DNA from: a virus
Lineage: Duplodnaviria; Heunggongvirae; Uroviricota; Caudoviricetes
Length of the DNA: 44,292 nt
Reading direction: 5' to 3' (one strand)
IMG/VR virus record: IMGVR_UViG_3300005573_001627
In this document: in pieces, positions 1 through 44,292 of the stretch
How the letters are laid out: each line of letters opens with the position of its first letter
Numbering within the stretch: position 1 is the stretch's first letter
The notes under the pieces: generated by a model
Told to the model about the DNA's origin: nothing
Seen by the model: only the letters and a program-made list of their open reading frames with translations
Database searches by the model: none
Translations under genes and position numbers: made by a program

Positions 1-909
1 TCTATAATAAAGTACCGCTCCAGTATTATTCGTCCCAAGTTGATAAGTTATATTCTTTAAATTGATATCTGTTACACTTACATTAACATAAATCCAATTC
101 TGACTCTTATTAGAATTATTTGTTAATGTAGGAGATATATAATCCATTTTAGGATTTGTATTATTTGCATAAATATGATATACAAAGGCTCCTGAACCAT
201 TAACCGAATAAAAATCAAATCCATCACTCCAAAGGCCATATGCTTGAGGAGTTTCTCCAACAATACTTGACCAAGTAAAATTAGCGATTGATGCAAAAGT
301 ATTATTTGCGAGATATAAAATTCCATTACCTTGGTCTACTATTAACCAATGGGTGGAATTAAGTGGATAAAGCCCTTGAGGAAAATTAGTATATGGTATA
401 GGAAATTTATTTACATAAGTTCCGTTAATAAGTACATGATAAATTGTTGCATCTGCATAATCACTAATATAAATATCTGTACTATTACAATACATTCCTT
501 CTACATTTCCATTACCTTCTGCGTTTGCTCCATTTGTGAAACTTCCAGTTGATGTTCCAGTTCCAGCATTATATTTTGTAAATGTTGCTCCATCAATTGG
601 AAGTTCATACCAAGTAGTATCATCTCCACATAAGGCTCTGATACCCCCAATAGAACTAACGGAAGTTACATAGGTTCCATTTTTCCAAAAAATATAAACT
701 TTGGCATCATTTGTATCCGGAAGGAATAAGTGAGTCGCATTTCCCCAAACAGCAACTACATTAGCACCCCCAACTGCTACACTAGAAAAACCATCAGTTA
801 TATTAACAAAGTCTAATGCAGATACTGTTGAGAAGAGAGTTAAGACTAATACTGCGCAAACGATTAGAAATATGAGATTCTTCGCTCTCATTTTATTTGA
901 TTTACCCAT
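1..909 (-). CDS. Secreted glycoprotein, 3'-truncated by window edge (signal peptide, beta-propeller-like segment, start of Ig-like domain)
   Basis: Not in the ORF track because it runs off the left end; manual translation MGKSNKMRAKNLIFLIVCAVLVLTLFSTVSALDFVNITDG...QNWIYVNVSVTDINLKNITY is open to base 1; many N-X-S/T sequons; alternative ATG at 891. Confidence 0.85.
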   Translation of the reverse strand, partial: MGKSNKMRAKNLIFLIVCAVLVLTLFSTVSALDFVNITDGFSSVAVGGANVVAVWGNATHLFLPDTNDAKVYIFWKNGTYVTSVSSIGGIRALCGDDTTWYELPIDGATFTKYNAGTGTSTGSFTNGANAEGNGNVEGMYCNSTDIYISDYADATIYHVLINGTYVNKFPIPYTNFPQGLYPLNSTHWLIVDQGNGILYLANNTFASIANFTWSSIVGETPQAYGLWSDGFDFYSVNGSGAFVYHIYANNTNPKMDYISPTLTNNSNKSQNWIYVNVSVTDINLKNITYQLGTNNTGAVLYYR

Positions 910-932
910 CTTGTCAGTGTTTAAAATAAAAT

Positions 933-1247
933 TTATATTCCGCCAAATTCCATTCTACTGCTGATAAGTCGTGAAACTCCACCAATAAGAACGGCTAGGA
1001 CAATATAGGGTAAATACAAATCAATTGCAAGACAGGCCAGAGTATTTGATGGTAACGAATTATTATAACTTAATGAGTCGTTTGCAATCCCATTATACTT
1101 ATAACCGCTACAATTCAAATTATCTGATTGTTGCGCTATATTCAAAATTGCATTTAATGCTGGTATTAATGCTACCAACACCGCAATTGTCATCAATAAG
1201 AACAAAAGATTAATCATAATCATTTGTCCTTTAGTATTGTCTATCAT
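933..1247 (-). CDS. Two-TM-helix protein with class III (KGQ) signal-like N-terminus; putative minor capsid protein / capsid paralogue
   Basis: NTKGQ followed by hydrophobic helix, Cys-Cys loop with sequons, second hydrophobic helix; GGAGG RBS at 1258-1262. Confidence 0.6.
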   Translation of the reverse strand: MIDNTKGQMIMINLLFLLMTIAVLVALIPALNAILNIAQQSDNLNCSGYKYNGIANDSLSYNNSLPSNTLACLAIDLYLPYIVLAVLIGGVSRLISSRMEFGGI

Positions 1248-1263
1248 CTCTTTTAAACCTCCT

Positions 1264-4200
1264 TTAAATGAATTTAAACTTGGATTTAGATTTACCAGTA
1301 ATTGGACTAGTTAAAGATAGTCCCCTGCTCTTTGATGGAGGTAAACCAATTGTTCTTTGTTTGGCTAATCTTGCAGCAATACCTACTCTAGTAATCTCTC
1401 TCTTCTCTCCAAGGGTAGTAATTCTTTTTGTTCTTCTCTGAATAAATACTCCTGCTTCTGGTCGCTTAGGTGCTCTAAAATATTCTTGTATCACCGCAGA
1501 TGAAATAGTCCTTCCAGTTCTTTTAATTGGTTTTACAGATGGAACTATCTTGAATGTCGCTCGCGCAGTTTGAAGAACTTCTTTTGCTCCTATAGCAATT
1601 GCTTCTGGTTTCGTATAAGCATATTGAGTAAGTGGTTTGAACTTTCCCTTCTTTCTAACTAAGACTTGGTATCCTGCTTTTTTGATTATCTTTTTCTTTT
1701 TCTTTCGAGGAGTCCCTTCACCCCATAAAAAAGGAATACCAATTGAGGGTCCTGGAACAGGTTCAGGTGTTGGAGTTGGTGTAGGAGTAGGAACAGGTGT
1801 CGGAGTAGGTATTGGTTGAGGTTGAGGTTGAGGTACCGGTTGTGGAACTGCTAATGGTTGTGGTTGAGGTTGAGGCTGTGGTTGAGGCTGTGGTTGAGGT
1901 TGAGGTACCGGTTGGGGGAATGCTAATGGCATTGGTTGAGGTAATGCAGTTGGTTGAGGGGCTGCGTAGGGTTGTGGTGTTGGTGAAGGAGTAACTGTTG
2001 GTAATGAAGTTATACCATATAAAGGAATTGGAGAAATACTCAATTCAGGAGTAGGAGTTGCAGATATTCTAAATTCTGAAACCGGCATAATTGACGGAGT
2101 CGGAGTTGGTTTTACAGTTGGAATGACTGGCACACCTAATCCTGTAGAAAGTACTGATGTGGCCCTAACTTGGAAAGGAGGCATTTCAACTTTTGTAGGA
2201 CTAATATATTCTGCAGAAACCATTTGGCTTATTGATGGTTCTTGCGTTCTTGTATATGTAGGCCCAATCACTTCTTTTACTACTCCACTAATCCCTGCTC
2301 CTTCTGTTTGTTTAAGGTATCTTCCCATTGTCTCTGTAATACTTGCAGACCTATCATTTCTCCAAGCAGCCTGTACTTGTCCCTTTACCCAATTACGAGA
2401 GATGTCATCTAATGAATTAAATCTTTCTTGATTAGTACTAGATAATTTATTAAAAGTATTTTCCCATTTTGTTTCTAATTTTTCTTCAGGGGTTGGTCCA
2501 GTAGTTTTATAATATGCGCTTAATGGAATTGAAGGAACTTTCTTTACCGTAAATGGTGCTTCTTTATAAAAGATGAATGGACTTCCTTCTACTCCTCTTT
2601 GAGATAACTTTATCATTTCAGGAGTTTCTGTATATGTGAATCTTCTTGCTTCAGTTGTAGGAGTTTCAGCAATTTGTATTTGTTTTATTCCTTTTAATAA
2701 AACATCTTTATCAAATTTATAATTCCTTCCTGCGTAAGCCATCTTGTTATAGGATTGAAGTGGTGTCTTAATATCCTTAGTTTCAACCAAACTATAAGCC
2801 CCAACATTTGGTTGTAATATCCCCCCTTGAGTTAAATCATAAAATAATGGATTTGCAGAATGAATATCAGTAACAAGATATTTCATTTTAACTCCCATTA
2901 ATTGAACTTGATTAAGATTATCTAATGAAAAAGCATTTCCTTTATCATCAATAACATATTGCCCTTCATTATATTTAGTAAACAATAATTCTTTTACAGG
3001 AACTTTAATCTGTTGATTTGAACTTTTAACTTCATTTAATTTCCCAACTGACCTATAAGTACCATCACTTGGCAAATATTTTCTATTCCATTCTATTTGT
3101 TTAACATTTTCAATTTCATATTTATTTGTTAAACTATTAAAGATATTATTATTTGCTTCAGTATCTGGTAATGTTTTTGCTGGCTTTCCTGGAGCATATT
3201 CATAAATAGTTGTTTTAATTTTTCCAGTAGGGTCATAAGACCGATGTCTAATATATTTATTCCCAGAAGCATCATCGGCAATAGTAGTATCAGAAGTTTT
3301 CTCTACTTTTTTCAAGGTTGAAAAATAATCTTTTACTTTACCTGTCTTTGTATATTCTACTTTTTCTCCATACCAATAATCCCCCCCAAATCCTTTCTTT
3401 GCGGCATCTACAATCTGAGGATTATCCTTTTCAAATTTTTGGAATGTTGTAAAATCCCCATATTTAAATCTATCACTTACTTTAGAAATAGGAGTCTCAG
3501 TAGAAATAAATTTACCTTGAGTATATATTGTAGGTTTAGAACCGGGGTAATATAATCCTCCTAATTTTGCACCTTCAACTCCCACACCTGATAATTCAAA
3601 TGGTATTCCTTCTACGGTCCATTTAATTATCCCTGGCCCTAATTTTCCTTGGATAATCTTCTCAGGCGTTGTACCAGTTGTTAAAAAAATGGTTCCAGGA
3701 GTTCTTATAGTTCCTATCTTTTTCCCTTCTGTACCAATTATTGGGGTTTCTCTATAAATAGAATATTTAACAGGGGTTGCTTCAGTCTTTAATAATTCTA
3801 TACCCGCGGCTTTCTTTAATAGAATATCTTTGTCTTCTGCAGGTAATCTAGATAATAAAGTTCGTACTTGAGTTTCTGTATATCCTGATGTTTGAGTTAA
3901 TTCTTTTACTAATCTTTTATATTGGGCCTGTTGGTCAGACTTACTTAATGGTTCATCTCTTACACGAATAACAAGTTCTTGACTACCAGAAACTATTCTT
4001 AAGATATCTTTAGGCATAGTGGTTCTTAATAACTTTGCGGCTTGGTCATAAGTATATCCTCTTTGGGTAACTAAAGCATCCAACATCTTTGTATAATTCT
4101 TAGCAGCATCTTCAGTTGTAACTTGTATATATTTCCCTTCTCCAAATCCTGCCTTTAATGGCACTGGCATCATACTTGTTGGAACAGTAGTAGTTGGAGT

Positions 4201-6480
4201 TGGACTCCATTGAATACCATATTTTCCAAAAAGGCTCCGTACTTGGTCTTGCCATTTTTGATAAGAAACTAAAGTTTTTCCTCCAAGGGTTTGTCTAGAA
4301 GCAACTGTAAAATCTTGCCCCCTTTTGAAAATATAACCTTTATCTGTTTTGGTGATATCCCAAGTAGGTTTCTCAGTTCCCTTACCAGGAATCTCTCTCC
4401 ATTCTTTTCCTAAGGATGGTTTTTGGAATTTTAATTCTTCAAATCTTCTCTGAGTTTCATATTTATATGTCAATGGGATTCCTACTGCGGCCCCACCCCC
4501 TACCGCTGCTCCTATTGCATAAGGCGTAGCAAGCGCTTGCCAAAATGTTTCTTCTGGTCTCTTTGCTTCCATTGCTCCAGAAATCCAACTAGGAACCGCT
4601 ATAGAAGCAGTTGGTATAATTACTTGAGAAGGTTTTATTGTATATTCACTTAATGGAATAGGTTTTCCACCTTTAGTAACTTGGGGCCCTTCTTTTGCCT
4701 TAAATGCGGCTAAGGCCAATCCAGTTTTAAGTGCTCCACTTCCTAATTGTTTTACATTTAAGGTTTCGGCTCCTAAAGTTAATTCTCCTGCCCCACTTAG
4801 CCCTAATGTCCCAAGACGATAAGTTCCAAGATAAGGTATTCCAAAAGAAGCAATATCTCCTGCATACCACAATCCGCCTACTCCAAATTGCCCTAATTTA
4901 TTTATATCTCTCCTTTGTGCAAATTCTTGTCTTACTGTTTGGTATTCACCATATCGAATCATATTCTGCCAAGTTGGACTTTCTACTATTTCTTTTGTTT
5001 TGGCTAAATAATCCGCTTCACTTATTTTACCTGCAGAATAATCAGATTGGGCCTTGTCATATTGTTCAAGTAATTTTGGATATCCCTTCTCTGCTTGACC
5101 CATAACTCTACGATATGCTAAACTTTCTCCCCAATATTTTGGAGCCTCGGCGTATTGCCAAGGAGATAATGCAGAATAAACTGCTCTGGCTCCAAGTTCT
5201 GCAGTTTTTAAATCGGACCTTAATGGTTCTGGATATGCTTTAAATTCTCCAGTAGGTATTGCAGACTTCATTATCTCTGTAGGTTTCTCTACCGGCAACG
5301 TTGTCTTTGTTAAAGGATATAATGCTAATTCTCCAATCACCCCACTGGACTCTCCAATAAATCCGGCAAGCCTCCCTGGAATAGATAATAAATCTGGAAC
5401 AGTTTTTCCAATTCCTTGTCCTGGTTGATACTTTCTACCTAAATCATATTTATCTGTAGCAAGGTATTTTTCATATTTTAAGAATTCTTTCCAAGCCGAT
5501 TCTGGTTTTTCATATGGTAATGGAGCACCAAATGCTCCGCCTTTCTGCGCCTGAGCGATTTCCCAATAAGGTTGAATTTGTTTATTATAATCTTTTTCAA
5601 ATTCATTAACCCATTGTTGATACATTTTATTTCCTTCTTGTTGGCCATAGATTCCTATTAATTGAGTTCTTATTTCTCCTAATGCTTCATTTCCTGATTT
5701 TAATAAAGGAGCATCTAGTTGTTTTTGTTTTTCATATTCTGCAGGAGTTATTGCTTTAGTTCTGGCCCAATCTTCAGGATGAAGAACTCCTACAACCCCC
5801 ACAGTAATCTTATCTAAATTTTTAGAAATATAATCATCTAATTTGTAAATCTTTTGTTGTTGATTGACATAATCACTTAAATCAAGTTTCCATCCTTCTT
5901 GTTCAGCCTCTTTAGTTGTTGATTTTGCTGCGGCCAATAAAGCAGTATCTCTAGCGGCGCCAATATTAATTAATTCATCATAACTTTGTTGGAATGATTG
6001 TGCATATTTTTCTTGAGGAGTTGTTGGTGTAGGGGTTGTAAGAGTAGTAGTAACTATAGGTGTAGGAGTAGGAGTCGGAGTAAGTGTAGGTGTTGTAACT
6101 TTTACTTGTTCAACCGTAGTCTTTGGCGGAGTTGGCGTGGTAGAAGGAATTTGAGTAATTTGAATTTCTGGAACTGGTTCTTTTACTATAGTCACTGTTC
6201 CATCTTTAGAAGTATATTTTATTTCAGGTTCAACAGTTATTTTTATTTTACTTTCTTTTTTAGGAGATACTCCTCCAGGTAAATAACCCTTTAAGGCTAC
6301 ATCTGCTGCTTTATATGCCTCAGTTACTTTAGGAGAAACTGGTGCTCCTCCAGGAAGTATTCCTCCAAGAGATACATCTATATTTTTATAAGCCTGAGAA
6401 GCCGCTTGAGATAATTTCTGGGCTCCACTACTTATCGGGGAAGTAACCACCTTCGCTATTTCTTTTATATTTATCGCCAT
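1264..6480 (-). CDS. 1738-aa basic Pro/Thr/Lys-rich protein; putative internal virion / genome-delivery protein
   Basis: Long ORF, no signal peptide, central Gly/Ala-rich hydrophobic stretches, PT/PQ linkers, very basic C-terminus; function inferred from position in virion module. Confidence 0.55.
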   Translation of the reverse strand: MAINIKEIAKVVTSPISSGAQKLSQAASQAYKNIDVSLGGILPGGAPVSPKVTEAYKAADVALKGYLPGGVSPKKESKIKITVEPEIKYTSKDGTVTIVKEPVPEIQITQIPSTTPTPPKTTVEQVKVTTPTLTPTPTPTPIVTTTLTTPTPTTPQEKYAQSFQQSYDELINIGAARDTALLAAAKSTTKEAEQEGWKLDLSDYVNQQQKIYKLDDYISKNLDKITVGVVGVLHPEDWARTKAITPAEYEKQKQLDAPLLKSGNEALGEIRTQLIGIYGQQEGNKMYQQWVNEFEKDYNKQIQPYWEIAQAQKGGAFGAPLPYEKPESAWKEFLKYEKYLATDKYDLGRKYQPGQGIGKTVPDLLSIPGRLAGFIGESSGVIGELALYPLTKTTLPVEKPTEIMKSAIPTGEFKAYPEPLRSDLKTAELGARAVYSALSPWQYAEAPKYWGESLAYRRVMGQAEKGYPKLLEQYDKAQSDYSAGKISEADYLAKTKEIVESPTWQNMIRYGEYQTVRQEFAQRRDINKLGQFGVGGLWYAGDIASFGIPYLGTYRLGTLGLSGAGELTLGAETLNVKQLGSGALKTGLALAAFKAKEGPQVTKGGKPIPLSEYTIKPSQVIIPTASIAVPSWISGAMEAKRPEETFWQALATPYAIGAAVGGGAAVGIPLTYKYETQRRFEELKFQKPSLGKEWREIPGKGTEKPTWDITKTDKGYIFKRGQDFTVASRQTLGGKTLVSYQKWQDQVRSLFGKYGIQWSPTPTTTVPTSMMPVPLKAGFGEGKYIQVTTEDAAKNYTKMLDALVTQRGYTYDQAAKLLRTTMPKDILRIVSGSQELVIRVRDEPLSKSDQQAQYKRLVKELTQTSGYTETQVRTLLSRLPAEDKDILLKKAAGIELLKTEATPVKYSIYRETPIIGTEGKKIGTIRTPGTIFLTTGTTPEKIIQGKLGPGIIKWTVEGIPFELSGVGVEGAKLGGLYYPGSKPTIYTQGKFISTETPISKVSDRFKYGDFTTFQKFEKDNPQIVDAAKKGFGGDYWYGEKVEYTKTGKVKDYFSTLKKVEKTSDTTIADDASGNKYIRHRSYDPTGKIKTTIYEYAPGKPAKTLPDTEANNNIFNSLTNKYEIENVKQIEWNRKYLPSDGTYRSVGKLNEVKSSNQQIKVPVKELLFTKYNEGQYVIDDKGNAFSLDNLNQVQLMGVKMKYLVTDIHSANPLFYDLTQGGILQPNVGAYSLVETKDIKTPLQSYNKMAYAGRNYKFDKDVLLKGIKQIQIAETPTTEARRFTYTETPEMIKLSQRGVEGSPFIFYKEAPFTVKKVPSIPLSAYYKTTGPTPEEKLETKWENTFNKLSSTNQERFNSLDDISRNWVKGQVQAAWRNDRSASITETMGRYLKQTEGAGISGVVKEVIGPTYTRTQEPSISQMVSAEYISPTKVEMPPFQVRATSVLSTGLGVPVIPTVKPTPTPSIMPVSEFRISATPTPELSISPIPLYGITSLPTVTPSPTPQPYAAPQPTALPQPMPLAFPQPVPQPQPQPQPQPQPQPQPLAVPQPVPQPQPQPIPTPTPVPTPTPTPTPEPVPGPSIGIPFLWGEGTPRKKKKKIIKKAGYQVLVRKKGKFKPLTQYAYTKPEAIAIGAKEVLQTARATFKIVPSVKPIKRTGRTISSAVIQEYFRAPKRPEAGVFIQRRTKRITTLGEKREITRVGIAARLAKQRTIGLPPSKSRGLSLTSPITGKSKSKFKFI
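1760..2000 (-). repeat. Low-complexity (PQ)n/(PT)n coding repeat
   Basis: ggttgaggttgaggctgtggttgagg... encoding PQPQPQ / PTPTPT. Confidence 0.9.
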
Positions 6481-6486
6481 TTTATA

Positions 6487-6702
6487 TTACATTATGAATC
6501 TTCTTTTAGGTTGTACAAGTCTTGCTCGTGCTAATCTGTTTTGGACCTGTTGAACATTCTTCTTAGAGTTCTTTATCCTTTTTGCTTCTTCCTCATCGAA
6601 TCCTGCTTTCATTTGTTGGATTGCCATCTCTGCATCTATAGGAACTCGGGTGTTTGAAGTTTGCCCAGGATATCCAAAGGTTTTAAATGATGCTGTTCCC
6701 AT
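6487..6702 (-). CDS. Hypothetical protein (71 aa)
   Basis: ORF tightly packed between co-oriented genes. Confidence 0.7.
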   Translation of the reverse strand: MGTASFKTFGYPGQTSNTRVPIDAEMAIQQMKAGFDEEEAKRIKNSKKNVQQVQNRLARARLVQPKRRFIM

Positions 6703-6709
6703 TTTGTTT

Positions 6710-6892
6710 TTACCACCATTTGAATAATCTTATAGGGATTATTTTTGGTGCCTCCTTCTCTTTAATTTTCATCTTTTTCAATTTCCTTTTGGGAATTGAT
6801 AGAGACCATTGACCATTATTCTTATTAATAAAAACGGGAACTTTCAAATCAAGAAATATATCTTTATCACCAATCTTTCCTTTAGGTTTCAT
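6710..6892 (-). CDS. Small basic AbrB/SpoVT-like DNA-binding protein
   Basis: FINKNNGQWSLSIPKRKL resembles swapped-hairpin motif; first gene after a TATA promoter. Confidence 0.45.
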   Translation of the reverse strand: MKPKGKIGDKDIFLDLKVPVFINKNNGQWSLSIPKRKLKKMKIKEKEAPKIIPIRLFKWW

Positions 6893-6913
6893 ATTACTAG
6901 TAAAGAAGGAGTT

Positions 6914-6931
6914 ATCTTTATAAACATAGTC
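6914..6931 (-). promoter_or_regulatory. TATA-containing promoter GACTATGTTTATAAAGAT (leaderless, for 6892 gene)
   Basis: TTTATAAA about 25 bp upstream of ATG; 17/18 identical to the two boxes upstream of the capsid gene. Confidence 0.7.
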
Positions 6932-6946
6932 GGCTCGTCGTCCATT

Positions 6947-6971
6947 AAAAAATAAAAAAAATAAAAAAAAA
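6947..6971 (-). terminator. Archaeal oligo-T terminator
   Basis: 25-nt A-rich run on + strand (T tracts on - strand) directly after the stop at 6972. Confidence 0.65.
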
Positions 6972-7214
6972 TTAAAAGGGAAACCCTCTTTCTTTTCGAT
7001 TCTTAAATTCTCTGAAGGCTTTTTCTATTGGTGCGTTAATAAGCATTTCCAAATCTTCAAAGAGCAATGCTAACTGATTAAAGTCTTTTGGATTAATTAC
7101 TTTAACATAATCATCCGGAGCATATGCCCTTTTCTTTCTGGTACGGATTTTGAAAGACATCTTGTTTCCTTCTTTATTCTTTGCTATCAAGACTTTTTCA
7201 TTATTCCCTTCCAT
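6972..7214 (-). CDS. Hypothetical protein (about 80 aa)
   Basis: ORF; ATG at 7214 chosen to avoid overlap with the upstream gene. Confidence 0.7.
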   Translation of the reverse strand: MEGNNEKVLIAKNKEGNKMSFKIRTRKKRAYAPDDYVKVINPKDFNQLALLFEDLEMLINAPIEKAFREFKNRKERGFPF

Positions 7215-7218
7215 CTTC

Positions 7219-7965
7219 TTATCCTCTAGAGAAAAAGAAGAAAAGTAACGCTCCAATTACAAGTATCGCGATTAAGATTATTAATCCACGATTCACTGCT
7301 TTTGCAGCAGTCTGAACTTGTGCCTTAAGAGCAGCCTTGATTAGGAATTCATCGCTGTCTGTTGAATCTCCCCTTTTCCTTATTTCATCTAAATCTAAAT
7401 TAGATATTGGCCTTCTATCTATTTCTTTTATAGCAAGTAACTTATACCATTTAAATCCAATCTTGGTTGTCCATACAGCCCTTGGGTCAAATTCATAAAC
7501 CTTATTTTTTATGATGACCATATTGCCTCCATAAATTGGAACTATAAAAGTTTCTAATTCTCCTTTTATTGTAAAATAAAAGACCAGAACCAATTCTTTA
7601 AACTTAGATGCTTTCTTTATTTTACTCTTCCAAGAGTATGGCCATTTCCAAGGTCTGCTTCTCCTTTGCGTATCTTGTTTCATCTCACCATACTTTCGTT
7701 CATCTAGTAATTCATTCAACATCTGAGTGACTGAAGGTTTGTGCTTATTTTCTTCAACGTAATCTCTGATATCCTTTCCGCGCTTTGGAAGGGAGATTAT
7801 AGGTTTTCTGAAAAAAGACGGACGTGTTGGCGGGGTCACTGGTTGTTGCTGGGGTACAGGGGCGGGGGCCTGTAATGATTCATCTATAAATTCTGTTTCA
7901 TCTGTATCAGACTTTATAGGTTTAGGCATCCTTACCCTTTTTCCGTTATCATCTAAATATTCCAT
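7219..7965 (-). CDS. Membrane-anchored protein (C-terminal TM), putative assembly/egress factor
   Basis: 248-aa ORF ending GLIILIAILVIGALLFFFFSRG. Confidence 0.7.
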   Translation of the reverse strand: MEYLDDNGKRVRMPKPIKSDTDETEFIDESLQAPAPVPQQQPVTPPTRPSFFRKPIISLPKRGKDIRDYVEENKHKPSVTQMLNELLDERKYGEMKQDTQRRSRPWKWPYSWKSKIKKASKFKELVLVFYFTIKGELETFIVPIYGGNMVIIKNKVYEFDPRAVWTTKIGFKWYKLLAIKEIDRRPISNLDLDEIRKRGDSTDSDEFLIKAALKAQVQTAAKAVNRGLIILIAILVIGALLFFFFSRG

Positions 7966-7978
7966 AATTATTTATCAA

Positions 7979-8464
7979 CTAACTTTGTTCAGGAGCCTCC
8001 CTCGGACCACCTCCACCAAACAATGTCCATTTCTTTTTGGCCTGTGCAGGTTCTCCATAGAACGCACCGCCAGAGATAGACCTTGTAGTGAACTTCCTTT
8101 GTGAAACGAACAGTTCAGTAAACCATCCCTTTTTGGATGCCGAAGTCGCTAATATTATTTCTGATGAATTCTTAAAGAATTGTCCAAATTTATTATGATG
8201 AAAAGTCTTTCCAAGTAAATCTAAATACTGTGCGTCTCTCACACTCACAAGTGGTCTCCCTAATTCAGGCATACTCAAGTTTGCTACTTTACTGCTATCA
8301 GGTGCTTTCCATACTTTTTGGAAAAGCGTATAAAGGCTATCTTGTTTTCTCCTTTGAGGAACTTCAGCCCACTCTACACTTTCTACTTGTTCTCCCTGCT
8401 CTTCTAAGTTATCCTGCTGTTCGCTATAATCCTCTTGGTCGAGGAATTCTTCTTCTGTAACCAT
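7979..8464 (-). CDS. Hypothetical protein (161 aa, acidic N-terminus)
   Basis: ORF with GGAGG RBS near 8480. Confidence 0.75.
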   Translation of the reverse strand: MVTEEEFLDQEDYSEQQDNLEEQGEQVESVEWAEVPQRRKQDSLYTLFQKVWKAPDSSKVANLSMPELGRPLVSVRDAQYLDLLGKTFHHNKFGQFFKNSSEIILATSASKKGWFTELFVSQRKFTTRSISGGAFYGEPAQAKKKWTLFGGGGPREAPEQS

Positions 8465-8495
8465 CTAGTTAATTCATTACCTCCTTTCAAAATAT

Positions 8496-9161
8496 TTACT
8501 CCCAATTATCTCCGCTGAAGACTGCTCCGGCTTTTTCAGTCAGACCAGTTTCCTCTGCGACTTTATATCCTGCAGCCACTTCAAAGATTAATCCAAGGCC
8601 TATACAAACATATGATATAGACCGAGTATACAAATCGGATAAATTGGCGAAACCATAAATCATTACATAAATTCCAGTAACAATAAAAAGCGCACCGCTT
8701 ACAAAACCAATATATTCATTTTGGAAAAGTATTCCCAAAGCCAAAACGATAACTGAACCTAATGCTAGTATTAAAAAAAGAGTACTCGTTCGATTGTCTC
8801 CTGTTTGATTAATCCTAAAATAAAATATCTCTGAACCACTATTTATTCCATCAGAACAACTCATTGAACATCTGTAAATTCCATTTGGCCAATCAGTATA
8901 AGGAATCTCTACAAAATAATAAGTAGGTGTTCCTATCATCAAACTATTATTTAAAATAGGTATGGTTTGGTTAGAAGCAAAGATTGTTAGATAACAAGAA
9001 AATGCAGAAGTATTACAATAGGCTCCGTTATAAAAACATTCTCTAGTTACATTAAATGGTTCTCCGTGCGTATAAAAATAAGAAATATCATCATTAGATA
9101 CTGCGCTGGCTAATCCAATTAAAAACATTGATACAATTATTGTTAACCATATTTTCTTCAT
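8496..9161 (-). CDS. Membrane glycoprotein: signal peptide, Cys-containing beta-rich ectodomain, three C-terminal TM helices
   Basis: MKKIWLTIIVSMFLIGLASA signal; sequons; hydrophobic C-terminal segments; GGAGG RBS near 9173. Confidence 0.8.
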   Translation of the reverse strand: MKKIWLTIIVSMFLIGLASAVSNDDISYFYTHGEPFNVTRECFYNGAYCNTSAFSCYLTIFASNQTIPILNNSLMIGTPTYYFVEIPYTDWPNGIYRCSMSCSDGINSGSEIFYFRINQTGDNRTSTLFLILALGSVIVLALGILFQNEYIGFVSGALFIVTGIYVMIYGFANLSDLYTRSISYVCIGLGLIFEVAAGYKVAEETGLTEKAGAVFSGDNWE

Positions 9162-9212
9162 CTCTTTTCATCCTCCTTTATTTTGTGTATCATCTTTTCT
9201 TTATAAAGTTAG

Positions 9213-11405
9213 TTAGTCTAATATAACTCCATGAGTATATCTTGCTACATAACTCCATGTATTATTAACAATTGATTGAATGATATTTGGAGTAATTGTC
9301 CCATTATAACTCCAGACTTGCGCGGCGATTCCGGAACCAATGTTGTCTGTATAAGTAAGACTTCTATTTGTTTCATTCCAAACATAAGCAGATACATTCT
9401 CATAAACTTCTTGAGTTAAGGTTGTGTTCACACTTCTATTATAATAATTCCAAACCTCTTGAGAAATATTTGAAGTATCTACTGTGACATTTCTTGAAGT
9501 ATAATTCCAAACATAGACCGGAACCTCTTCATTTATTTTAGTATAATTTGTGGTATCATTATACAGAGTCAAATTCCTTTCGCTATAATTCCAAGTATAT
9601 ATTGGGACTTCTTCGTTTATCTTTGTATAGTTAGTAGTATCATTTTCCCAAGTTAAGTTTCTTATAGAATAATTCCATACTGCTCCGCTAACTGTATCAG
9701 TAATAACTGTTGAGATTCCTCCGCTCCAATTCCATACATTTTCGCTTACCTGATTTAATATCTGTGAATTTATTTCTCCAGTATAAGCCCAAGTAGCATT
9801 AACAACTTGTTGGATTATATTGGGGGTTATAGTTCCATTATAATTCCAAACATGGTTCATAACATCCTGTGCGATATTTTCAGTATAAGTTAAACTTCGG
9901 TTACTGTAATTCCAAGTAGAATTAACAAATTGGCCAATAATGTTTTCATTGATTGTCCCATTATAAGACCAGGTACTATTTGTTATTTGTTCAGTAATAT
10001 TTTGGGCGATGGTTCTATTATAACTCCAAGTAATATTTGCTAACTGGTCAGATACATTTCCGCCCATTGTCCCATTATAACTCCAGGTTTCATTAGCTGT
10101 CGCACTTGGTAAGTTGGATACATGTAACTCTCCAGAACCTTTTAAATCTTGGATACTTCCAGAAGTAGTGGTTAATTTAATGTTTAACCAATTATTATAA
10201 TTATAGAAAGAAGAACCGGCCATTGTTGTTGCTCTTATAGTAATAGTTCCATTAGAAGAAATTGCACTAAAATTAGTTAAATTAACCGGGATTGAATTTG
10301 AAATAAAATCATTAAGTCCAGTTGGTGCACCACTTTTAGCCAATCCAGAAAAAGACAAATTATTAGGTAAAGGATACCATGTGCTATTATTATAATTCCA
10401 TACATCGAAATGAAGTACCGCCCCCGTTAAACTTGTTTCTCCCATGTAATATAAATCTAAGGTAGTGACATTAGTTGTATTAGTAAAATGGACAGTAGTA
10501 TCAAAATCATAAATTGCCTGACAAGTTTTAGTTGCTCCCCCACTTCCATAACAAGAAGTATAAGCATAATCTCCATAACCATTTAATAAAATTGTTGAAG
10601 CGCTATAAGTTCCAGTTGAATTGTATCTTGTTGGAGAATAACCATCCCCATTTAAATAGTAAACATAACTGCTTAATAATTGATAACTGCAACTTGCAGA
10701 TAACATATAAACACCGGTTTCATTTGGAATTTGATTGATATCATAATAATATATTCCATCGCTTCCATCTAAATGTAAAAAAGGAGCGTTATTAATATAA
10801 ATATCCGCAGAAGAATTTATTCTAGATGGATAATATGCTTTCAAGAAACAATCAGCATTATTTTCAGGAAATCCCTGACTATCTCTTACCTGTAAGAAAA
10901 CCCTGGCTCTATCGCCAACAGTATATTCTGTCCCAAAGATATTTGCAGAACCAGAAGGATTATTCATATATGTTAAGTCAAGCCATCCAGTACCTGCTCC
11001 TGTATTTGCTTGTGTTGGCAATAATGTAACATTATAAATTCCGGGTTGAGTTATAACATTAGAACAATCAAAATGTATTTGTCCTAACCCTGCATCTGCA
11101 TAGGTAGTATGAACAAGATAAGTAGGTGTATTGCATCTTTGGTTATTTACCCATAAATCAAACGAAACAGTAGGTGTAATCCAAATCTCAAATGTAATAA
11201 TTGCTGAATCAACTACAGTTATCCCATCTGGAGGATTCACAGTAATATTATAAGTATAATTAGTATTCGAACTCATACTTGTTCTATAAAATGGATTAAG
11301 GAAGATTTTATTATATTGTTGTGTAGGTTTAGTTACCTGCTCTGCAGAAACTATTGTTAAAAATAGAAAGATTCCTATCAGACTTAAAAGTATCAACCTC
11401 TTCAT
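9213..11405 (-). CDS. Secreted virion glycoprotein with C-terminal (V/T)W(N/S)Y-x-x-(R/G)-(N/T) repeats
   Basis: Signal peptide MKRLILLSLIGIFLFLTIVSAE (ATG 11405; in-frame upstream ATG 11444); more than a dozen WNY/WSY repeats at about 9240-10095. Confidence 0.8.
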   Translation of the reverse strand: MKRLILLSLIGIFLFLTIVSAEQVTKPTQQYNKIFLNPFYRTSMSSNTNYTYNITVNPPDGITVVDSAIITFEIWITPTVSFDLWVNNQRCNTPTYLVHTTYADAGLGQIHFDCSNVITQPGIYNVTLLPTQANTGAGTGWLDLTYMNNPSGSANIFGTEYTVGDRARVFLQVRDSQGFPENNADCFLKAYYPSRINSSADIYINNAPFLHLDGSDGIYYYDINQIPNETGVYMLSASCSYQLLSSYVYYLNGDGYSPTRYNSTGTYSASTILLNGYGDYAYTSCYGSGGATKTCQAIYDFDTTVHFTNTTNVTTLDLYYMGETSLTGAVLHFDVWNYNNSTWYPLPNNLSFSGLAKSGAPTGLNDFISNSIPVNLTNFSAISSNGTITIRATTMAGSSFYNYNNWLNIKLTTTSGSIQDLKGSGELHVSNLPSATANETWSYNGTMGGNVSDQLANITWSYNRTIAQNITEQITNSTWSYNGTINENIIGQFVNSTWNYSNRSLTYTENIAQDVMNHVWNYNGTITPNIIQQVVNATWAYTGEINSQILNQVSENVWNWSGGISTVITDTVSGAVWNYSIRNLTWENDTTNYTKINEEVPIYTWNYSERNLTLYNDTTNYTKINEEVPVYVWNYTSRNVTVDTSNISQEVWNYYNRSVNTTLTQEVYENVSAYVWNETNRSLTYTDNIGSGIAAQVWSYNGTITPNIIQSIVNNTWSYVARYTHGVILD

Positions 11406-11449
11406 ATTATTCCCATGCTTTTGATATTTATAAATGTTGTCCATTGTTC

Positions 11450-14400
11450 TTATCCATAGTTCCCTAAATAGATTAGGGTAACTGTATAATTTTCTTCAGT
11501 AGGATTTGAATTTGTTATATTAGCAACAAAAGTATCATTGATTGCATAATTCTTTTCAATGTCCCAGATTCCAGTATGGACTGCTCTATCTGCATCGATA
11601 ACTAATCCAGCACCAGTTGTTGCTTTGAATCTATATTGCGAAGTAAGACTTGAAGGTGTTACTCTTATTTCGGTTATTAGGAATCCAAGTAATGGACTAC
11701 TTGTAACATTTCCAGAACCTCCTGTAGTGTTAATAGTTAAATTCAAGGAATAGGATTGTACTTTTGCAGAAACATTAATTGCATATTGTTGAGCATCAAC
11801 TTCTGTTTTATTATACACTTCTGATTTGTTATAAATATTATCAAAACTTCCAGTTGTTGCGGATACTGAAATAGCAGTAATATTTGAAGAATTAAGAACA
11901 GTAATATTTGCTTCAGTAATATTTGCATTTCCTGCAGACAACCAATTTACATAAATCATATTGGCAAAGATATCGGATACATTCAAGGTGGTTAAATAAA
12001 TTGTTGTAGAATTAACGGTAGATATAATTGCGTTTGTAGAACTTACGATAGATGAATTGATATCTATAATATTTCCGGTTGTAACATTCATTGTCCCAAT
12101 AACTGCTTGGACTACTCCAAGTAAATTTGTTATTGTTGCAGAAGTAATATTTGCTGTAGTAGTTACAGAGGTATTAGTTGTAATGCTTTCTGCAGAAACA
12201 TTATAACTACCTAGGTCTAAGTTCTTAGTAGCATTATTATATGGAACATAATACTCTGTAAGATTATAAGTTATATTATTAATAGTATTGTTTATCAAAG
12301 TGAAGTTGGCTAACAGTTCTGATATCTGTTGTACCGCATAATTCAAAGTGAGATTCATTGAAGATAAATTAGAATATACTTCATTAAATTGATTAGTCAA
12401 ATTCAAGTTAGTCCAATTGATATAATCAAGTAGTGTAGAATTAACTGAACTCAAGTTAGCATAAAGTTCATTGAGTTGATTAGTAAAATTCAATTGGGCA
12501 AAATTTAAAGTATTATTCATAGAAGTAAGATTTGCATAAACTTCTGTAAATTGATTCGTCAGATTCAAATTCGTATACATAAGAGATTGATTCAGGGCCC
12601 AATCTGAATAGTTAATCGTTAAATTAATCTCACTTAAGTTTGCATATAATTCATTAAGTTGATTTGTGAAATTAAGTTGCGCGGAGTTTAATGTATTATT
12701 CATAGAAGTAAGATTTGCTTTTGTTTCATTAATCTGTACTTGAAGATAAGTATCATTCTCAATCATCGATTGATTTATTGAAGATAAATTTGCATAGAGT
12801 TCATTAATCATATTTGTAAGATTCAAATTTGTTTGGCTAATTGTATAATTAATTGTAGTGAGATTATATCTTGCTTCATTAATGTATTCAGTATAATTAG
12901 CAAAATAAGAATAGTTGCTGAAGTTAGAATAATTTACATCTCCTGCAGATGTTGCATAACCGCTGAAGTTAGAATAATTAGATTCTCCAGAAGTATTAGC
13001 ATATCCTGCATAATCAGAGTAATTACTAAAGTTGGAATAATTAGACTCTTCTGCGTAGCCGCTGAAGTTGGAGTAATTAGATTCTCCAGCGGTTGCAGCG
13101 TACCCAGCATTGTTAGAATAATTGCTGAAATTAGAATAGTTTGCATTTTCAGCGTTAGTTGCATAACCGCTAAAGTTAGAATAATTTGAACTTTCAGCAG
13201 TCACAGCCTGATTAGAGAATAAAGAATAATTACTGAAGTAAGAATAATTAACAGTCGCATTAGCAATACTGTCATTGACTTCACTAATATTTGCGTAGAC
13301 TTCCTGGAACTGGTTAGTCACATTCAGACTTAGATTAGAAATGGATTCATTCAAGGTTCCAATGTTTTGGCTATTGTTATTTGCCGTATTATTAATTAAA
13401 CTTATATTTGCCTGAGTTTCATTGATTCTCCAATTAAGTGTTGAATTAACTTCTTGTATACTCAAGTTGATTGTATTAATATTAATCGCTAAGGTATCTA
13501 TAATAGAATCTAGTAATCCATTAAGATAATAAGTTCCAGTTGTCTTATTAACTTCACTAGCATTTATCATTACAGAAATTAATCTATATAGAGTAAGATT
13601 AGAATCTATAGTTGTTTTGTTATAATAGTTAGAGAAGTTTGCTTCTATTGTAGTAATGTTATAATAATAATTAGTTAATGAATCATTCAAGGTGTTAATC
13701 GAATTATTAAGTTCAGTCAGGTTTGCATAAACTTCATTTATCTGATTAGTCAAATTCAGATTTGTCCAATTAATATAATCTAGCAAAGTAGAATTTACTA
13801 ATGAAAGATTAGCATATAACTCATTAAGTTGATTTGTAAAATTGGTTTGGACTAAACTGATATTTGCATATACTTCTTGGAATTGATTAGTCAAGTTCAG
13901 ATTAGTTTCCTGAATAGAAAGATTAAGTTCATAGGTAGAATAATTCAGGGAATCATTAACCAAAGAGATGTTTGCATATAGTTCATTAATCTGATTTGTA
14001 AAGTTAGCCTGTATTAAATTAACTGTATTATTAATTAAAGTTAGATTTGCTTTAGTCTCATTAATTTGAGTCTGTAAATAAGTATCATTTGCTATCATTG
14101 ATTGATTGACCTCAGATAAATTTGCATAGACCTCATTAATCTGATTTGTTAAATTCAAGTTAGTCTGAGTGATTGTATTATTTATAACTGTAAGATTATA
14201 TCGAGTCTCATTAATATACTCACTGAAGTTACTGTAATTAGAATAGTTCACATCTCCTGCAGATGTAGCATATCCAGCAAAATTTGAGTAATTGCTGAAA
14301 TAGGAATAATTGACTGTAGCATTAATTAGGCTATCATTAACTTCACTTATGTTAGAATAGACCTCATTGAATTGATTAGTTATATTGTTATTTGTATCTG

Positions 14401-17400
14401 TAATAGATTGATTTAATAATCCAAGATTATATGTATTATTATTCACTGTATCATTGATTAAAGAAACATTTGCATTGGTTTCATTAAGTTCCCATCCAAA
14501 TGTTTGAACAGTTATATTCACTGAATTAATATTCATTACCAAGGTATCAATTATAGTATCAAGCAATTGGTCAAGGTAATACGTCCCAGTGGTCTTGTTT
14601 ACTTCACTAGTATTAATAAAAACAGAAATCAATCTGTATAAAGTTAAGTTCGCATCTATTGTTGTTTTATTATAGTAATCATTATTCAGGGAATTGTTTA
14701 TAGAAGTAAGATTTGCATAGACTTCATTGAACTGATTAGTCATATTAAGATTAGTCCAGTTAATATAATCTAAAAGAGTTGAATTCACAGAACTTAAGTT
14801 TGTATAGATTTCATTAATCTGATTTGTAAAATTAATTTGAAGAGCATTAACAGTATTATTGATGCCAGTCATATTATTGTAAATTTCAGTTATCTGATTT
14901 GTTAGGTTAAGATTTGTTTGAGTTATTGAAAGATTCAAAGCATATAAAGAATAATTTGTTGAAGCGTTTAAGTAACTTATATTTGTATAGATTTCATTAA
15001 CTTGATTTGTCAGATTCAAATTTGTTTCAGTTATAGATTGATTTAATGTTGAGAGATTTGCGTAGACTTCATTAATCTGATTTGTCAGATTTAAATTAGT
15101 ATCATTGATAGATTGATTCAACAAAGAAATATTGGCCATGATTTCGCTTACATGATTTGTAAGATTAAGATTTGTATCTCTGATAGAATCATTAATTACA
15201 GTAAGATTATATCTCGTCTCGTTAATATACTCACTGAAGTTTGTATAACCTGCATAATTTGAATAGTTACTAAAGTTAGAATAGTTAGATTCTCCTGCAG
15301 CATCTGCATAACCAGAGTAATGAGAATAATTACTGAAGTAAGAATAGTTAACAGTTGCATTGATTAGACTATCATTAACTTCGGTAATATTTGCATAGAC
15401 TTCATTGAATTGGTTTGTTACATTATTATTTGTATCTGTGATTGCTTGTGTTAAGGTAGAGTTAATATTGCTTACATTATTTGTGAGATTATTAACAATG
15501 TCGTTTACTAATGTAAGATTTGCATTTATCTCTCCAATCTGCCAGGATAAAGAACTGTTCACTGTTTGGATAGAAACATTTACAGTGTTTATATTAATAG
15601 CCAAAGTGTCGATAATAGTATCGAGAAGTTCATTAAGATAATAAGTTCCGGTTGTTTTATTTATCTCACTTGTATTAATCAAAACAGAAATCAATCTGTA
15701 TAAAGTCAGATTAGAATCGATTGTTGTTTTATTATAATAATTATTATTCAAGGAATTATTGATTGAAGTCATATTAGCATAGACTTCTACAAACTGATTT
15801 GTGAGATTAAGATTTGTTTCAGTTATAAGATTTAATAAGGTACTATTGACATTGCTTAAATTTGCGAATAATTCATTAATCTGATTTGTGAAATTAAGAC
15901 TGGTATTAATCAATGTTAGATTTACATAACTTATATTTGCATAGACTTCATTGAATTGATTAGTTAGGTTCAAGTTAGTATCAGTGATACTTTGATTGAT
16001 ACTGCTTACAGAATTATTAACTTCGCTGATATTAGCATAAAGTTCATTTACCTGATTAGTTAAATTCAGGTTAGTATCTCGAATAGAATTATTAAGCGCG
16101 CTCATATTAGCAGAGACTTCATTGAATTGATTTGTGAGATTAAGATTTGTTTCATTAAGGGTCTGATTAATCAAACTCAAGTTAGCCATTATCTCTGAAA
16201 CGTGATTTGTAAGATTAAGATTAGTTTGTTGAATTGATGTATTTAAAGAAGAAATATTAGAATAGACTTCGCTAAATTGATTGGTAAAGTTAAGATTAGT
16301 CTGAGTTATTGAATTATTAATTGCTGTGAGATTATACCTTGTTTCATTTATGTATTCAGTATAGTTAGAATAATTACTATAGTTTGCTTGGTTCGCTATA
16401 TCTACATATCCGGCATAAGAAGAATAATTACTAAAGTTTGAATAATTAGCATCTCCTGCCGTTGTAGCGTAATTAGAATAATTACTATAATTAGATTCCC
16501 CAGAAGTTACAGCATATTCAGCATATAAAGAGTAATTACTATAATAAGAAAAGTTAACTGTAGCATTTGCTAGACTTTCATTAACCTCACTTATATTAGC
16601 ATAGACTTCTGTAAATTGATTTGTAATATTGTTACTTAGATTAGTTATGGATTCAGTATTATTATTTACAGTCTCATTAATTAAACTTAAGTTAGCATTA
16701 GTCTCATTAATTTGCCAACCAAGAGAAGCATTTACACTTTGGATACTAAGATTTACTGTATTAATATTAATAGCCAAAGTATCTATAATAGTATCCAATA
16801 ATTGGTTAAGATAATAAGTTCCGCTAGTTTTGTTTACTTCACTAGTACTAATCAAGACAGAGATTAATCTATACAAGGTTAGATTAGAATCAATAGTGGT
16901 CTTGTTATAATAATCATTTTGGAGAGTATTATTCAAATAGTTAATATCATTAGTAAAAGTAATATTCATCTGAGAAAGGTTACCCCAAAGAGTTTCATTT
17001 ATTTCAGTAAGATTACCCCATAAAGTTTCATTAACTATCTCTACATAAATTGTAACATTTTCAACTGTTGAATTTATATAAGTACAATTGGTTCCATCGC
17101 TGTAACAAACATTTCCTGCAAAGACTTCAGTAAAGTTACCATAACCTATAGCGGTTATATTTCCATCAACAAGAACATTTGTATTAATAAACAAACCTTC
17201 CCCACTTAAATTCTGAAAGAACGCATCTGCTTGGAATGTTGCTTTACCATAGATAGTAGTAGAGTTACCCCAATCCTGTTGGAGTATTCCGTTGGCCCAA
17301 AGTTCTACTCTTTGTGTTGATTCATTATACATTATAAAACTACTTTGATTAGAAAAATGAATATCCCCCCCGCTTGGGATAGTTAACCTTGTTATATTCA

Positions 17401-19984
17401 TATTTGAAAAACTTGCATTAACATCGCTTGCATTAATATCCCCTCCGGTAACTAATAAACCACCGGTTATTTTTACAGGACTCCCTCCGATTATTGTTCC
17501 TCCAACAAATAAATCATTCACCACTTGAAGGCTATCAAATTTTCCGGAGCCATTAACATCTAATGTTGCTCCGGGATTTGGATTCTTAATTCCAACATCT
17601 CCATATACATCTACTATAACTGTATCTCCTTCATCAGTCCTTGTAACTGTAAAAGGATTTTGGCTGAACCCAGGATAACTATCATTAAATAATGGAAAAC
17701 CATTTTGGTAAATTTCATTAATTGTAGTATTATTTAAAACAATATTTTCTATTCCTACTTCATCGATATACCCTTTATAAAATTTTGTAATATCAGAACG
17801 CACACCAATGAACATACTAGTAGAAGTTCCTGCAAGCGAATCAATAGGAGTTTCAAGGGTTTGGTTTACTCCATTAATATATAAATTGATTACACCGTTA
17901 TCTACAGTACCAACAACAAAATACCAAGTGTTTAAACTCAGAGTTCCTGAACTTCTTTTCTGAACCGTACTTCCTCCTTGTTTAACCAAAAAGTGGATTT
18001 TGTCATTTGCTTTAACATAAAACATATATCCATTATTCAATGACCTATCATTATTTTTACTTACAATCCAATTATTATCTGATGACTGTGTTATATAAAT
18101 CCAAGCACTAATTGTAAAATTATCAGTAATATTTATTTGGGGAGCGTCATCAATGAACACATAACCTGTTCCGGTAAGAGACCCTAAAGAATAATTCCCT
18201 GTTCCATTACTCCCTTTGGATGCAGTATAATTATCAGTCTTAAGAAATCCTGTATTAAGATATCTAGAAGAATCAAAAGCGTCGGTTCCGTTTCCTTCTT
18301 CAAATCTATAACAAGCAGAAGAATTTTCGTGGCAAGTGACTACAGTAATATTAGTTGCATTTCCTTTTACTCTTGTTCCATTAACATTTAAGTTTCCTCC
18401 AATGTAAACATCTCCTATTGATTCAAGGGCACCAGTAGTTATATATGTAGAAGTTAAATTCCCAGTAGTAATATTTAATGCAGTTATGTTAGTTGCATTA
18501 ATATTTGCATTAACCCAAGAAGCAGTGAGATTATAATTTGCTAAATCAACATTATTAACTGCTCCAGTATATGGAACAAAAACTCCGGTTCCATTTGACC
18601 TTGCATCAATTGTAGAGTTTAAAGCGGTCTCATTAAAACTCACATTGTTATTAGCAACTGTAAGATATTTAGGAGTATCGGTCCCGGTGATAAAGTTATA
18701 GATATCATTCATTATTTTTGTAAAAATAGAAAGATTAAGATGATAATACTCGCTATCATTTCCTCCTTGAAGATTAGTTAAATTCTGATGAGAGATGTTT
18801 CCAAGGAAAGTATCTATCTGTGTGCTATTATAAGTTTCATTCCTGGGCATGGCCCATGGATGATTTGTTATTAAATCTCTGCCGCTTAAACTATCATGCT
18901 CTACATTAGTTATTGCTGTTGCTCCTTTTATTAATGCAGTGTAATCTATATGAAGTAGATGGCCTACAACACCTGGTTGAACATGCATCAATCTCATCTG
19001 AACAGTTTCATTTTGAATATGGGGTGCTGAATCTATTATAGGAAAATTAGAGAAGACAAAGTTAGATTCATCTGTGATTATAAAATAACTTTCCCAAGTG
19101 CTGGTGTTGTAATCCCAAATATCTACTTCTATCTCATGCCCAGCAGAACCAGTATACCATTGCCTTAAAAGAACATTATCAAATGAGGTAGTAACATTTG
19201 TAAAATTAATCAAGACTGTAATTGAATTTATTCCAGCTGCTTCTGAAACATTATAGTAATCTGTATCTACATATAATAAAGAAGTAAGGTTGCCTCCCGT
19301 ATTTGTTCCGGTAGTTGTAACAACACTTGTTGGTGGGTAATATATAGAAGCAGTTAAATCAAGGATAGTTTCATTAAGTTTTGTCTCATTAAGAATTATT
19401 GAAGTTGTATTATTATATAGATAAGGTGCGGCTCCGTCCTTTTGGTCGTATACTGATTGGGGGACATCTTGAATATATCCCCAAGTCATATTTGCATTAA
19501 CATATTCTGCAGTTAAATTATGTCCATCTAAATTCACATTCTGTGTAGAACCATTGTATGGAACATAAGTATCATTTCCTATTTGGCTGATTGTATTATT
19601 CAAAGCGGTTTCGTTGAAACTAACATTACTCCCATTTGTAGAGAGATATTTTGGAGTATCGGTTCCTGTAATAAAATTGTAAAGGTCTGTAATAATTTTA
19701 GAAAAGGCAGAAAGATTAAGATGATAATATTCTCCTGATGAACCTCCTTGAAGTCCAGCAAGAGAGTTATGAGCAATAGTAGAAATATTAATCGCCGTCG
19801 TATTAATGATTATAACTCCTTCAGTAATTCCTGTAGAATAAATTGTTTGGTTTCCCAAAACTTCTAGAGCACTAACTGATGGACAAAAGAAAAAAGAAAA
19901 AGAAACTAGTAAGATTAAAAATAAAGATAGGAGAATGAGAGACCTACTACTAAATGAATTTACATTTCTTGTAGAATCTCTCAT
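11450..19984 (-). CDS. Giant (2844 aa) Asn-rich fibre/adhesin with LamG-like domain and long repetitive coiled-coil stalk
   Basis: Signal peptide; LamG motifs (CYRFEEGNG, FTISAWIY, WYFVVGT, LYING, FYKGYIDEV) at about 17740-18325; two H-x-x-L-x-x-LQGG-x-x-x-EYYHL motifs; GGAGG RBS at 19994-19998. Confidence 0.85.
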   Translation of the reverse strand: MRDSTRNVNSFSSRSLILLSLFLILLVSFSFFFCPSVSALEVLGNQTIYSTGITEGVIIINTTAINISTIAHNSLAGLQGGSSGEYYHLNLSAFSKIITDLYNFITGTDTPKYLSTNGSNVSFNETALNNTISQIGNDTYVPYNGSTQNVNLDGHNLTAEYVNANMTWGYIQDVPQSVYDQKDGAAPYLYNNTTSIILNETKLNETILDLTASIYYPPTSVVTTTGTNTGGNLTSLLYVDTDYYNVSEAAGINSITVLINFTNVTTSFDNVLLRQWYTGSAGHEIEVDIWDYNTSTWESYFIITDESNFVFSNFPIIDSAPHIQNETVQMRLMHVQPGVVGHLLHIDYTALIKGATAITNVEHDSLSGRDLITNHPWAMPRNETYNSTQIDTFLGNISHQNLTNLQGGNDSEYYHLNLSIFTKIMNDIYNFITGTDTPKYLTVANNNVSFNETALNSTIDARSNGTGVFVPYTGAVNNVDLANYNLTASWVNANINATNITALNITTGNLTSTYITTGALESIGDVYIGGNLNVNGTRVKGNATNITVVTCHENSSACYRFEEGNGTDAFDSSRYLNTGFLKTDNYTASKGSNGTGNYSLGSLTGTGYVFIDDAPQINITDNFTISAWIYITQSSDNNWIVSKNNDRSLNNGYMFYVKANDKIHFLVKQGGSTVQKRSSGTLSLNTWYFVVGTVDNGVINLYINGVNQTLETPIDSLAGTSTSMFIGVRSDITKFYKGYIDEVGIENIVLNNTTINEIYQNGFPLFNDSYPGFSQNPFTVTRTDEGDTVIVDVYGDVGIKNPNPGATLDVNGSGKFDSLQVVNDLFVGGTIIGGSPVKITGGLLVTGGDINASDVNASFSNMNITRLTIPSGGDIHFSNQSSFIMYNESTQRVELWANGILQQDWGNSTTIYGKATFQADAFFQNLSGEGLFINTNVLVDGNITAIGYGNFTEVFAGNVCYSDGTNCTYINSTVENVTIYVEIVNETLWGNLTEINETLWGNLSQMNITFTNDINYLNNTLQNDYYNKTTIDSNLTLYRLISVLISTSEVNKTSGTYYLNQLLDTIIDTLAININTVNLSIQSVNASLGWQINETNANLSLINETVNNNTESITNLSNNITNQFTEVYANISEVNESLANATVNFSYYSNYSLYAEYAVTSGESNYSNYSNYATTAGDANYSNFSNYSSYAGYVDIANQANYSNYSNYTEYINETRYNLTAINNSITQTNLNFTNQFSEVYSNISSLNTSIQQTNLNLTNHVSEIMANLSLINQTLNETNLNLTNQFNEVSANMSALNNSIRDTNLNLTNQVNELYANISEVNNSVSSINQSITDTNLNLTNQFNEVYANISYVNLTLINTSLNFTNQINELFANLSNVNSTLLNLITETNLNLTNQFVEVYANMTSINNSLNNNYYNKTTIDSNLTLYRLISVLINTSEINKTTGTYYLNELLDTIIDTLAININTVNVSIQTVNSSLSWQIGEINANLTLVNDIVNNLTNNVSNINSTLTQAITDTNNNVTNQFNEVYANITEVNDSLINATVNYSYFSNYSHYSGYADAAGESNYSNFSNYSNYAGYTNFSEYINETRYNLTVINDSIRDTNLNLTNHVSEIMANISLLNQSINDTNLNLTNQINEVYANLSTLNQSITETNLNLTNQVNEIYTNISYLNASTNYSLYALNLSITQTNLNLTNQITEIYNNMTGINNTVNALQINFTNQINEIYTNLSSVNSTLLDYINWTNLNMTNQFNEVYANLTSINNSLNNDYYNKTTIDANLTLYRLISVFINTSEVNKTTGTYYLDQLLDTIIDTLVMNINSVNITVQTFGWELNETNANVSLINDTVNNNTYNLGLLNQSITDTNNNITNQFNEVYSNISEVNDSLINATVNYSYFSNYSNFAGYATSAGDVNYSNYSNFSEYINETRYNLTVINNTITQTNLNLTNQINEVYANLSEVNQSMIANDTYLQTQINETKANLTLINNTVNLIQANFTNQINELYANISLVNDSLNYSTYELNLSIQETNLNLTNQFQEVYANISLVQTNFTNQLNELYANLSLVNSTLLDYINWTNLNLTNQINEVYANLTELNNSINTLNDSLTNYYYNITTIEANFSNYYNKTTIDSNLTLYRLISVMINASEVNKTTGTYYLNGLLDSIIDTLAININTINLSIQEVNSTLNWRINETQANISLINNTANNNSQNIGTLNESISNLSLNVTNQFQEVYANISEVNDSIANATVNYSYFSNYSLFSNQAVTAESSNYSNFSGYATNAENANYSNFSNYSNNAGYAATAGESNYSNFSGYAEESNYSNFSNYSDYAGYANTSGESNYSNFSGYATSAGDVNYSNFSNYSYFANYTEYINEARYNLTTINYTISQTNLNLTNMINELYANLSSINQSMIENDTYLQVQINETKANLTSMNNTLNSAQLNFTNQLNELYANLSEINLTINYSDWALNQSLMYTNLNLTNQFTEVYANLTSMNNTLNFAQLNFTNQLNELYANLSSVNSTLLDYINWTNLNLTNQFNEVYSNLSSMNLTLNYAVQQISELLANFTLINNTINNITYNLTEYYVPYNNATKNLDLGSYNVSAESITTNTSVTTTANITSATITNLLGVVQAVIGTMNVTTGNIIDINSSIVSSTNAIISTVNSTTIYLTTLNVSDIFANMIYVNWLSAGNANITEANITVLNSSNITAISVSATTGSFDNIYNKSEVYNKTEVDAQQYAINVSAKVQSYSLNLTINTTGGSGNVTSSPLLGFLITEIRVTPSSLTSQYRFKATTGAGLVIDADRAVHTGIWDIEKNYAINDTFVANITNSNPTEENYTVTLIYLGNYG
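12300..16930 (-). repeat. About four 350-390 aa super-repeats plus a partial fifth in the fibre gene
   Basis: Marker YYNKTTIDxNLTLYRLISVxIxxSExNKTxGTYYL at about 16750-16920, 15585-15745, 14520-14680 and 13470-13630; interspersed TNLNLTNQxNExYANxS and YSNFSxYA units. Confidence 0.9.
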
Positions 19985-20001
19985 GTATTATTGACCTCCC
20001 T

Positions 20002-20232
20002 TTAAACTATTCCTGCTTGTCTCAATGAGCTGTAAGTAACTGCAATTCCTATTCCAAGAATACCTAGAGCGAAGAACCCTGGTACCATCTTAAGAACAGT
20101 TGCTCCCCAAGTTGTAGAGTTGTAAAGGTCTCCATTTGTCTCAGCAACATCGTTAACTTGCTGTGAGATAGGACCTACTAAGGAAACTCCGATTAATATT
20201 GAGACGAATCCACCTATAAGATTTGCTATCAT
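20002..20232 (-). CDS. Major capsid protein of spindle-shaped virus (SSV1 VP1-like)
   Basis: MIANLIGGFVSILIGVSLVGPISQQVN...NST...ATVLKMVPGFFALGILGIGIAVTYSSLRQ matches the fusellovirus VP1 pattern as I recall it (FILIGIVLLPVIVSQVN...ATLLNLVPLFY); two TM helices with a sequon in the loop; first gene after strong promoters. Confidence 0.8.
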   Translation of the reverse strand: MIANLIGGFVSILIGVSLVGPISQQVNDVAETNGDLYNSTTWGATVLKMVPGFFALGILGIGIAVTYSSLRQAGIV

Positions 20233-20275
20233 TTTGTATAAACATGGCCTCCTATAAATTATATACTCCAATGCT

Positions 20276-20293
20276 ATCTTTATAAATATAGTC
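20276..20293 (-). promoter_or_regulatory. Capsid-operon promoter box 1 GACTATATTTATAAAGAT
   Basis: Exact 18-bp repeat of 20338-20355; contains TTTATAAA. Confidence 0.7.
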
Positions 20294-20337
20294 TACTAAT
20301 CACTACTTTTGAATTACTAGTAGAAAAAGAAAGACTC

Positions 20338-20355
20338 ATCTTTATAAATATAGTC
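20338..20355 (-). promoter_or_regulatory. Capsid-operon promoter box 2 GACTATATTTATAAAGAT
   Basis: Exact 18-bp repeat, 62 bp from box 1. Confidence 0.65.
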
Positions 20356-20375
20356 CTCCGAAAAAAGAAGAAACA

Positions 20376-20383
20376 TTTATAAA
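20376..20383 (+). promoter_or_regulatory. TATA box for rightward operon
   Basis: TTTATAAA preceded by A-rich BRE-like GAAGAAACA, about 33 bp upstream of ATG 20416. Confidence 0.55.
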
Positions 20384-20415
20384 GAACTTTAGTCTGATTT
20401 ATTTGTCTAAAAGAG

Positions 20416-20598
20416 ATGAGTAAAGAAATTTTAATTCAGGTGAAAGTAAGCGGAAAAGGAATCGCGTCTGTTATAACTAAAAATGGATTCGATGATACAG
20501 CATCGTCTTCTCTGGAAGTTATAGGTATTCTACAAAATCTCTTGACGATAGAACAAGAAAAATTAAAGACTGTGTTAAAAGCACAGCAACCAATCTAA
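20416..20598 (+). CDS. Hypothetical protein (60 aa)
   Basis: ORF, TAATG coupling to the next gene. Confidence 0.7.
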   Translation: MSKEILIQVKVSGKGIASVITKNGFDDTASSSLEVIGILQNLLTIEQEKLKTVLKAQQPI

Positions 20599-21080
20599 TG
20601 GCATACTTTAGTCAATATCGAAAAGGAAATAAGAATGCATCTGCAACTCTTGATGCAGGACTGGGATTAATCTTTAGATTGAACACTCTTTGGAGAAGCG
20701 CAGACCTCGCTGCTCTTCGAGGAGAACTTGAAGAATACAATGATATCTTGAATCGAATTTTTGTAAACCTTCTTTATAAAACTCCGATGGATATTGAGTT
20801 TGAAAATAATCTAGAAAAAAAAGAAATAAAATCTGTTGACTGGAATGATGACGATGCAAAGATTTTTAATAAATTTAAAGAGATGGTCAGAGAGGTTAAG
20901 AAAAAAGAAACAGAGGCTATTAAAAAAAGAAATCGGTCTGCTTATAATTCTGCTAAGGAAGAGCATTATGAAATACTACTCAAGAAAGATACATGGCTAA
21001 GAAAGTTTATGATGGAGAAAGGATTGTACTTGAAAGAAGTTGAATTTAATCCCGAGACCGCGATGTGGGGTGGAATGTAA
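20598..21080 (+). CDS. Hypothetical helical protein (160 aa)
   Basis: ORF in the ATPase operon. Confidence 0.8.
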   Translation: MAYFSQYRKGNKNASATLDAGLGLIFRLNTLWRSADLAALRGELEEYNDILNRIFVNLLYKTPMDIEFENNLEKKEIKSVDWNDDDAKIFNKFKEMVREVKKKETEAIKKRNRSAYNSAKEEHYEILLKKDTWLRKFMMEKGLYLKEVEFNPETAMWGGM

Positions 21081-21121
21081 ATTATAATTGGTGATGAATC
21101 TAGGAAGAGAGAGGTGATAGA

Positions 21122-22192
21122 ATGTTAGATGAAAGAGATTATGTAGAAGAGAAAAGAATTAGAAGGACAGATGGCTCTAATCAAAATATTGATGCTTGGC
21201 GAAGGATAAATAAAGATATAGAAGAAGACGTAAGCATTCCGAAAGAGATAGAAGAAGACCAAGAGTTCTCTGTTGAAGAAGAGACTCCAGAAAGAATTAT
21301 TCAACAGCCTGAGAAAAAGAAAAAAAGGACTTCTGAAATCAGTGTTCTTGAAACCGGATTTACTGCTTCAAAGAAAGCGCCTCCTATCTCTCAAATTGAT
21401 GCAGGAACATCTGCAGACGTATCAAGTCCTAAACGTATCTATTATGCACAGAAACTAAATCCTGATTCTGAAAATGAATTGCCCAAGGTTGTTTTATCTG
21501 CAACACAAGAGAATCTACCAGACGGAGTTGCAAATCAATATGAAGAAACTACAATTACAATCAAGATTAATTTCTATAAAACTGATTGGGATAAAATATA
21601 CAGAGTCATTAAATCTCAAAGAGATACAATCAAACAATTTGCTAGACGCGCAATGGTTCAAGCAACAGATGAGATTCTTGAAAGAAATAAAATTAAGAAG
21701 AGACTTATAGAAGAACTTAGCCAAAGAGAAGTATTGGCAGAATTAAAAGAGAAGTTAACCAAAGAATTAATCGTTGAAAGAACTATTTGGCAATCAAGAT
21801 ATAAAGAACGAGACCCAGATGCTGTAAGATTATATCCGGAATTGAATGAAGAAGTCAAAAAAGACCTTGAAGAAGAAGAACAAGAAAAAGAACAATTGCT
21901 AAAACGTCTCCAAAGACTGGATGATAAAAGGACCAAGAAAGAAGCAAAAGAGGCCCGGGCCAGAGCAAGGGCCCTACAAAAACAGCCAGAGGATAATGAA
22001 AAAGAGATAGAAATGTCTGATGATATAGTTCAGGAAGACCTTGAAAATATGCAAAATGGCCCAGGACCATTAGAAGATTCTGCCCTAAATAATGGTATTG
22101 GATTTGATACAGAAGGAGTTATGCCGGAAGAAATATGTGAGGAGGTGATTTCTGATGTCAATGAGAGCGACGAACATCCGTTGGGTCAATAA
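21122..22192 (+). CDS. Acidic coiled-coil protein with possible ribbon-helix-helix segment
   Basis: GAGGTGA RBS; TITIKINFYKTDWDKIYRVIKSQRDTIKQFARRAM has a beta-helix-helix pattern. Confidence 0.7.
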   Translation: MLDERDYVEEKRIRRTDGSNQNIDAWRRINKDIEEDVSIPKEIEEDQEFSVEEETPERIIQQPEKKKKRTSEISVLETGFTASKKAPPISQIDAGTSADVSSPKRIYYAQKLNPDSENELPKVVLSATQENLPDGVANQYEETTITIKINFYKTDWDKIYRVIKSQRDTIKQFARRAMVQATDEILERNKIKKRLIEELSQREVLAELKEKLTKELIVERTIWQSRYKERDPDAVRLYPELNEEVKKDLEEEEQEKEQLLKRLQRLDDKRTKKEAKEARARARALQKQPEDNEKEIEMSDDIVQEDLENMQNGPGPLEDSALNNGIGFDTEGVMPEEICEEVISDVNESDEHPLGQ

Positions 22193-23138
22193 AAAAGGTG
22201 AACAGAGAATCGGATATTATATGGATGAGTTCTTAGGAATCAATCTGATGGGCATCCCTAACTATCTGAATAAGGCTTGGGATGTTGTTGGTATCATTTC
22301 AGGTCATGGAAAGGTACGTATAGGCAAGAGCACGCTCGCACAACAGATAGGATACTTCCTTGCGTGGCTGCTCGCAGGTGGGCGCATGGAGTCGCGCGTG
22401 GACCCGGACGGTGTTAAGCGTTGGTTTGTCGCGCGCGAGCCAAAGAAGCCGGTAAGATTTTCACTTGAAGAGAACATTGTATTCTCACCTGAGGACTTAA
22501 TGAAGTCCGCTTCAAATCTTAGAGACAAGTATGGGAGGAACCAAGTAATAATTTATGATGAAGGTAGGACTGGTCTTGACAGCGCGCGAGCAATGCAAGC
22601 AATCAACAAGGCGATGCAAGACTTCTTCCAGGAGTGCGGGCAGCACGGGCACATCATCCTTATAGTCTTACCAGATTTTTTCAAACTGCATGAGGACTAT
22701 GCGACGGTCCGTTCACTTTTTCTTGTCGATGTCTTCGCCGACCGACAACTTCGAAGAGGATGGTTCAACTTTTACAACGAAACACAGAAAGAAAAACTAT
22801 ATGTCTATGGAAAAAAAGTTTTGGGCCTGTACAATCGTTACTCGCAGGCGAGCCCGAGCTTCTACGGACGGTTCACATCGTTCTTGCCTATCGATGATAA
22901 GGCTTACGACCTCGCTAAACAGAAAGCACTCCGTAAAAAACAGTTCTTGAGGAATGAAAGACGATTCAAGAACCAAAGAGACGGTGCAATTTACCTTTTG
23001 AAGAGAGAAACAGACATGAGTTGTGAAGAAATCGCTACTGAACTCTCTGCGGTCACCCAACAACAGTTGTCTGAAGACCATATACGCAATGCAATCAAGT
23101 CTATCACGCATGAAAAGGATGAAGAAGAGATAATCTAG
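22155..23138 (+). CDS. P-loop ATPase with C-terminal HTH (morphogenesis/genome-extrusion ATPase typical of spindle-shaped and pleomorphic archaeal viruses)
   Basis: Walker A variant VGIISGHGKVRIGKST, Walker B VIIYDEG, C-terminal MSCEEIATELS HTH; GGAGGTGA RBS. Confidence 0.8.
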   Translation: MSMRATNIRWVNKKGEQRIGYYMDEFLGINLMGIPNYLNKAWDVVGIISGHGKVRIGKSTLAQQIGYFLAWLLAGGRMESRVDPDGVKRWFVAREPKKPVRFSLEENIVFSPEDLMKSASNLRDKYGRNQVIIYDEGRTGLDSARAMQAINKAMQDFFQECGQHGHIILIVLPDFFKLHEDYATVRSLFLVDVFADRQLRRGWFNFYNETQKEKLYVYGKKVLGLYNRYSQASPSFYGRFTSFLPIDDKAYDLAKQKALRKKQFLRNERRFKNQRDGAIYLLKRETDMSCEEIATELSAVTQQQLSEDHIRNAIKSITHEKDEEEII

Positions 23139-23667
23139 GTCTAATGTACGTACCGTCATGTACCTAAGTACCCTTTTTATGCGTAAAAATTTCATATAGC
23201 CAAGAGAAAAATAGGATTTTGGTTGTTTTTTCTACAAACCGACGGGCGGCCCCCCCAGCGGTAGGGTATTTATCATTACAATATATATTTTGGAGTATAA
23301 AAAAGGTGCAAAATAACCACTATGGGGGTACGAAAATGGTCATTTTGGGGCGCGCGGTCGTTTTTGGATGACCTTCCATATAGGTTCATCAGTCAGAATA
23401 GGGGTAGGGTCTCGGTTATTTGAAAGAATAACCCCTGCGCGGTATCAAAAACCGGCACTGGCTTGCCCAAGAAGATGCTGGGAGAATTATATAATCCAAG
23501 ATAACAAATTATATAAAGGCCAATCCCTTTAAAAGAATAAGATGTCTTCTTGTAGACATAACCAATAAACTAGATAGGCCCAATGCTATTATTATATAGC
23601 AGGATGATATTCGTATTTCCTCCAGGGCCTATCTACTTCTAATCTAATCAAGGATGCTTTTAAGATG

Positions 23668-23695
23668 CGTTCGTATTTCTCTTCTTATACGAAAG
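23668..23695 (+). other. lox/dif-like recombination site 1: CGTTCGTATTT-CTCTTC-TTATACGAAAG
   Basis: 11-6-11 imperfect inverted repeat; right arm identical to site 2; abuts the TATA box of the recombinase gene. Confidence 0.65.
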
Positions 23696-23696
23696 G

Positions 23697-23704
23697 TTTA
23701 TATA
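23697..23704 (+). promoter_or_regulatory. TATA box TTTATATA of the recombinase gene
   Basis: Preceded by GAAAGG (BRE-like); only TATA-like element just upstream of 23799. Confidence 0.55.
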
Positions 23705-23798
23705 TAAGTGTGCTTTGATTATCTCGTAAAACTTTCGCCATATCTATTTTGAAATGGCCCTATCACTGTGACAGTGACGTGACAGTGAGGAGCGCAGA

Positions 23799-24485
23799 TT
23801 GACAGAAGAAAAAAAGGTGCTAACAAAGAAAGAGTTGAAGAAGGCGTATGAAGCCGGACTTATTGATGAACAGAAATTCAAAGAGGAACTATTTCTAATA
23901 GAAACAACTAAACCAAAGCAGAGACAGAAAAAGAAATTGCCGGTTGCTTTAACTGAAGATGAATTTGGTAACTTGATACGAAACACCAAGAAGGACAGAT
24001 TCAAGTTAGCATTCTTATTTGGCTTTGGAGCCGGAATGAGATTGAGCGAGATTCTTGGAGGTGTGAGAGAGAACGGAGAGATAATGCCGCCGCTCACTGC
24101 AGACAAGATTGATATGCAAAGGAAGACTATTTATATAAAGGACGCCAAGGGAGGGAAGGACCGGATAGTTCCTGTGCCCAAGGGGTTGAAGATTGAACAT
24201 ATAAAGTTACTTCCACTTAACCAAGGGTACTCAAATATAAAGTCAGCAAGAAGAGCCTTTGAAATAGCGTTCAAAGTTGCTGCAGAACGTGCCGGACTAC
24301 TAAAGATTAAACCTGGACTTCACTTTCATAGTCTAAGACATAGTTTTGGTACACTGTTGGCAAATAGTGGTATGCCCATCCATCATATAAGAACATTGAT
24401 GGGCCATTCAAATATATCTACTACTAACATCTACTTAGAGGCCAATCCAAAGGATGCTTTGAAGAGTTATGAGGAATTGTTCTAG
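23799..24485 (+). CDS. Tyrosine recombinase (XerC/D-like catalytic domain, no core-binding domain)
   Basis: GMRLSE (R), KGGKDR (K), HSLRH (HxxR), MGH, TTNIY (Y); TTG start with GAGGAG RBS. Confidence 0.92.
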   Translation: MTEEKKVLTKKELKKAYEAGLIDEQKFKEELFLIETTKPKQRQKKKLPVALTEDEFGNLIRNTKKDRFKLAFLFGFGAGMRLSEILGGVRENGEIMPPLTADKIDMQRKTIYIKDAKGGKDRIVPVPKGLKIEHIKLLPLNQGYSNIKSARRAFEIAFKVAAERAGLLKIKPGLHFHSLRHSFGTLLANSGMPIHHIRTLMGHSNISTTNIYLEANPKDALKSYEELF

Positions 24486-24518
24486 GGCAAGCGAATAAAA
24501 AATAAGTTTTGCGAAAGA

Positions 24519-25060
24519 AATAGCCCTTTTTTAGCCCTTTTCCTATGTTAAACCTTTCGCATTTGATACCTTATACGAAAGCCGTTTCCTATAATGTATC
24601 GTCGATATAATATGGACTATATATGTGACTTTATAAGGATATTACGTTACTGTCACAGAAGCGAAAAATGAGCATATGAAGGCACATTAAAATAAGCCCT
24701 ATTTTGTCCTTAAAAGACCTTATTTAAGGGTTTATTTATACTTATTCGGTGAGGCGAAAATCAAGGCATTTATATGCCTTTATATAACACCCCTAAAAGG
24801 GCTAAAAAGGGCATTATTTGACATCCAGGCGCAGGCATCCTTTATACGTATTTTTAAGTATGGTTGAAAAGGGCATTATTTGACCTTAAATGCCTTGTTT
24901 TAGATGCAGGCATGGGTGTCAAAAAACGATTTTTTTCGTTTTTCCTGAAAGGATAATTTTTTGCATATTTTTTAATTATTTGCTATTTTTTGCCTATTTT
25001 TTGATAACAATAAGTGTTATCAATTAATTATCAAAAAATTACTACTAATTAGTGAAATAA
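24519..25060. other. Putative replication origin: AGGGC-core iteron-like repeats followed by phased T tracts
   Basis: 18-bp direct repeat AAAAGGGCATTATTTGAC at 24805-24822 and 24867-24884; inverted AGCCCTTTT copies at about 24522-24541 and 24695; palindrome AAGGCATTTATATGCCTT 24763-24780; AT-rich tract from about 24930. Confidence 0.45.
24554..24581 (+). other. lox/dif-like recombination site 2: CTTTCGCATTT-GATACC-TTATACGAAAG
   Basis: 11-6-11 imperfect inverted repeat 68 bp downstream of the recombinase stop; candidate attP/resolution site. Confidence 0.7.
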
Positions 25061-25310
25061 AAAGAGATTAAAAAGGGTTAAAAATCACTACTGCATAGTT
25101 AAATTTTATATGCAGAAAATTTAAAAAGATGGTTTATTTATCCTCTATAAGAAAAAAGGGGTTTAACTTCTTGTTTGATTTTAGCAAGAAGAAAAACAGA
25201 AAAACAAAAAAAGATTATTTTGTTTTTTCTTATTTTGTTTTATCTGTGATACTTTAATTAAATTTTTGGTTTTATGTTAAAAGGAGTAACATAAAATAAG
25301 TTTTAACAAA

Positions 25311-25625
25311 ATGGAATTTATACAAATAGAAGAAAAACTTTTTAATCTTTTGAATAATGCAAGAATAACAGAAAAAACAGCATACGATTTTAAACAACTA
25401 CTGCAAGATGTTAAAAAAAATTTTGGTTTAACATTAAGCAAACAATTTTTTTTAAATGGTTTAAACAGAACAGAACACAAGAGAATAAACACAAGAATAA
25501 ACAGGATAATAAAAAAAGCAGATATTCAAATAAAGAATACTTTTTATTATTATTCTGAATTGACAACAATAAAAGGTAATTTATGCAAAAACCTTTTAAG
25601 AAAAACTTTTAATCTTTTGGTTTAA
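25311..25625 (+). CDS. Hypothetical early protein (104 aa)
   Basis: ORF with GGAG RBS. Confidence 0.65.
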   Translation: MEFIQIEEKLFNLLNNARITEKTAYDFKQLLQDVKKNFGLTLSKQFFLNGLNRTEHKRINTRINRIIKKADIQIKNTFYYYSELTTIKGNLCKNLLRKTFNLLV

Positions 25626-25626
25626 A

Positions 25627-25833
25627 ATGAGAACAGAAAAATTTTATTTAAAATTTTGGAGTATGCAAGAACAACAACAAGAACAACAACAAACAAAAAA
25701 CTTTTTAGATAGTGAAAAAAATTTAAGCATAGAAGAATTAAATAAAAGATTAAAAGACAACGATATAAACAGCATAGAAAATAATAAACCTATTAAGAGA
25801 ATAATAAGGGTTATTTCTTCACATAACTATTAA
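25627..25833 (+). CDS. Hypothetical early protein (68 aa)
   Basis: ORF coupled to the upstream gene. Confidence 0.55.
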   Translation: MRTEKFYLKFWSMQEQQQEQQQTKNFLDSEKNLSIEELNKRLKDNDINSIENNKPIKRIIRVISSHNY

Positions 25834-25889
25834 ACTATTAATAGGTAAAAAAAGAGGTTTATTTTTTTTTAATAAAATGAATGCCTGCA

Positions 25890-25909
25890 AAAGTGTGTCA
25901 TTATCGTAC
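25890..25909 (+). promoter_or_regulatory. Early motif copy A AAAGTGTGTCATTATCGTAC
   Basis: One of 5 copies; followed by TTATTTATATA, ATG at 25939; T tract just upstream. Confidence 0.75.
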
Positions 25910-25938
25910 TTATTTATATAGGAGATTAAAAAAACAAA

Positions 25939-26301
25939 ATGGATAATACAGAATATTTTAAAAAAAAGTTATTGAAGATTATAAATAAAAATCTTAATGG
26001 TTTTACTATTGATTTTAATTTAAAACCAATAGAGAAAAAAAAGGGTTTTTTTGTTGGTATAACCAATAATAGCAATAAAGATTTTAATAAAGCAATAAAT
26101 AACCTTTTAAGCATTAAAGAAAAAATGTTTAAAAATTGTAAAAACCTTTATATTGGTGGTTGGTTGGATAATGAAACAAAAACCTATTTTTTAGATTTAA
26201 GCATTTATCTTAATAATAAACAAGATAGTTTAAACATAGCAAGATTATTTAATCAAAAAGCAATTTTTGATATAAAAAACCTTAATTGCATTAATGCTTA
26301 A
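25939..26301 (+). CDS. Hypothetical protein, possible SAM-lyase/DUF3293-like fold
   Basis: YIGGWLD...YFLDLS...SLNIARLFNQKAIFD; loose resemblance to T3 SAMase C-terminal motif; function unverified. Confidence 0.35.
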   Translation: MDNTEYFKKKLLKIINKNLNGFTIDFNLKPIEKKKGFFVGITNNSNKDFNKAINNLLSIKEKMFKNCKNLYIGGWLDNETKTYFLDLSIYLNNKQDSLNIARLFNQKAIFDIKNLNCINA

Positions 26302-26445
26302 AAATGGATATAAAACAATTAAAACCACAGCAAAAAGATTTTTTAAAATTGCTTAAATCCTCTAAAAACCCTTTTGATTTATGGGTTTATAATCAATTAA
26401 TAACAGCAATAAAAAAAGATAGCAATAAATAAAAGTTTTATTGAA

Positions 26446-26658
26446 TTGGATAAACATACTTTAATAGATAAAAAAAGGATTATGCTTAATATTGGAGATA
26501 AACTTAAAATTAATGATGTTATAACCTCTTTAATTATTGACTATGATTTAAACCTTTTAGAAGTAATTTATTTTAAGGGTTTTAATGAGAACAACAGCAA
26601 TTATTTTAAAGATAGATGTAGAGCAATTAATTTTATAGAGAGAGAGCAAGAAGAATAA
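26446..26658 (+). CDS. Hypothetical early protein (TTG start; ATG 26481 possible)
   Basis: ORF track. Confidence 0.5.
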   Translation: MDKHTLIDKKRIMLNIGDKLKINDVITSLIIDYDLNLLEVIYFKGFNENNSNYFKDRCRAINFIEREQEE

Positions 26659-26721
26659 AAGAGCAGAAAAATTTATTTTTTTTCTATTGTGAGTGCCTTG
26701 AGAGAGTACAGGCATTTAAAA

Positions 26722-26741
26722 AAAGTGTGTCTTTATCGTAC
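26722..26741 (+). promoter_or_regulatory. Early motif copy B AAAGTGTGTCTTTATCGTAC
   Basis: Tandem with copy C (44-bp period); not followed by TATA. Confidence 0.7.
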
Positions 26742-26765
26742 TATGGGGTAAAATTAGGTTATAAA

Positions 26766-26785
26766 AAAGTGTGTCTTTATCGTAC
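26766..26785 (+). promoter_or_regulatory. Early motif copy C AAAGTGTGTCTTTATCGTAC
   Basis: Followed by CTATTTATAA; ATG at 26815. Confidence 0.75.
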
Positions 26786-26814
26786 CTATTTATAAGGGAG
26801 ATTAAAAAAATAAA

Positions 26815-27243
26815 ATGGTTAAAAATATTAATGTTATTCAAGATTTTAGAGATTTAGAAAATACTGAAAATGCAGATAAAACAAGACACTTATTTATAGA
26901 AGATAATGTTTTATATTCTTATGGTTATCACTATCCTTTATGTATTAAACTAAAAAATGAGAGTGGTTATTTTTCTTTTTTTATAAATTCTGATGGTTAT
27001 AGCAATACAACAGCAAGACATACAGGCGACTTAATAAGAACTATTACAAGATTAAATAATTTTAAAGAATTAAAAGAAGCAAAGAAAAAAGGAGAATATA
27101 ACCATATTTTTCTTTTATCTACTGAACAATTAAAAAATATTCTTAATGATATTAAGTATAAGTTAAATAAAACCATTTCTCAAGCGACTATAAACGATTT
27201 ATCTTTATTGGAATTGGAAAAAGAGCAAGAGGTTTTAAAATGA
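26815..27243 (+). CDS. Hypothetical virus protein (LYSYGYHYP / YSNTTARH motifs)
   Basis: YS-x-TT-x-x-H motif is common in small phage early proteins; ATGA coupling. Confidence 0.75.
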   Translation: MVKNINVIQDFRDLENTENADKTRHLFIEDNVLYSYGYHYPLCIKLKNESGYFSFFINSDGYSNTTARHTGDLIRTITRLNNFKELKEAKKKGEYNHIFLLSTEQLKNILNDIKYKLNKTISQATINDLSLLELEKEQEVLK

Positions 27244-27494
27244 TTATAAACTATAAGATAATCGCAGAATTTAAAAATAAAACACAATTTTTAAAGGCAT
27301 TTAATACCTTATACAAACATTATAAGATTTATATGAAATTTAATCCTTATAATTATGAACTTTCTTTTGATGGTTTTTTAAATAAATATACTGCAAATAA
27401 TCTTATAAAAATTCTTCAGAAATTAGAGCATATTTCTTTAATTCTTTCTATTCAAAAAATAGAAACATACAACGAGGTTTTAACAGCAAAATGA
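27240..27494 (+). CDS. Hypothetical protein (84 aa)
   Basis: ATGA overlaps on both sides. Confidence 0.7.
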   Translation: MIINYKIIAEFKNKTQFLKAFNTLYKHYKIYMKFNPYNYELSFDGFLNKYTANNLIKILQKLEHISLILSIQKIETYNEVLTAK

Positions 27495-28021
27495 GATTAA
27501 CAGAAGAAGAAACAATAAAAATAAAAGTTTTGGGAGAGAACGAGAGCAACAGAATTTTAAATGCCTTGTTTCCAAAAATTCAAAACAGATTAAAAAACCT
27601 TGTTGGTATTAAGATTATAAAGGCAGATAATACTTTAATAAAAAGTTTAAAAGAAGAAATTGAGAGCATTATAAAAAGCGAGAGAGAGCAAAAAATACAG
27701 GCATTTAAACAAGAAGATTATGCAAACATAAGCAGTTTATATTTAAGTATAACCCCTTATTCTATTTCTTTAAAAATATCTTTATGTTTTAATGGTGGTA
27801 GTTATGAGGATAATTCTTATTATTGTATTTACCACGAAAATTATAAATATTTTGGAGAAATTAAAGACACAAAATTAAAAGAACTTTATAATATTGAGAT
27901 AAAACCCTCTTTAAATGCAGAAAAAGAAATAAGCAAGATTAAAAAATGTAAAGAGATTTTAAAAAATCTACAAGCAGAAAAAGAAAAACTGCCTTATTTT
28001 TTAAAGGATTTTGTAAAATGA
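27491..28021 (+). CDS. Hypothetical protein (176 aa)
   Basis: ATGA overlaps. Confidence 0.75.
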   Translation: MRLTEEETIKIKVLGENESNRILNALFPKIQNRLKNLVGIKIIKADNTLIKSLKEEIESIIKSEREQKIQAFKQEDYANISSLYLSITPYSISLKISLCFNGGSYEDNSYYCIYHENYKYFGEIKDTKLKELYNIEIKPSLNAEKEISKIKKCKEILKNLQAEKEKLPYFLKDFVK

Positions 28022-28191
28022 AAATGAAAAAAGAAATTATTGTTAATTGGAAAGATATAAAATCCATAGAGAGAGCAGAAAAGCAAAAAGCAAGATTAGA
28101 AAATGAGGGTTACACTTTTATTAAAACTGAAAAAATATCTTTTATAGATGATATTGATAAATCTATTTATGAAAAAAAATGCAAACAATAA
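28018..28191 (+). CDS. Hypothetical protein (57 aa, SIERAEKQKARLENEGY)
   Basis: Manual translation; fills the gap with an ATGA overlap. Confidence 0.65.
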   Translation: MKMKKEIIVNWKDIKSIERAEKQKARLENEGYTFIKTEKISFIDDIDKSIYEKKCKQ

Positions 28192-28775
28192 CAAGAGATT
28201 ATAAGGTTTTTGAATTTTCTGAATTATCAGAAGAAGCAAAAGAGAAAGTTATACAAGATAATTATGATATAAATATAAATTATGAGTGGTGGGAATTTGT
28301 TATTGAAGGGGTTAAAGAGAGATTATTAAAAAATTATGGATTAGAATTTGATAAAGTTTTTTTTGATTTAGAATATAGATATAGGCATTTATACTTTAAT
28401 AAAATATGGATAGAGAACATAAAGCAGTTTATTAAAGGATTTAAGCGAGATAATAAAATCAAAGATGTTAATTTTTCTTATAAAATAAACAAAGCGATTA
28501 ATCAAGACGAGATAACTTTTAATTTTGAAAATTCTTATTATGGTGGTGGAGATGGAAAAACTATTTTATCCTATAATGATTATACTCAAAATGCAGTAAC
28601 AGATAAATATAAATTTTTGGAGAATTTGCAAGAGTGGTTTAACGAGGAGATAGTGGATAAAATGCTATCTGAATTAACACAGGAATATGATTATCTCACG
28701 AGCAAAGAAGCAATAATTGAGAGCATAGAAGCAAACGATTTTAAATTTTTAGAAAATGGAGAATTTTTTAATTGA
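28179..28775 (+). CDS. Conserved phage/ICE-type hypothetical protein (FEFSELSEEAKEK ... EYDYLTSKEAIIESIEAN)
   Basis: N- and C-terminal motifs recognisable as a widespread uncharacterised MGE family. Confidence 0.75.
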   Translation: MQTITRDYKVFEFSELSEEAKEKVIQDNYDININYEWWEFVIEGVKERLLKNYGLEFDKVFFDLEYRYRHLYFNKIWIENIKQFIKGFKRDNKIKDVNFSYKINKAINQDEITFNFENSYYGGGDGKTILSYNDYTQNAVTDKYKFLENLQEWFNEEIVDKMLSELTQEYDYLTSKEAIIESIEANDFKFLENGEFFN

Positions 28776-28777
28776 AA

Positions 28778-28945
28778 ATGGAAAGCCAAAAAATAACTTC
28801 TGAACAATTAAGAAATATGATTATTGCAGATTTTATAAGAGCATTATATCATAAAGACGAGATTATTGATACAGAAATGTTTATTGCAGATTTTTCTGAA
28901 ATTGTGGATAGTTATGTTAAATCAAAAAACGATTTAAAAAACTGA
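28778..28945 (+). CDS. Hypothetical protein (55 aa)
   Basis: Manual translation MESQKITSEQLRNMII...; fills gap. Confidence 0.6.
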   Translation: MESQKITSEQLRNMIIADFIRALYHKDEIIDTEMFIADFSEIVDSYVKSKNDLKN

Positions 28946-28947
28946 AA

Positions 28948-29229
28948 ATGTTACAAGAAACAAAAATAATGAAACAAGCGTTCATCAAGAGAACAGGCAA
29001 AAATCCTATTAAATTTAGGTTATGGGGTAAAGGCAGTATGCGAGGGTTTATTGATATAACAATACAGGGAAAAAAAGAAGATTATGAAATTCTGAACAAG
29101 AGCAGATTAATTGGAGATATTAAAATAACCTTTATTCAAAATCATACTTTTTTTAAAATTCCACAGATACAGATGGAAATTCATATTGGAGAATTTAAAA
29201 ATGAGTTATCAAGCACACGAGGAATTTAA
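28948..29229 (+). CDS. Hypothetical protein (93 aa)
   Basis: ORF track. Confidence 0.65.
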   Translation: MLQETKIMKQAFIKRTGKNPIKFRLWGKGSMRGFIDITIQGKKEDYEILNKSRLIGDIKITFIQNHTFFKIPQIQMEIHIGEFKNELSSTRGI

Positions 29230-29476
29230 CTGCAAGAAAATTTTAGGCATAGATGTAGAAAAAGAAGATAGAGAAGTTGGAATTTTTGGAAATACTTTTT
29301 TGATGGGTATTGAAACAGAAGAAAAGAAAAATTTATGCCTTATTTTTGGAGATGATGGATTTTTGGAATTAATTAATTGCTTAAAACCTTATGTTCTTTC
29401 TCAAATACAAGAAGAAGAAATGGAGAGAGAAATATATGCAGAATTTGAACGAGGGAATTATGAAAGAGAAAAATAA
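29201..29476 (+). CDS. Hypothetical acidic protein
   Basis: ORF; second ATG chosen. Confidence 0.65.
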   Translation: MSYQAHEEFNCKKILGIDVEKEDREVGIFGNTFLMGIETEEKKNLCLIFGDDGFLELINCLKPYVLSQIQEEEMEREIYAEFERGNYEREK

Positions 29477-29720
29477 TTTTATTATTGAAACAACAGAAGC
29501 AAGAATAAAGAAGCAAGAGATAAGCAAAGAAGAAACAGAAGAAGAAATACAGGCATTAAAAGAAACTCTCAAAAAAGTTAATGAACTCACAGATATAACA
29601 AGAGGGATAGCAAGAGATGAATTACAGGCATTTTCAAAGCGATTAAAACAGCAGATAGAGATTAACGAGGATATTTTAGAGGAGATTATACAGGGAATAG
29701 ATTTTATTAAAGGATTATAA
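29460..29720 (+). CDS. Hypothetical coiled-coil protein
   Basis: ORF; stop abuts motif copy D. Confidence 0.65.
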   Translation: MKEKNNFIIETTEARIKKQEISKEETEEEIQALKETLKKVNELTDITRGIARDELQAFSKRLKQQIEINEDILEEIIQGIDFIKGL

Positions 29721-29739
29721 AAGTGTGTCTTTATCGTAC
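29720..29739 (+). promoter_or_regulatory. Early motif copy D AAAGTGTGTCTTTATCGTAC
   Basis: Followed by CTATATATG; drives a hairpin-containing leader and the Ku-like gene. Confidence 0.75.
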
Positions 29740-29800
29740 CTATATATGTAGAAGAAAAGAAAATTATTATTTATAATCAATAATTCAATTTTATTGATGG

Positions 29801-29851
29801 ATATAAGAGAACTTTTGGTTTAAACTCCTTTTAAGCCAAACCCTCTTATAT
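29801..29851 (+). ncRNA. Stem-loop in the non-coding leader upstream of the Ku-like gene
   Basis: ATATAAGAG/CTCTTATAT (9 bp) plus TTTGGTTTAAA/TTTAAGCCAAA (11 bp with one U:G wobble), 5-nt loop. Confidence 0.4.
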
Positions 29852-29883
29852 TCTTTTAATTAAATGAAAAATGAACAAGCAAA

Positions 29884-30489
29884 ATGGTATGGTATGATTT
29901 GACTTTAGGTAGTAAGTTTAAGGTAAAATATACACCAATACATACTCCTGAAACAGAATATCCTGATGTAGATGATAAAGGACACGCTTTAAAGCGTGTT
30001 AGTGGTAGTTTTACAAGAGGATATTTTTTGAACGAGGAAACAGGAGAACAACACCAAAAAGCGTTTAAATTGATTAATGGACAGGTAAGTAGTGGTTGGA
30101 CAGGGAGAACAAAAGAAATCAGCGATAATGAGATGTTTTGGGTAGATGAACAAGAAAGCGAGGACTTAATTGTAGAGCATACTTTTCTTGTAGAGAACAA
30201 GAAATTAGCAGATGAACTGAAAGAAAAGAAACAAGCATTACTTTTTCCTATATGGGTAGGTAATGGCTTTAAAATCTACAAAGCATATATAACTCCAAGC
30301 AAACTATATGATGGCTTTTGTCTTATGAAGTTAGGTAGAGGGCAGTTATCCGAGCAGATAACAAATATTGTTGGAGAACTGACAGAATACAGAAAACTGA
30401 AAGCAAAAGTAGAAGAAATAGAACTGAAAGCCAAGAAAGTCAATAACATTAATCCTTTGGATATTTTGGGAATAAAACCAAAACAATAA
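29884..30489 (+). CDS. Ku-like DNA end-binding protein
   Basis: By-eye alignment to prokaryotic Ku: W..LTLG...VKYTPI; KRV; ETGE; KAFK..NGQV; TKEI....VD.....L.VEHTFLV; helix then three beta strands (KLADELKEKKQALLFPIWVGNGFKIYKAYITP..DGFCLMKL). Confidence 0.55.
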   Translation: MVWYDLTLGSKFKVKYTPIHTPETEYPDVDDKGHALKRVSGSFTRGYFLNEETGEQHQKAFKLINGQVSSGWTGRTKEISDNEMFWVDEQESEDLIVEHTFLVENKKLADELKEKKQALLFPIWVGNGFKIYKAYITPSKLYDGFCLMKLGRGQLSEQITNIVGELTEYRKLKAKVEEIELKAKKVNNINPLDILGIKPKQ

Positions 30490-30496
30490 AGCGAAA

Positions 30497-30619
30497 ATGA
30501 AAGGGAAATGTGAATTTTGCAAAGAAGTCGCAGAACTCCAAGAGCAAACAATAGACGAGGGAGAGAAAGTAATGATTTGCGAGGGTTGTGTTGAAAATCT
30601 GATAGATACCAATAGTTAA
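30497..30619 (+). CDS. Zn-finger microprotein (40 aa, CEFC...CEGC)
   Basis: Manual translation. Confidence 0.65.
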   Translation: MKGKCEFCKEVAELQEQTIDEGEKVMICEGCVENLIDTNS

Positions 30620-30620
30620 G

Positions 30621-30758
30621 ATGGGAAAGAAATTTGAAGTAATAAAACTGATACTTTCAATAATCCTTATAGGATTTATTTGTTATAACGAATATTTTAT
30701 TAAGGATAGTTTAAGGGCAATTTTTGAGATGTTGATTTTAATACTTTTATGGAAATGA
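30621..30758 (+). CDS. Small two-TM membrane protein (45 aa)
   Basis: Manual translation MGKKFEVIKLILSIILIGFICYNEYFIKDSLRAIFEMLILILLWK. Confidence 0.6.
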   Translation: MGKKFEVIKLILSIILIGFICYNEYFIKDSLRAIFEMLILILLWK

Positions 30759-30764
30759 AAGAAT

Positions 30765-30998
30765 ATGGGAATAGAAATAGATAGTTGTTTGAATTGTGGT
30801 TGTGTCGTTGATTTGAATAATGTAAAATCAAAAAATGTTTATAAAACTGATAAATGGAATAGTGGTTGTAACCTTAATGGATTTGAGTGTCCTGTTTGTC
30901 ATTTTATAATCTTAACAGATGTTGATGATTTATGGAAATTTGAAACAGGAGAAATAGAAAAGCAAGTTGGAAAAAACTATAAAATAAAAGATGAATAG
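30765..30998 (+). CDS. Zn-finger protein (CLNCG...CPVCH)
   Basis: Two CxxC motifs. Confidence 0.7.
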   Translation: MGIEIDSCLNCGCVVDLNNVKSKNVYKTDKWNSGCNLNGFECPVCHFIILTDVDDLWKFETGEIEKQVGKNYKIKDE

Positions 30999-31001
30999 AA
31001 A

Positions 31002-31172
31002 ATGGAGATAAAAATGATAGAAGAAGAAAAAATGAAAGACAAACGAGGGTTAAATACCTGTGCAAAGTGTGGGAATAGATTAAGTCATAGCACTTTCCGA
31101 GATGAAAATGGAGAGGTTGTAGGGTGGATAACCGAGTGTCTTAAATGCGATATTGTTTATGCAGAAGAATAA
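31002..31172 (+). CDS. Zn-finger microprotein (CAKCG...CLKC)
   Basis: Manual translation. Confidence 0.6.
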   Translation: MEIKMIEEEKMKDKRGLNTCAKCGNRLSHSTFRDENGEVVGWITECLKCDIVYAEE

Positions 31173-31173
31173 A

Positions 31174-31290
31174 ATGAGAAAATTCATTAATGATATTGGT
31201 TGTAGAGCAGAATTTGAAGATAGTATTTCCGAAGAAGAAATACAGAAAACATTAAGTTGGTTGGGCAAGAATTGGAGAGAAGAAAAATGA
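31174..31290 (+). CDS. Hypothetical microprotein (38 aa)
   Basis: Manual translation; ATGA overlap with the next gene. Confidence 0.5.
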   Translation: MRKFINDIGCRAEFEDSISEEEIQKTLSWLGKNWREEK

Positions 31291-31535
31291 AAGAAGAAAT
31301 ACAAGATTATGTCAGCGATAATATTCAAGAACTCCGAGAGGATTTTGTAAGCGAGAACTTAAATGAGTTTAACGAGTTTATGCAAGAAGAAATAGTTGAT
31401 GAGGATAGGACTTTTGATTATTGGAAAATGCAGTTTTGCGAGGAGAACGAGCAAGAATTTAATGAATTTTGCGAGAGTGCATTTCAAAATATGCAAAGTA
31501 AATTAGAAACAGAAAATAGTTTATTTATAAAATGA
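31287..31535 (+). CDS. Highly acidic small protein (possible DNA mimic)
   Basis: E/D-rich with regular aromatic residues; ATGA overlap with the ligase gene. Confidence 0.6.
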   Translation: MKEEIQDYVSDNIQELREDFVSENLNEFNEFMQEEIVDEDRTFDYWKMQFCEENEQEFNEFCESAFQNMQSKLETENSLFIK

Positions 31536-32344
31536 TAACTGAAAAAGATTTTATGTTGTGCGAGAGCATACGAGAAGAAGAATTGGATAATCCTAATATG
31601 GCTAATAATTGGATAGCCGAGATTAAAGAAGATGGAGAAAGGATTATTGCAGTTGTAATAGACAAAGACGCTATTTTGATTAATAGACGAGGGAAAATTT
31701 GTAATTTTCATTTTCAAGAAATAGTTGATGATTTAAAACAGATGGATAACTGCATTATTGATGGAGAAATAATAAGCGAAGATGGGAATTTTACAAAGTT
31801 ACAAAGGAGAGCATTAACAAAAGATATGACAAAATTAAAGCAGTTACAAACCGAGATACCTTTGAAATATATGGTTTTTGATGTTTTGAGAGTTGGAGAT
31901 AACTTACTTACAAGCAAACCATTAAAGGAAAGAAAAGAAGAACTGAAAAAATTATTTGAAAACAAACAATTTAAATATACTGAAATATTGGAGTGGGGAG
32001 ATATAAAGACGATATTTGCAAAGGCAAAGGCAGGAGATAACGAGGGGATAGTAGTAAAAAATCTAAATGGAGTTTATGAGCATAGAAGAAGCCGAGAGTG
32101 GCTAAAATGTAAATTCTTTTTGGAAAAAGATATTGTCTTTACAAAATATGAGGTTAATCCTAATGGGATTAGAGTAGAAAATAGTGAGGGGATAGCGTGT
32201 CAAGTCGCAGGGCAACAAAGCCAAGAAGTTAAAGAAATATTGGATAAAGAGGGCAAAGTAGAATTAACTATCCAATATTTAGAAGAAACAGAAGATAAAA
32301 AACTACGCTTTCCGAGTTATAAGAAAGTTGTATATTCAAAATGA
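31532..32344 (+). CDS. lig: Minimal ATP-dependent DNA ligase (adenylation domain + short OB domain)
   Basis: Motif I EIKEDGER, Ia NRRG, III IIDGEII, IIIa YMVFDVL, IV EGIVVK, V EWLKCK, VI KLRFPSY. Confidence 0.9.
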   Translation: MITEKDFMLCESIREEELDNPNMANNWIAEIKEDGERIIAVVIDKDAILINRRGKICNFHFQEIVDDLKQMDNCIIDGEIISEDGNFTKLQRRALTKDMTKLKQLQTEIPLKYMVFDVLRVGDNLLTSKPLKERKEELKKLFENKQFKYTEILEWGDIKTIFAKAKAGDNEGIVVKNLNGVYEHRRSREWLKCKFFLEKDIVFTKYEVNPNGIRVENSEGIACQVAGQQSQEVKEILDKEGKVELTIQYLEETEDKKLRFPSYKKVVYSK

Positions 32345-32352
32345 ACATAGGA

Positions 32353-32372
32353 AAAGTGTGTCATTATCGTAC
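32353..32372 (+). promoter_or_regulatory. Early motif copy E AAAGTGTGTCATTATCGTAC
   Basis: Followed by CTATATATG; ATG at 32397; last copy in the window. Confidence 0.75.
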
Positions 32373-32396
32373 CTATATATGTAGGAGAGAAGAAAA

Positions 32397-33524
32397 ATGA
32401 AACAAATAAATCACGAACAATTAAAGGAATTAGTAAGAAGATATTACCACAGCAAAATATCTTTAATGATATATGGAACTTTTGGAATAGGAAAATCCTT
32501 TGTTATCCGAGATGTAGCAAAAGAGATAGCCAAGACAAAAGAGAGGGAATTTATTGAGTGGAATAAAATTGATTATGCAAAGAAAAAAGAAATAATCAAT
32601 AATCCAAGCAATTACTTTGTTCTTGTTGATATTAGATTATCTGAATATGATAGTAGCGATATTAAAGGGCTTCCTGATTTCAAAGAGGAAAATATTATAT
32701 GGAAAAGTCCTTATTGGACACAGATTTTGGAAAAACCTGAAAGTGATGGCTTTTTGTTCTTTGACGAGATGAATTTAGCAACACCTTTGGTTTTATCTTC
32801 TTGTTACAAAATAATTTATGACAGGATTATAAACGAGGGTAGTATTTCTCCTAATTGGCTTATAATTAGTGCAGGGAATTTGGTTGATGATAAAGCATAT
32901 ACTAATGATATTCCTTTTCCTTTGAGAGATAGATGTGGAGAGGTAGAACTTTTAGAGCCGAACTATGATAGTTGGGTTAGTTGGGCTATTGAAAATGATT
33001 TGGATTACAGAATTATAGGATTTATTAATTTCTCTCCGAGTAAATTAAGAGTAGTTGATAATAATGATACACAGAAAAGCACAACACCGAGAAGTTGGGA
33101 AAGAGTTAATGCTTTGATTAAAGGAATAGAGGATTATCAAAAATTAGAATTAGTTGTAGGAACTGCGTTGGGAGAGGGAATAGCAAGAGAATTTATAGCG
33201 TTCTGTAAAATTAAAGATGTAGTGCAGTTAGAAAAGATTTTGATTAATCCACAGGAACTAAAGAAAATAACAGAAATAAGCAATAAATATTTTATAGTAA
33301 GTGCAGTTGCAGAACATTATGGAAAGGGTAATAAAGTTGATTTCAAGAAACTATTAGATATTTCAGAAGTATTAGACGAGATGGCTAATCCTGAATTTAT
33401 AACGCTGATGTGGAGATTAGCAGTAAAATATAATCCTACAAAATTCAGAAAGGACTTTCAAAGTAAGGAACTGAATAATCCATTAAGGGCAAAATATAAC
33501 AAATATCTTATGCCTAATGTATAA
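32397..33524 (+). CDS. MoxR-like AAA+ ATPase
   Basis: Walker A GTFGIGKS, Walker B LFFDEMN, sensor AGN, PLRDR arginine finger, TPRSWE. Confidence 0.88.
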   Translation: MKQINHEQLKELVRRYYHSKISLMIYGTFGIGKSFVIRDVAKEIAKTKEREFIEWNKIDYAKKKEIINNPSNYFVLVDIRLSEYDSSDIKGLPDFKEENIIWKSPYWTQILEKPESDGFLFFDEMNLATPLVLSSCYKIIYDRIINEGSISPNWLIISAGNLVDDKAYTNDIPFPLRDRCGEVELLEPNYDSWVSWAIENDLDYRIIGFINFSPSKLRVVDNNDTQKSTTPRSWERVNALIKGIEDYQKLELVVGTALGEGIAREFIAFCKIKDVVQLEKILINPQELKKITEISNKYFIVSAVAEHYGKGNKVDFKKLLDISEVLDEMANPEFITLMWRLAVKYNPTKFRKDFQSKELNNPLRAKYNKYLMPNV

Positions 33525-33837
33525 AATGGAATTTGAAAACAATTTTTGGAATAAGTTTTTGCTCTCAAATATTTTCAAGACAAGAGCAGAAATGAAGAAA
33601 GGATTAGTTGCTTATAGAGATGATGGAGATTTAATTTTTCTATTCAAAAATAATAAATCCTTTGGGGTAAAAGGGTGGAACACAGAAACAAAAGATTTCT
33701 TTTCAGATAAAGATATAGATTTGGCTTATATTCTCTTAACAAAAACACCAACAACAAAAATAATTAATCAAAAAAATTGGGAAGAATTTAAACGAGAAGT
33801 TGCTCTTAATGAGTTAATGAAAAATGAAACAGGATAA
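33517..33837 (+). CDS. Hypothetical protein with C-terminal ALxEL tag
   Basis: Ends WEEFKREVALNELMKNETG. Confidence 0.7.
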   Translation: MYKMEFENNFWNKFLLSNIFKTRAEMKKGLVAYRDDGDLIFLFKNNKSFGVKGWNTETKDFFSDKDIDLAYILLTKTPTTKIINQKNWEEFKREVALNELMKNETG

Positions 33838-34672
33838 AACAGGACAATTAGAAAGAACAAATACCTTAATCCAATTTGGAGAAGATATTTATTTGAAAGT
33901 AAAACCGATAGTTTTTGATGGAGAAGAATATGATGATAGAATAAATCTTAATGATACAATAACTTCTACGATAAAAAAGAAACGAGAGAAAATTTCACAT
34001 ATAGACAAACAAAAAGAAGAAGTTATTTTAAAAATCATAGGACAATTATATAATGGAGTATTAATCCCACAGGGTTTATCTTTTAGAAAAGGAAAAGTGT
34101 ATAAATATAAATGTCAATATGAAGTAGGCGTTGATACTATCCGAGATGAAGTTATGAAGAATATTCACGAGGTAGCAAAGAAATTAACCAAAAATAATTT
34201 AGATATTCTTGAATATGTTTTAAATAAAAAATATGTAAATCCTAATCCTCATATTCACAAAAATCAGTATGGTAATGATGATGAAAAAAGACAAAAGATA
34301 ATCAGATTTCCTGAATTAAAGATTTTGGAATTGGATAGAAATGATACTGCAACAAAGAAATTAAATATCCATTTCTTAAATGGAGTTACAATAGAAGATG
34401 ATGGAGATGTTAATTTCTTTTATGAATTTAAAGATGTAGATGGTTGTATAAAAACAGATTTTCCGAGTTTAGAAACAGATACTTTTGCAGGGCTTTATAT
34501 TAAATTTGAAAATGATATAAAACAAAATGCAGAAATATTTATTCAAGAACTAAATACAGAAATTCAAAATTCAGAAAAAGAAATTGAAGAAATTAAGGAC
34601 AAAGGGCAAAATCAATTAGCATTATGCGAGTTATTAAATACAGGAGAGGACAATTTAAAAAATGGTAGATGA
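33824..34672 (+). CDS. Hypothetical protein (282 aa) with C-terminal coiled coil and ALxEL tag
   Basis: Ends KGQNQLALCELLNTGEDNLKNGR. Confidence 0.8.
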   Translation: MKQDKTGQLERTNTLIQFGEDIYLKVKPIVFDGEEYDDRINLNDTITSTIKKKREKISHIDKQKEEVILKIIGQLYNGVLIPQGLSFRKGKVYKYKCQYEVGVDTIRDEVMKNIHEVAKKLTKNNLDILEYVLNKKYVNPNPHIHKNQYGNDDEKRQKIIRFPELKILELDRNDTATKKLNIHFLNGVTIEDDGDVNFFYEFKDVDGCIKTDFPSLETDTFAGLYIKFENDIKQNAEIFIQELNTEIQNSEKEIEEIKDKGQNQLALCELLNTGEDNLKNGR

Positions 34673-35951
34673 TGAAAGTAAATTAGCAGAAGAAAAACTT
34701 TTAAAAGCAAAGATTAAACTGCAAAGCAGAAGTCCATTTTTCAGTTATCTTGCTCTTTTCTTAAAAATTAGAAAAGCAAAAGAAAACGAATTACCTGAAT
34801 ATGCAGGAATTGGAGTAGATGTAAGAGGGATTTTATATTATAATCCAAAATGGATTAACAAACTTACAGATGAAGAAATGATAGGCGTTCTTTGTCACGA
34901 GATAGGGCATTTAGCACTTTTGCATTTAACAAGAAGAAAAAATAGGGAAAATGAAAAATGGAATATTTGCACAGATTTAGCAATTAATTCTATGTTAATC
35001 AAAAATGGATTTTCTTTAGCAAAAGGTGGGCTTATTCCTGATTATAACGATAACTTTACTTTTCCTGAACATATCTTTGGAAAAAAAGTAAGGATTACCG
35101 AGTGTCATAAAAAAACAGCAGAAGAAATGTTTGAGGAATTGCCTGAAATAAAAAAAGGATATAATAGAGGACAAAATGAGGGAGATGGGTGGGATAGTCA
35201 TAGTGAGGGAGAGGGAGATGATGATGGAGAGGGAAAAGGAAAAGATGGAAAAGGTGGCAAAGGTTTTGGAAGAAAATTAACTCCAGCAGAAATAAAAGAA
35301 TTAGAAGAAAAATGGAAAGACAGAATAGAAGAAGCGTTGATGAACAGCAAGACAAGAGGTAATGTTCCTATTGGTATGGAAAGATATTTTGAAGAATTAA
35401 GAAAAAGCCAAGTTAATTGGCGTTATATTTTACTGCGTTATGTTCAAGAATTATTACCAAAAGATATGACTTGGGCAAAGAAATCAAAGAAATCTGTGGC
35501 GTGTCATACTTATTTACCGAGTTATACAAAGGAGAAAATTGATATAATTGTTAATATTGATTTGTCGGGGAGTATAGGACAAAAAGAACTTACAGATTTT
35601 GTAAGCGAAATAGTAGGAATGGCTAAAGCATTTCAAACTTCTATCAATATGAGGTTACTTACTCACGATACTCAAATACAAAGCGATTTAGAAGTTAAAA
35701 ATGGAAATGTTGAAAAGATTAGAAAAATGGAAATCAAAGGTGGTGGGGGAACTGAATTTAATAGTAGTGTGGAATATATTAATGAAAAATATCCAAAATC
35801 AAAATGTTTGATTTGGCTTACTGATGGTTATGGAACTGAAATAAAAGAAAAAACAAGATACCCTATTATTTGGGTAATTTGTAAAGGTGGAAGTGATGAA
35901 GTAATCCATAACCGAGATAGGAGAGATAAAATAATATGGTTAAAGGATTAA
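34662..35951 (+). CDS. DUF2201-type HEXXH metallopeptidase-like + vWA protein
   Basis: PFFSYL, GVLCHEIGHL (HEXXH), IDLSGSI (MIDAS DxSxS), GGGGTEF, WLTDGYG. Confidence 0.88.
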   Translation: MVDDESKLAEEKLLKAKIKLQSRSPFFSYLALFLKIRKAKENELPEYAGIGVDVRGILYYNPKWINKLTDEEMIGVLCHEIGHLALLHLTRRKNRENEKWNICTDLAINSMLIKNGFSLAKGGLIPDYNDNFTFPEHIFGKKVRITECHKKTAEEMFEELPEIKKGYNRGQNEGDGWDSHSEGEGDDDGEGKGKDGKGGKGFGRKLTPAEIKELEEKWKDRIEEALMNSKTRGNVPIGMERYFEELRKSQVNWRYILLRYVQELLPKDMTWAKKSKKSVACHTYLPSYTKEKIDIIVNIDLSGSIGQKELTDFVSEIVGMAKAFQTSINMRLLTHDTQIQSDLEVKNGNVEKIRKMEIKGGGGTEFNSSVEYINEKYPKSKCLIWLTDGYGTEIKEKTRYPIIWVICKGGSDEVIHNRDRRDKIIWLKD

Positions 35952-36187
35952 TTAAATATAGAAATTGTAGGATTTATGCAGATTTTAAAATAAAAGGAAG
36001 TTTTGTAATCTGTAATCCTATAAAAATAGAAGAATTAGTTTTAGAAGAAAAAAAGAAACTTACATTTTGGGATTTTTTTTCAAAATGGAGATGGGAATGG
36101 GTTTGGAAAGAAGTAAAAAAATCGCAGTGGAATTTTTTTAAGATTATCCCTGAACATTTAATAGATGAAATTGTTACTTTAAAATGA
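35936..36187 (+). CDS. Hypothetical protein (83 aa, Trp-rich)
   Basis: ORF track. Confidence 0.6.
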   Translation: MVKGLIKYRNCRIYADFKIKGSFVICNPIKIEELVLEEKKKLTFWDFFSKWRWEWVWKEVKKSQWNFFKIIPEHLIDEIVTLK

Positions 36188-36413
36188 TATTTAAAAAACA
36201 GAAAGAAATTAATTTAGAAATTTTGCAGATGCTTTGTTATTTGGAACACGAATTAAATTGGTTAAAGACAAAAGTTGGAACTAATTACACTTTTAAAATT
36301 CGTGAGAAGGTTGAAAAATTAATTGAAAAGTATAAATTGGGGGGATACTAACACTCATACCGAGCAAAAATAAACGATTGTAGGGCTTTGTAGAGAGAAT
36401 TTTGAGGGCAAAA

Positions 36414-36536
36414 ATGAAGAAAAAATGGAAAGTTATTAGGATTTGGGAAGTTGAAGCAGAAACTATGGAAGAAGCGTTGGAACTCTCAAAAATCAAAAAA
36501 CACAAGCGAGTAACCATACAGGATATTTCAAAATGA
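36414..36536 (+). CDS. Microprotein (40 aa, VEAETMEEA motif)
   Basis: Manual translation; ATGA overlap. Confidence 0.6.
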   Translation: MKKKWKVIRIWEVEAETMEEALELSKIKKHKRVTIQDISK

Positions 36537-36910
36537 ATAAAGAAGATTTAAAACGAGTAGAGCAGGTAATTGAAGAACACAAAAATCCTTATCCAAAAGA
36601 TATTTTCTTGTGGACTAACAAAGAAAAACTGAAATTCAATAGAGGAAGATTTAATGAATTTATCTTTAATATTGTGGAGAATACAAAGAAAGATATTCTG
36701 AAAGAGATAAAAGAACGAGAAGAAGATATGAGTGAGAAAGTTATTATAAGAGATAAGAGTAAATGTTTTTTACTTATTATCCCTTTTTCTTCTTTGACAG
36801 AAACAGAACACCCTAAATTCTCTTGTTATGCAAGGAATGTTTTAGAAGTAGATGATGAGTATTATGATAAATTATTGAAAGAATATCGTAAATGGAAAAA
36901 AACAAAATGA
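36533..36910 (+). CDS. Hypothetical protein (NPYPKDIF motif)
   Basis: ORF track. Confidence 0.7.
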   Translation: MNKEDLKRVEQVIEEHKNPYPKDIFLWTNKEKLKFNRGRFNEFIFNIVENTKKDILKEIKEREEDMSEKVIIRDKSKCFLLIIPFSSLTETEHPKFSCYARNVLEVDDEYYDKLLKEYRKWKKTK

Positions 36911-37302
36911 AACCAATAGAACTTTTACCAAGATTAGAAGAACTGCAAAAACAAAAATATCAAGTTTATGGGATTACTACCGAAACGAAAATGTTAGAGC
37001 AGTATCAATATGATAATTGCGTAGTGGCTTATGTAAAAAATTGTTTAGGAACTATCTTTGTCATTAAAGGAAGCAAGATTTTTATGGGGTTTATACTTAC
37101 GGAGAAGAAGATAAGGGGTTGTTCATTATTCAGAATTAGTTTATGGGAAAGTTGTAAATTGCTTAATCATAAATGCGAGAAAGACAGATTACATATTATT
37201 AATCCTGAACTATGGGCGAGATTTCAAGATAAAATCGCTTTGATGGAATTGAATGATACAGAAAAAGCGTTGGATTATCGTGGGAGAAGTTATTATGACT
37301 AA
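36907..37302 (+). CDS. Hypothetical protein with near-C-terminal ALxEL tag
   Basis: WARFQDKIALMELND. Confidence 0.7.
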   Translation: MKPIELLPRLEELQKQKYQVYGITTETKMLEQYQYDNCVVAYVKNCLGTIFVIKGSKIFMGFILTEKKIRGCSLFRISLWESCKLLNHKCEKDRLHIINPELWARFQDKIALMELNDTEKALDYRGRSYYD

Positions 37303-37519
37303 AATTGATATTTGCGAATTTAGATGTTGGTGTGAATTTTGCAGAATAGGTATTGAAAAGGGAGAGCATTATTTGGATTTACGCAAAAAGGCGAGGAAAG
37401 GAGAAACAAGAGTAAATATCTGTGCAAGATGTTTAACAGAATTTGCAAAACAGATACCCAAACAAGATATTAAAGCAGTTGAAAATAGATTAGCATTAAA
37501 AGAATTGGAGAAAATATGA
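37295..37519 (+). CDS. Zn-finger protein with C-terminal ALxEL tag
   Basis: CEFC...CARC; ends VENRLALKELEKI. Confidence 0.75.
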   Translation: MTKIDICEFRCWCEFCRIGIEKGEHYLDLRKKARKGETRVNICARCLTEFAKQIPKQDIKAVENRLALKELEKI

Positions 37520-37659
37520 AGAAAGGAAAAAAAATTATTCGCTTTGGAGAAGTTAGAAATGAGTGTTGGAATTGTGGGAATTATCCAAGAGAGATTAATC
37601 CAAAGGGGGATAAAGGTTATTATAAATGTGAATTTTGTGGCGTGGTTATGCACAAATAA
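37516..37659 (+). CDS. Zn-ribbon microprotein (47 aa, CWNCG...CEFCG)
   Basis: Manual translation; ATGA overlap. Confidence 0.65.
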   Translation: MKKGKKIIRFGEVRNECWNCGNYPREINPKGDKGYYKCEFCGVVMHK

Positions 37660-37661
37660 AA

Positions 37662-37985
37662 ATGGAAGATAAACAAATAAAAGCAGAAATTGAAAGGCAG
37701 TTAGACGACTTTGAAAATTGGATTTCAAAAGAAATCAATAAAGAATTACAAGAATACAAAAAGAAAAATGATGGCGAGGGTGCAAATGCTTTTGTCAATA
37801 ATATTATGCTTAAGATGTTCTCATTATTAGTTAAAATGGAACAACAGGGCAAAAAGATTGGAAAAAGTGAAGAAGCAATAAAAAAAGTAATGATGAGTTA
37901 CCGAGAAGAAATCAAAAAATTTATTCCTGTTCTTAAATCTGAAATTGAAAAAATTAGGCAAAAAGGGGTGGCTTATATTGGTTAA
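37662..37985 (+). CDS. Hypothetical helical protein
   Basis: ORF track, internal ATG. Confidence 0.7.
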   Translation: MEDKQIKAEIERQLDDFENWISKEINKELQEYKKKNDGEGANAFVNNIMLKMFSLLVKMEQQGKKIGKSEEAIKKVMMSYREEIKKFIPVLKSEIEKIRQKGVAYIG

Positions 37986-37986
37986 A

Positions 37987-38418
37987 ATGGATTATGAATT
38001 ATGGATAAAAACTGAAATTTATAGGAATGATGATGGAGAATTAGAAAGAAAGAAGAAAGAATTTTATCTTGTTGCAGAAACCGAAGAAGAAAATAATAAA
38101 TTTCACGAGCATATGGCTGATGAGCAAGGTTATCAAGACTATAATTTTGAAGTTGATTTCAAAAGAATTGGAATTTTTGATGAACAGGCATTACTTAAAT
38201 TAATTCAACTTATCCAAAACAGATTAGCGTTGGAAGAATTAGAGAAAGGGATAGAGAAAGAAAAGAAATGTTATAATTGTGGAAAAATGACTACTGAAAA
38301 AATGTATTATTGGTATCACGCTGACCAAGATGATTTGGTTTGTAAGGAGTGTGCAAAGGAACTGAAACATACAGACACCTGTTATGCAGGTTCTTTGGTG
38401 TTAAAAAATGAAAACTGA
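37987..38418 (+). CDS. Hypothetical protein with internal ALxEL tag and C-terminal Zn finger
   Basis: IQNRLALEELEK followed by CYNCG...CKEC. Confidence 0.75.
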   Translation: MDYELWIKTEIYRNDDGELERKKKEFYLVAETEEENNKFHEHMADEQGYQDYNFEVDFKRIGIFDEQALLKLIQLIQNRLALEELEKGIEKEKKCYNCGKMTTEKMYYWYHADQDDLVCKECAKELKHTDTCYAGSLVLKNEN

Positions 38419-38571
38419 AATTGTTTTATGTGATAGTTGCAAAGAGCAGGTTGCAAAGCGAATATTAAAGATTTATTATCCAAGAACAAAGAAAAAGAAA
38501 ATAAGAAATTTGTTCAGATGATAATTAGATACTTAAAAGATAATGTGGCTTTAGAGGAGTTGGAAAAATGA
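38408..38571 (+). pseudogene. Apparently frameshifted small gene ending in an ALxEL tag
   Basis: Frame 1 MKTEIVLCDSCKEQVAKR...; shifted frame ...NIKDLLSKNKEKENKKFVQMIIRYLKDNVALEELEK* with ATGA coupling to the next gene. Confidence 0.45.
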
Positions 38572-38714
38572 AAAAGAAAAATTTTATTGTAGGTTGTGAA
38601 GAATTAGAAGATGGGATGACAATAAAAGCAAAGGATTTAGATGACGCAAGAGCAATAGTTAATGAAATGATAGATATTCACGAAATAGATGATGAGGGGG
38701 AATTTATTGATTAA
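38568..38714 (+). CDS. Acidic microprotein (48 aa, IKAKDLDDAR motif)
   Basis: Manual translation. Confidence 0.6.
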   Translation: MKKKNFIVGCEELEDGMTIKAKDLDDARAIVNEMIDIHEIDDEGEFID

Positions 38715-38715
38715 A

Positions 38716-39492
38716 ATGCCAAACTATGTTTATGGAACATTAAGCGTGTCAGGAACAAAAGGAGAAGTCCAAAAGTTTAAAGAATATGCTCAAAGCGAAG
38801 AAGAAAGTTTTGATGATATAACTATGAAAACTGAAAAATGGACACAAAAATTGGATATGAATAAATTTATTCCTTATCCAAAGAAATTCAAAGTCATAGA
38901 TGATAAAGTCAAAAAGTTTTATGAGAGTTACAAAAAAGTAAAACAAAAAGTAGAGAAAGGAGAAAAATTAACCAAGAAAGAGCAGAAACAGGCACGAGAA
39001 CTTGCTTTGTTAGAATTAGAAGGGAAAGGAAGCAAACCTCATTATAAAGGAAGCGATGGATTTAATAGTGGGGGTTATGAATGGTGTGTTCAGAATTGGG
39101 GAACAAAATGGAATTTTGGAGATGTTGAAATTCAGGATAAAGAAAACGCACTTGATTATAGTTTTACTACTGCGTGGAGTGTTCCTATGCCTATCTTATT
39201 CAAAATGAGTAAGATGTTTCCTAATTTAATTTTTAATTATTCTGGAGATGAAGAAAGCGAGGAATTTCAAGTAGAATATGAATTTAAAGAGGGCAAGATG
39301 AAAGTAATTGAAGAAAAAAATTGGAGTGATATTCAGATTGAGAAAATCCAAGATGGTGAAGATTTAGATTATTTTGAAGATGATGTTAAAGAAGAATTAG
39401 AAAAACATAAAGGACACAAGATTATTTTTGAAGATGATAAATTTATGTGCGTAAATTGTGCTAAAACAATTTGGGATACAAAAGCAAAATGA
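38716..39492 (+). CDS. DUF1281/YubB ferredoxin-like family protein with inserted ALxEL-bearing helix
   Basis: MPNY, GYEWCVQNWGTKWN, FTTAWSVP, FPNLIF are hallmark motifs; RELALLELEGK in the insert. Confidence 0.8.
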   Translation: MPNYVYGTLSVSGTKGEVQKFKEYAQSEEESFDDITMKTEKWTQKLDMNKFIPYPKKFKVIDDKVKKFYESYKKVKQKVEKGEKLTKKEQKQARELALLELEGKGSKPHYKGSDGFNSGGYEWCVQNWGTKWNFGDVEIQDKENALDYSFTTAWSVPMPILFKMSKMFPNLIFNYSGDEESEEFQVEYEFKEGKMKVIEEKNWSDIQIEKIQDGEDLDYFEDDVKEELEKHKGHKIIFEDDKFMCVNCAKTIWDTKAK

Positions 39493-39899
39493 CAAGACAA
39501 ACAGGAAAAAACTATTGTGGTTATGCGTATTGTGAATTAAAAAAAATTGATATAGATAAAGTTAAGGTTGTAAAAGATAAAGAAAATCAAAGAGTTTATT
39601 ATAATGGCGTATTGGTTGCAGGGTTGAATATGAGAGATGGAATGTGGGGTTGTACAGATTTCTTTAAATTTATCAAAGAGAAATGGATTTTATATTTCAG
39701 TAAAAAAGGACAAGAGTTTGATAAATTAATTAATCTTACAAAAGAACAAGAAACCCTTTGGAAACAAGATGGTTATCTTATAGAATTTGAAGATGATGAC
39801 AACTGCGAGGATTATATGGATTATGAAGGCACATTAGACGAAGCAAAAAGTTATGCTGATAGTTTCAGAAATAAAAATGGAGTTTATATAATAAAATGA
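39489..39899 (+). CDS. Hypothetical protein
   Basis: ATGA overlaps. Confidence 0.7.
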   Translation: MTRQTGKNYCGYAYCELKKIDIDKVKVVKDKENQRVYYNGVLVAGLNMRDGMWGCTDFFKFIKEKWILYFSKKGQEFDKLINLTKEQETLWKQDGYLIEFEDDDNCEDYMDYEGTLDEAKSYADSFRNKNGVYIIK

Positions 39900-40138
39900 A
39901 ACAGGAAATTAAAGAAAAGGAATTGAAATTAGAAAATTCTGACGAAGAAAATATCTCAATTTGTTATACAAGATATACTCTTAATTGGAAAGACGAAGAA
40001 GAAATTATTGTTACAAGAACTCAAAGGTATAGTGATTTAGTTGGAGAGCAAGATGATGATTTTGAGTTTGAGTTTGATAGGGATTTAACTGATAAAGAAG
40101 AAGAAGAAATAAAGAATTTTATTTGGAATTTAAAATGA
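39896..40138 (+). CDS. Acidic hypothetical protein (80 aa)
   Basis: ATGA overlaps. Confidence 0.7.
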   Translation: MKQEIKEKELKLENSDEENISICYTRYTLNWKDEEEIIVTRTQRYSDLVGEQDDDFEFEFDRDLTDKEEEEIKNFIWNLK

Positions 40139-40356
40139 ACGAAGAAGAAGAAACTAAAATAGAAGAAGAATTTAATGAACTTGTAGAAAATACTACTGAT
40201 GATGAATTTTGGAAATACACGAGAAGTTGGCTTTCAGTTGAAACCATTTTGGATATAATGAGAAATTGGGATATTAAAACCAAGAAAGAAGCAATAACAG
40301 AATTAAAAAAGATAATGGTTCGCTGTCCAAAATGCAAGAGTGATGGATGTCTATGA
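40135..40356 (+). CDS. Hypothetical protein (WKYTRSW...NWD) running into a broken Zn ribbon
   Basis: ORF; C-terminal CPKC lacks its partner CxxC in frame. Confidence 0.6.
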   Translation: MNEEEETKIEEEFNELVENTTDDEFWKYTRSWLSVETILDIMRNWDIKTKKEAITELKKIMVRCPKCKSDGCL

Positions 40357-40413
40357 AAGCGATTTACACCCTTTATTAAATTATAGATGTAATAATTGTG
40401 GAGAGTATTTTAA

Positions 40414-40650
40414 ATGGAAGAACACATAACCCTCTTTGAAGAAGAAATGCAAAGTTTGGAATTAGGAAAAGAAATTTGCATATATGAAAATGAAGATAAA
40501 GATATTACTATTTATCTCAAACAAGGCACGAATAAGGGTTGTGGGAAAAAAGAATTTGAGAGAGTTGAAGAAGATGTTTGGAATATCTGTGGAGAGAATG
40601 GATTTTTATGTGATGAATGTAAGGAGAGTTTAAATGCAGATGGAAAATAA
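40414..40650 (+). CDS. Hypothetical protein with C-terminal Cys cluster
   Basis: ORF track. Confidence 0.65.
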   Translation: MEEHITLFEEEMQSLELGKEICIYENEDKDITIYLKQGTNKGCGKKEFERVEEDVWNICGENGFLCDECKESLNADGK

Positions 40651-41254
40651 AAAATTAAGAGAAATCTTTGAGCATTTTACAGAAATGAGCGATAAGATTA
40701 TTGAAGATAAGAATAGAGGGGGGATAATGCCTGTATGTATTATAATCCAAGAAGATAAGGCAGATGTTATTGGTTTTCCTTTTGGTTCTTATGAAGAAAA
40801 GCGTATGGCGAGAGAGTTTTTATTTAAGGCTATTCTAAACCAAAAAACAAAAGCATATATTCTTATCCAAGACGCTAAAATGACTTGTGTGCAGAAATCG
40901 GATTTAGGAAAAGGTGGAGAAGTAAAAGATGTGGTTATGCGAAGTCTATATTCTCCCAATTTCAAAATAAAAGAGTTTGCTATTTATAATGAAGATGAAA
41001 GGAAAATAATAAGCAAGGAAAAGATATTTGACAGCGAAGAAAAAGATGGAATGGTTGATAAAGAAAAACCTCTCAAGATGGTAGATGAATGGGATTTATG
41101 GGGATTATGTTGGGATAAAGAGGATAATCCTCAATATAAAGAAGTCCAAGAATGGTATGAAAAATGGAAGCGAGATAATGCTGATAAATTTAGTGGGCTT
41201 AATGAAGATGGAAGCCCAAAAAGTGCAGGAGAAAAAAATGACAAAGCAAAGTGA
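40634..41254 (+). CDS. Hypothetical protein (206 aa)
   Basis: ORF track. Confidence 0.8.
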   Translation: MQMENKKLREIFEHFTEMSDKIIEDKNRGGIMPVCIIIQEDKADVIGFPFGSYEEKRMAREFLFKAILNQKTKAYILIQDAKMTCVQKSDLGKGGEVKDVVMRSLYSPNFKIKEFAIYNEDERKIISKEKIFDSEEKDGMVDKEKPLKMVDEWDLWGLCWDKEDNPQYKEVQEWYEKWKRDNADKFSGLNEDGSPKSAGEKNDKAK

Positions 41255-41414
41255 TTTTAAGAAATTACAGAAAGAAAATGAAAAGATAAGAAAAAAAATA
41301 GATGAAATCTTGCAAAGACATTTATCCACGATAGATGATGATTATTCAGATATTAAAGAGTGGATTGATGATTTGGTTGAAAATGAACTACAACAGGAGG
41401 AACTTTGTAAATGA
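41238..41414 (+). CDS. Hypothetical microprotein (58 aa)
   Basis: Internal ATG; ATGA overlap. Confidence 0.6.
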   Translation: MTKQSDFKKLQKENEKIRKKIDEILQRHLSTIDDDYSDIKEWIDDLVENELQQEELCK

Positions 41415-41602
41415 ATAGAGAAGAAATGATAGAAAAATTGATAGAAAAAGATATTGAAAATATCAAAATGAATATGGCTAATGGCGACTATGAGTTTTTA
41501 GATAATATATTAAGAGGAGAAGGTTTTACACCCTATAATCAATTAACAGATGAAGAAATTAAACAAGAATTTGACGAGGAAATTGAAGATGAACTGCCCT
41601 AA
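41411..41602 (+). CDS. Acidic microprotein (63 aa, GFTPYNQLTDEEI)
   Basis: ORF track. Confidence 0.7.
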   Translation: MNREEMIEKLIEKDIENIKMNMANGDYEFLDNILRGEGFTPYNQLTDEEIKQEFDEEIEDELP

Positions 41603-41762
41603 TTGTAATGAAGAAATGGAATATATTGAAACAGATAGTAGGCAAGAGTGGTTTGAAGAAACCTATGCTTGTAATAATTGTCATAAGAACTTTGTAAGGA
41701 GAGTTGAGTTTAAACCACAAAGCGAGTTAGTTGCGAGTGATGAACTTACTGAAATAAAATGA
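41589..41762 (+). CDS. Zn-ribbon microprotein (CPNC...CNNC)
   Basis: Two CxxC motifs. Confidence 0.7.
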   Translation: MNCPNCNEEMEYIETDSRQEWFEETYACNNCHKNFVRRVEFKPQSELVASDELTEIK

Positions 41763-41971
41763 TTTCAGAAAAAGAAAAAAGAAAACTTGCTTTAATGGAA
41801 TTAGAGGGAAAAAAGACAAAGTTTTACAAAATGAAAAAGATTTGGTTTGTTGAAGCAGAAGATATGCATAAAGCAATAGAAAAGATTAAGAGAAGAAAAT
41901 GTGACAATAGCGAATATACACAAATAACATTTAAAGAATATCTATGGGAGAAAAATGGGAGTTTATTATAA
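41759..41971 (+). CDS. Small protein with N-terminal ALxEL tag and VEAED motif
   Basis: EKEKRKLALMELEGKK. Confidence 0.7.
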   Translation: MISEKEKRKLALMELEGKKTKFYKMKKIWFVEAEDMHKAIEKIKRRKCDNSEYTQITFKEYLWEKNGSLL

Positions 41972-42374
41972 AGTTGCTGATTTCACAAATAAGAAGATTA
42001 TAGATGGGTATAGTGCTAAACTCGGAGAATGGGATGGAAATAGTTTTGACCAAGCAGTTGTCGTGAATTATCTTATTAACAATAAAGATTACCCTATTGA
42101 AATAAAATTTGTGGCAGATGAAACAGGAGAGTGGGATGATTGCGATGATGCAGAATTTGAAGATGTTACTGCTGAAATAATTTATAATATGTTTGAAGGT
42201 GGCTATTTTGCAGAATATAATAAGCATATTTGGAACTCAGAATATATTATGAAACATATATTAAGAAAATTTCAAGAAGCAGATATGGAAAATGATTTTC
42301 ACACAATCTGTGATAGAATACCTGAATTTGACGAGTTCAGAAAGAAAATGGTTTGCGAGGAGTTAGCAAGATGA
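41955..42374 (+). CDS. Hypothetical protein (degenerate tag KKMVCEEL at C-terminus)
   Basis: ORF track. Confidence 0.75.
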   Translation: MGVYYKVADFTNKKIIDGYSAKLGEWDGNSFDQAVVVNYLINNKDYPIEIKFVADETGEWDDCDDAEFEDVTAEIIYNMFEGGYFAEYNKHIWNSEYIMKHILRKFQEADMENDFHTICDRIPEFDEFRKKMVCEELAR

Positions 42375-42727
42375 GTTGGGATAATAAAATACCTTTTGAC
42401 AAAAATGGAAATTTAATGCATTATGCTGATAATAATTGGGATAAGGCAGATACTTGGAAAAATAATTATACATTTAAAGATATTTTACATATCAAAGATT
42501 ATGTAAGAGGGCGTTCAGCCGCCTATATTTATTTAATCTCAAAAGACAAAAAAGGATATCCTATGTTCTTGAAAGATTTTTTTGAGATGATACCAAAAGT
42601 TATAATCAAAAATGGAACTATCTATGGTAAATGGACTTTCTGCAAACGAGGGCAGAATTTTGGAATAAAATGGCAACAATCACGAGCATTTGTCCTGAAT
42701 GTTTTTCAAAGAAATTTTACCAATTAA
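42371..42727 (+). CDS. Conserved phage-type hypothetical protein (RGRSAA...YPMF...KRGQNFG)
   Basis: Motifs recognisable from uncharacterised phage proteins. Confidence 0.75.
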   Translation: MSWDNKIPFDKNGNLMHYADNNWDKADTWKNNYTFKDILHIKDYVRGRSAAYIYLISKDKKGYPMFLKDFFEMIPKVIIKNGTIYGKWTFCKRGQNFGIKWQQSRAFVLNVFQRNFTN

Positions 42728-42810
42728 AAGACAAAAGTTGGATTTGTAAGGAATGTGGGTTTAAATACAAAAATGAAAATAATACACTTTCAAGAAAAAA
42801 ACGCAGATAG
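42670..42810 (+). CDS. Overlapping Zn-ribbon microprotein (46 aa)
   Basis: Manual translation MATITSICPECFSKKFYQLKDKSWICKECGFKYKNENNTLSRKKRR. Confidence 0.55.
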   Translation: MATITSICPECFSKKFYQLKDKSWICKECGFKYKNENNTLSRKKRR

Positions 42811-43042
42811 ATATTTTGTCTTTAATTCTGATGAAGAATTAAAAAAGATATTCTTGAAGATTTTAAAGGAAAGGCAAAAGGAAGGATATTTTAATGAGGA
42901 TTATCTTCACAAAGAAAAAGCAACAGAATTAATCAAAAATGGAGAAAAATGTTCTGTTTGGGGATTAAGAGCATTTTTTAATCTCCGAAAAGATTATGAG
43001 TATGAAAATTATGATATTTCAGAAGTGGAGAGCATAAAATGA
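42773..43042 (+). CDS. Hypothetical protein (RKDYEYE motif)
   Basis: ORF; ATGA overlap. Confidence 0.7.
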   Translation: MKIIHFQEKNADRYFVFNSDEELKKIFLKILKERQKEGYFNEDYLHKEKATELIKNGEKCSVWGLRAFFNLRKDYEYENYDISEVESIK

Positions 43043-43530
43043 GTACACGAAGCAATATATTAATAACAGATGGACAAGAAAAACTCTTGTTTTATAAGCA
43101 TAGTGATGGATATCCTACAGGACAAGGCGTACTCTTAAAATATATGCAAGGAATTAAAGATAAAAAACTCCGAGATAATGTTTCGCAAAGTGCAGGGTGG
43201 CTAATAGTATATGGTTATCTTGAAAATCAAGAGGATAGAAAAGATTTCCCACCCTGTCCTGCTTTTGATTGGAAAGTAGGTTCATACGAACCAACTGATT
43301 TTTATGGAAGCGATATTGAATATTTTTATATTTGTGATATTAAAAAAATGCAGATAGAAGTTTTTTCTGCAAATTTCCCTTATGAAGATGAAGATAATAT
43401 CAAAAATCTGCGAGATAAAGAAGAAATAGAAAAAGCAATAAAGAAAGGGTGGTTAAGAAAATTAGGAATAATCAAAGATTTCAAAATGGAAAAGTTAAAA
43501 AGGATAGAGGAGAAAGAAAATGGAGATTAA
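43039..43530 (+). CDS. Conserved phage-type hypothetical protein (MSTRS...YKHSDGYP)
   Basis: Y-x-H-x-DGYP family motif. Confidence 0.8.
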   Translation: MSTRSNILITDGQEKLLFYKHSDGYPTGQGVLLKYMQGIKDKKLRDNVSQSAGWLIVYGYLENQEDRKDFPPCPAFDWKVGSYEPTDFYGSDIEYFYICDIKKMQIEVFSANFPYEDEDNIKNLRDKEEIEKAIKKGWLRKLGIIKDFKMEKLKRIEEKENGD

Positions 43531-43945
43531 AAAGAGAAAAGTTCAAACATATAAAGCACAAGAAGAAGAAATAGAAGTCTATGTATCTGAAGACAAACAA
43601 GAATTTAATAAAAAAGAAGATTGTTTAGCCCACGAAGAAGAATTAAAGATAATTAATTCAATAAAAAAGAAAGAATTAAACATAAACATTTATAACTTTC
43701 CAAGTATCACTTTTTGGTACGCTTCTAATGAAGAACAATTATCTTTTATATTAAAATATCTCGGATGGAATGGAAAATATCAACATACTTATCTTAATGA
43801 TAAAGGTAGTGGAATGTTAAATGTAGGGGATTGGATTGGAGTTCATATTGAGGATGGTGGCGACTATCCTGATGATTACTATTTTTACACTTGGGATTTT
43901 GTAAAAGAGAAAATAAGCAAGGGAATGGAAAACGCTGAAAAATGA
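43520..43945 (+). CDS. Hypothetical protein (141 aa)
   Basis: ORF track. Confidence 0.75.
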   Translation: MEIKKRKVQTYKAQEEEIEVYVSEDKQEFNKKEDCLAHEEELKIINSIKKKELNINIYNFPSITFWYASNEEQLSFILKYLGWNGKYQHTYLNDKGSGMLNVGDWIGVHIEDGGDYPDDYYFYTWDFVKEKISKGMENAEK

Positions 43946-44196
43946 AAAAACAATATTATATAAAAGGCATAATTCAAGATGGCGAGAATGAATATGAAAC
44001 CGACTTCTTGATGGAATGTGAAGAAAAAGACAAAGACAAAGAATTGCATAATTTCCTCAAAGACTTCTTTGGAGAAGAAACCAAACTTGAAGATGGAATT
44101 TATACAAGTTTTTTAAGAAGTATAAGGATAAGAGATATTACTGAAATTCCTAAAGAAGATTTTGAGATTTTAAAAAAATACATATTTTTAATTTAA
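43942..44196 (+). CDS. Hypothetical protein (84 aa)
   Basis: ATGA overlap. Confidence 0.7.
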   Translation: MKKQYYIKGIIQDGENEYETDFLMECEEKDKDKELHNFLKDFFGEETKLEDGIYTSFLRSIRIRDITEIPKEDFEILKKYIFLI

Positions 44197-44197
44197 G

Positions 44198-44292
44198 ATG
44201 AAAGAATATAAATTATTCAATACGGATGGAAAAACCTTTTTTGATTTCAGAAGCGAACCCGATAGCAGATGTGAGGGGTTTACACTGACTTA
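44198..44292 (+). CDS. Partial CDS running off the window
   Basis: ATG at 44198, open to the end. Confidence 0.5.
   Translation, partial: MKEYKLFNTDGKTFFDFRSEPDSRCEGFTLT

Follow-up and report, generated by a model that had tools for sequence, protein, structure and literature searches.

The window analysed here is the whole 44,292-nucleotide stretch of virus record IMGVR_UViG_3300005573_001627. At positions 20,002–20,232, on the minus strand, it carries an ATG-initiated gene for a 76-residue candidate major capsid protein, a hydrophobic alpha-helical hairpin of the SSV1 VP1/SSV19 VP1 type without the N-terminal propeptide. Hydrophobic helices span residues 2–31 and 41–73, and the loop between them contains an N-x-S/T sequon. 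An 89-residue form read from a TTG codon (to 20,271) is an over-call, because the capsid proteins of relatives are 76 residues long. The initial annotation, made from the letters of the DNA, had recognised the SSV1 VP1 pattern in this two-helix protein and proposed comparing it with VP1 by profile and by fold. That recognition is borne out. The protein matches PHROG families 11172 (2e-6) and 5402 (1e-5), both annotated as 'virion structural protein', and in a tblastn search of 50,697 phage records all 47 matches are fusellovirus VP1 genes, at 34–41% identity. SSV19 VP1 (7xdi_A) is the best match among PDB sequences (E = 0.003), and the family profile aligns with the mature part (residues 76–139) of the SSV1 VP1 precursor in hhalign (94.4%, E = 8.4e-8). 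When the AF2 model of the protein was compared with the PDB using Foldseek, SSV19 VP1 was again ranked first (TM 0.73/0.79, E = 0.14), superposing with an rmsd of 2.7 Å at 31% identity. Being short and hydrophobic, the protein gives modest individual E-values in the PDB sequence search and, despite the first rank, with Foldseek. On its own, the resemblance to His1 VP21 is weak. We conclude that the 76-residue protein is a true homologue of fusellovirus VP1, with a similarity beyond chance. Family members in relatives are 60–87% identical. A profile search of 1.84 billion proteins returned 402 clusters (50% identity) at E ≤ 0.001, and the profile also matches intermediates with a VP1-precursor-like N-terminal extension (~1e-17 to 1e-18). 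Looking for exact copies of the capsid gene in IMG/VR gave no match.

The capsid gene is separated from a plus-strand operon by a divergent, putative promoter region (20,233–20,415) containing two exact copies of CTTTATAAATATAGTC, at 20,278 and 20,340. This element has 4 matches at up to two mismatches against 0.22 expected, and the copies may represent an archaeal TATA-box-like element. The operon begins with a 60-residue protein for which no homologue was found (20,416–20,598), followed by a conserved 160-residue partner encoded 5' of the ATPase (20,598–21,080), which is a core gene of the family, and an acidic, coiled-coil-like protein of 356 residues that is not conserved in relatives (21,122–22,192). 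It ends with the second signature gene, for a P-loop ATPase of 327 residues (22,155–23,138). In most relatives the 160-residue partner lies directly upstream of the ATPase; here the 356-residue gene intervenes. The Walker A (GKVRIGKS) and Walker B (VIIYDE) motifs of the ATPase are invariant in 33 homologues and are followed by a C-terminal helical domain, in which a helix-turn-helix is plausible. An arrangement of the capsid gene divergent from a P-loop ATPase with a helix-turn-helix had been described at the outset: the divergence and the Walker motifs stand, whereas three genes lie in between and a helix-turn-helix is plausible. The suggested relationship to spindle-virus ATPases also holds in part. 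The protein is homologous to gp20 of Thermococcus prieurii virus 1 (TPV1; hhalign 95.5%, E = 1.4e-8, 187 columns), but the alignment with His1 ORF16 is not significant (30%) and there is no demonstrable similarity to SSV1 B251 (4%). For the 160-residue partner, comparison with TPV1 gp19 gave no similarity. Neither the single ATPase sequence nor its profile yielded anything useful from PDB sequences; the best PDB fold for its AF2 model (pLDDT 76) is the N-terminal domain of Zot (2r2a), a generic P-loop or Zot-like match. The ATPase family comprises at least 461 clusters at 90% identity. Spindle viruses are stated to have, as their signature module, a hydrophobic capsid protein together with an AAA+ ATPase (bioRxiv 10.1101/2025.02.15.638363), and the proposal that this pair marks such a virus is upheld, both proteins being homologous to spindle-virus proteins.

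Directly downstream of the capsid gene, and like the other genes of this side on the minus strand, lies the gene for a secreted fibre or adhesin of 2844 residues (11,450–19,984) with a signal peptide, a Laminin_G_3 domain and 294 N-glycosylation sequons. It is followed by a secreted, sequon-rich protein of 743 residues (9213–11,444; 6.1 sequons per 100 residues) and by a conserved structural or assembly block of family core genes (6972–9161), encoding proteins of 221 residues (signal peptide and a transmembrane segment), 161 residues, 248 residues (C-terminal transmembrane segment) and 80 residues. A 1738-residue protein (1264–6480), in which conservation is confined to the C-terminal part, is probably internal, because it has no transmembrane segment and almost no sequons (0.1 per 100 residues). 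Beyond it, a conserved 104-residue protein (933–1247) forms a second hairpin of two transmembrane segments, with a Cys and a sequon in the loop, and is a candidate minor capsid or membrane protein. The window opens within the gene for a 4451-residue protein with several Laminin_G_3 domains, of which the N-terminal 303 residues are encoded at 1–909 and the remainder to the left of the window; homologues of its N-terminal part are named Pacearchaeota.

To the right of the ATPase, a GC-rich spacer of 660 bp (23,139–23,798) contained no tRNA, Rfam family or fold signal (z = −0.43). A TTG-initiated tyrosine recombinase of 228 residues follows on the plus strand (23,799–24,485; Pfam Phage_integrase 1.2e-23, PHROG integrase), homologues of which, at 41–44% identity, are encoded near the ATPase gene in Nanoarchaeia contigs. 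The remainder is a variable accessory or 'early' arm of small co-directional plus-strand genes (25,311–44,196; GC 23–30%), including a DNA ligase (31,532–32,344), a MoxR-like ATPase (32,397–33,524) and a DUF2201 peptidase-vWA protein (34,662–35,951). Only the ligase and a 201-residue gene (29,884–30,489) are common to some relatives. This arm had been likened to the early region of tailed phages. Hallmarks of tailed phages are absent from it, and its closer counterpart is the variable 'enzymatic arm' described for ANME-1 spindle viruses with large genomes (PMC9894754).

That more than 44 kb are present without reaching either end proved correct, as the window is an internal part of ENA contig k141_1616633 (169,466 bp). 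An independent assembly, Logan contig SRR5248875_4861 (129,654 bp), carries window positions 19,362–31,999 at its positions 129,626–116,990 and, at 967–1488, the gene of ENA 50.7–51.2 kb. It bridges both ends of k141_1616633, and the genome is therefore a circle, for which arithmetic gives 169,325 bp; the contig exceeds this by exactly 141 bp, the k of the assembler. Among the reads, short junctions and loose ends with sides of 20–28 nt have the look of repeats or of other organisms and were set aside. The same core occurs in relatives that include complete circles of 40.8 and 46.4 kb and an 86.6-kb near-circle (G001), so that the conserved core spans genomes of 41–169 kb. The complete relatives G003 and G004 have 127-bp terminal repeats. 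Inspection covered 67% of the genome (114 kb, ENA 12–126 kb). Pfam and PHROGs profiles for HK97 capsid, large terminase and portal had no match in the window, ENA 12–126 kb, G001, G003 or G004, by which Caudoviricetes is rejected. A search for HK97 or double jelly-roll capsid genes elsewhere on the contig had been advised, and no other capsid type was found in ENA 12–126 kb or the complete relatives. The 76-residue gene is thus the only recognisable capsid gene of the 169-kb genome, of which about 67% was inspected.

Host assignment draws on binning and gene sharing, which point to a probable DPANN host of the class Nanoarchaeia (Pace-/Woesearchaeota-like). A Pacearchaeota bin carries the capsid gene at 82% identity, the ATPase is present in a Nanoarchaeia bin, and some Nanoarchaeia contigs carry the partner gene, the ATPase and a 72–73-residue capsid gene side by side. 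Matches to the ATPase profile were obtained in 8 of 401 Nanoarchaeia genomes compared with 0 of 401 Nitrososphaeria genomes. Further bins containing the capsid or ATPase family are labelled Nitrososphaerales, Elusimicrobiales and Mycoplasmatota, so that bacterial labels are among them. A set of 665 contigs (0.57 Mb) carrying window 19.7–26.6 kb at 100% was left out of the host evidence. One NCBI bin label suggested ammonia oxidisers as hosts, which the Nitrososphaeria count contradicts. The Pacearchaeota/Woesearchaeota-like host proposed initially is hence the best-supported guess. As had also been remarked, the window holds no host marker, and none was found in ENA 12–126 kb or the complete relatives.

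Spindle-shaped viruses are specific to archaea and have no assigned realm. The window has two features of the informal assemblage with an SSV1/His1-type capsid, namely a small VP1-homologous capsid protein with two hydrophobic helices (about 70–90 residues when mature) and a P-loop ATPase near the capsid gene, here the homologue of TPV1 gp20. With the Fuselloviridae (SSV1, SSV19) the virus shares the homologous capsid protein, the loop sequon, a large fibre gene nearby, a tyrosine recombinase and circular dsDNA, and the duplication of the capsid gene in its relatives recalls VP1/VP3. However, fusellovirus genomes are 13–24 kb in length against the circle of 169,325 bp; the present capsid protein lacks the N-terminal propeptide, the GC content is low, and DPANN archaea rather than Sulfolobales are the probable hosts. 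When all window proteins were compared with SSV1 by tblastn only VP1 was matched, and none of the other SSV core genes (the B251 DnaA-like ATPase, VP4/C792 and others); genome size and the lack of any core gene besides VP1 reject membership in this family. TPV1 and its relative PAV1 are spindle-shaped viruses of Thermococcales. In addition to the homologous ATPase, TPV1 has an integrase, and large proteins with ConA/LamG-type lectin domains adjoin its structural genes. The TPV1 genome measures only 21.6 kb, an unrelated protein is encoded upstream of the ATPase, and TPV1 yielded no match for the window capsid, only a weak one with the copy of one relative (E = 0.005).

Among larger genomes, the spindle viruses predicted for ANME-1 archaea, which include Pletoitzamnavirus and the incomplete 72.6-kb tepeuvirus PBV144, combine a structural arm with a variable enzymatic arm, the structural half being common to related genomes that differ greatly in size (PMC9894754). 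By that description they have a hydrophobic alpha-helical capsid protein and a large two-arm genome in common with the present virus (PMC9894754), but the largest is less than half its size and theirs carry an RNA-primed PolB. The Nipumfusiviridae (NYM1, BK067792), putative spindle viruses of ammonia-oxidising archaea with genomes of 27–38 kb, are likewise metagenomic, low in GC and equipped with a small two-helix capsid protein and an ATPase. G001 and NYM1 have a few accessory genes in common (53% identity over 178 residues), but neither the capsid protein nor the ATPase of NYM1 is detectably similar to that of the window, and with the ATPase family absent from all 401 Nitrososphaeria genomes membership is rejected here too. 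The large-tailed spindle viruses (Bicaudaviridae, STSV1/2, SMV1) have genomes of up to about 76 kb, the largest known for a spindle virus. Large genomes are common to both, packed in spindle capsids there and predicted to be so here; their capsid proteins gave no match to the window capsid in the collection of 50,697 phage records, and the closest capsid match is of the small-spindle VP1 type. DPANN virus families have been described by Wu, Liu and Ni (2024; Nat Microbiol 9:3362), according to PMC13573593. Because no described family among those compared by sequence (Fuselloviridae, Nipumfusiviridae, Bicaudaviridae and Caudoviricetes, together with TPV1) was matched, the 'undescribed family' of the initial annotation is a fair reading, apparently one whose structural arm is conserved and whose accessory arm varies strongly.

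Taken together, we favour, with a probability of about 0.7, the reading in which a complete circular dsDNA virus of ~169.3 kb, from an uncultured hot-spring archaeon, has its morphogenetic core in the window; the capsid would be of the VP1 type, the family apparently undescribed and the host most likely a DPANN archaeon of the Nanoarchaeia. By analogy with the solved capsids of SSV19 and SMV1, many copies of the 76-residue protein would pack side by side into helical strands, giving a lemon- or spindle-like shell that can grow with the genome, and the loop with its conserved N-glycosylation sequon would face outward. The 160-residue protein and the P-loop ATPase may act in genome handling or assembly, as the homology to the TPV1 and His1 ATPases suggests. 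The giant, sequon-dense secreted LamG proteins (2844, 743 and 4451 residues) would be terminal fibres or adhesins, which could be decorated by the products of a glycosylation cluster of ~20 kb elsewhere in the 169-kb genome.

The circle might instead be a megaplasmid or other extrachromosomal element carrying a captured or integrated spindle virus of ~40 kb, with only the small virus forming particles. The complete relatives with the same core are just 41–46 kb, the core is bordered by a tyrosine recombinase, GC falls from 0.35–0.42 to 0.23–0.30 just right of that border, and the right arm has almost no homologues in relatives. We nevertheless consider this unlikely. A search for att-like direct repeats shared by the integrase region and the remainder of ENA 40.6–126 kb gave only 14–16-nt matches at chance level. 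In G001 the structural arm is split over both contig ends, with gene order as in the window, and large size therefore recurs in the family; contigs of 50–200 kb in at least four assemblies carry the same genes. Moreover, the right-arm ligase and 201-residue gene are linked to the core in G002, G003 and L007, and the glycosylation cluster fits the sequon-dense fibres.

A virus with a VP1-type protein need not be spindle-shaped, and the particle could be rod-like, bacilliform or pleomorphic. The helix-hairpin fold also builds the bacilliform APBV1, and rods were considered too in related metagenomic work, in which, on the other side, capsid volume scales with genome size and larger genomes are argued to favour spindles (PMC10866085). 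The closest match in both sequence and fold is a true spindle virus, and a different shape appears about as improbable as the megaplasmid. By analogy from one small protein, the virion would be expected to have a spindle or lemon shape. That an HK97 or jelly-roll protein encoded elsewhere forms the actual capsid and has escaped recognition, with the 76-residue protein an accessory membrane protein, seems more doubtful still: several open reading frames of 300–550 residues are without annotation and a third of the circle lies beyond the inspected part, but two complete relatives and 114 kb of the 169-kb genome are free of capsid, portal and terminase families, and the 76-residue gene is the most conserved of the family, often present in tandem copies beside fibre genes. 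Short proteins with two transmembrane segments are common and low-complexity hydrophobic similarity can mislead, yet a host-type small membrane protein or pilin in a non-viral element is very improbable, given that every database match is a spindle-virus virion protein, that the gene sits with a homologue of a spindle-virus ATPase and that the family is rare in cellular genomes (2 loci in 185,579 species genomes).

Under the favoured reading of a complete 169-kb virus, the known packaging range of the VP1-type capsid would be more than doubled, the largest described genome that we found for this capsid type being 72.6 kb (PMC9894754). By our scaling estimate, packing 169 kb into a lemon-shaped shell takes a particle of ~130 × 220 nm, awkwardly close to half of a typical DPANN cell's diameter. 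On current models, a spindle capsid can expand through the sliding of strands made of a single tiny protein, and a 169-kb genome with a VP1-type capsid would make the scaling model directly testable. It would further mean that 'jumbo' viruses outside the tailed lineages occur in DPANN archaea, whose genomes are ~1 Mb, and the joining of the same structural arm to accessory arms of 20–130 kb would be a natural experiment in viral genome expansion. More tentatively, and a little short of an even chance in our judgement, this could be the largest genome known with an SSV1-type helix-hairpin capsid, a 169-kb circular virus of ultrasmall DPANN archaea with four giant fibre proteins and its own N-glycosylation pathway, oligosaccharyltransferase included, in a new family with a four-fold size range. 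In that case the particle would take up a considerable part of the host cell's dimensions, and the genome would amount to roughly 15–25% of the host's. The oligosaccharyltransferase in question is the AglB/STT3-like enzyme of the ~20-kb glycosylation cluster, whose STT3/AglB core match scores 27.6 bits against a cut-off of 23; if this is confirmed, the virus would be unusual in supplying N-glycosylation machinery of its own.

The capsid gene (20002–20232, minus strand) encodes a 76-residue protein from an ATG start; an 89-residue form with a TTG start was rejected as an over-call because the relatives are called at 76 residues. A Pfam search with the protein gave no match, and in PHROGs it matched two 'virion structural protein' families (2e-6 and 1e-5), the better match covering positions 69–133 of a 137-position profile and corresponding to the mature portion of a VP1 precursor. 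All 47 tblastn hits among 50,697 phage records were fusellovirus VP1 genes (34–41% identity over 93% of the query), and the top PDB sequence match was SSV19 VP1 (7xdi_A, E 0.003). A family profile built from 13 members aligned with residues 76–139 of SSV1 VP1 at 94.4% probability (E 8.4e-8) and weakly with His1 VP21, with no match to the capsid protein of the nipumfusivirus NYM1. AF2 predicts a hairpin of two helices (pLDDT 78), for which Foldseek ranked SSV19 VP1 first among 350,542 PDB chains (TM 0.73/0.79, rmsd 2.7 Å, 31% identity). Exhaustive searching with the profile returned 402 clusters at E≤0.001, many of them 134–150 residues long and matching by their C-terminal half alone, like the VP1 precursor. 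PHROGs, tblastn, profile alignment and fold match all point to VP1, as the initial annotation had proposed for this protein.

Among the relatives the capsid helices are nearly invariant, and the loop is variable but retains an N-x-S/T sequon. Tandem arrays of two or three copies are frequent (L001:10241–10498, L003:10248–10529, L004:783–1064 and L007:11125–12698). The helices of these copies are near-identical, and some copies carry loop insertions of 10–18 residues with additional sequons and a pair of cysteines, a pattern that resembles diversification of an exposed loop.

The ATPase is the last product of a plus-strand operon, called as ORFs of 60, 160, 356 and 327 residues and ending at 23138. 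Its Walker A and Walker B residues are invariant across 33 homologues, and the family, clustered at 90% identity, comprises 461 or more clusters, all unnamed. The family profile matched the spindle-virus ATPase TPV1 gp20 at 95.5% (E 1.4e-8, 187 columns), compared with 30% for His1 ORF16, 8% for the NYM1 ATPase and 4% for SSV1 B251. The AF2 model (pLDDT 76) yields generic ASCE P-loop fold matches, the best being the Zot N-terminal domain, and three C-terminal helices may form an HTH by analogy with the annotation of His1 ORF16. Of the P-loop and HTH ATPase described initially, the P-loop part therefore stands and the HTH part is possible; kinship with SSV1 B251, which had been suggested as a check, did not emerge, and that with TPV1 gp20 did. 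A capsid protein paired with an AAA+ ATPase is the stated signature module of spindle viruses (bioRxiv 10.1101/2025.02.15.638363), in agreement with its earlier use here as a hallmark. We confirm the observation of the two genes and find the interpretation as a large spindle-type archaeal virus supported, with the virion shape, the ATPase function and the host inferred.

The capsid gene and the ATPase operon are separated by 183 bp, in which a TATA-like 16-nt element occurs in two exact copies, CTTTATAAATATAGTC (20278–20293 and 20340–20355). With one or two mismatches the element recurs at 6916–6931 and 24125–24140 (minus strand), giving four occurrences against 0.22 expected, and it is probably a promoter box common to several units.

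Exact-protein look-ups placed the window at about 72,489–116,780 of ENA contig k141_1616633 (169,466 bp). A Logan contig of 129,654 bp from a hot-spring run carries window positions 19362–31999 on its minus strand (129,626–116,990) and, at 967–1488, a gene from ENA 50,664–51,185. These two anchors are compatible only with a circle, and the genome is therefore circular with a length of 169,325 bp. This is shorter than the ENA contig by exactly 141 bp, the assembler k-mer; together with the Logan anchors, it indicates that the ends of the ENA contig overlap and are bridged by an independent assembly. A contig of 169,557 bp also carries the 4451-residue giant protein. The window, noted at the outset to exceed 44 kb with neither end reached, is accordingly an internal part of a far larger genome.

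The minus-strand genes downstream of the capsid gene come in the order: a 2844-residue protein with a signal peptide, a LamG domain and 294 sequons (10.3 per 100 residues); a 743-residue secreted protein; a conserved block of 221, 161, 248 and 80 residues; a 1738-residue sequon-free protein; a 104-residue two-TM hairpin (933–1247); and the start of the 4451-residue protein (1–909, continuing into L176:10001–23356), which has at least three Laminin_G_3 domains and whose ORF crosses the left edge of the window. The 4451-, 2844-, 1738- and 743-residue proteins together occupy ~29 kb of the genome. The hairpin belongs to a second two-TM family of 80–104 residues with a Cys-containing loop (933–1247; L048:60–561; L049:13617–14125). 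In this genome, as in distant relatives from Nanoarchaeia bins, it adjoins a large sequon-free protein, and it may be a minor capsid component.

The ATPase gene is followed on its right by a tyrosine recombinase gene and ~19 kb of small plus-strand genes (GC 0.23–0.30), among them those for a DNA ligase, a MoxR-like ATPase and a DUF2201 peptidase-vWA protein. Neither a tRNA gene nor a capsid, portal or terminase family was found in the window. A 660-bp gene-free spacer separates the ATPase from the recombinase (23139–23798) and is far more G+C-rich than its flanks, with G/C runs; tRNA, Rfam and fold-signal searches of it were all empty. It may contain the site of the recombinase. No att-like repeats flanking the core were found.

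A genome walk over ENA 11,959–126,018 (67% of the genome) revealed neither host markers, ribosomal ones included, nor a further candidate for the capsid gene. Left of the giant genes are small ORFs with no assigned function and then a glycosylation cluster of ~20 kb (L181:292–20269 and L182:10001–21167; about 22–41 kb of the ENA contig). The cluster encodes several GT1/GT2/GT4 glycosyltransferases, a DegT aminotransferase, epimerases/dehydratases, a UDP-GlcNAc 2-epimerase, a deacetylase, methyl- and acetyltransferases and an asparagine-synthase-like protein. It further encodes a 923-residue protein (L181:1443–4214) that exceeds the Pfam cut-off for the STT3/PglB/AglB core (27.6 versus 23 bits) and may be a virus-encoded oligosaccharyltransferase. 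Elsewhere, a 343-residue protein with PolyA_pol, RNA-binding and HD domains (L171:17663–18694, ENA about 123–124 kb) has the architecture of a bacterial class II CCA-adding enzyme, which is unexpected for an archaeal virus.

IMG/VR contains relatives on contigs of 86.6, 46.4, 40.8 and 36.6 kb. Their capsid genes are 61–78% identical, a value that reaches 87% among JGI and NCBI contigs, and their ATPases are 42–49% identical. The 46.4- and 40.8-kb contigs have 127-bp terminal repeats and are therefore complete circles. The capsid gene, the 160-residue protein with the ATPase, and the 221/161/248/80-residue block are present on all four, and the 104-residue hairpin on three, being absent from the 86.6-kb contig. 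Fibres are only partly common to these relatives; the ligase and a 201-residue gene occur on two, and the remainder of the window's right arm on none. The structural arm of the 86.6-kb contig is divided between the two contig ends in the window's order, indicating a circle broken within the giant gene; other genes on this contig encode MCM, ParB, a resolvase, DNA methylases, HNH nucleases and glycosylation enzymes. The two complete genomes encode methylases, a D5-like primase-helicase, integrases, SPFH, a ligase and a TnpB-like protein, and no HK97, portal or terminase family was matched in these three sequences. A 109.7-kb JGI contig carries a ligase, an integrase, the ATPase, three capsid genes and a giant protein. 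NYM1, which is attributed to ammonia oxidisers, shares with the 86.6-kb relative a 193-residue protein at 53% identity (L029:30242–30775 in NYM1, L023:7051–7632 in the relative) and two further genes, whereas the core genes are unrelated.

The ICTV families Fuselloviridae, Halspiviridae and Thaspiviridae were joined in 2025 by Nipumfusiviridae, Huangdiviridae and Eurekaviridae (PMC12451623). Nipumfusiviridae genomes are 27–38 kb (PMC10866085), and the largest predicted spindle genomes that we found in the literature are those of tepeuvirus PBV144 (72.6 kb, incomplete) and the itzamnaviruses, likewise divided into structural and enzymatic arms (PMC9894754). The preprint bioRxiv 10.1101/2025.02.15.638363 states that its nanohaloarchaeal spindle viruses are the first to be described. 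Our literature search found no description of a genome of ~169 kb with a VP1-type capsid protein. Some spindle-shaped DPANN viruses were reportedly among those of Wu, Liu and Ni (Nature Microbiology, 2024, on DPANN viruses), so the present family, first proposed as undescribed, may be partly described there.

Close relatives occur in five bins, labelled Pacearchaeota, Nanoarchaeia, Nitrososphaerales, Elusimicrobiales and Mycoplasmatota; the capsid gene of the Pacearchaeota-labelled bin is 82% identical. The ATPase profile found 8 of 401 Nanoarchaeia-class genomes versus none of 401 Nitrososphaeria-class genomes, and on three Nanoarchaeia contigs a distant gene for the 160-residue partner, the ATPase gene and a 72–73-residue capsid gene are adjacent. 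Some homologues of the giant protein's N-terminus are named Pacearchaeota, and others lie on contigs of 0.5–0.8 Mb. We consider a DPANN archaeon the probable host, at somewhat better than even odds. DNA of the window was found in hot-spring metagenomes. Window positions 19697–26604, spanning capsid, ATPase and recombinase, are also present at 100% identity in a data set of 665 contigs, totalling 0.57 Mb, that is registered under one organism name; if this is a single-cell genome, the host would be named.

Follow-up and report, generated by a model that had tools for sequence, protein, structure and literature searches.

Site-specific recombination of the Xer/dif type is a known class of mechanism, and a large circular replicon needs multimer resolution. 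Resolution sites typically carry an accessory site on one side, while attP sites have arms on both sides. In the internal resolution site used by TnpI of Tn4430 and Tn5401, extra motifs for the same recombinase lie on one side of an inverted-repeat core, between the core and the gene, where they overlap the promoter and provide both selectivity of resolution and autoregulation. Linked xerA/dif modules are known from some archaea (PMC5357621; PMC2958812, Cortez 2010). Here we describe a locus within a 44,292-nt stretch of viral DNA (the whole stretch analysed, hereafter the window), in which the gene of a 228-aa tyrosine recombinase has a 28-bp dif-like site upstream (site U) and another one downstream (site D).

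The locus resembles archaeal XerA/dif in that the catalytic domain of the protein is nearest to XerA and the 28-bp sites are of the 11-6-11 type, with the arm core of the dif-type site of the likely host phylum. It differs in that the protein has no core-binding domain (228 aa, with relatives down to 168 aa) and belongs to a clade of its own, and in that the module is virus-borne, with two sites per genome, a 9-bp palindrome per arm and an accessory half-site at 64 bp. As in the linked xerA-dif modules, a site stands just in front of the gene, with a TATA-like box next to it on the gene side, and, as in the XerS/difSL system of streptococci, a single recombinase would be paired with a nearly symmetric site. 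The upstream composite site may also be likened to the TnpI resolution site of Tn4430 and Tn5401, layout alone being compared; TnpI, however, is a full-length enzyme with two direct-repeat accessory motifs, whereas the viral locus has one half-site at 64 bp and a mirror-image copy beyond the gene. The pdif modules of Acinetobacter plasmids have Xer-type borders in alternating or mirror-image arrangement with variable cargo between them, and the comparison with these modules made in the initial annotation is apt, as the two viral sites mirror each other in the way that sites alternate around dif modules. The pdif modules need the host XerC/XerD and carry resistance or other cargo, whereas the viral module encodes its own recombinase, its border spacers are incompatible and no movement was seen.

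Cre/loxP of phage P1 likewise combines a phage tyrosine recombinase with a site next to its gene on a large circular replicon, and the inner 8+8 arm bases of loxP nearly coincide with those of site U. The count of 15 of 16 positions on which a loxP likeness had been proposed is arithmetically right (14 of 16 in the case of site D), but it does not reflect homology to Cre, which is among the most distant structural matches of the viral protein; in addition, loxP has 13-bp arms and no accessory half-site. Because Cre is distant and the same bases are common to the dif site of the host lineage, the likeness is incidental, and the meaningful relative of the viral site is the dif site of the host lineage rather than loxP. 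Our search of the literature on DPANN/Pacearchaeota virus recombinases and on archaeal elements that exploit Xer found no description of this recombinase family or of the composite site.

Two dif-like sites around a short recombinase gene

Site U (23668..23695) and site D (24554..24581) lie 886 bp apart, start to start. Each consists of two inverted arms built on TTCGYAT (TTCGTAT in site U) and separated by 10 bp, and the central 6 bp read CTCTTC in site U and GATACC in site D (GGTATC on the other strand). The right arms of both sites are identical over 11 nt. The two sites, their spacers, their distance and their common right arm are therefore present exactly as initially annotated. The geometry is that of a dif-type site, with inverted arms of ∼11 bp, a 6-bp centre and the arm core of the palindromic site of the host phylum, although the palindrome reaches 9 bp per arm in the viral sites versus 11 in the dif-type ones. 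In contrast to the single copy per replicon expected of a dif-type site, two cores were found in the 44 kb scanned. A 24-nt pattern combining arms and spacing matched only sites U and D in the window (0.79 matches expected at up to 2 mismatches), so that the proposed search of the rest of the window for like-armed sites returned no others. Counting both strands, the window contains 11 copies of the arm core TTCGYAT, 6 of which fall within 23610-24579. This clustering of arm cores at the gene, together with the uniqueness of the combined pattern, confirms that sites U and D are real and rules out chance.

The two sites had also been described as directly oriented. This holds for the inner arm bases only, since the flanks and the accessory half-sites described below are mirror images. 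Neither core is assigned a strand here, and reading a direct or inverted orientation from the cores themselves was abandoned, as arm, centre and flank identities were inconsistent across nine loci. The A-rich polarity of the cores on the sense strand is probably that of the coding strand, which has a strong purine skew, and the only reliable mark of orientation is the accessory half-site.

Several other repeats are found in this part of the window. A further reverse arm core (ATACGAA) lies within the recombinase reading frame at 23976-23982. Motifs of the AAAAGGGC type are repeated at 24521-24541, 24795-24822 and 24862-24884; the copies on either side of site D are inverted (94% complementary over 17 nt), and further right the motif recurs in direct repeats, which adjoin an AT-rich stretch (24900-25300, 21% G+C, with many A/T repeats). 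Similar motifs also come after site D in a related locus (L163), and the region formed by the AAAAGGGC repeats and the AT-rich DNA may be an origin or a region for accessory factors. In the 5′ leader of the recombinase gene, a tandem GTGACAGTGA pair (23763-23788) has an inverted 15-nt copy (14 of 15 positions) past site D, at 24644-24658. The leader copy sits in an insertion of ∼45 nt that two close relatives (L201 and L162) do not have. By a rough estimate, the 15-nt inverted repeat (23766-23780 and 24644-24658) has about even odds of arising by chance in a region of this size; its significance is borderline and it was set aside.

The recombinase gene (23799..24485, plus strand) encodes 228 aa from a TTG start placed after a GAGGAG ribosome-binding motif, with an alternative in-frame GTG start at 23817. 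The sole domain match of the protein was PF00589 (residues 51-217, E 1.2e-23, 84 bits with the cut-off at 27). Across 30 aligned homologues, the catalytic residues R81, K117, H177, R180 and H203 were invariant and Y212 was present in at least 90% of the sequences. When solved structures were searched with a profile, XerA of P. abyssi came first (E 1.3e-28), followed by IntI4, XerA of T. acidophilum and XerD. The XerA model NF040815 aligned over profile positions 73-261 and scored 97 bits against a cut-off of 220, which is short of a full-length XerA. The predicted structure (pLDDT 81.6) comprises two short helices (residues 10-36), a linker and the catalytic fold, and Foldseek matched it with a probability of 1.00 to IntI4, XerA and XerH, Cre appearing far lower in the list. 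An N-terminal core-binding domain of ∼100 aa is missing from the 228-aa protein; many of its relatives have just 168-186 aa, and relatives of that size lack even the two short helices. Judging from sequence and structure prediction, the protein is a Xer-like enzyme devoid of the usual core-binding domain. In a quick tree of limited sampling, the short recombinases formed a clade of their own (SH-aLRT 97), apart from 12 dif-linked recombinase genes of host-lineage chromosomes.

Accessory half-sites and promoter region

The accessory half-site of site U (23734..23740, plus strand) reads TTCGCCA and follows the left arm at 64 bp, measured from TCG to TCG, near the expected transcription start of the recombinase gene. 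In the case of site D, the accessory half-site (24510..24517, minus strand; TGCGAAAG on the plus strand) precedes the right arm by 64 bp, measured from CGA to CGA. It is an inverted copy of the left arm of site D and the mirror image of the half-site of site U. This half-site was one of three extra ones in the initial annotation. Another, at 23610..23619 (plus strand), is an exact copy (10 of 10) of the start of the left-arm core of site U and is located 48 bp to the left of that site; it is present in the window alone, not in relatives, and its role is uncertain. The third, at 24584-24594, turned out to be weak (5 of 11 positions, with no TTCG), and the half-site at 23734-23740, which is conserved in relatives, was absent from that list.

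A BRE/TATA-like box of the recombinase gene (23691..23706, plus strand) begins inside the right arm of site U and ends before the accessory half-site. The overlap between site U and these elements, already pointed out in the initial annotation, is thus visible in the window and kept in two relatives, L201 and L162, and many other relatives have similarly placed TATA-like boxes. From its sequence and position, the box is expected to act as the recombinase promoter.

The 64-bp architecture is conserved. Among the relatives, a forward arm core was found at +63 to +65 from the left arm at 32 of 42 upstream sites (∼1 expected by chance), and a reverse arm core at −63 to −65 from the right arm at 14 of 23 downstream sites; 5 more half-sites lie one helical turn further out. 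The accessory half-site was on the gene side in all cases and on the other side in none, which makes site U and site D mirror images. At upstream sites, the 38 bp that separate core and half-site usually contain a TATA-like box, so that the promoter is bracketed by putative binding sites. In long forms of the gene the accessory half-site is directly adjacent to the start codon. The shortest forms (L003, L103, L112 and L121) differ in that the core ends at the start codon, and the 64-bp half-site falls in the coding sequence, at a conserved Phe-Val-Lys stretch that appears to double as coding sequence and binding site. A different arrangement was observed in L130, where a single recombinase gene is preceded by two complete cores in tandem (1662-1689 and 1707-1734) with 17 bp between them.

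Related loci and the dif-type sites of the likely host phylum

A metagenome protein collection yielded 727 homologues of the recombinase, of which the few named ones are labelled Pacearchaeota, and an identical protein is encoded on a contig of 169,557 bp. Among 185,579 species genomes (one per species), only 6 loci exceeded ∼30% identity, and 4 of the 6 were in implausibly labelled bins. This near-absence from binned genomes suggests that the recombinase family resides mainly on unbinned mobile elements. IMG/VR returned neither relatives of the recombinase protein nor matches to the site pattern.

We compared 80 metagenome loci plus several contigs of close relatives. A position matrix detected 113 sites in the related loci versus 0-2 in shuffled copies. 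A first version of this matrix had drifted into A-rich sequence and was tightened, and even the tightened matrix gave false positives: ‘sites’ on the same strand ahead of small genes in L111, L130 and L101, with the look of an integron-type array, were rejected because L130 shows that ribosome-binding regions resemble the A/G-rich right half. Final counts were therefore made with a strict arm-N16-arm pattern. This pattern was present within 130 bp upstream of the start codon in 30 of ∼78 loci (∼2 expected) and within 130 bp downstream of the stop codon in 11 of ∼78 (∼1 expected), with 9 of these 11 at 51-68 bp. Homologous genes without flanking sites had been anticipated as evidence against a recombinase/site pair; instead, sites accompany the related recombinase genes. 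The arms also co-vary: both sites of L199 have GTCG/CGAC arms, and both sites of L163, like both sites of L196, have TGTTCG/CGAACA arms. That the arms change together at the two sites of a genome suggests that protein and binding site are co-evolving, and supports the proposal, drawn from these sequence comparisons, that sites U and D are the cognate sites of the encoded tyrosine recombinase.

Seven distinct loci encode a protein of 61% identity or more, and six of them (the window, L201, L162, L163, L196 and L199) have an upstream as well as a downstream core; no core was found in the seventh, L197. The DNA enclosed by the cores varies. It consists of the gene alone in the window, of the gene and ∼240 bp in L201, of the gene and a second, unrelated recombinase in L162 and L199, and of the gene and three small ORFs in L163 and L196. 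The second recombinase (1174-1902 in L162, 4184-4804 in L199) has 206-242 aa, comes directly after the first one and shares 23% identity with it over the aligned stretch; it is also encoded on the contig of P0023, and no copy was found within the 44 kb of the window. At every two-site locus, nine in total, the spacers of the two sites differ in both orientations. The expectation that sites U and D should exchange poorly with each other agrees with their incompatible CTCTTC and GATACC spacers and with the same kind of mismatch at all nine loci.

More distant relatives mostly have one site, and at these single-site loci the gene heads an operon when the site is upstream and ends an operon when the site is downstream. 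Terminal overlaps, as small circular replicons would give, were looked for in the related contigs and none were found. Upstream of the locus there is a conserved gene (22155-23138 in the window) with a weak match to Zot-like P-loop proteins. It is free of inteins in the window, and its relatives (1-2013 in L196, 327-2582 in L201 and 1-1159 in L199) are interrupted by intein-type LAGLIDADG/Hom_end domains.

For comparison with cellular sites, we used 401 genomes of the phylum that holds a Pacearchaeota MAG with distant members of the family, and a second sample of 301 genomes (702 in total). The arm pattern occurred in 23 of the 401 host-phylum genomes, compared with 6 for a control pattern, nearly always as a single copy. 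The majority of these matches are perfect dif-type palindromes with a TGTATA-like centre and the same arms as the viral sites, and in 13 of the 23 genomes a tyrosine-recombinase gene adjoins the site. In the 12 cases where the gene could be delimited, the site lies 1-553 bp upstream (within ∼100 bp in 9 of them) of a recombinase of 264-314 aa and is immediately followed by a TATA-like box. Loci listed with this dif-on-promoter arrangement, in which the xerA-size gene encodes 264-281 aa, are L174, L176, L177, L179, L180, L182, L183, L184, L187, L189 and L194, with the site at about position 1501 of each, except for L187 (position 248). A dif site placed directly on the xerA promoter is apparently undescribed for these archaea. 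Used as a control set, 29 host dif sites contained the 64-bp half-site in just 1-2 cases.

The viral sites share arm core and geometry with the dif site of the likely host lineage, of which they appear, by sequence, to be copies. The likeness is marked in site D, which matches the dif-type site of two genomes (G120 and G503) at 20 of 24 positions, with the whole left arm and the first five of the six spacer bases identical. Host sites with either complete viral spacer were absent from the 401 and 301 genomes sampled. Two further observations were made in cellular genomes. A viral-type site with an A-rich inner right arm is present in genome G243 (contig 1; 1501-1524 of L173), with no recombinase gene within 1.5 kb; such a site may be what is left of a viral-type element or serve as its target. 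Also, the short recombinases of two host MAGs (G001 and G002) have no recognisable sites adjoining them.

Multimer resolution and competing readings

The reading that we favour, with a probability of about one half, is that of a virus-borne, Xer/dif-type site-specific recombination module that is built on a minimal recombinase and serves multimer resolution. Most likely, dimers of the 228-aa protein would bind the 28-bp cores, and at each core a further protomer would occupy the half-site, which is 64 bp or six helical turns away. Either composite site would probably recombine with no partner other than its own copy on a sister genome or within a dimeric one, and this same-site crossover would turn multimers of the large, presumably circular viral genome into monomers, with XerA at dif and TnpI at the Tn4430 resolution site as analogues. 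In the upstream composite site, the core would cover the BRE, and the half-site would fall near the expected start of transcription. Since this composite site brackets the TATA box, its occupancy should also switch the gene off. The unrelated spacers and the mirror-image accessory sites, on the other hand, should prevent a crossover between sites U and D, by which the gene would be lost or inverted. What the sequences show is the presence of the sites, their linkage to the gene, the co-varying arms, the conserved 64-bp spacing and the likeness to host dif; from these we infer that the protein binds and is catalytically active, that it takes part in multimer resolution and autoregulation, and why there should be two sites. 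One site suffices for resolution, and the retention of two, as mirror images and not in tandem, in 6 of the 7 closest loci is unexplained by multimer resolution; our confidence stays near one half for this reason.

Under a division of labour put forward in the initial annotation, site D would be the attP or dimer-resolution site and site U an operator. An operator role for site U is plausible, as it lies on the promoter region. The division between the sites is not supported: both are complete cores with a half-site of their own, 6 of the 7 closest loci have retained the pair, and the arms co-vary.

The main rival explanation, which we consider doubtful, is that the gene and the inner half-sites form a cassette, similar to a dif module or IMEX-like. 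Sites U and D would be either the left and right junctions produced when a small circle, with the gene and one site, inserted into a dif-like site of the virus, or the borders at which genomes with the same two incompatible sites exchange the cassette. The accessory half-sites would then lie inside the segment beside each junction, like the arm sites of an integrated element, and in the window, L201, L001 and L084 the outer arms indeed match each other, as do the inner arms. Tight site-gene-site units of 634-886 bp occur in three distant lineages (the window, L002 and L084), and the variable content between the sites of close relatives, ranging from the gene alone to the gene with a second recombinase or with three small ORFs, would suit a cassette. 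So would the disagreement between gene and backbone, whose identities are 68% and 82% (flank) between the window and L201, and 91% and 75% (flank) between L163 and L196. Exchange of a cassette at the sites was considered for this last pair and rejected, as the identity breakpoints do not coincide with the sites and the block of high identity ends elsewhere. Moreover, the spacers match in none of the nine two-site loci in either orientation, and hence there is no sign of recent insertion; the locus occupies the same syntenic position in all close relatives; and single-site loci never have half-sites on both sides of the core, as an unintegrated attP of such a kind should. A more specific form of this idea strikes us as unlikely, namely a self-encoded ‘dif module’ of less than 0.9 kb that is mobile or exchangeable between viral, plasmid and possibly cellular dif-like sites through paired same-site crossovers, which would amount to natural cassette exchange, driven by a recombinase of 170-230 aa without a core-binding domain.

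Integration into the host chromosome at or near dif, with site U, site D or both as attP and with the viral recombinase acting with or without the host XerA, is an equally improbable account. The identity of the viral arms with those of the host-lineage dif site and the extended match of site D to the sites of G120 and G503 would be expected from it, and elements that exploit Xer in bacteria use comparable partial dif mimics (PMC5357621). Against it, neither viral spacer occurs in host sites of the genomes sampled (a count subject to sampling), so that among these 702 genomes and the related contigs there was neither a matching attB nor a provirus junction. No transition between viral and cellular DNA was seen in the related contigs, where gene order is the same on both sides, and the accessory sites are one-sided, unlike those of a classical attP. 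Close homologues are very rare in binned genomes, and the near-absence of the family from cellular genomes argues against routine integration. We find no support for the earlier reading of site D as an attP.

Finally, an invertible switch like the Hin segment of Salmonella, which carries its own recombinase gene, or a protein bridge that does not recombine but represses the gene by looping it out, would fit the mirror-image composite sites on either side of the gene, the inward-facing TATA-like boxes at site D in the window, L162 and L002, and the fact that in single-site relatives the gene may point either way with respect to the composite site, but is very unlikely, as inversion needs reverse-complementary spacers and the inverted central 10 bp match at only 2-5 of 10 positions in eight of the nine loci (2 of 10 in the window; 8 of 10 in L162, whose centre is nearly palindromic), a single orientation is found in all five contigs that derive from the same virus or from near-identical ones, and looping alone does not need complete, catalytically competent cores.

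As for the recombinase itself, a protein that proved active alone would rank with the smallest tyrosine recombinases for which a 28-bp target is defined. It is roughly half as large as Cre, and this small size together with the naturally varied spacers would then be of practical interest for genome engineering. The module would also offer a testable case of specificity and directionality without a core-binding (clamp) domain. For the biology of these viruses, the favoured reading would mean that the system by which the host unlinks its chromosomes has a counterpart encoded by large viruses of ultrasmall archaea themselves, from which the clamp domain has been stripped and which has a phased third putative binding site instead.

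Follow-up and report, generated by a model that had tools for sequence, protein, structure and literature searches.

We found that a short peptide, [LVI]-A-L-x-E-L (hereafter the tag), recurs far above chance in small proteins of this uncultured large virus, and that it is a shared, portable peptide under selection at the protein level, carried by mostly unrelated proteins. All counts refer to the window, that is, the whole stretch of 44,292 nt that was analysed, out of a viral genome of about 169 kb. The best explanation, to which we give a probability of roughly 0.4, is that the tag is a portable helical recognition peptide with one virus-encoded reader, most likely the AAA+ ATPase together with the zincin-vWA (DUF2201) protein. 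The genes concerned are listed in Table 1.

Table 1. Candidate reader genes and tag-carrying genes in the window, in order of position
Feature	Coordinates	Strand	Tag	Details
142-aa carrier upstream of ATPase	26815..27243	+	LSLLEL 27199-27216	variant tag, followed by EK
AAA+ ATPase (MoxR-like)	32397..33524	+		candidate reader/motor; phrog_1297, E 1.4e-69
106-aa carrier	33517..33837	+	VALNEL 33799-33816	6 residues from end
282-aa "middle" protein	33824..34672	+	LALCEL 34616-34633	
Zincin-like metallopeptidase-vWA fusion (DUF2201_N + DUF2201)	34662..35951	+		candidate reader; Pfam 4.5e-35, 3.9e-18; phrog_1314
136-aa carrier	36892..37302	+	IALMEL 37234-37251	
Zn-ribbon protein	37253..37519	+	LALKEL 37490-37507	3 residues from end
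157-aa protein	37945..38418	+	LALEEL 38224-38241	between N-terminal part and C-terminal Zn ribbon
Broken Zn-ribbon gene	38408..38571	+	VALEEL 38545-38562	in C-terminal fragment
DUF1281/Api92-like protein	38689..39492	+	LALLEL 39001-39018	Pfam DUF1281_C match
70-aa protein	41759..41971	+	LALMEL 41786-41803	N-terminal tag
139-aa protein	41955..42374	+	MVCEEL 42348-42365	weak candidate tag, 2 residues from end

A six-frame search of the window returned exactly eight matches to [LVI]AL.EL, all on the plus strand between 33799 and 41803, and the extended consensus was [DNR]-x-[LVI]-A-L-x-E-L-E-[KG]. A preliminary description of this DNA had listed these eight copies and two weak ones (27196 and 42342), and all ten peptides translate at the coordinates it gave. 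Its placement of five of the eight at or near the C-terminus was also borne out (2, 3, 6, 12 and 16 residues from the end), and the remaining three sit further in, 55, 58 and 157 residues before the C-terminus. The tag in the window is not strictly C-terminal in the manner of ssrA: six copies end 2-16 residues short and the others are internal or N-terminal, the settings comprising C-termini, one N-terminus, a domain junction and an inserted loop. As had been described, the copy at 38539-38562 belongs to a frameshifted gene; 38437-38571 is the tail of this truncated gene, and the two halves of the orthologues in the relatives L002 and L003 match two different frames. Of the copies called weak, the one at 27196 is a true variant, because the L003 orthologue of its carrier (2386-2832, 45% identical) has LALMELEKE at the equivalent place, and consequently not every copy lies downstream of the ATPase gene. 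The copy at 42342 stays weak; a search for an orthologue of the 139-aa protein that could confirm it found none, and its sequence matches the relaxed form found in relatives.

The frequency of the tag was then compared with chance. The results showed 8 copies of AL.EL in the window against 0.13 expected (Poisson P 2e-12), and this pattern ranked top among all gapped patterns with four fixed residues. Within-protein shuffles gave a mean of 0.01-0.03 copies with a maximum of 2, and 225 of 240 re-orderings of the tag residues were absent, none except the observed order occurring more than twice. In 80 other virus loci (361,658 aa) used as a control, AL.EL was no commoner than expected (8 copies against 12) and the strict [LVI]AL.EL occurred 0 times; close relatives carried 9 tag copies against 0.29 expected. 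Enrichment is thus confined to the observed residue order.

Conservation of the tag had been attributed to the protein rather than the DNA, and this was confirmed, as codons differ between copies and between orthologues. Orthologous tags are identical across 3-6 synonymous changes; between the Zn-ribbon protein at 37253..37519 (88 aa as the ORF is listed, likely start M15 at 37295) and its L003 orthologue, all eight residues of NRLALKEL are identical despite 6 synonymous codon changes. The peptide is thus retained while its codons change, indicating that selection acts on the protein. Other orthologous tags vary in sequence, those of the 136-aa carrier reading VALMEL (L002), VGLIEL (L003) and CMLKEL (L090) and that of the 106-aa carrier VALDEL (L002). 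These results bear on a chance origin or a DNA-level signal, such as a DNA repeat or the ribosome-binding region of the next gene, which we consider almost negligible in probability. In five of ten copies the end of the tag does lie no more than 10 nt from the start codon that follows, GGAG-like strings occur in some (e.g. TTG GAG), and the tail found in another virus, L072, looks constrained by a Shine-Dalgarno-like GAGGTGG that it overlaps immediately before the next start codon. However, three copies lie far from any start codon, the Ala-Leu part is unlike a Shine-Dalgarno sequence, and synonymous sites are free to vary; for this window the enrichment, the codon variation and the residue-order test refute such an origin.

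The carriers comprise at least nine proteins from at least seven families, and with the tag masked they showed no mutual similarity except between orthologues and within one paralogue pair. The claim that they are unrelated accordingly holds for most of them and fails for the proteins at 33517 and 36892, because these are paralogous over a whole domain. In the DUF1281/Api92-like protein, the tag lies inside a K/E-rich insertion of ~35 residues private to this virus clade, which canonical DUF1281 members (155-190 aa; alignment A9) do not have, indicating that the tag is portable. The 282-aa protein, which in this clade is always encoded between the ATPase and the DUF2201 protein, retained the tag position in all 12 lineages of alignment A5; four of its columns are invariant and seven nearly so, and L265 and L270 belong to these. 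An AF2 model of this protein (pLDDT 83), which had no match to known folds, places the tag in a predicted C-terminal helix (262-279).

The ATPase has an AAA+ fold and a Walker A motif with invariant GxxGxGKS. By sequence it was assigned neither to Pfam AAA_3/AAA_5 nor to the solved MoxR proteins: Pfam AAA families stayed below cut-off (AAA_5, 13.8 bits against 22), and a PDB profile search gave weak P-loop matches only. In a fold search with its predicted AF2 structure, NorQ (9qh4) came first (E 4e-6), followed by RFC, ORC and Lon (8e-6 to 5e-5) and many further AAA+ matches. Its vWA-domain partner is encoded alongside, DUF2201 lying 1.1 kb downstream in the same gene run, and the arrangement is the same in all relatives. 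In the partner, DUF2201_N and DUF2201 scored above the Pfam cut-offs (122 and 66 bits). The intact DxSxS reported earlier was verified: both the MIDAS (DxSGS/T/D; D300, S302, S304, T364 and D388) and the HExxH (H79, E80 and H83) are intact, with all these residues invariant. The AAA+/peptidase-vWA pair occurs in hundreds of phages (619 records) and also in archaeal viruses; to our knowledge, no function has been demonstrated for it.

The link between the tag and this pair is circumstantial but replicated, and the pair is a candidate reader only. As the preliminary description had stated, each of the two genes that separate the ATPase gene from the vWA gene is tagged. Two distant viruses repeat the arrangement with tags of their own. 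In L007, 22 of 65 ORFs end in Phi-M-V-E-x-L-COOH, with the tag at the very C-terminal residue; all 14 strict copies of this 144.5-kb record fall in a 19-kb stretch surrounding the pair, and the two genes that separate ATPase and DUF2201 carry the tail. In L072 (108.6-kb record), 17 ORFs directly downstream of DUF2201 end in F-x-L-R-W-x-COOH, and the gene between the pair is likewise tagged. With lengths of about 70-100 aa throughout, the L007 and L072 carriers could be cryptic paralogues. On the other side, ~75 of ~80 other pair-bearing viruses have no shared tail within 10 kb of the pair, indicating that the pair does not require the tag, and the LSLLEL carrier 5 kb upstream of the ATPase gene counts against the link. 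The clustering near the pair could also reflect a mere block of small accessory genes.

We infer that one partner reads the tag and that this partner would be the ATPase/DUF2201 machine; the later fate of tagged proteins is likewise a proposal. In such a mechanism, the sequence [DNR]-x-[LVI]-A-L-x-E-L-(E-[KG]), which is present on proteins of at least seven unrelated families, would be recognised by a single virus-encoded reader. This reader would most likely be the MoxR-like ATPase plus the zincin-vWA protein from the same gene block, and together they would act on the tagged viral proteins as one group, to recruit, remodel or clip them. A broader form, which we put forward only tentatively, is that the DUF2201 pair is in general a tag-directed machine and that each lineage, including this virus, L007 and L072, marks a private set of proteins with a co-evolving address peptide. 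The docking of an invariant Glu on the MIDAS, as first suggested, was not supported. vWA MIDAS sites bind peptides that contribute an acidic ligand (PMC7159879, PMC13036017), and by comparison with Rea1/midasin and its partners Ytm1 and Rsa4, integrin I-domains and NorD, an acidic residue with hydrophobic surroundings could serve as the sixth metal ligand (PMC13036017). Here, however, sister lineages have K/R, S or N in place of this Glu while their MIDAS and HExxH stay invariant, and there is therefore no covariation.

Several other readings of the tag were weighed. It is possible, though on balance doubtful, that the tag docks another common partner, either a host hub (clamp, protease, unfoldase or polymerase subunit) or a different viral protein, its location near the ATPase and vWA genes being incidental. 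Short motifs aimed at host hubs are common among viral proteins, the evidence for a real, portable, selected motif serves this reading equally, and both the untagged majority of pair-bearing viruses and the one carrier outside the operon favour it. Against it, the tags differ wholly between lineages that share the pair, which is unusual for host-hub motifs and, we infer, fits a co-evolving virus-encoded reader better than a conserved host hub; in the two whole records, L007 and L072, tags occur only around the pair. The ssrA tag read by ClpX, the PIP-box read by PCNA, the bacterial clamp-binding motif QL[SD]LF and the MIM helices read by the Vps4 MIT domain are likewise short peptides on unrelated proteins, of 5-10 residues, with one reader each and often near a terminus. 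The present tag fits none of them in sequence, is not strictly terminal and is confined to one virus lineage; neither the PIP-box (Q-x-x-[LIM]-x-x-[FYW]-[FYWL]) nor QL[SD]LF matched it, the aromatic pair being absent from every copy and a Q preceding the tag only in the 282-aa family.

A tag without any common reader, being simply a favoured structural element that arose by convergence or by spread of a small module, appears unlikely; such an element might be the beginning of a short amphipathic helix that follows a K/E-rich one, or a helix for self-association. It would agree with the predicted helical tag that, in the 282-aa protein, comes after a long K/E-rich helix, with the relaxation of the tag to Phi-Phi-Phi-x-x-L in distant orthologues, and with the degenerate hydrophobic pattern that is also common near C-termini in control viruses. 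Against it, Ala, which makes up only 3% of proteome residues, is present in 8 of 9 copies, a single residue order out of 240 is enriched, control proteomes have no enrichment, and the structural settings vary, including an N-terminus and an inserted loop; nor would a purely structural helix require precisely this sequence. Similarly improbable, as a sub-case of reading by the ATPase/DUF2201 machine, is that the tag is a proteolytic site (e.g. L-x-E|L) for the DUF2201 HExxH domain, where cleavage would take off short tails or split domains apart. The intact, invariant HExxH fused to the vWA domain and the variable placement of the tag (close to the C-terminus, at the N-terminus or between domains) suit cleavage, and zincin peptidases tied to vWA-MoxR systems do process small variable proteins, releasing conserved C-terminal peptides (PMC7159879). 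A second precedent comes from group 2.2 jumbo phages (Iyer et al. 2021, PMC7824862; phrog_1297, phrog_1314), which have the same two-gene module of DUF2201_N + DUF2201 beside an AAA+ ATPase, proposed to act in virion assembly with processing of structural proteins. That work describes no shared tag, and in contrast the tagged proteins here are small and non-structural-looking, and the structural-gene block of the window has no copy. The tag of L007, moreover, is the very C-terminus, leaving nothing to remove.

No comparable shared tag was found in the literature. A close likeness is to the modules that process peptides in the vWA-MoxR ternary conflict systems (FxSxx-COOH, RxD and acidic types; Kaur, Burroughs, Iyer, Aravind 2020, PMC7159879), which also combine a MoxR-type ATPase, a vWA protein and a zincin-like metallopeptidase with variable small proteins whose conserved portion is a short C-terminal or near-C-terminal peptide. 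In the virus studied here, by contrast, the peptidase and vWA domains form one fused protein, the many carriers belong to unrelated families and contain folded domains, and the tag, unrelated in sequence, may be internal or N-terminal. VMAP, radical-SAM/SPASM, AP-ATPase and effector components were not found among the 22 window ORFs scanned (Pfam or PHROGs), and, set against FxSxx-COOH systems, in which a zincin peptidase goes with a small, fast-diverging precursor bearing a conserved C-terminal peptide, the window does have a zincin domain, but its carriers, of 70-282 aa, are folded and not dedicated precursors.

The tag beside the pair provides a concrete, testable list of candidate clients together with a candidate recognition element. 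If the link is true, it would explain the gene pair and supply a compact, portable tag that comes with a reader, through which a virus handles many unrelated proteins as one group; a tag-directed machine would amount to a virus-encoded protein-addressing system new to the literature. Even with another reader, the tag brings together at least nine proteins of unassigned function as one functional set. Another MoxR/vWA pair, likened here by description, is that of the archaeal Acidianus two-tailed virus (ATV; Scheele et al. 2011, reviewed in PMC4124505), with p618 as the MoxR ATPase and p892 as the vWA protein. It is without a peptidase domain (PMC7824862) and no shared client motif has been reported for it, and ATV p618 binds several viral proteins (PMC4124505).

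All ten peptides listed in the preliminary description translated as reported and in place. A six-frame scan of the 44,292-base window, part of a metagenomic contig of about 169 kb, returned exactly eight matches to [LVI]AL.EL, all on the plus strand between 33799 and 41803. For enrichment we took the plus-strand proteins encoded beyond 24.8 kb (6,167 aa), where alanine makes up only 3% of residues. The results showed eight copies of AL.EL against 0.13 expected (Poisson 2e-12); no other gapped pattern of four fixed residues came within three orders of magnitude of this score. Within-protein shuffling left a mean of 0.01-0.03 copies (maximum 2). In a composition-keeping null of 240 re-orderings of the tag residues, 225 had no occurrence, and more than two copies were seen only for the order found in the tag and for equivalents that overlap it. 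As a control, we took 80 other virus loci with 2,071 proteins (361,658 aa); there AL.EL did not rise above background (8 copies, 12 expected), and no strict tag occurred. The shuffles, re-orderings and control loci bear out the claim that the tag exceeds the expectation for K/E/L-rich helices, ruling out an artefact of composition or amphipathic helices.

Extended by its flanking positions, the consensus reads [DNR]-x-[LVI]-A-L-x-E-L-E-[KG]. Five copies lie at or near the C-terminus, as described, ending 2, 3, 6, 12 and 16 residues before it; another lies between the N-terminal part and the Zn ribbon of its carrier. The remark that a hydrophobic residue often stands at position -4 was roughly right (6 of 9 copies). 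The carriers had been called otherwise unrelated. With the tag masked, we found similarity only among orthologues and between the 106-aa and 136-aa proteins, which are paralogues over their whole domain; the claim stands apart from this pair, and the carriers form at least seven families. The copy at 27196 in the 142-aa protein, previously called weak, proved genuine: this protein is 45% identical to the product of 2386-2832 in the related locus L003, which carries LALMELEKE at the same place. The window thus holds nine copies, one of them upstream of the ATPase gene, and one weak candidate. PIP-box, clamp-binding motif and MIM were rejected on sequence, and the tag is not known to fit any docking motif, ssrA included.

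Features of the window, with the tag forms of carrier families
Feature	Coordinates	Tag in the family	Remark
142-aa protein	26815-27243		upstream of the ATPase gene
AAA+ ATPase gene	32397-33524 (+)		
106-aa protein	33517-33837		paralogue of 136-aa protein
282-aa middle protein	33824-34672	QLAL[CA]EL	
DUF2201 zincin-vWA gene	34662-35951 (+)		
136-aa protein	36892-37302	V[AG]L.EL	
88-aa Zn-ribbon protein	37253-37519	NR[LI][AV]L[KQ]ELEK	Met15 at 37295
157-aa protein	37945-38418		
Broken Zn-ribbon gene	38408-38571	[VL][AIV]LEEL	tail ORF 38437-38571
DUF1281 protein	38689-39492	L[AI][LI].ELE[GA]	tag in interior
70-aa protein	41759-41971		tag at residues 10-15
MVCEEL	42348-42365		weak candidate
FLFDF	25168-25182		
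FLKDF	28001-28015, 42566-42580, 44053-44067		

Two gene models needed comment. The tail ORF of the broken Zn-ribbon gene belongs to a frameshifted, truncated gene, whose N- and C-terminal remnants lie in different frames; intact orthologues of 92-103 aa were found at 12289-12567 of locus L002 and 13546-13857 of L003. Orthologues of the 88-aa protein begin at the position of Met15, and this ORF probably encodes about 74 aa in reality; with that start, its overlap with the 136-aa gene disappears.

The codons of the tag copies differ, confirming the earlier remark. NRLALKEL of the 88-aa protein is identical in its L003 orthologue despite six synonymous differences, and the tag of the 282-aa protein is kept in five contigs with 1-4 synonymous differences each. 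Among orthologues, the amino acids are constant while synonymous sites vary freely, and for three copies the nearest downstream start codon is 150-450 nt away. An origin as a DNA repeat or ribosome-binding site was therefore rejected for the window.

The close relatives came from metagenome assemblies, with DUF2201 proteins 60-78% identical to that of the window. No close relative was found in IMG/VR (best identity 36%), among INPHARED phages by DNA, or in GTDB genomes. In a more distant locus (L093, DUF2201 53% identical), 7 of 23 C-terminal tails contained L.EL in an unbiased test, whereas interior control windows never gave more than 4. The degenerate tail [LIVMC][AIVMLCG][LIVM]..[LI] gave no separation (12% of proteins in clade relatives, 4-9% in control viruses), and because this pattern does not discriminate, tails read by eye in loci L097-L112 were discarded as evidence, L093 excepted.

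We aligned 26 DUF1281/Api92-like proteins. The results showed that canonical members (155-190 aa) lack a K/E-rich segment of about 35 residues that occurs only in this virus clade and bears the tag (ELALLELEG, EIALCELEG, KLILIELEA and similar forms), indicating that an insertion brought the tag into a fold that already existed. The comparison is the strongest evidence that the tag is a portable module rather than part of one domain. The clade's DUF1281 proteins (38716-39492 in the window, and relatives) also have a C-terminal extension of about 70 residues with a terminal CxxC...W motif, which canonical members lack.

Every member of this clade encodes a protein of about 250-300 aa between its ATPase and DUF2201 genes. 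In an alignment of 12 lineages, L265 and L270, the first and last leucines of the tag, were among four invariant and seven nearly invariant columns. Distant lineages carry LLMVAEI, QLVYAEL, LLMIKEL or YLLVASL, which makes Phi-Phi-Phi-x-x-L the general form, of which the Ala/Glu version is specific to the window's sub-lineage. The AF2 model of this middle protein is a confident alpha+beta structure (pLDDT 83). In it, a long K/E-rich helix and a glycine precede a short C-terminal helix (262-279), of which the tag forms the beginning; confidence fades past the tag. Searches of PDB and AFDB clusters gave no informative match and no named fold. The middle protein could be either a third subunit or the main client.

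The DUF2201 protein combines a DUF2201_N zincin and a DUF2201 vWA domain in one chain. Across the clade the HExxH motif is invariant, as are DxSGS, T and D of the MIDAS, which is intact as described. The ATPase belongs to phrog_1297, and its Pfam AAA matches are below threshold; NorQ is the best match to its model, with RFC, ORC and Lon close behind. The label "MoxR-like" thus rests on the top fold match together with the vWA partner, and not on a family cut-off. DUF2201 relatives occur in 619 phage records, and the pair is widespread. In jumbo phages, where it has been described, it was proposed to act in virion assembly and processing (PMC7824862), and ATV p618/p892 is the studied archaeal-virus analogue, in which p618 binds several viral proteins (PMC4124505). 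Our literature search found no functional work on DUF2201 in phages. Prediction of a complex of ATPase, DUF2201 protein and 88-aa carrier scored 0.59, 0.13 and 0.19, with the median below the mark, and counts neither way.

The preliminary description had linked the tag to this pair. The tag is indeed present in both genes that separate ATPase and DUF2201, and the majority of the remaining copies fall in the 7 kb downstream. In L007 (IMGVR_UViG_3300030616_000506, 144.5 kb, GC 28%), whose DUF2201 protein is 36% identical, 22 of 65 ORFs in 1-21239 have [DE]-E-Phi-M-V-E-x-L-COOH as their exact end (such as DEVMVELL); with tails removed, BLAST showed almost all to be unrelated. There too, the two genes lying between the pair carry the tag, and 14 of 14 strict copies in the record fall within 19 kb around the pair. 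The stop codon of tagged L007 ORFs usually overlaps the next start as ATGA. In L072 (IMGVR_UViG_3300017917_001562, 108.6 kb), 17 small ORFs in 9568-18071 end in D-x-x-x-F-x-L-R-W-[SAV]-COOH, all of them in a stretch of 6.4 kb immediately downstream of DUF2201; a variant of this tail is also present in the gene between the pair. Because both results came from whole-record scans, they are independent of locus choice. Three lineages thus have three different tags, each in and around the pair, though the L007 and L072 carriers, all 70-100 aa, could be cryptic paralogues. The proposal that the tag glutamate is a MIDAS ligand was not supported: sister lineages have K/R, S or N there while the MIDAS is unchanged, and no covariation was found. 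Overall, the preliminary interpretation is partly supported, with circumstantial but replicated support for the link between tag and pair.

We consider it possible, at a probability of about 0.4, that the motif serves as a short, helical address tag and that the AAA+/zincin-vWA machine encoded by the virus itself reads it; this machine would recruit or remodel the carriers or clip them at or near the tag. A cleavage site would be a sub-case of such reading, and we regard it as improbable. A different reader, host or viral, is somewhat unlikely; about 75 other pair-carrying loci with no shared tail within 10 kb of the pair speak for it, whereas the divergence of the tag from lineage to lineage would be expected of a viral reader that co-evolves with it more than of a conserved hub in the host. 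A purely structural element without any reader would have to survive the enrichment, residue-order and control results, and is as improbable as the cleavage site. Chance or a DNA-level signal is extremely unlikely given the Poisson value, the free synonymous sites and the copies remote from starts. In L072, however, the tail codons TTG AGG TGG TCA TGA contain a Shine-Dalgarno-like GAGGTGG 2 nt before the overlapping ATGA, and AGG is nearly always used for the arginine; a portion of the tail may therefore be DNA-constrained, and protein and DNA constraints may coincide.

The nearest described systems are the peptide-processing modules of vWA-MoxR ternary systems, whose zincin peptidase has as substrates small variable proteins that share a conserved C-terminal peptide (PMC7159879). 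The case of the window differs in being viral, in having peptidase and vWA domain within one protein, in its numerous, folded, unrelated carriers, and in a tag that may also stand internally or at the N-terminus. Our literature search found no paper describing a shared tag beside a viral ATPase/DUF2201 pair. The tag was confirmed with corrections; in kind it stands with peptide tags and vWA-MoxR peptide systems, and the pair is a candidate reader.

Other motifs also recur. The gene block 24800-44292 is rich in small Zn-ribbon proteins, and CxxC patterns are strongly over-represented in it and in L002 and L003 (for example, C.NC, 6 against 0.12 expected). The pentapeptide FLKDF/FLFDF occurs in four different proteins, as three copies plus one, against only 0.09 expected.
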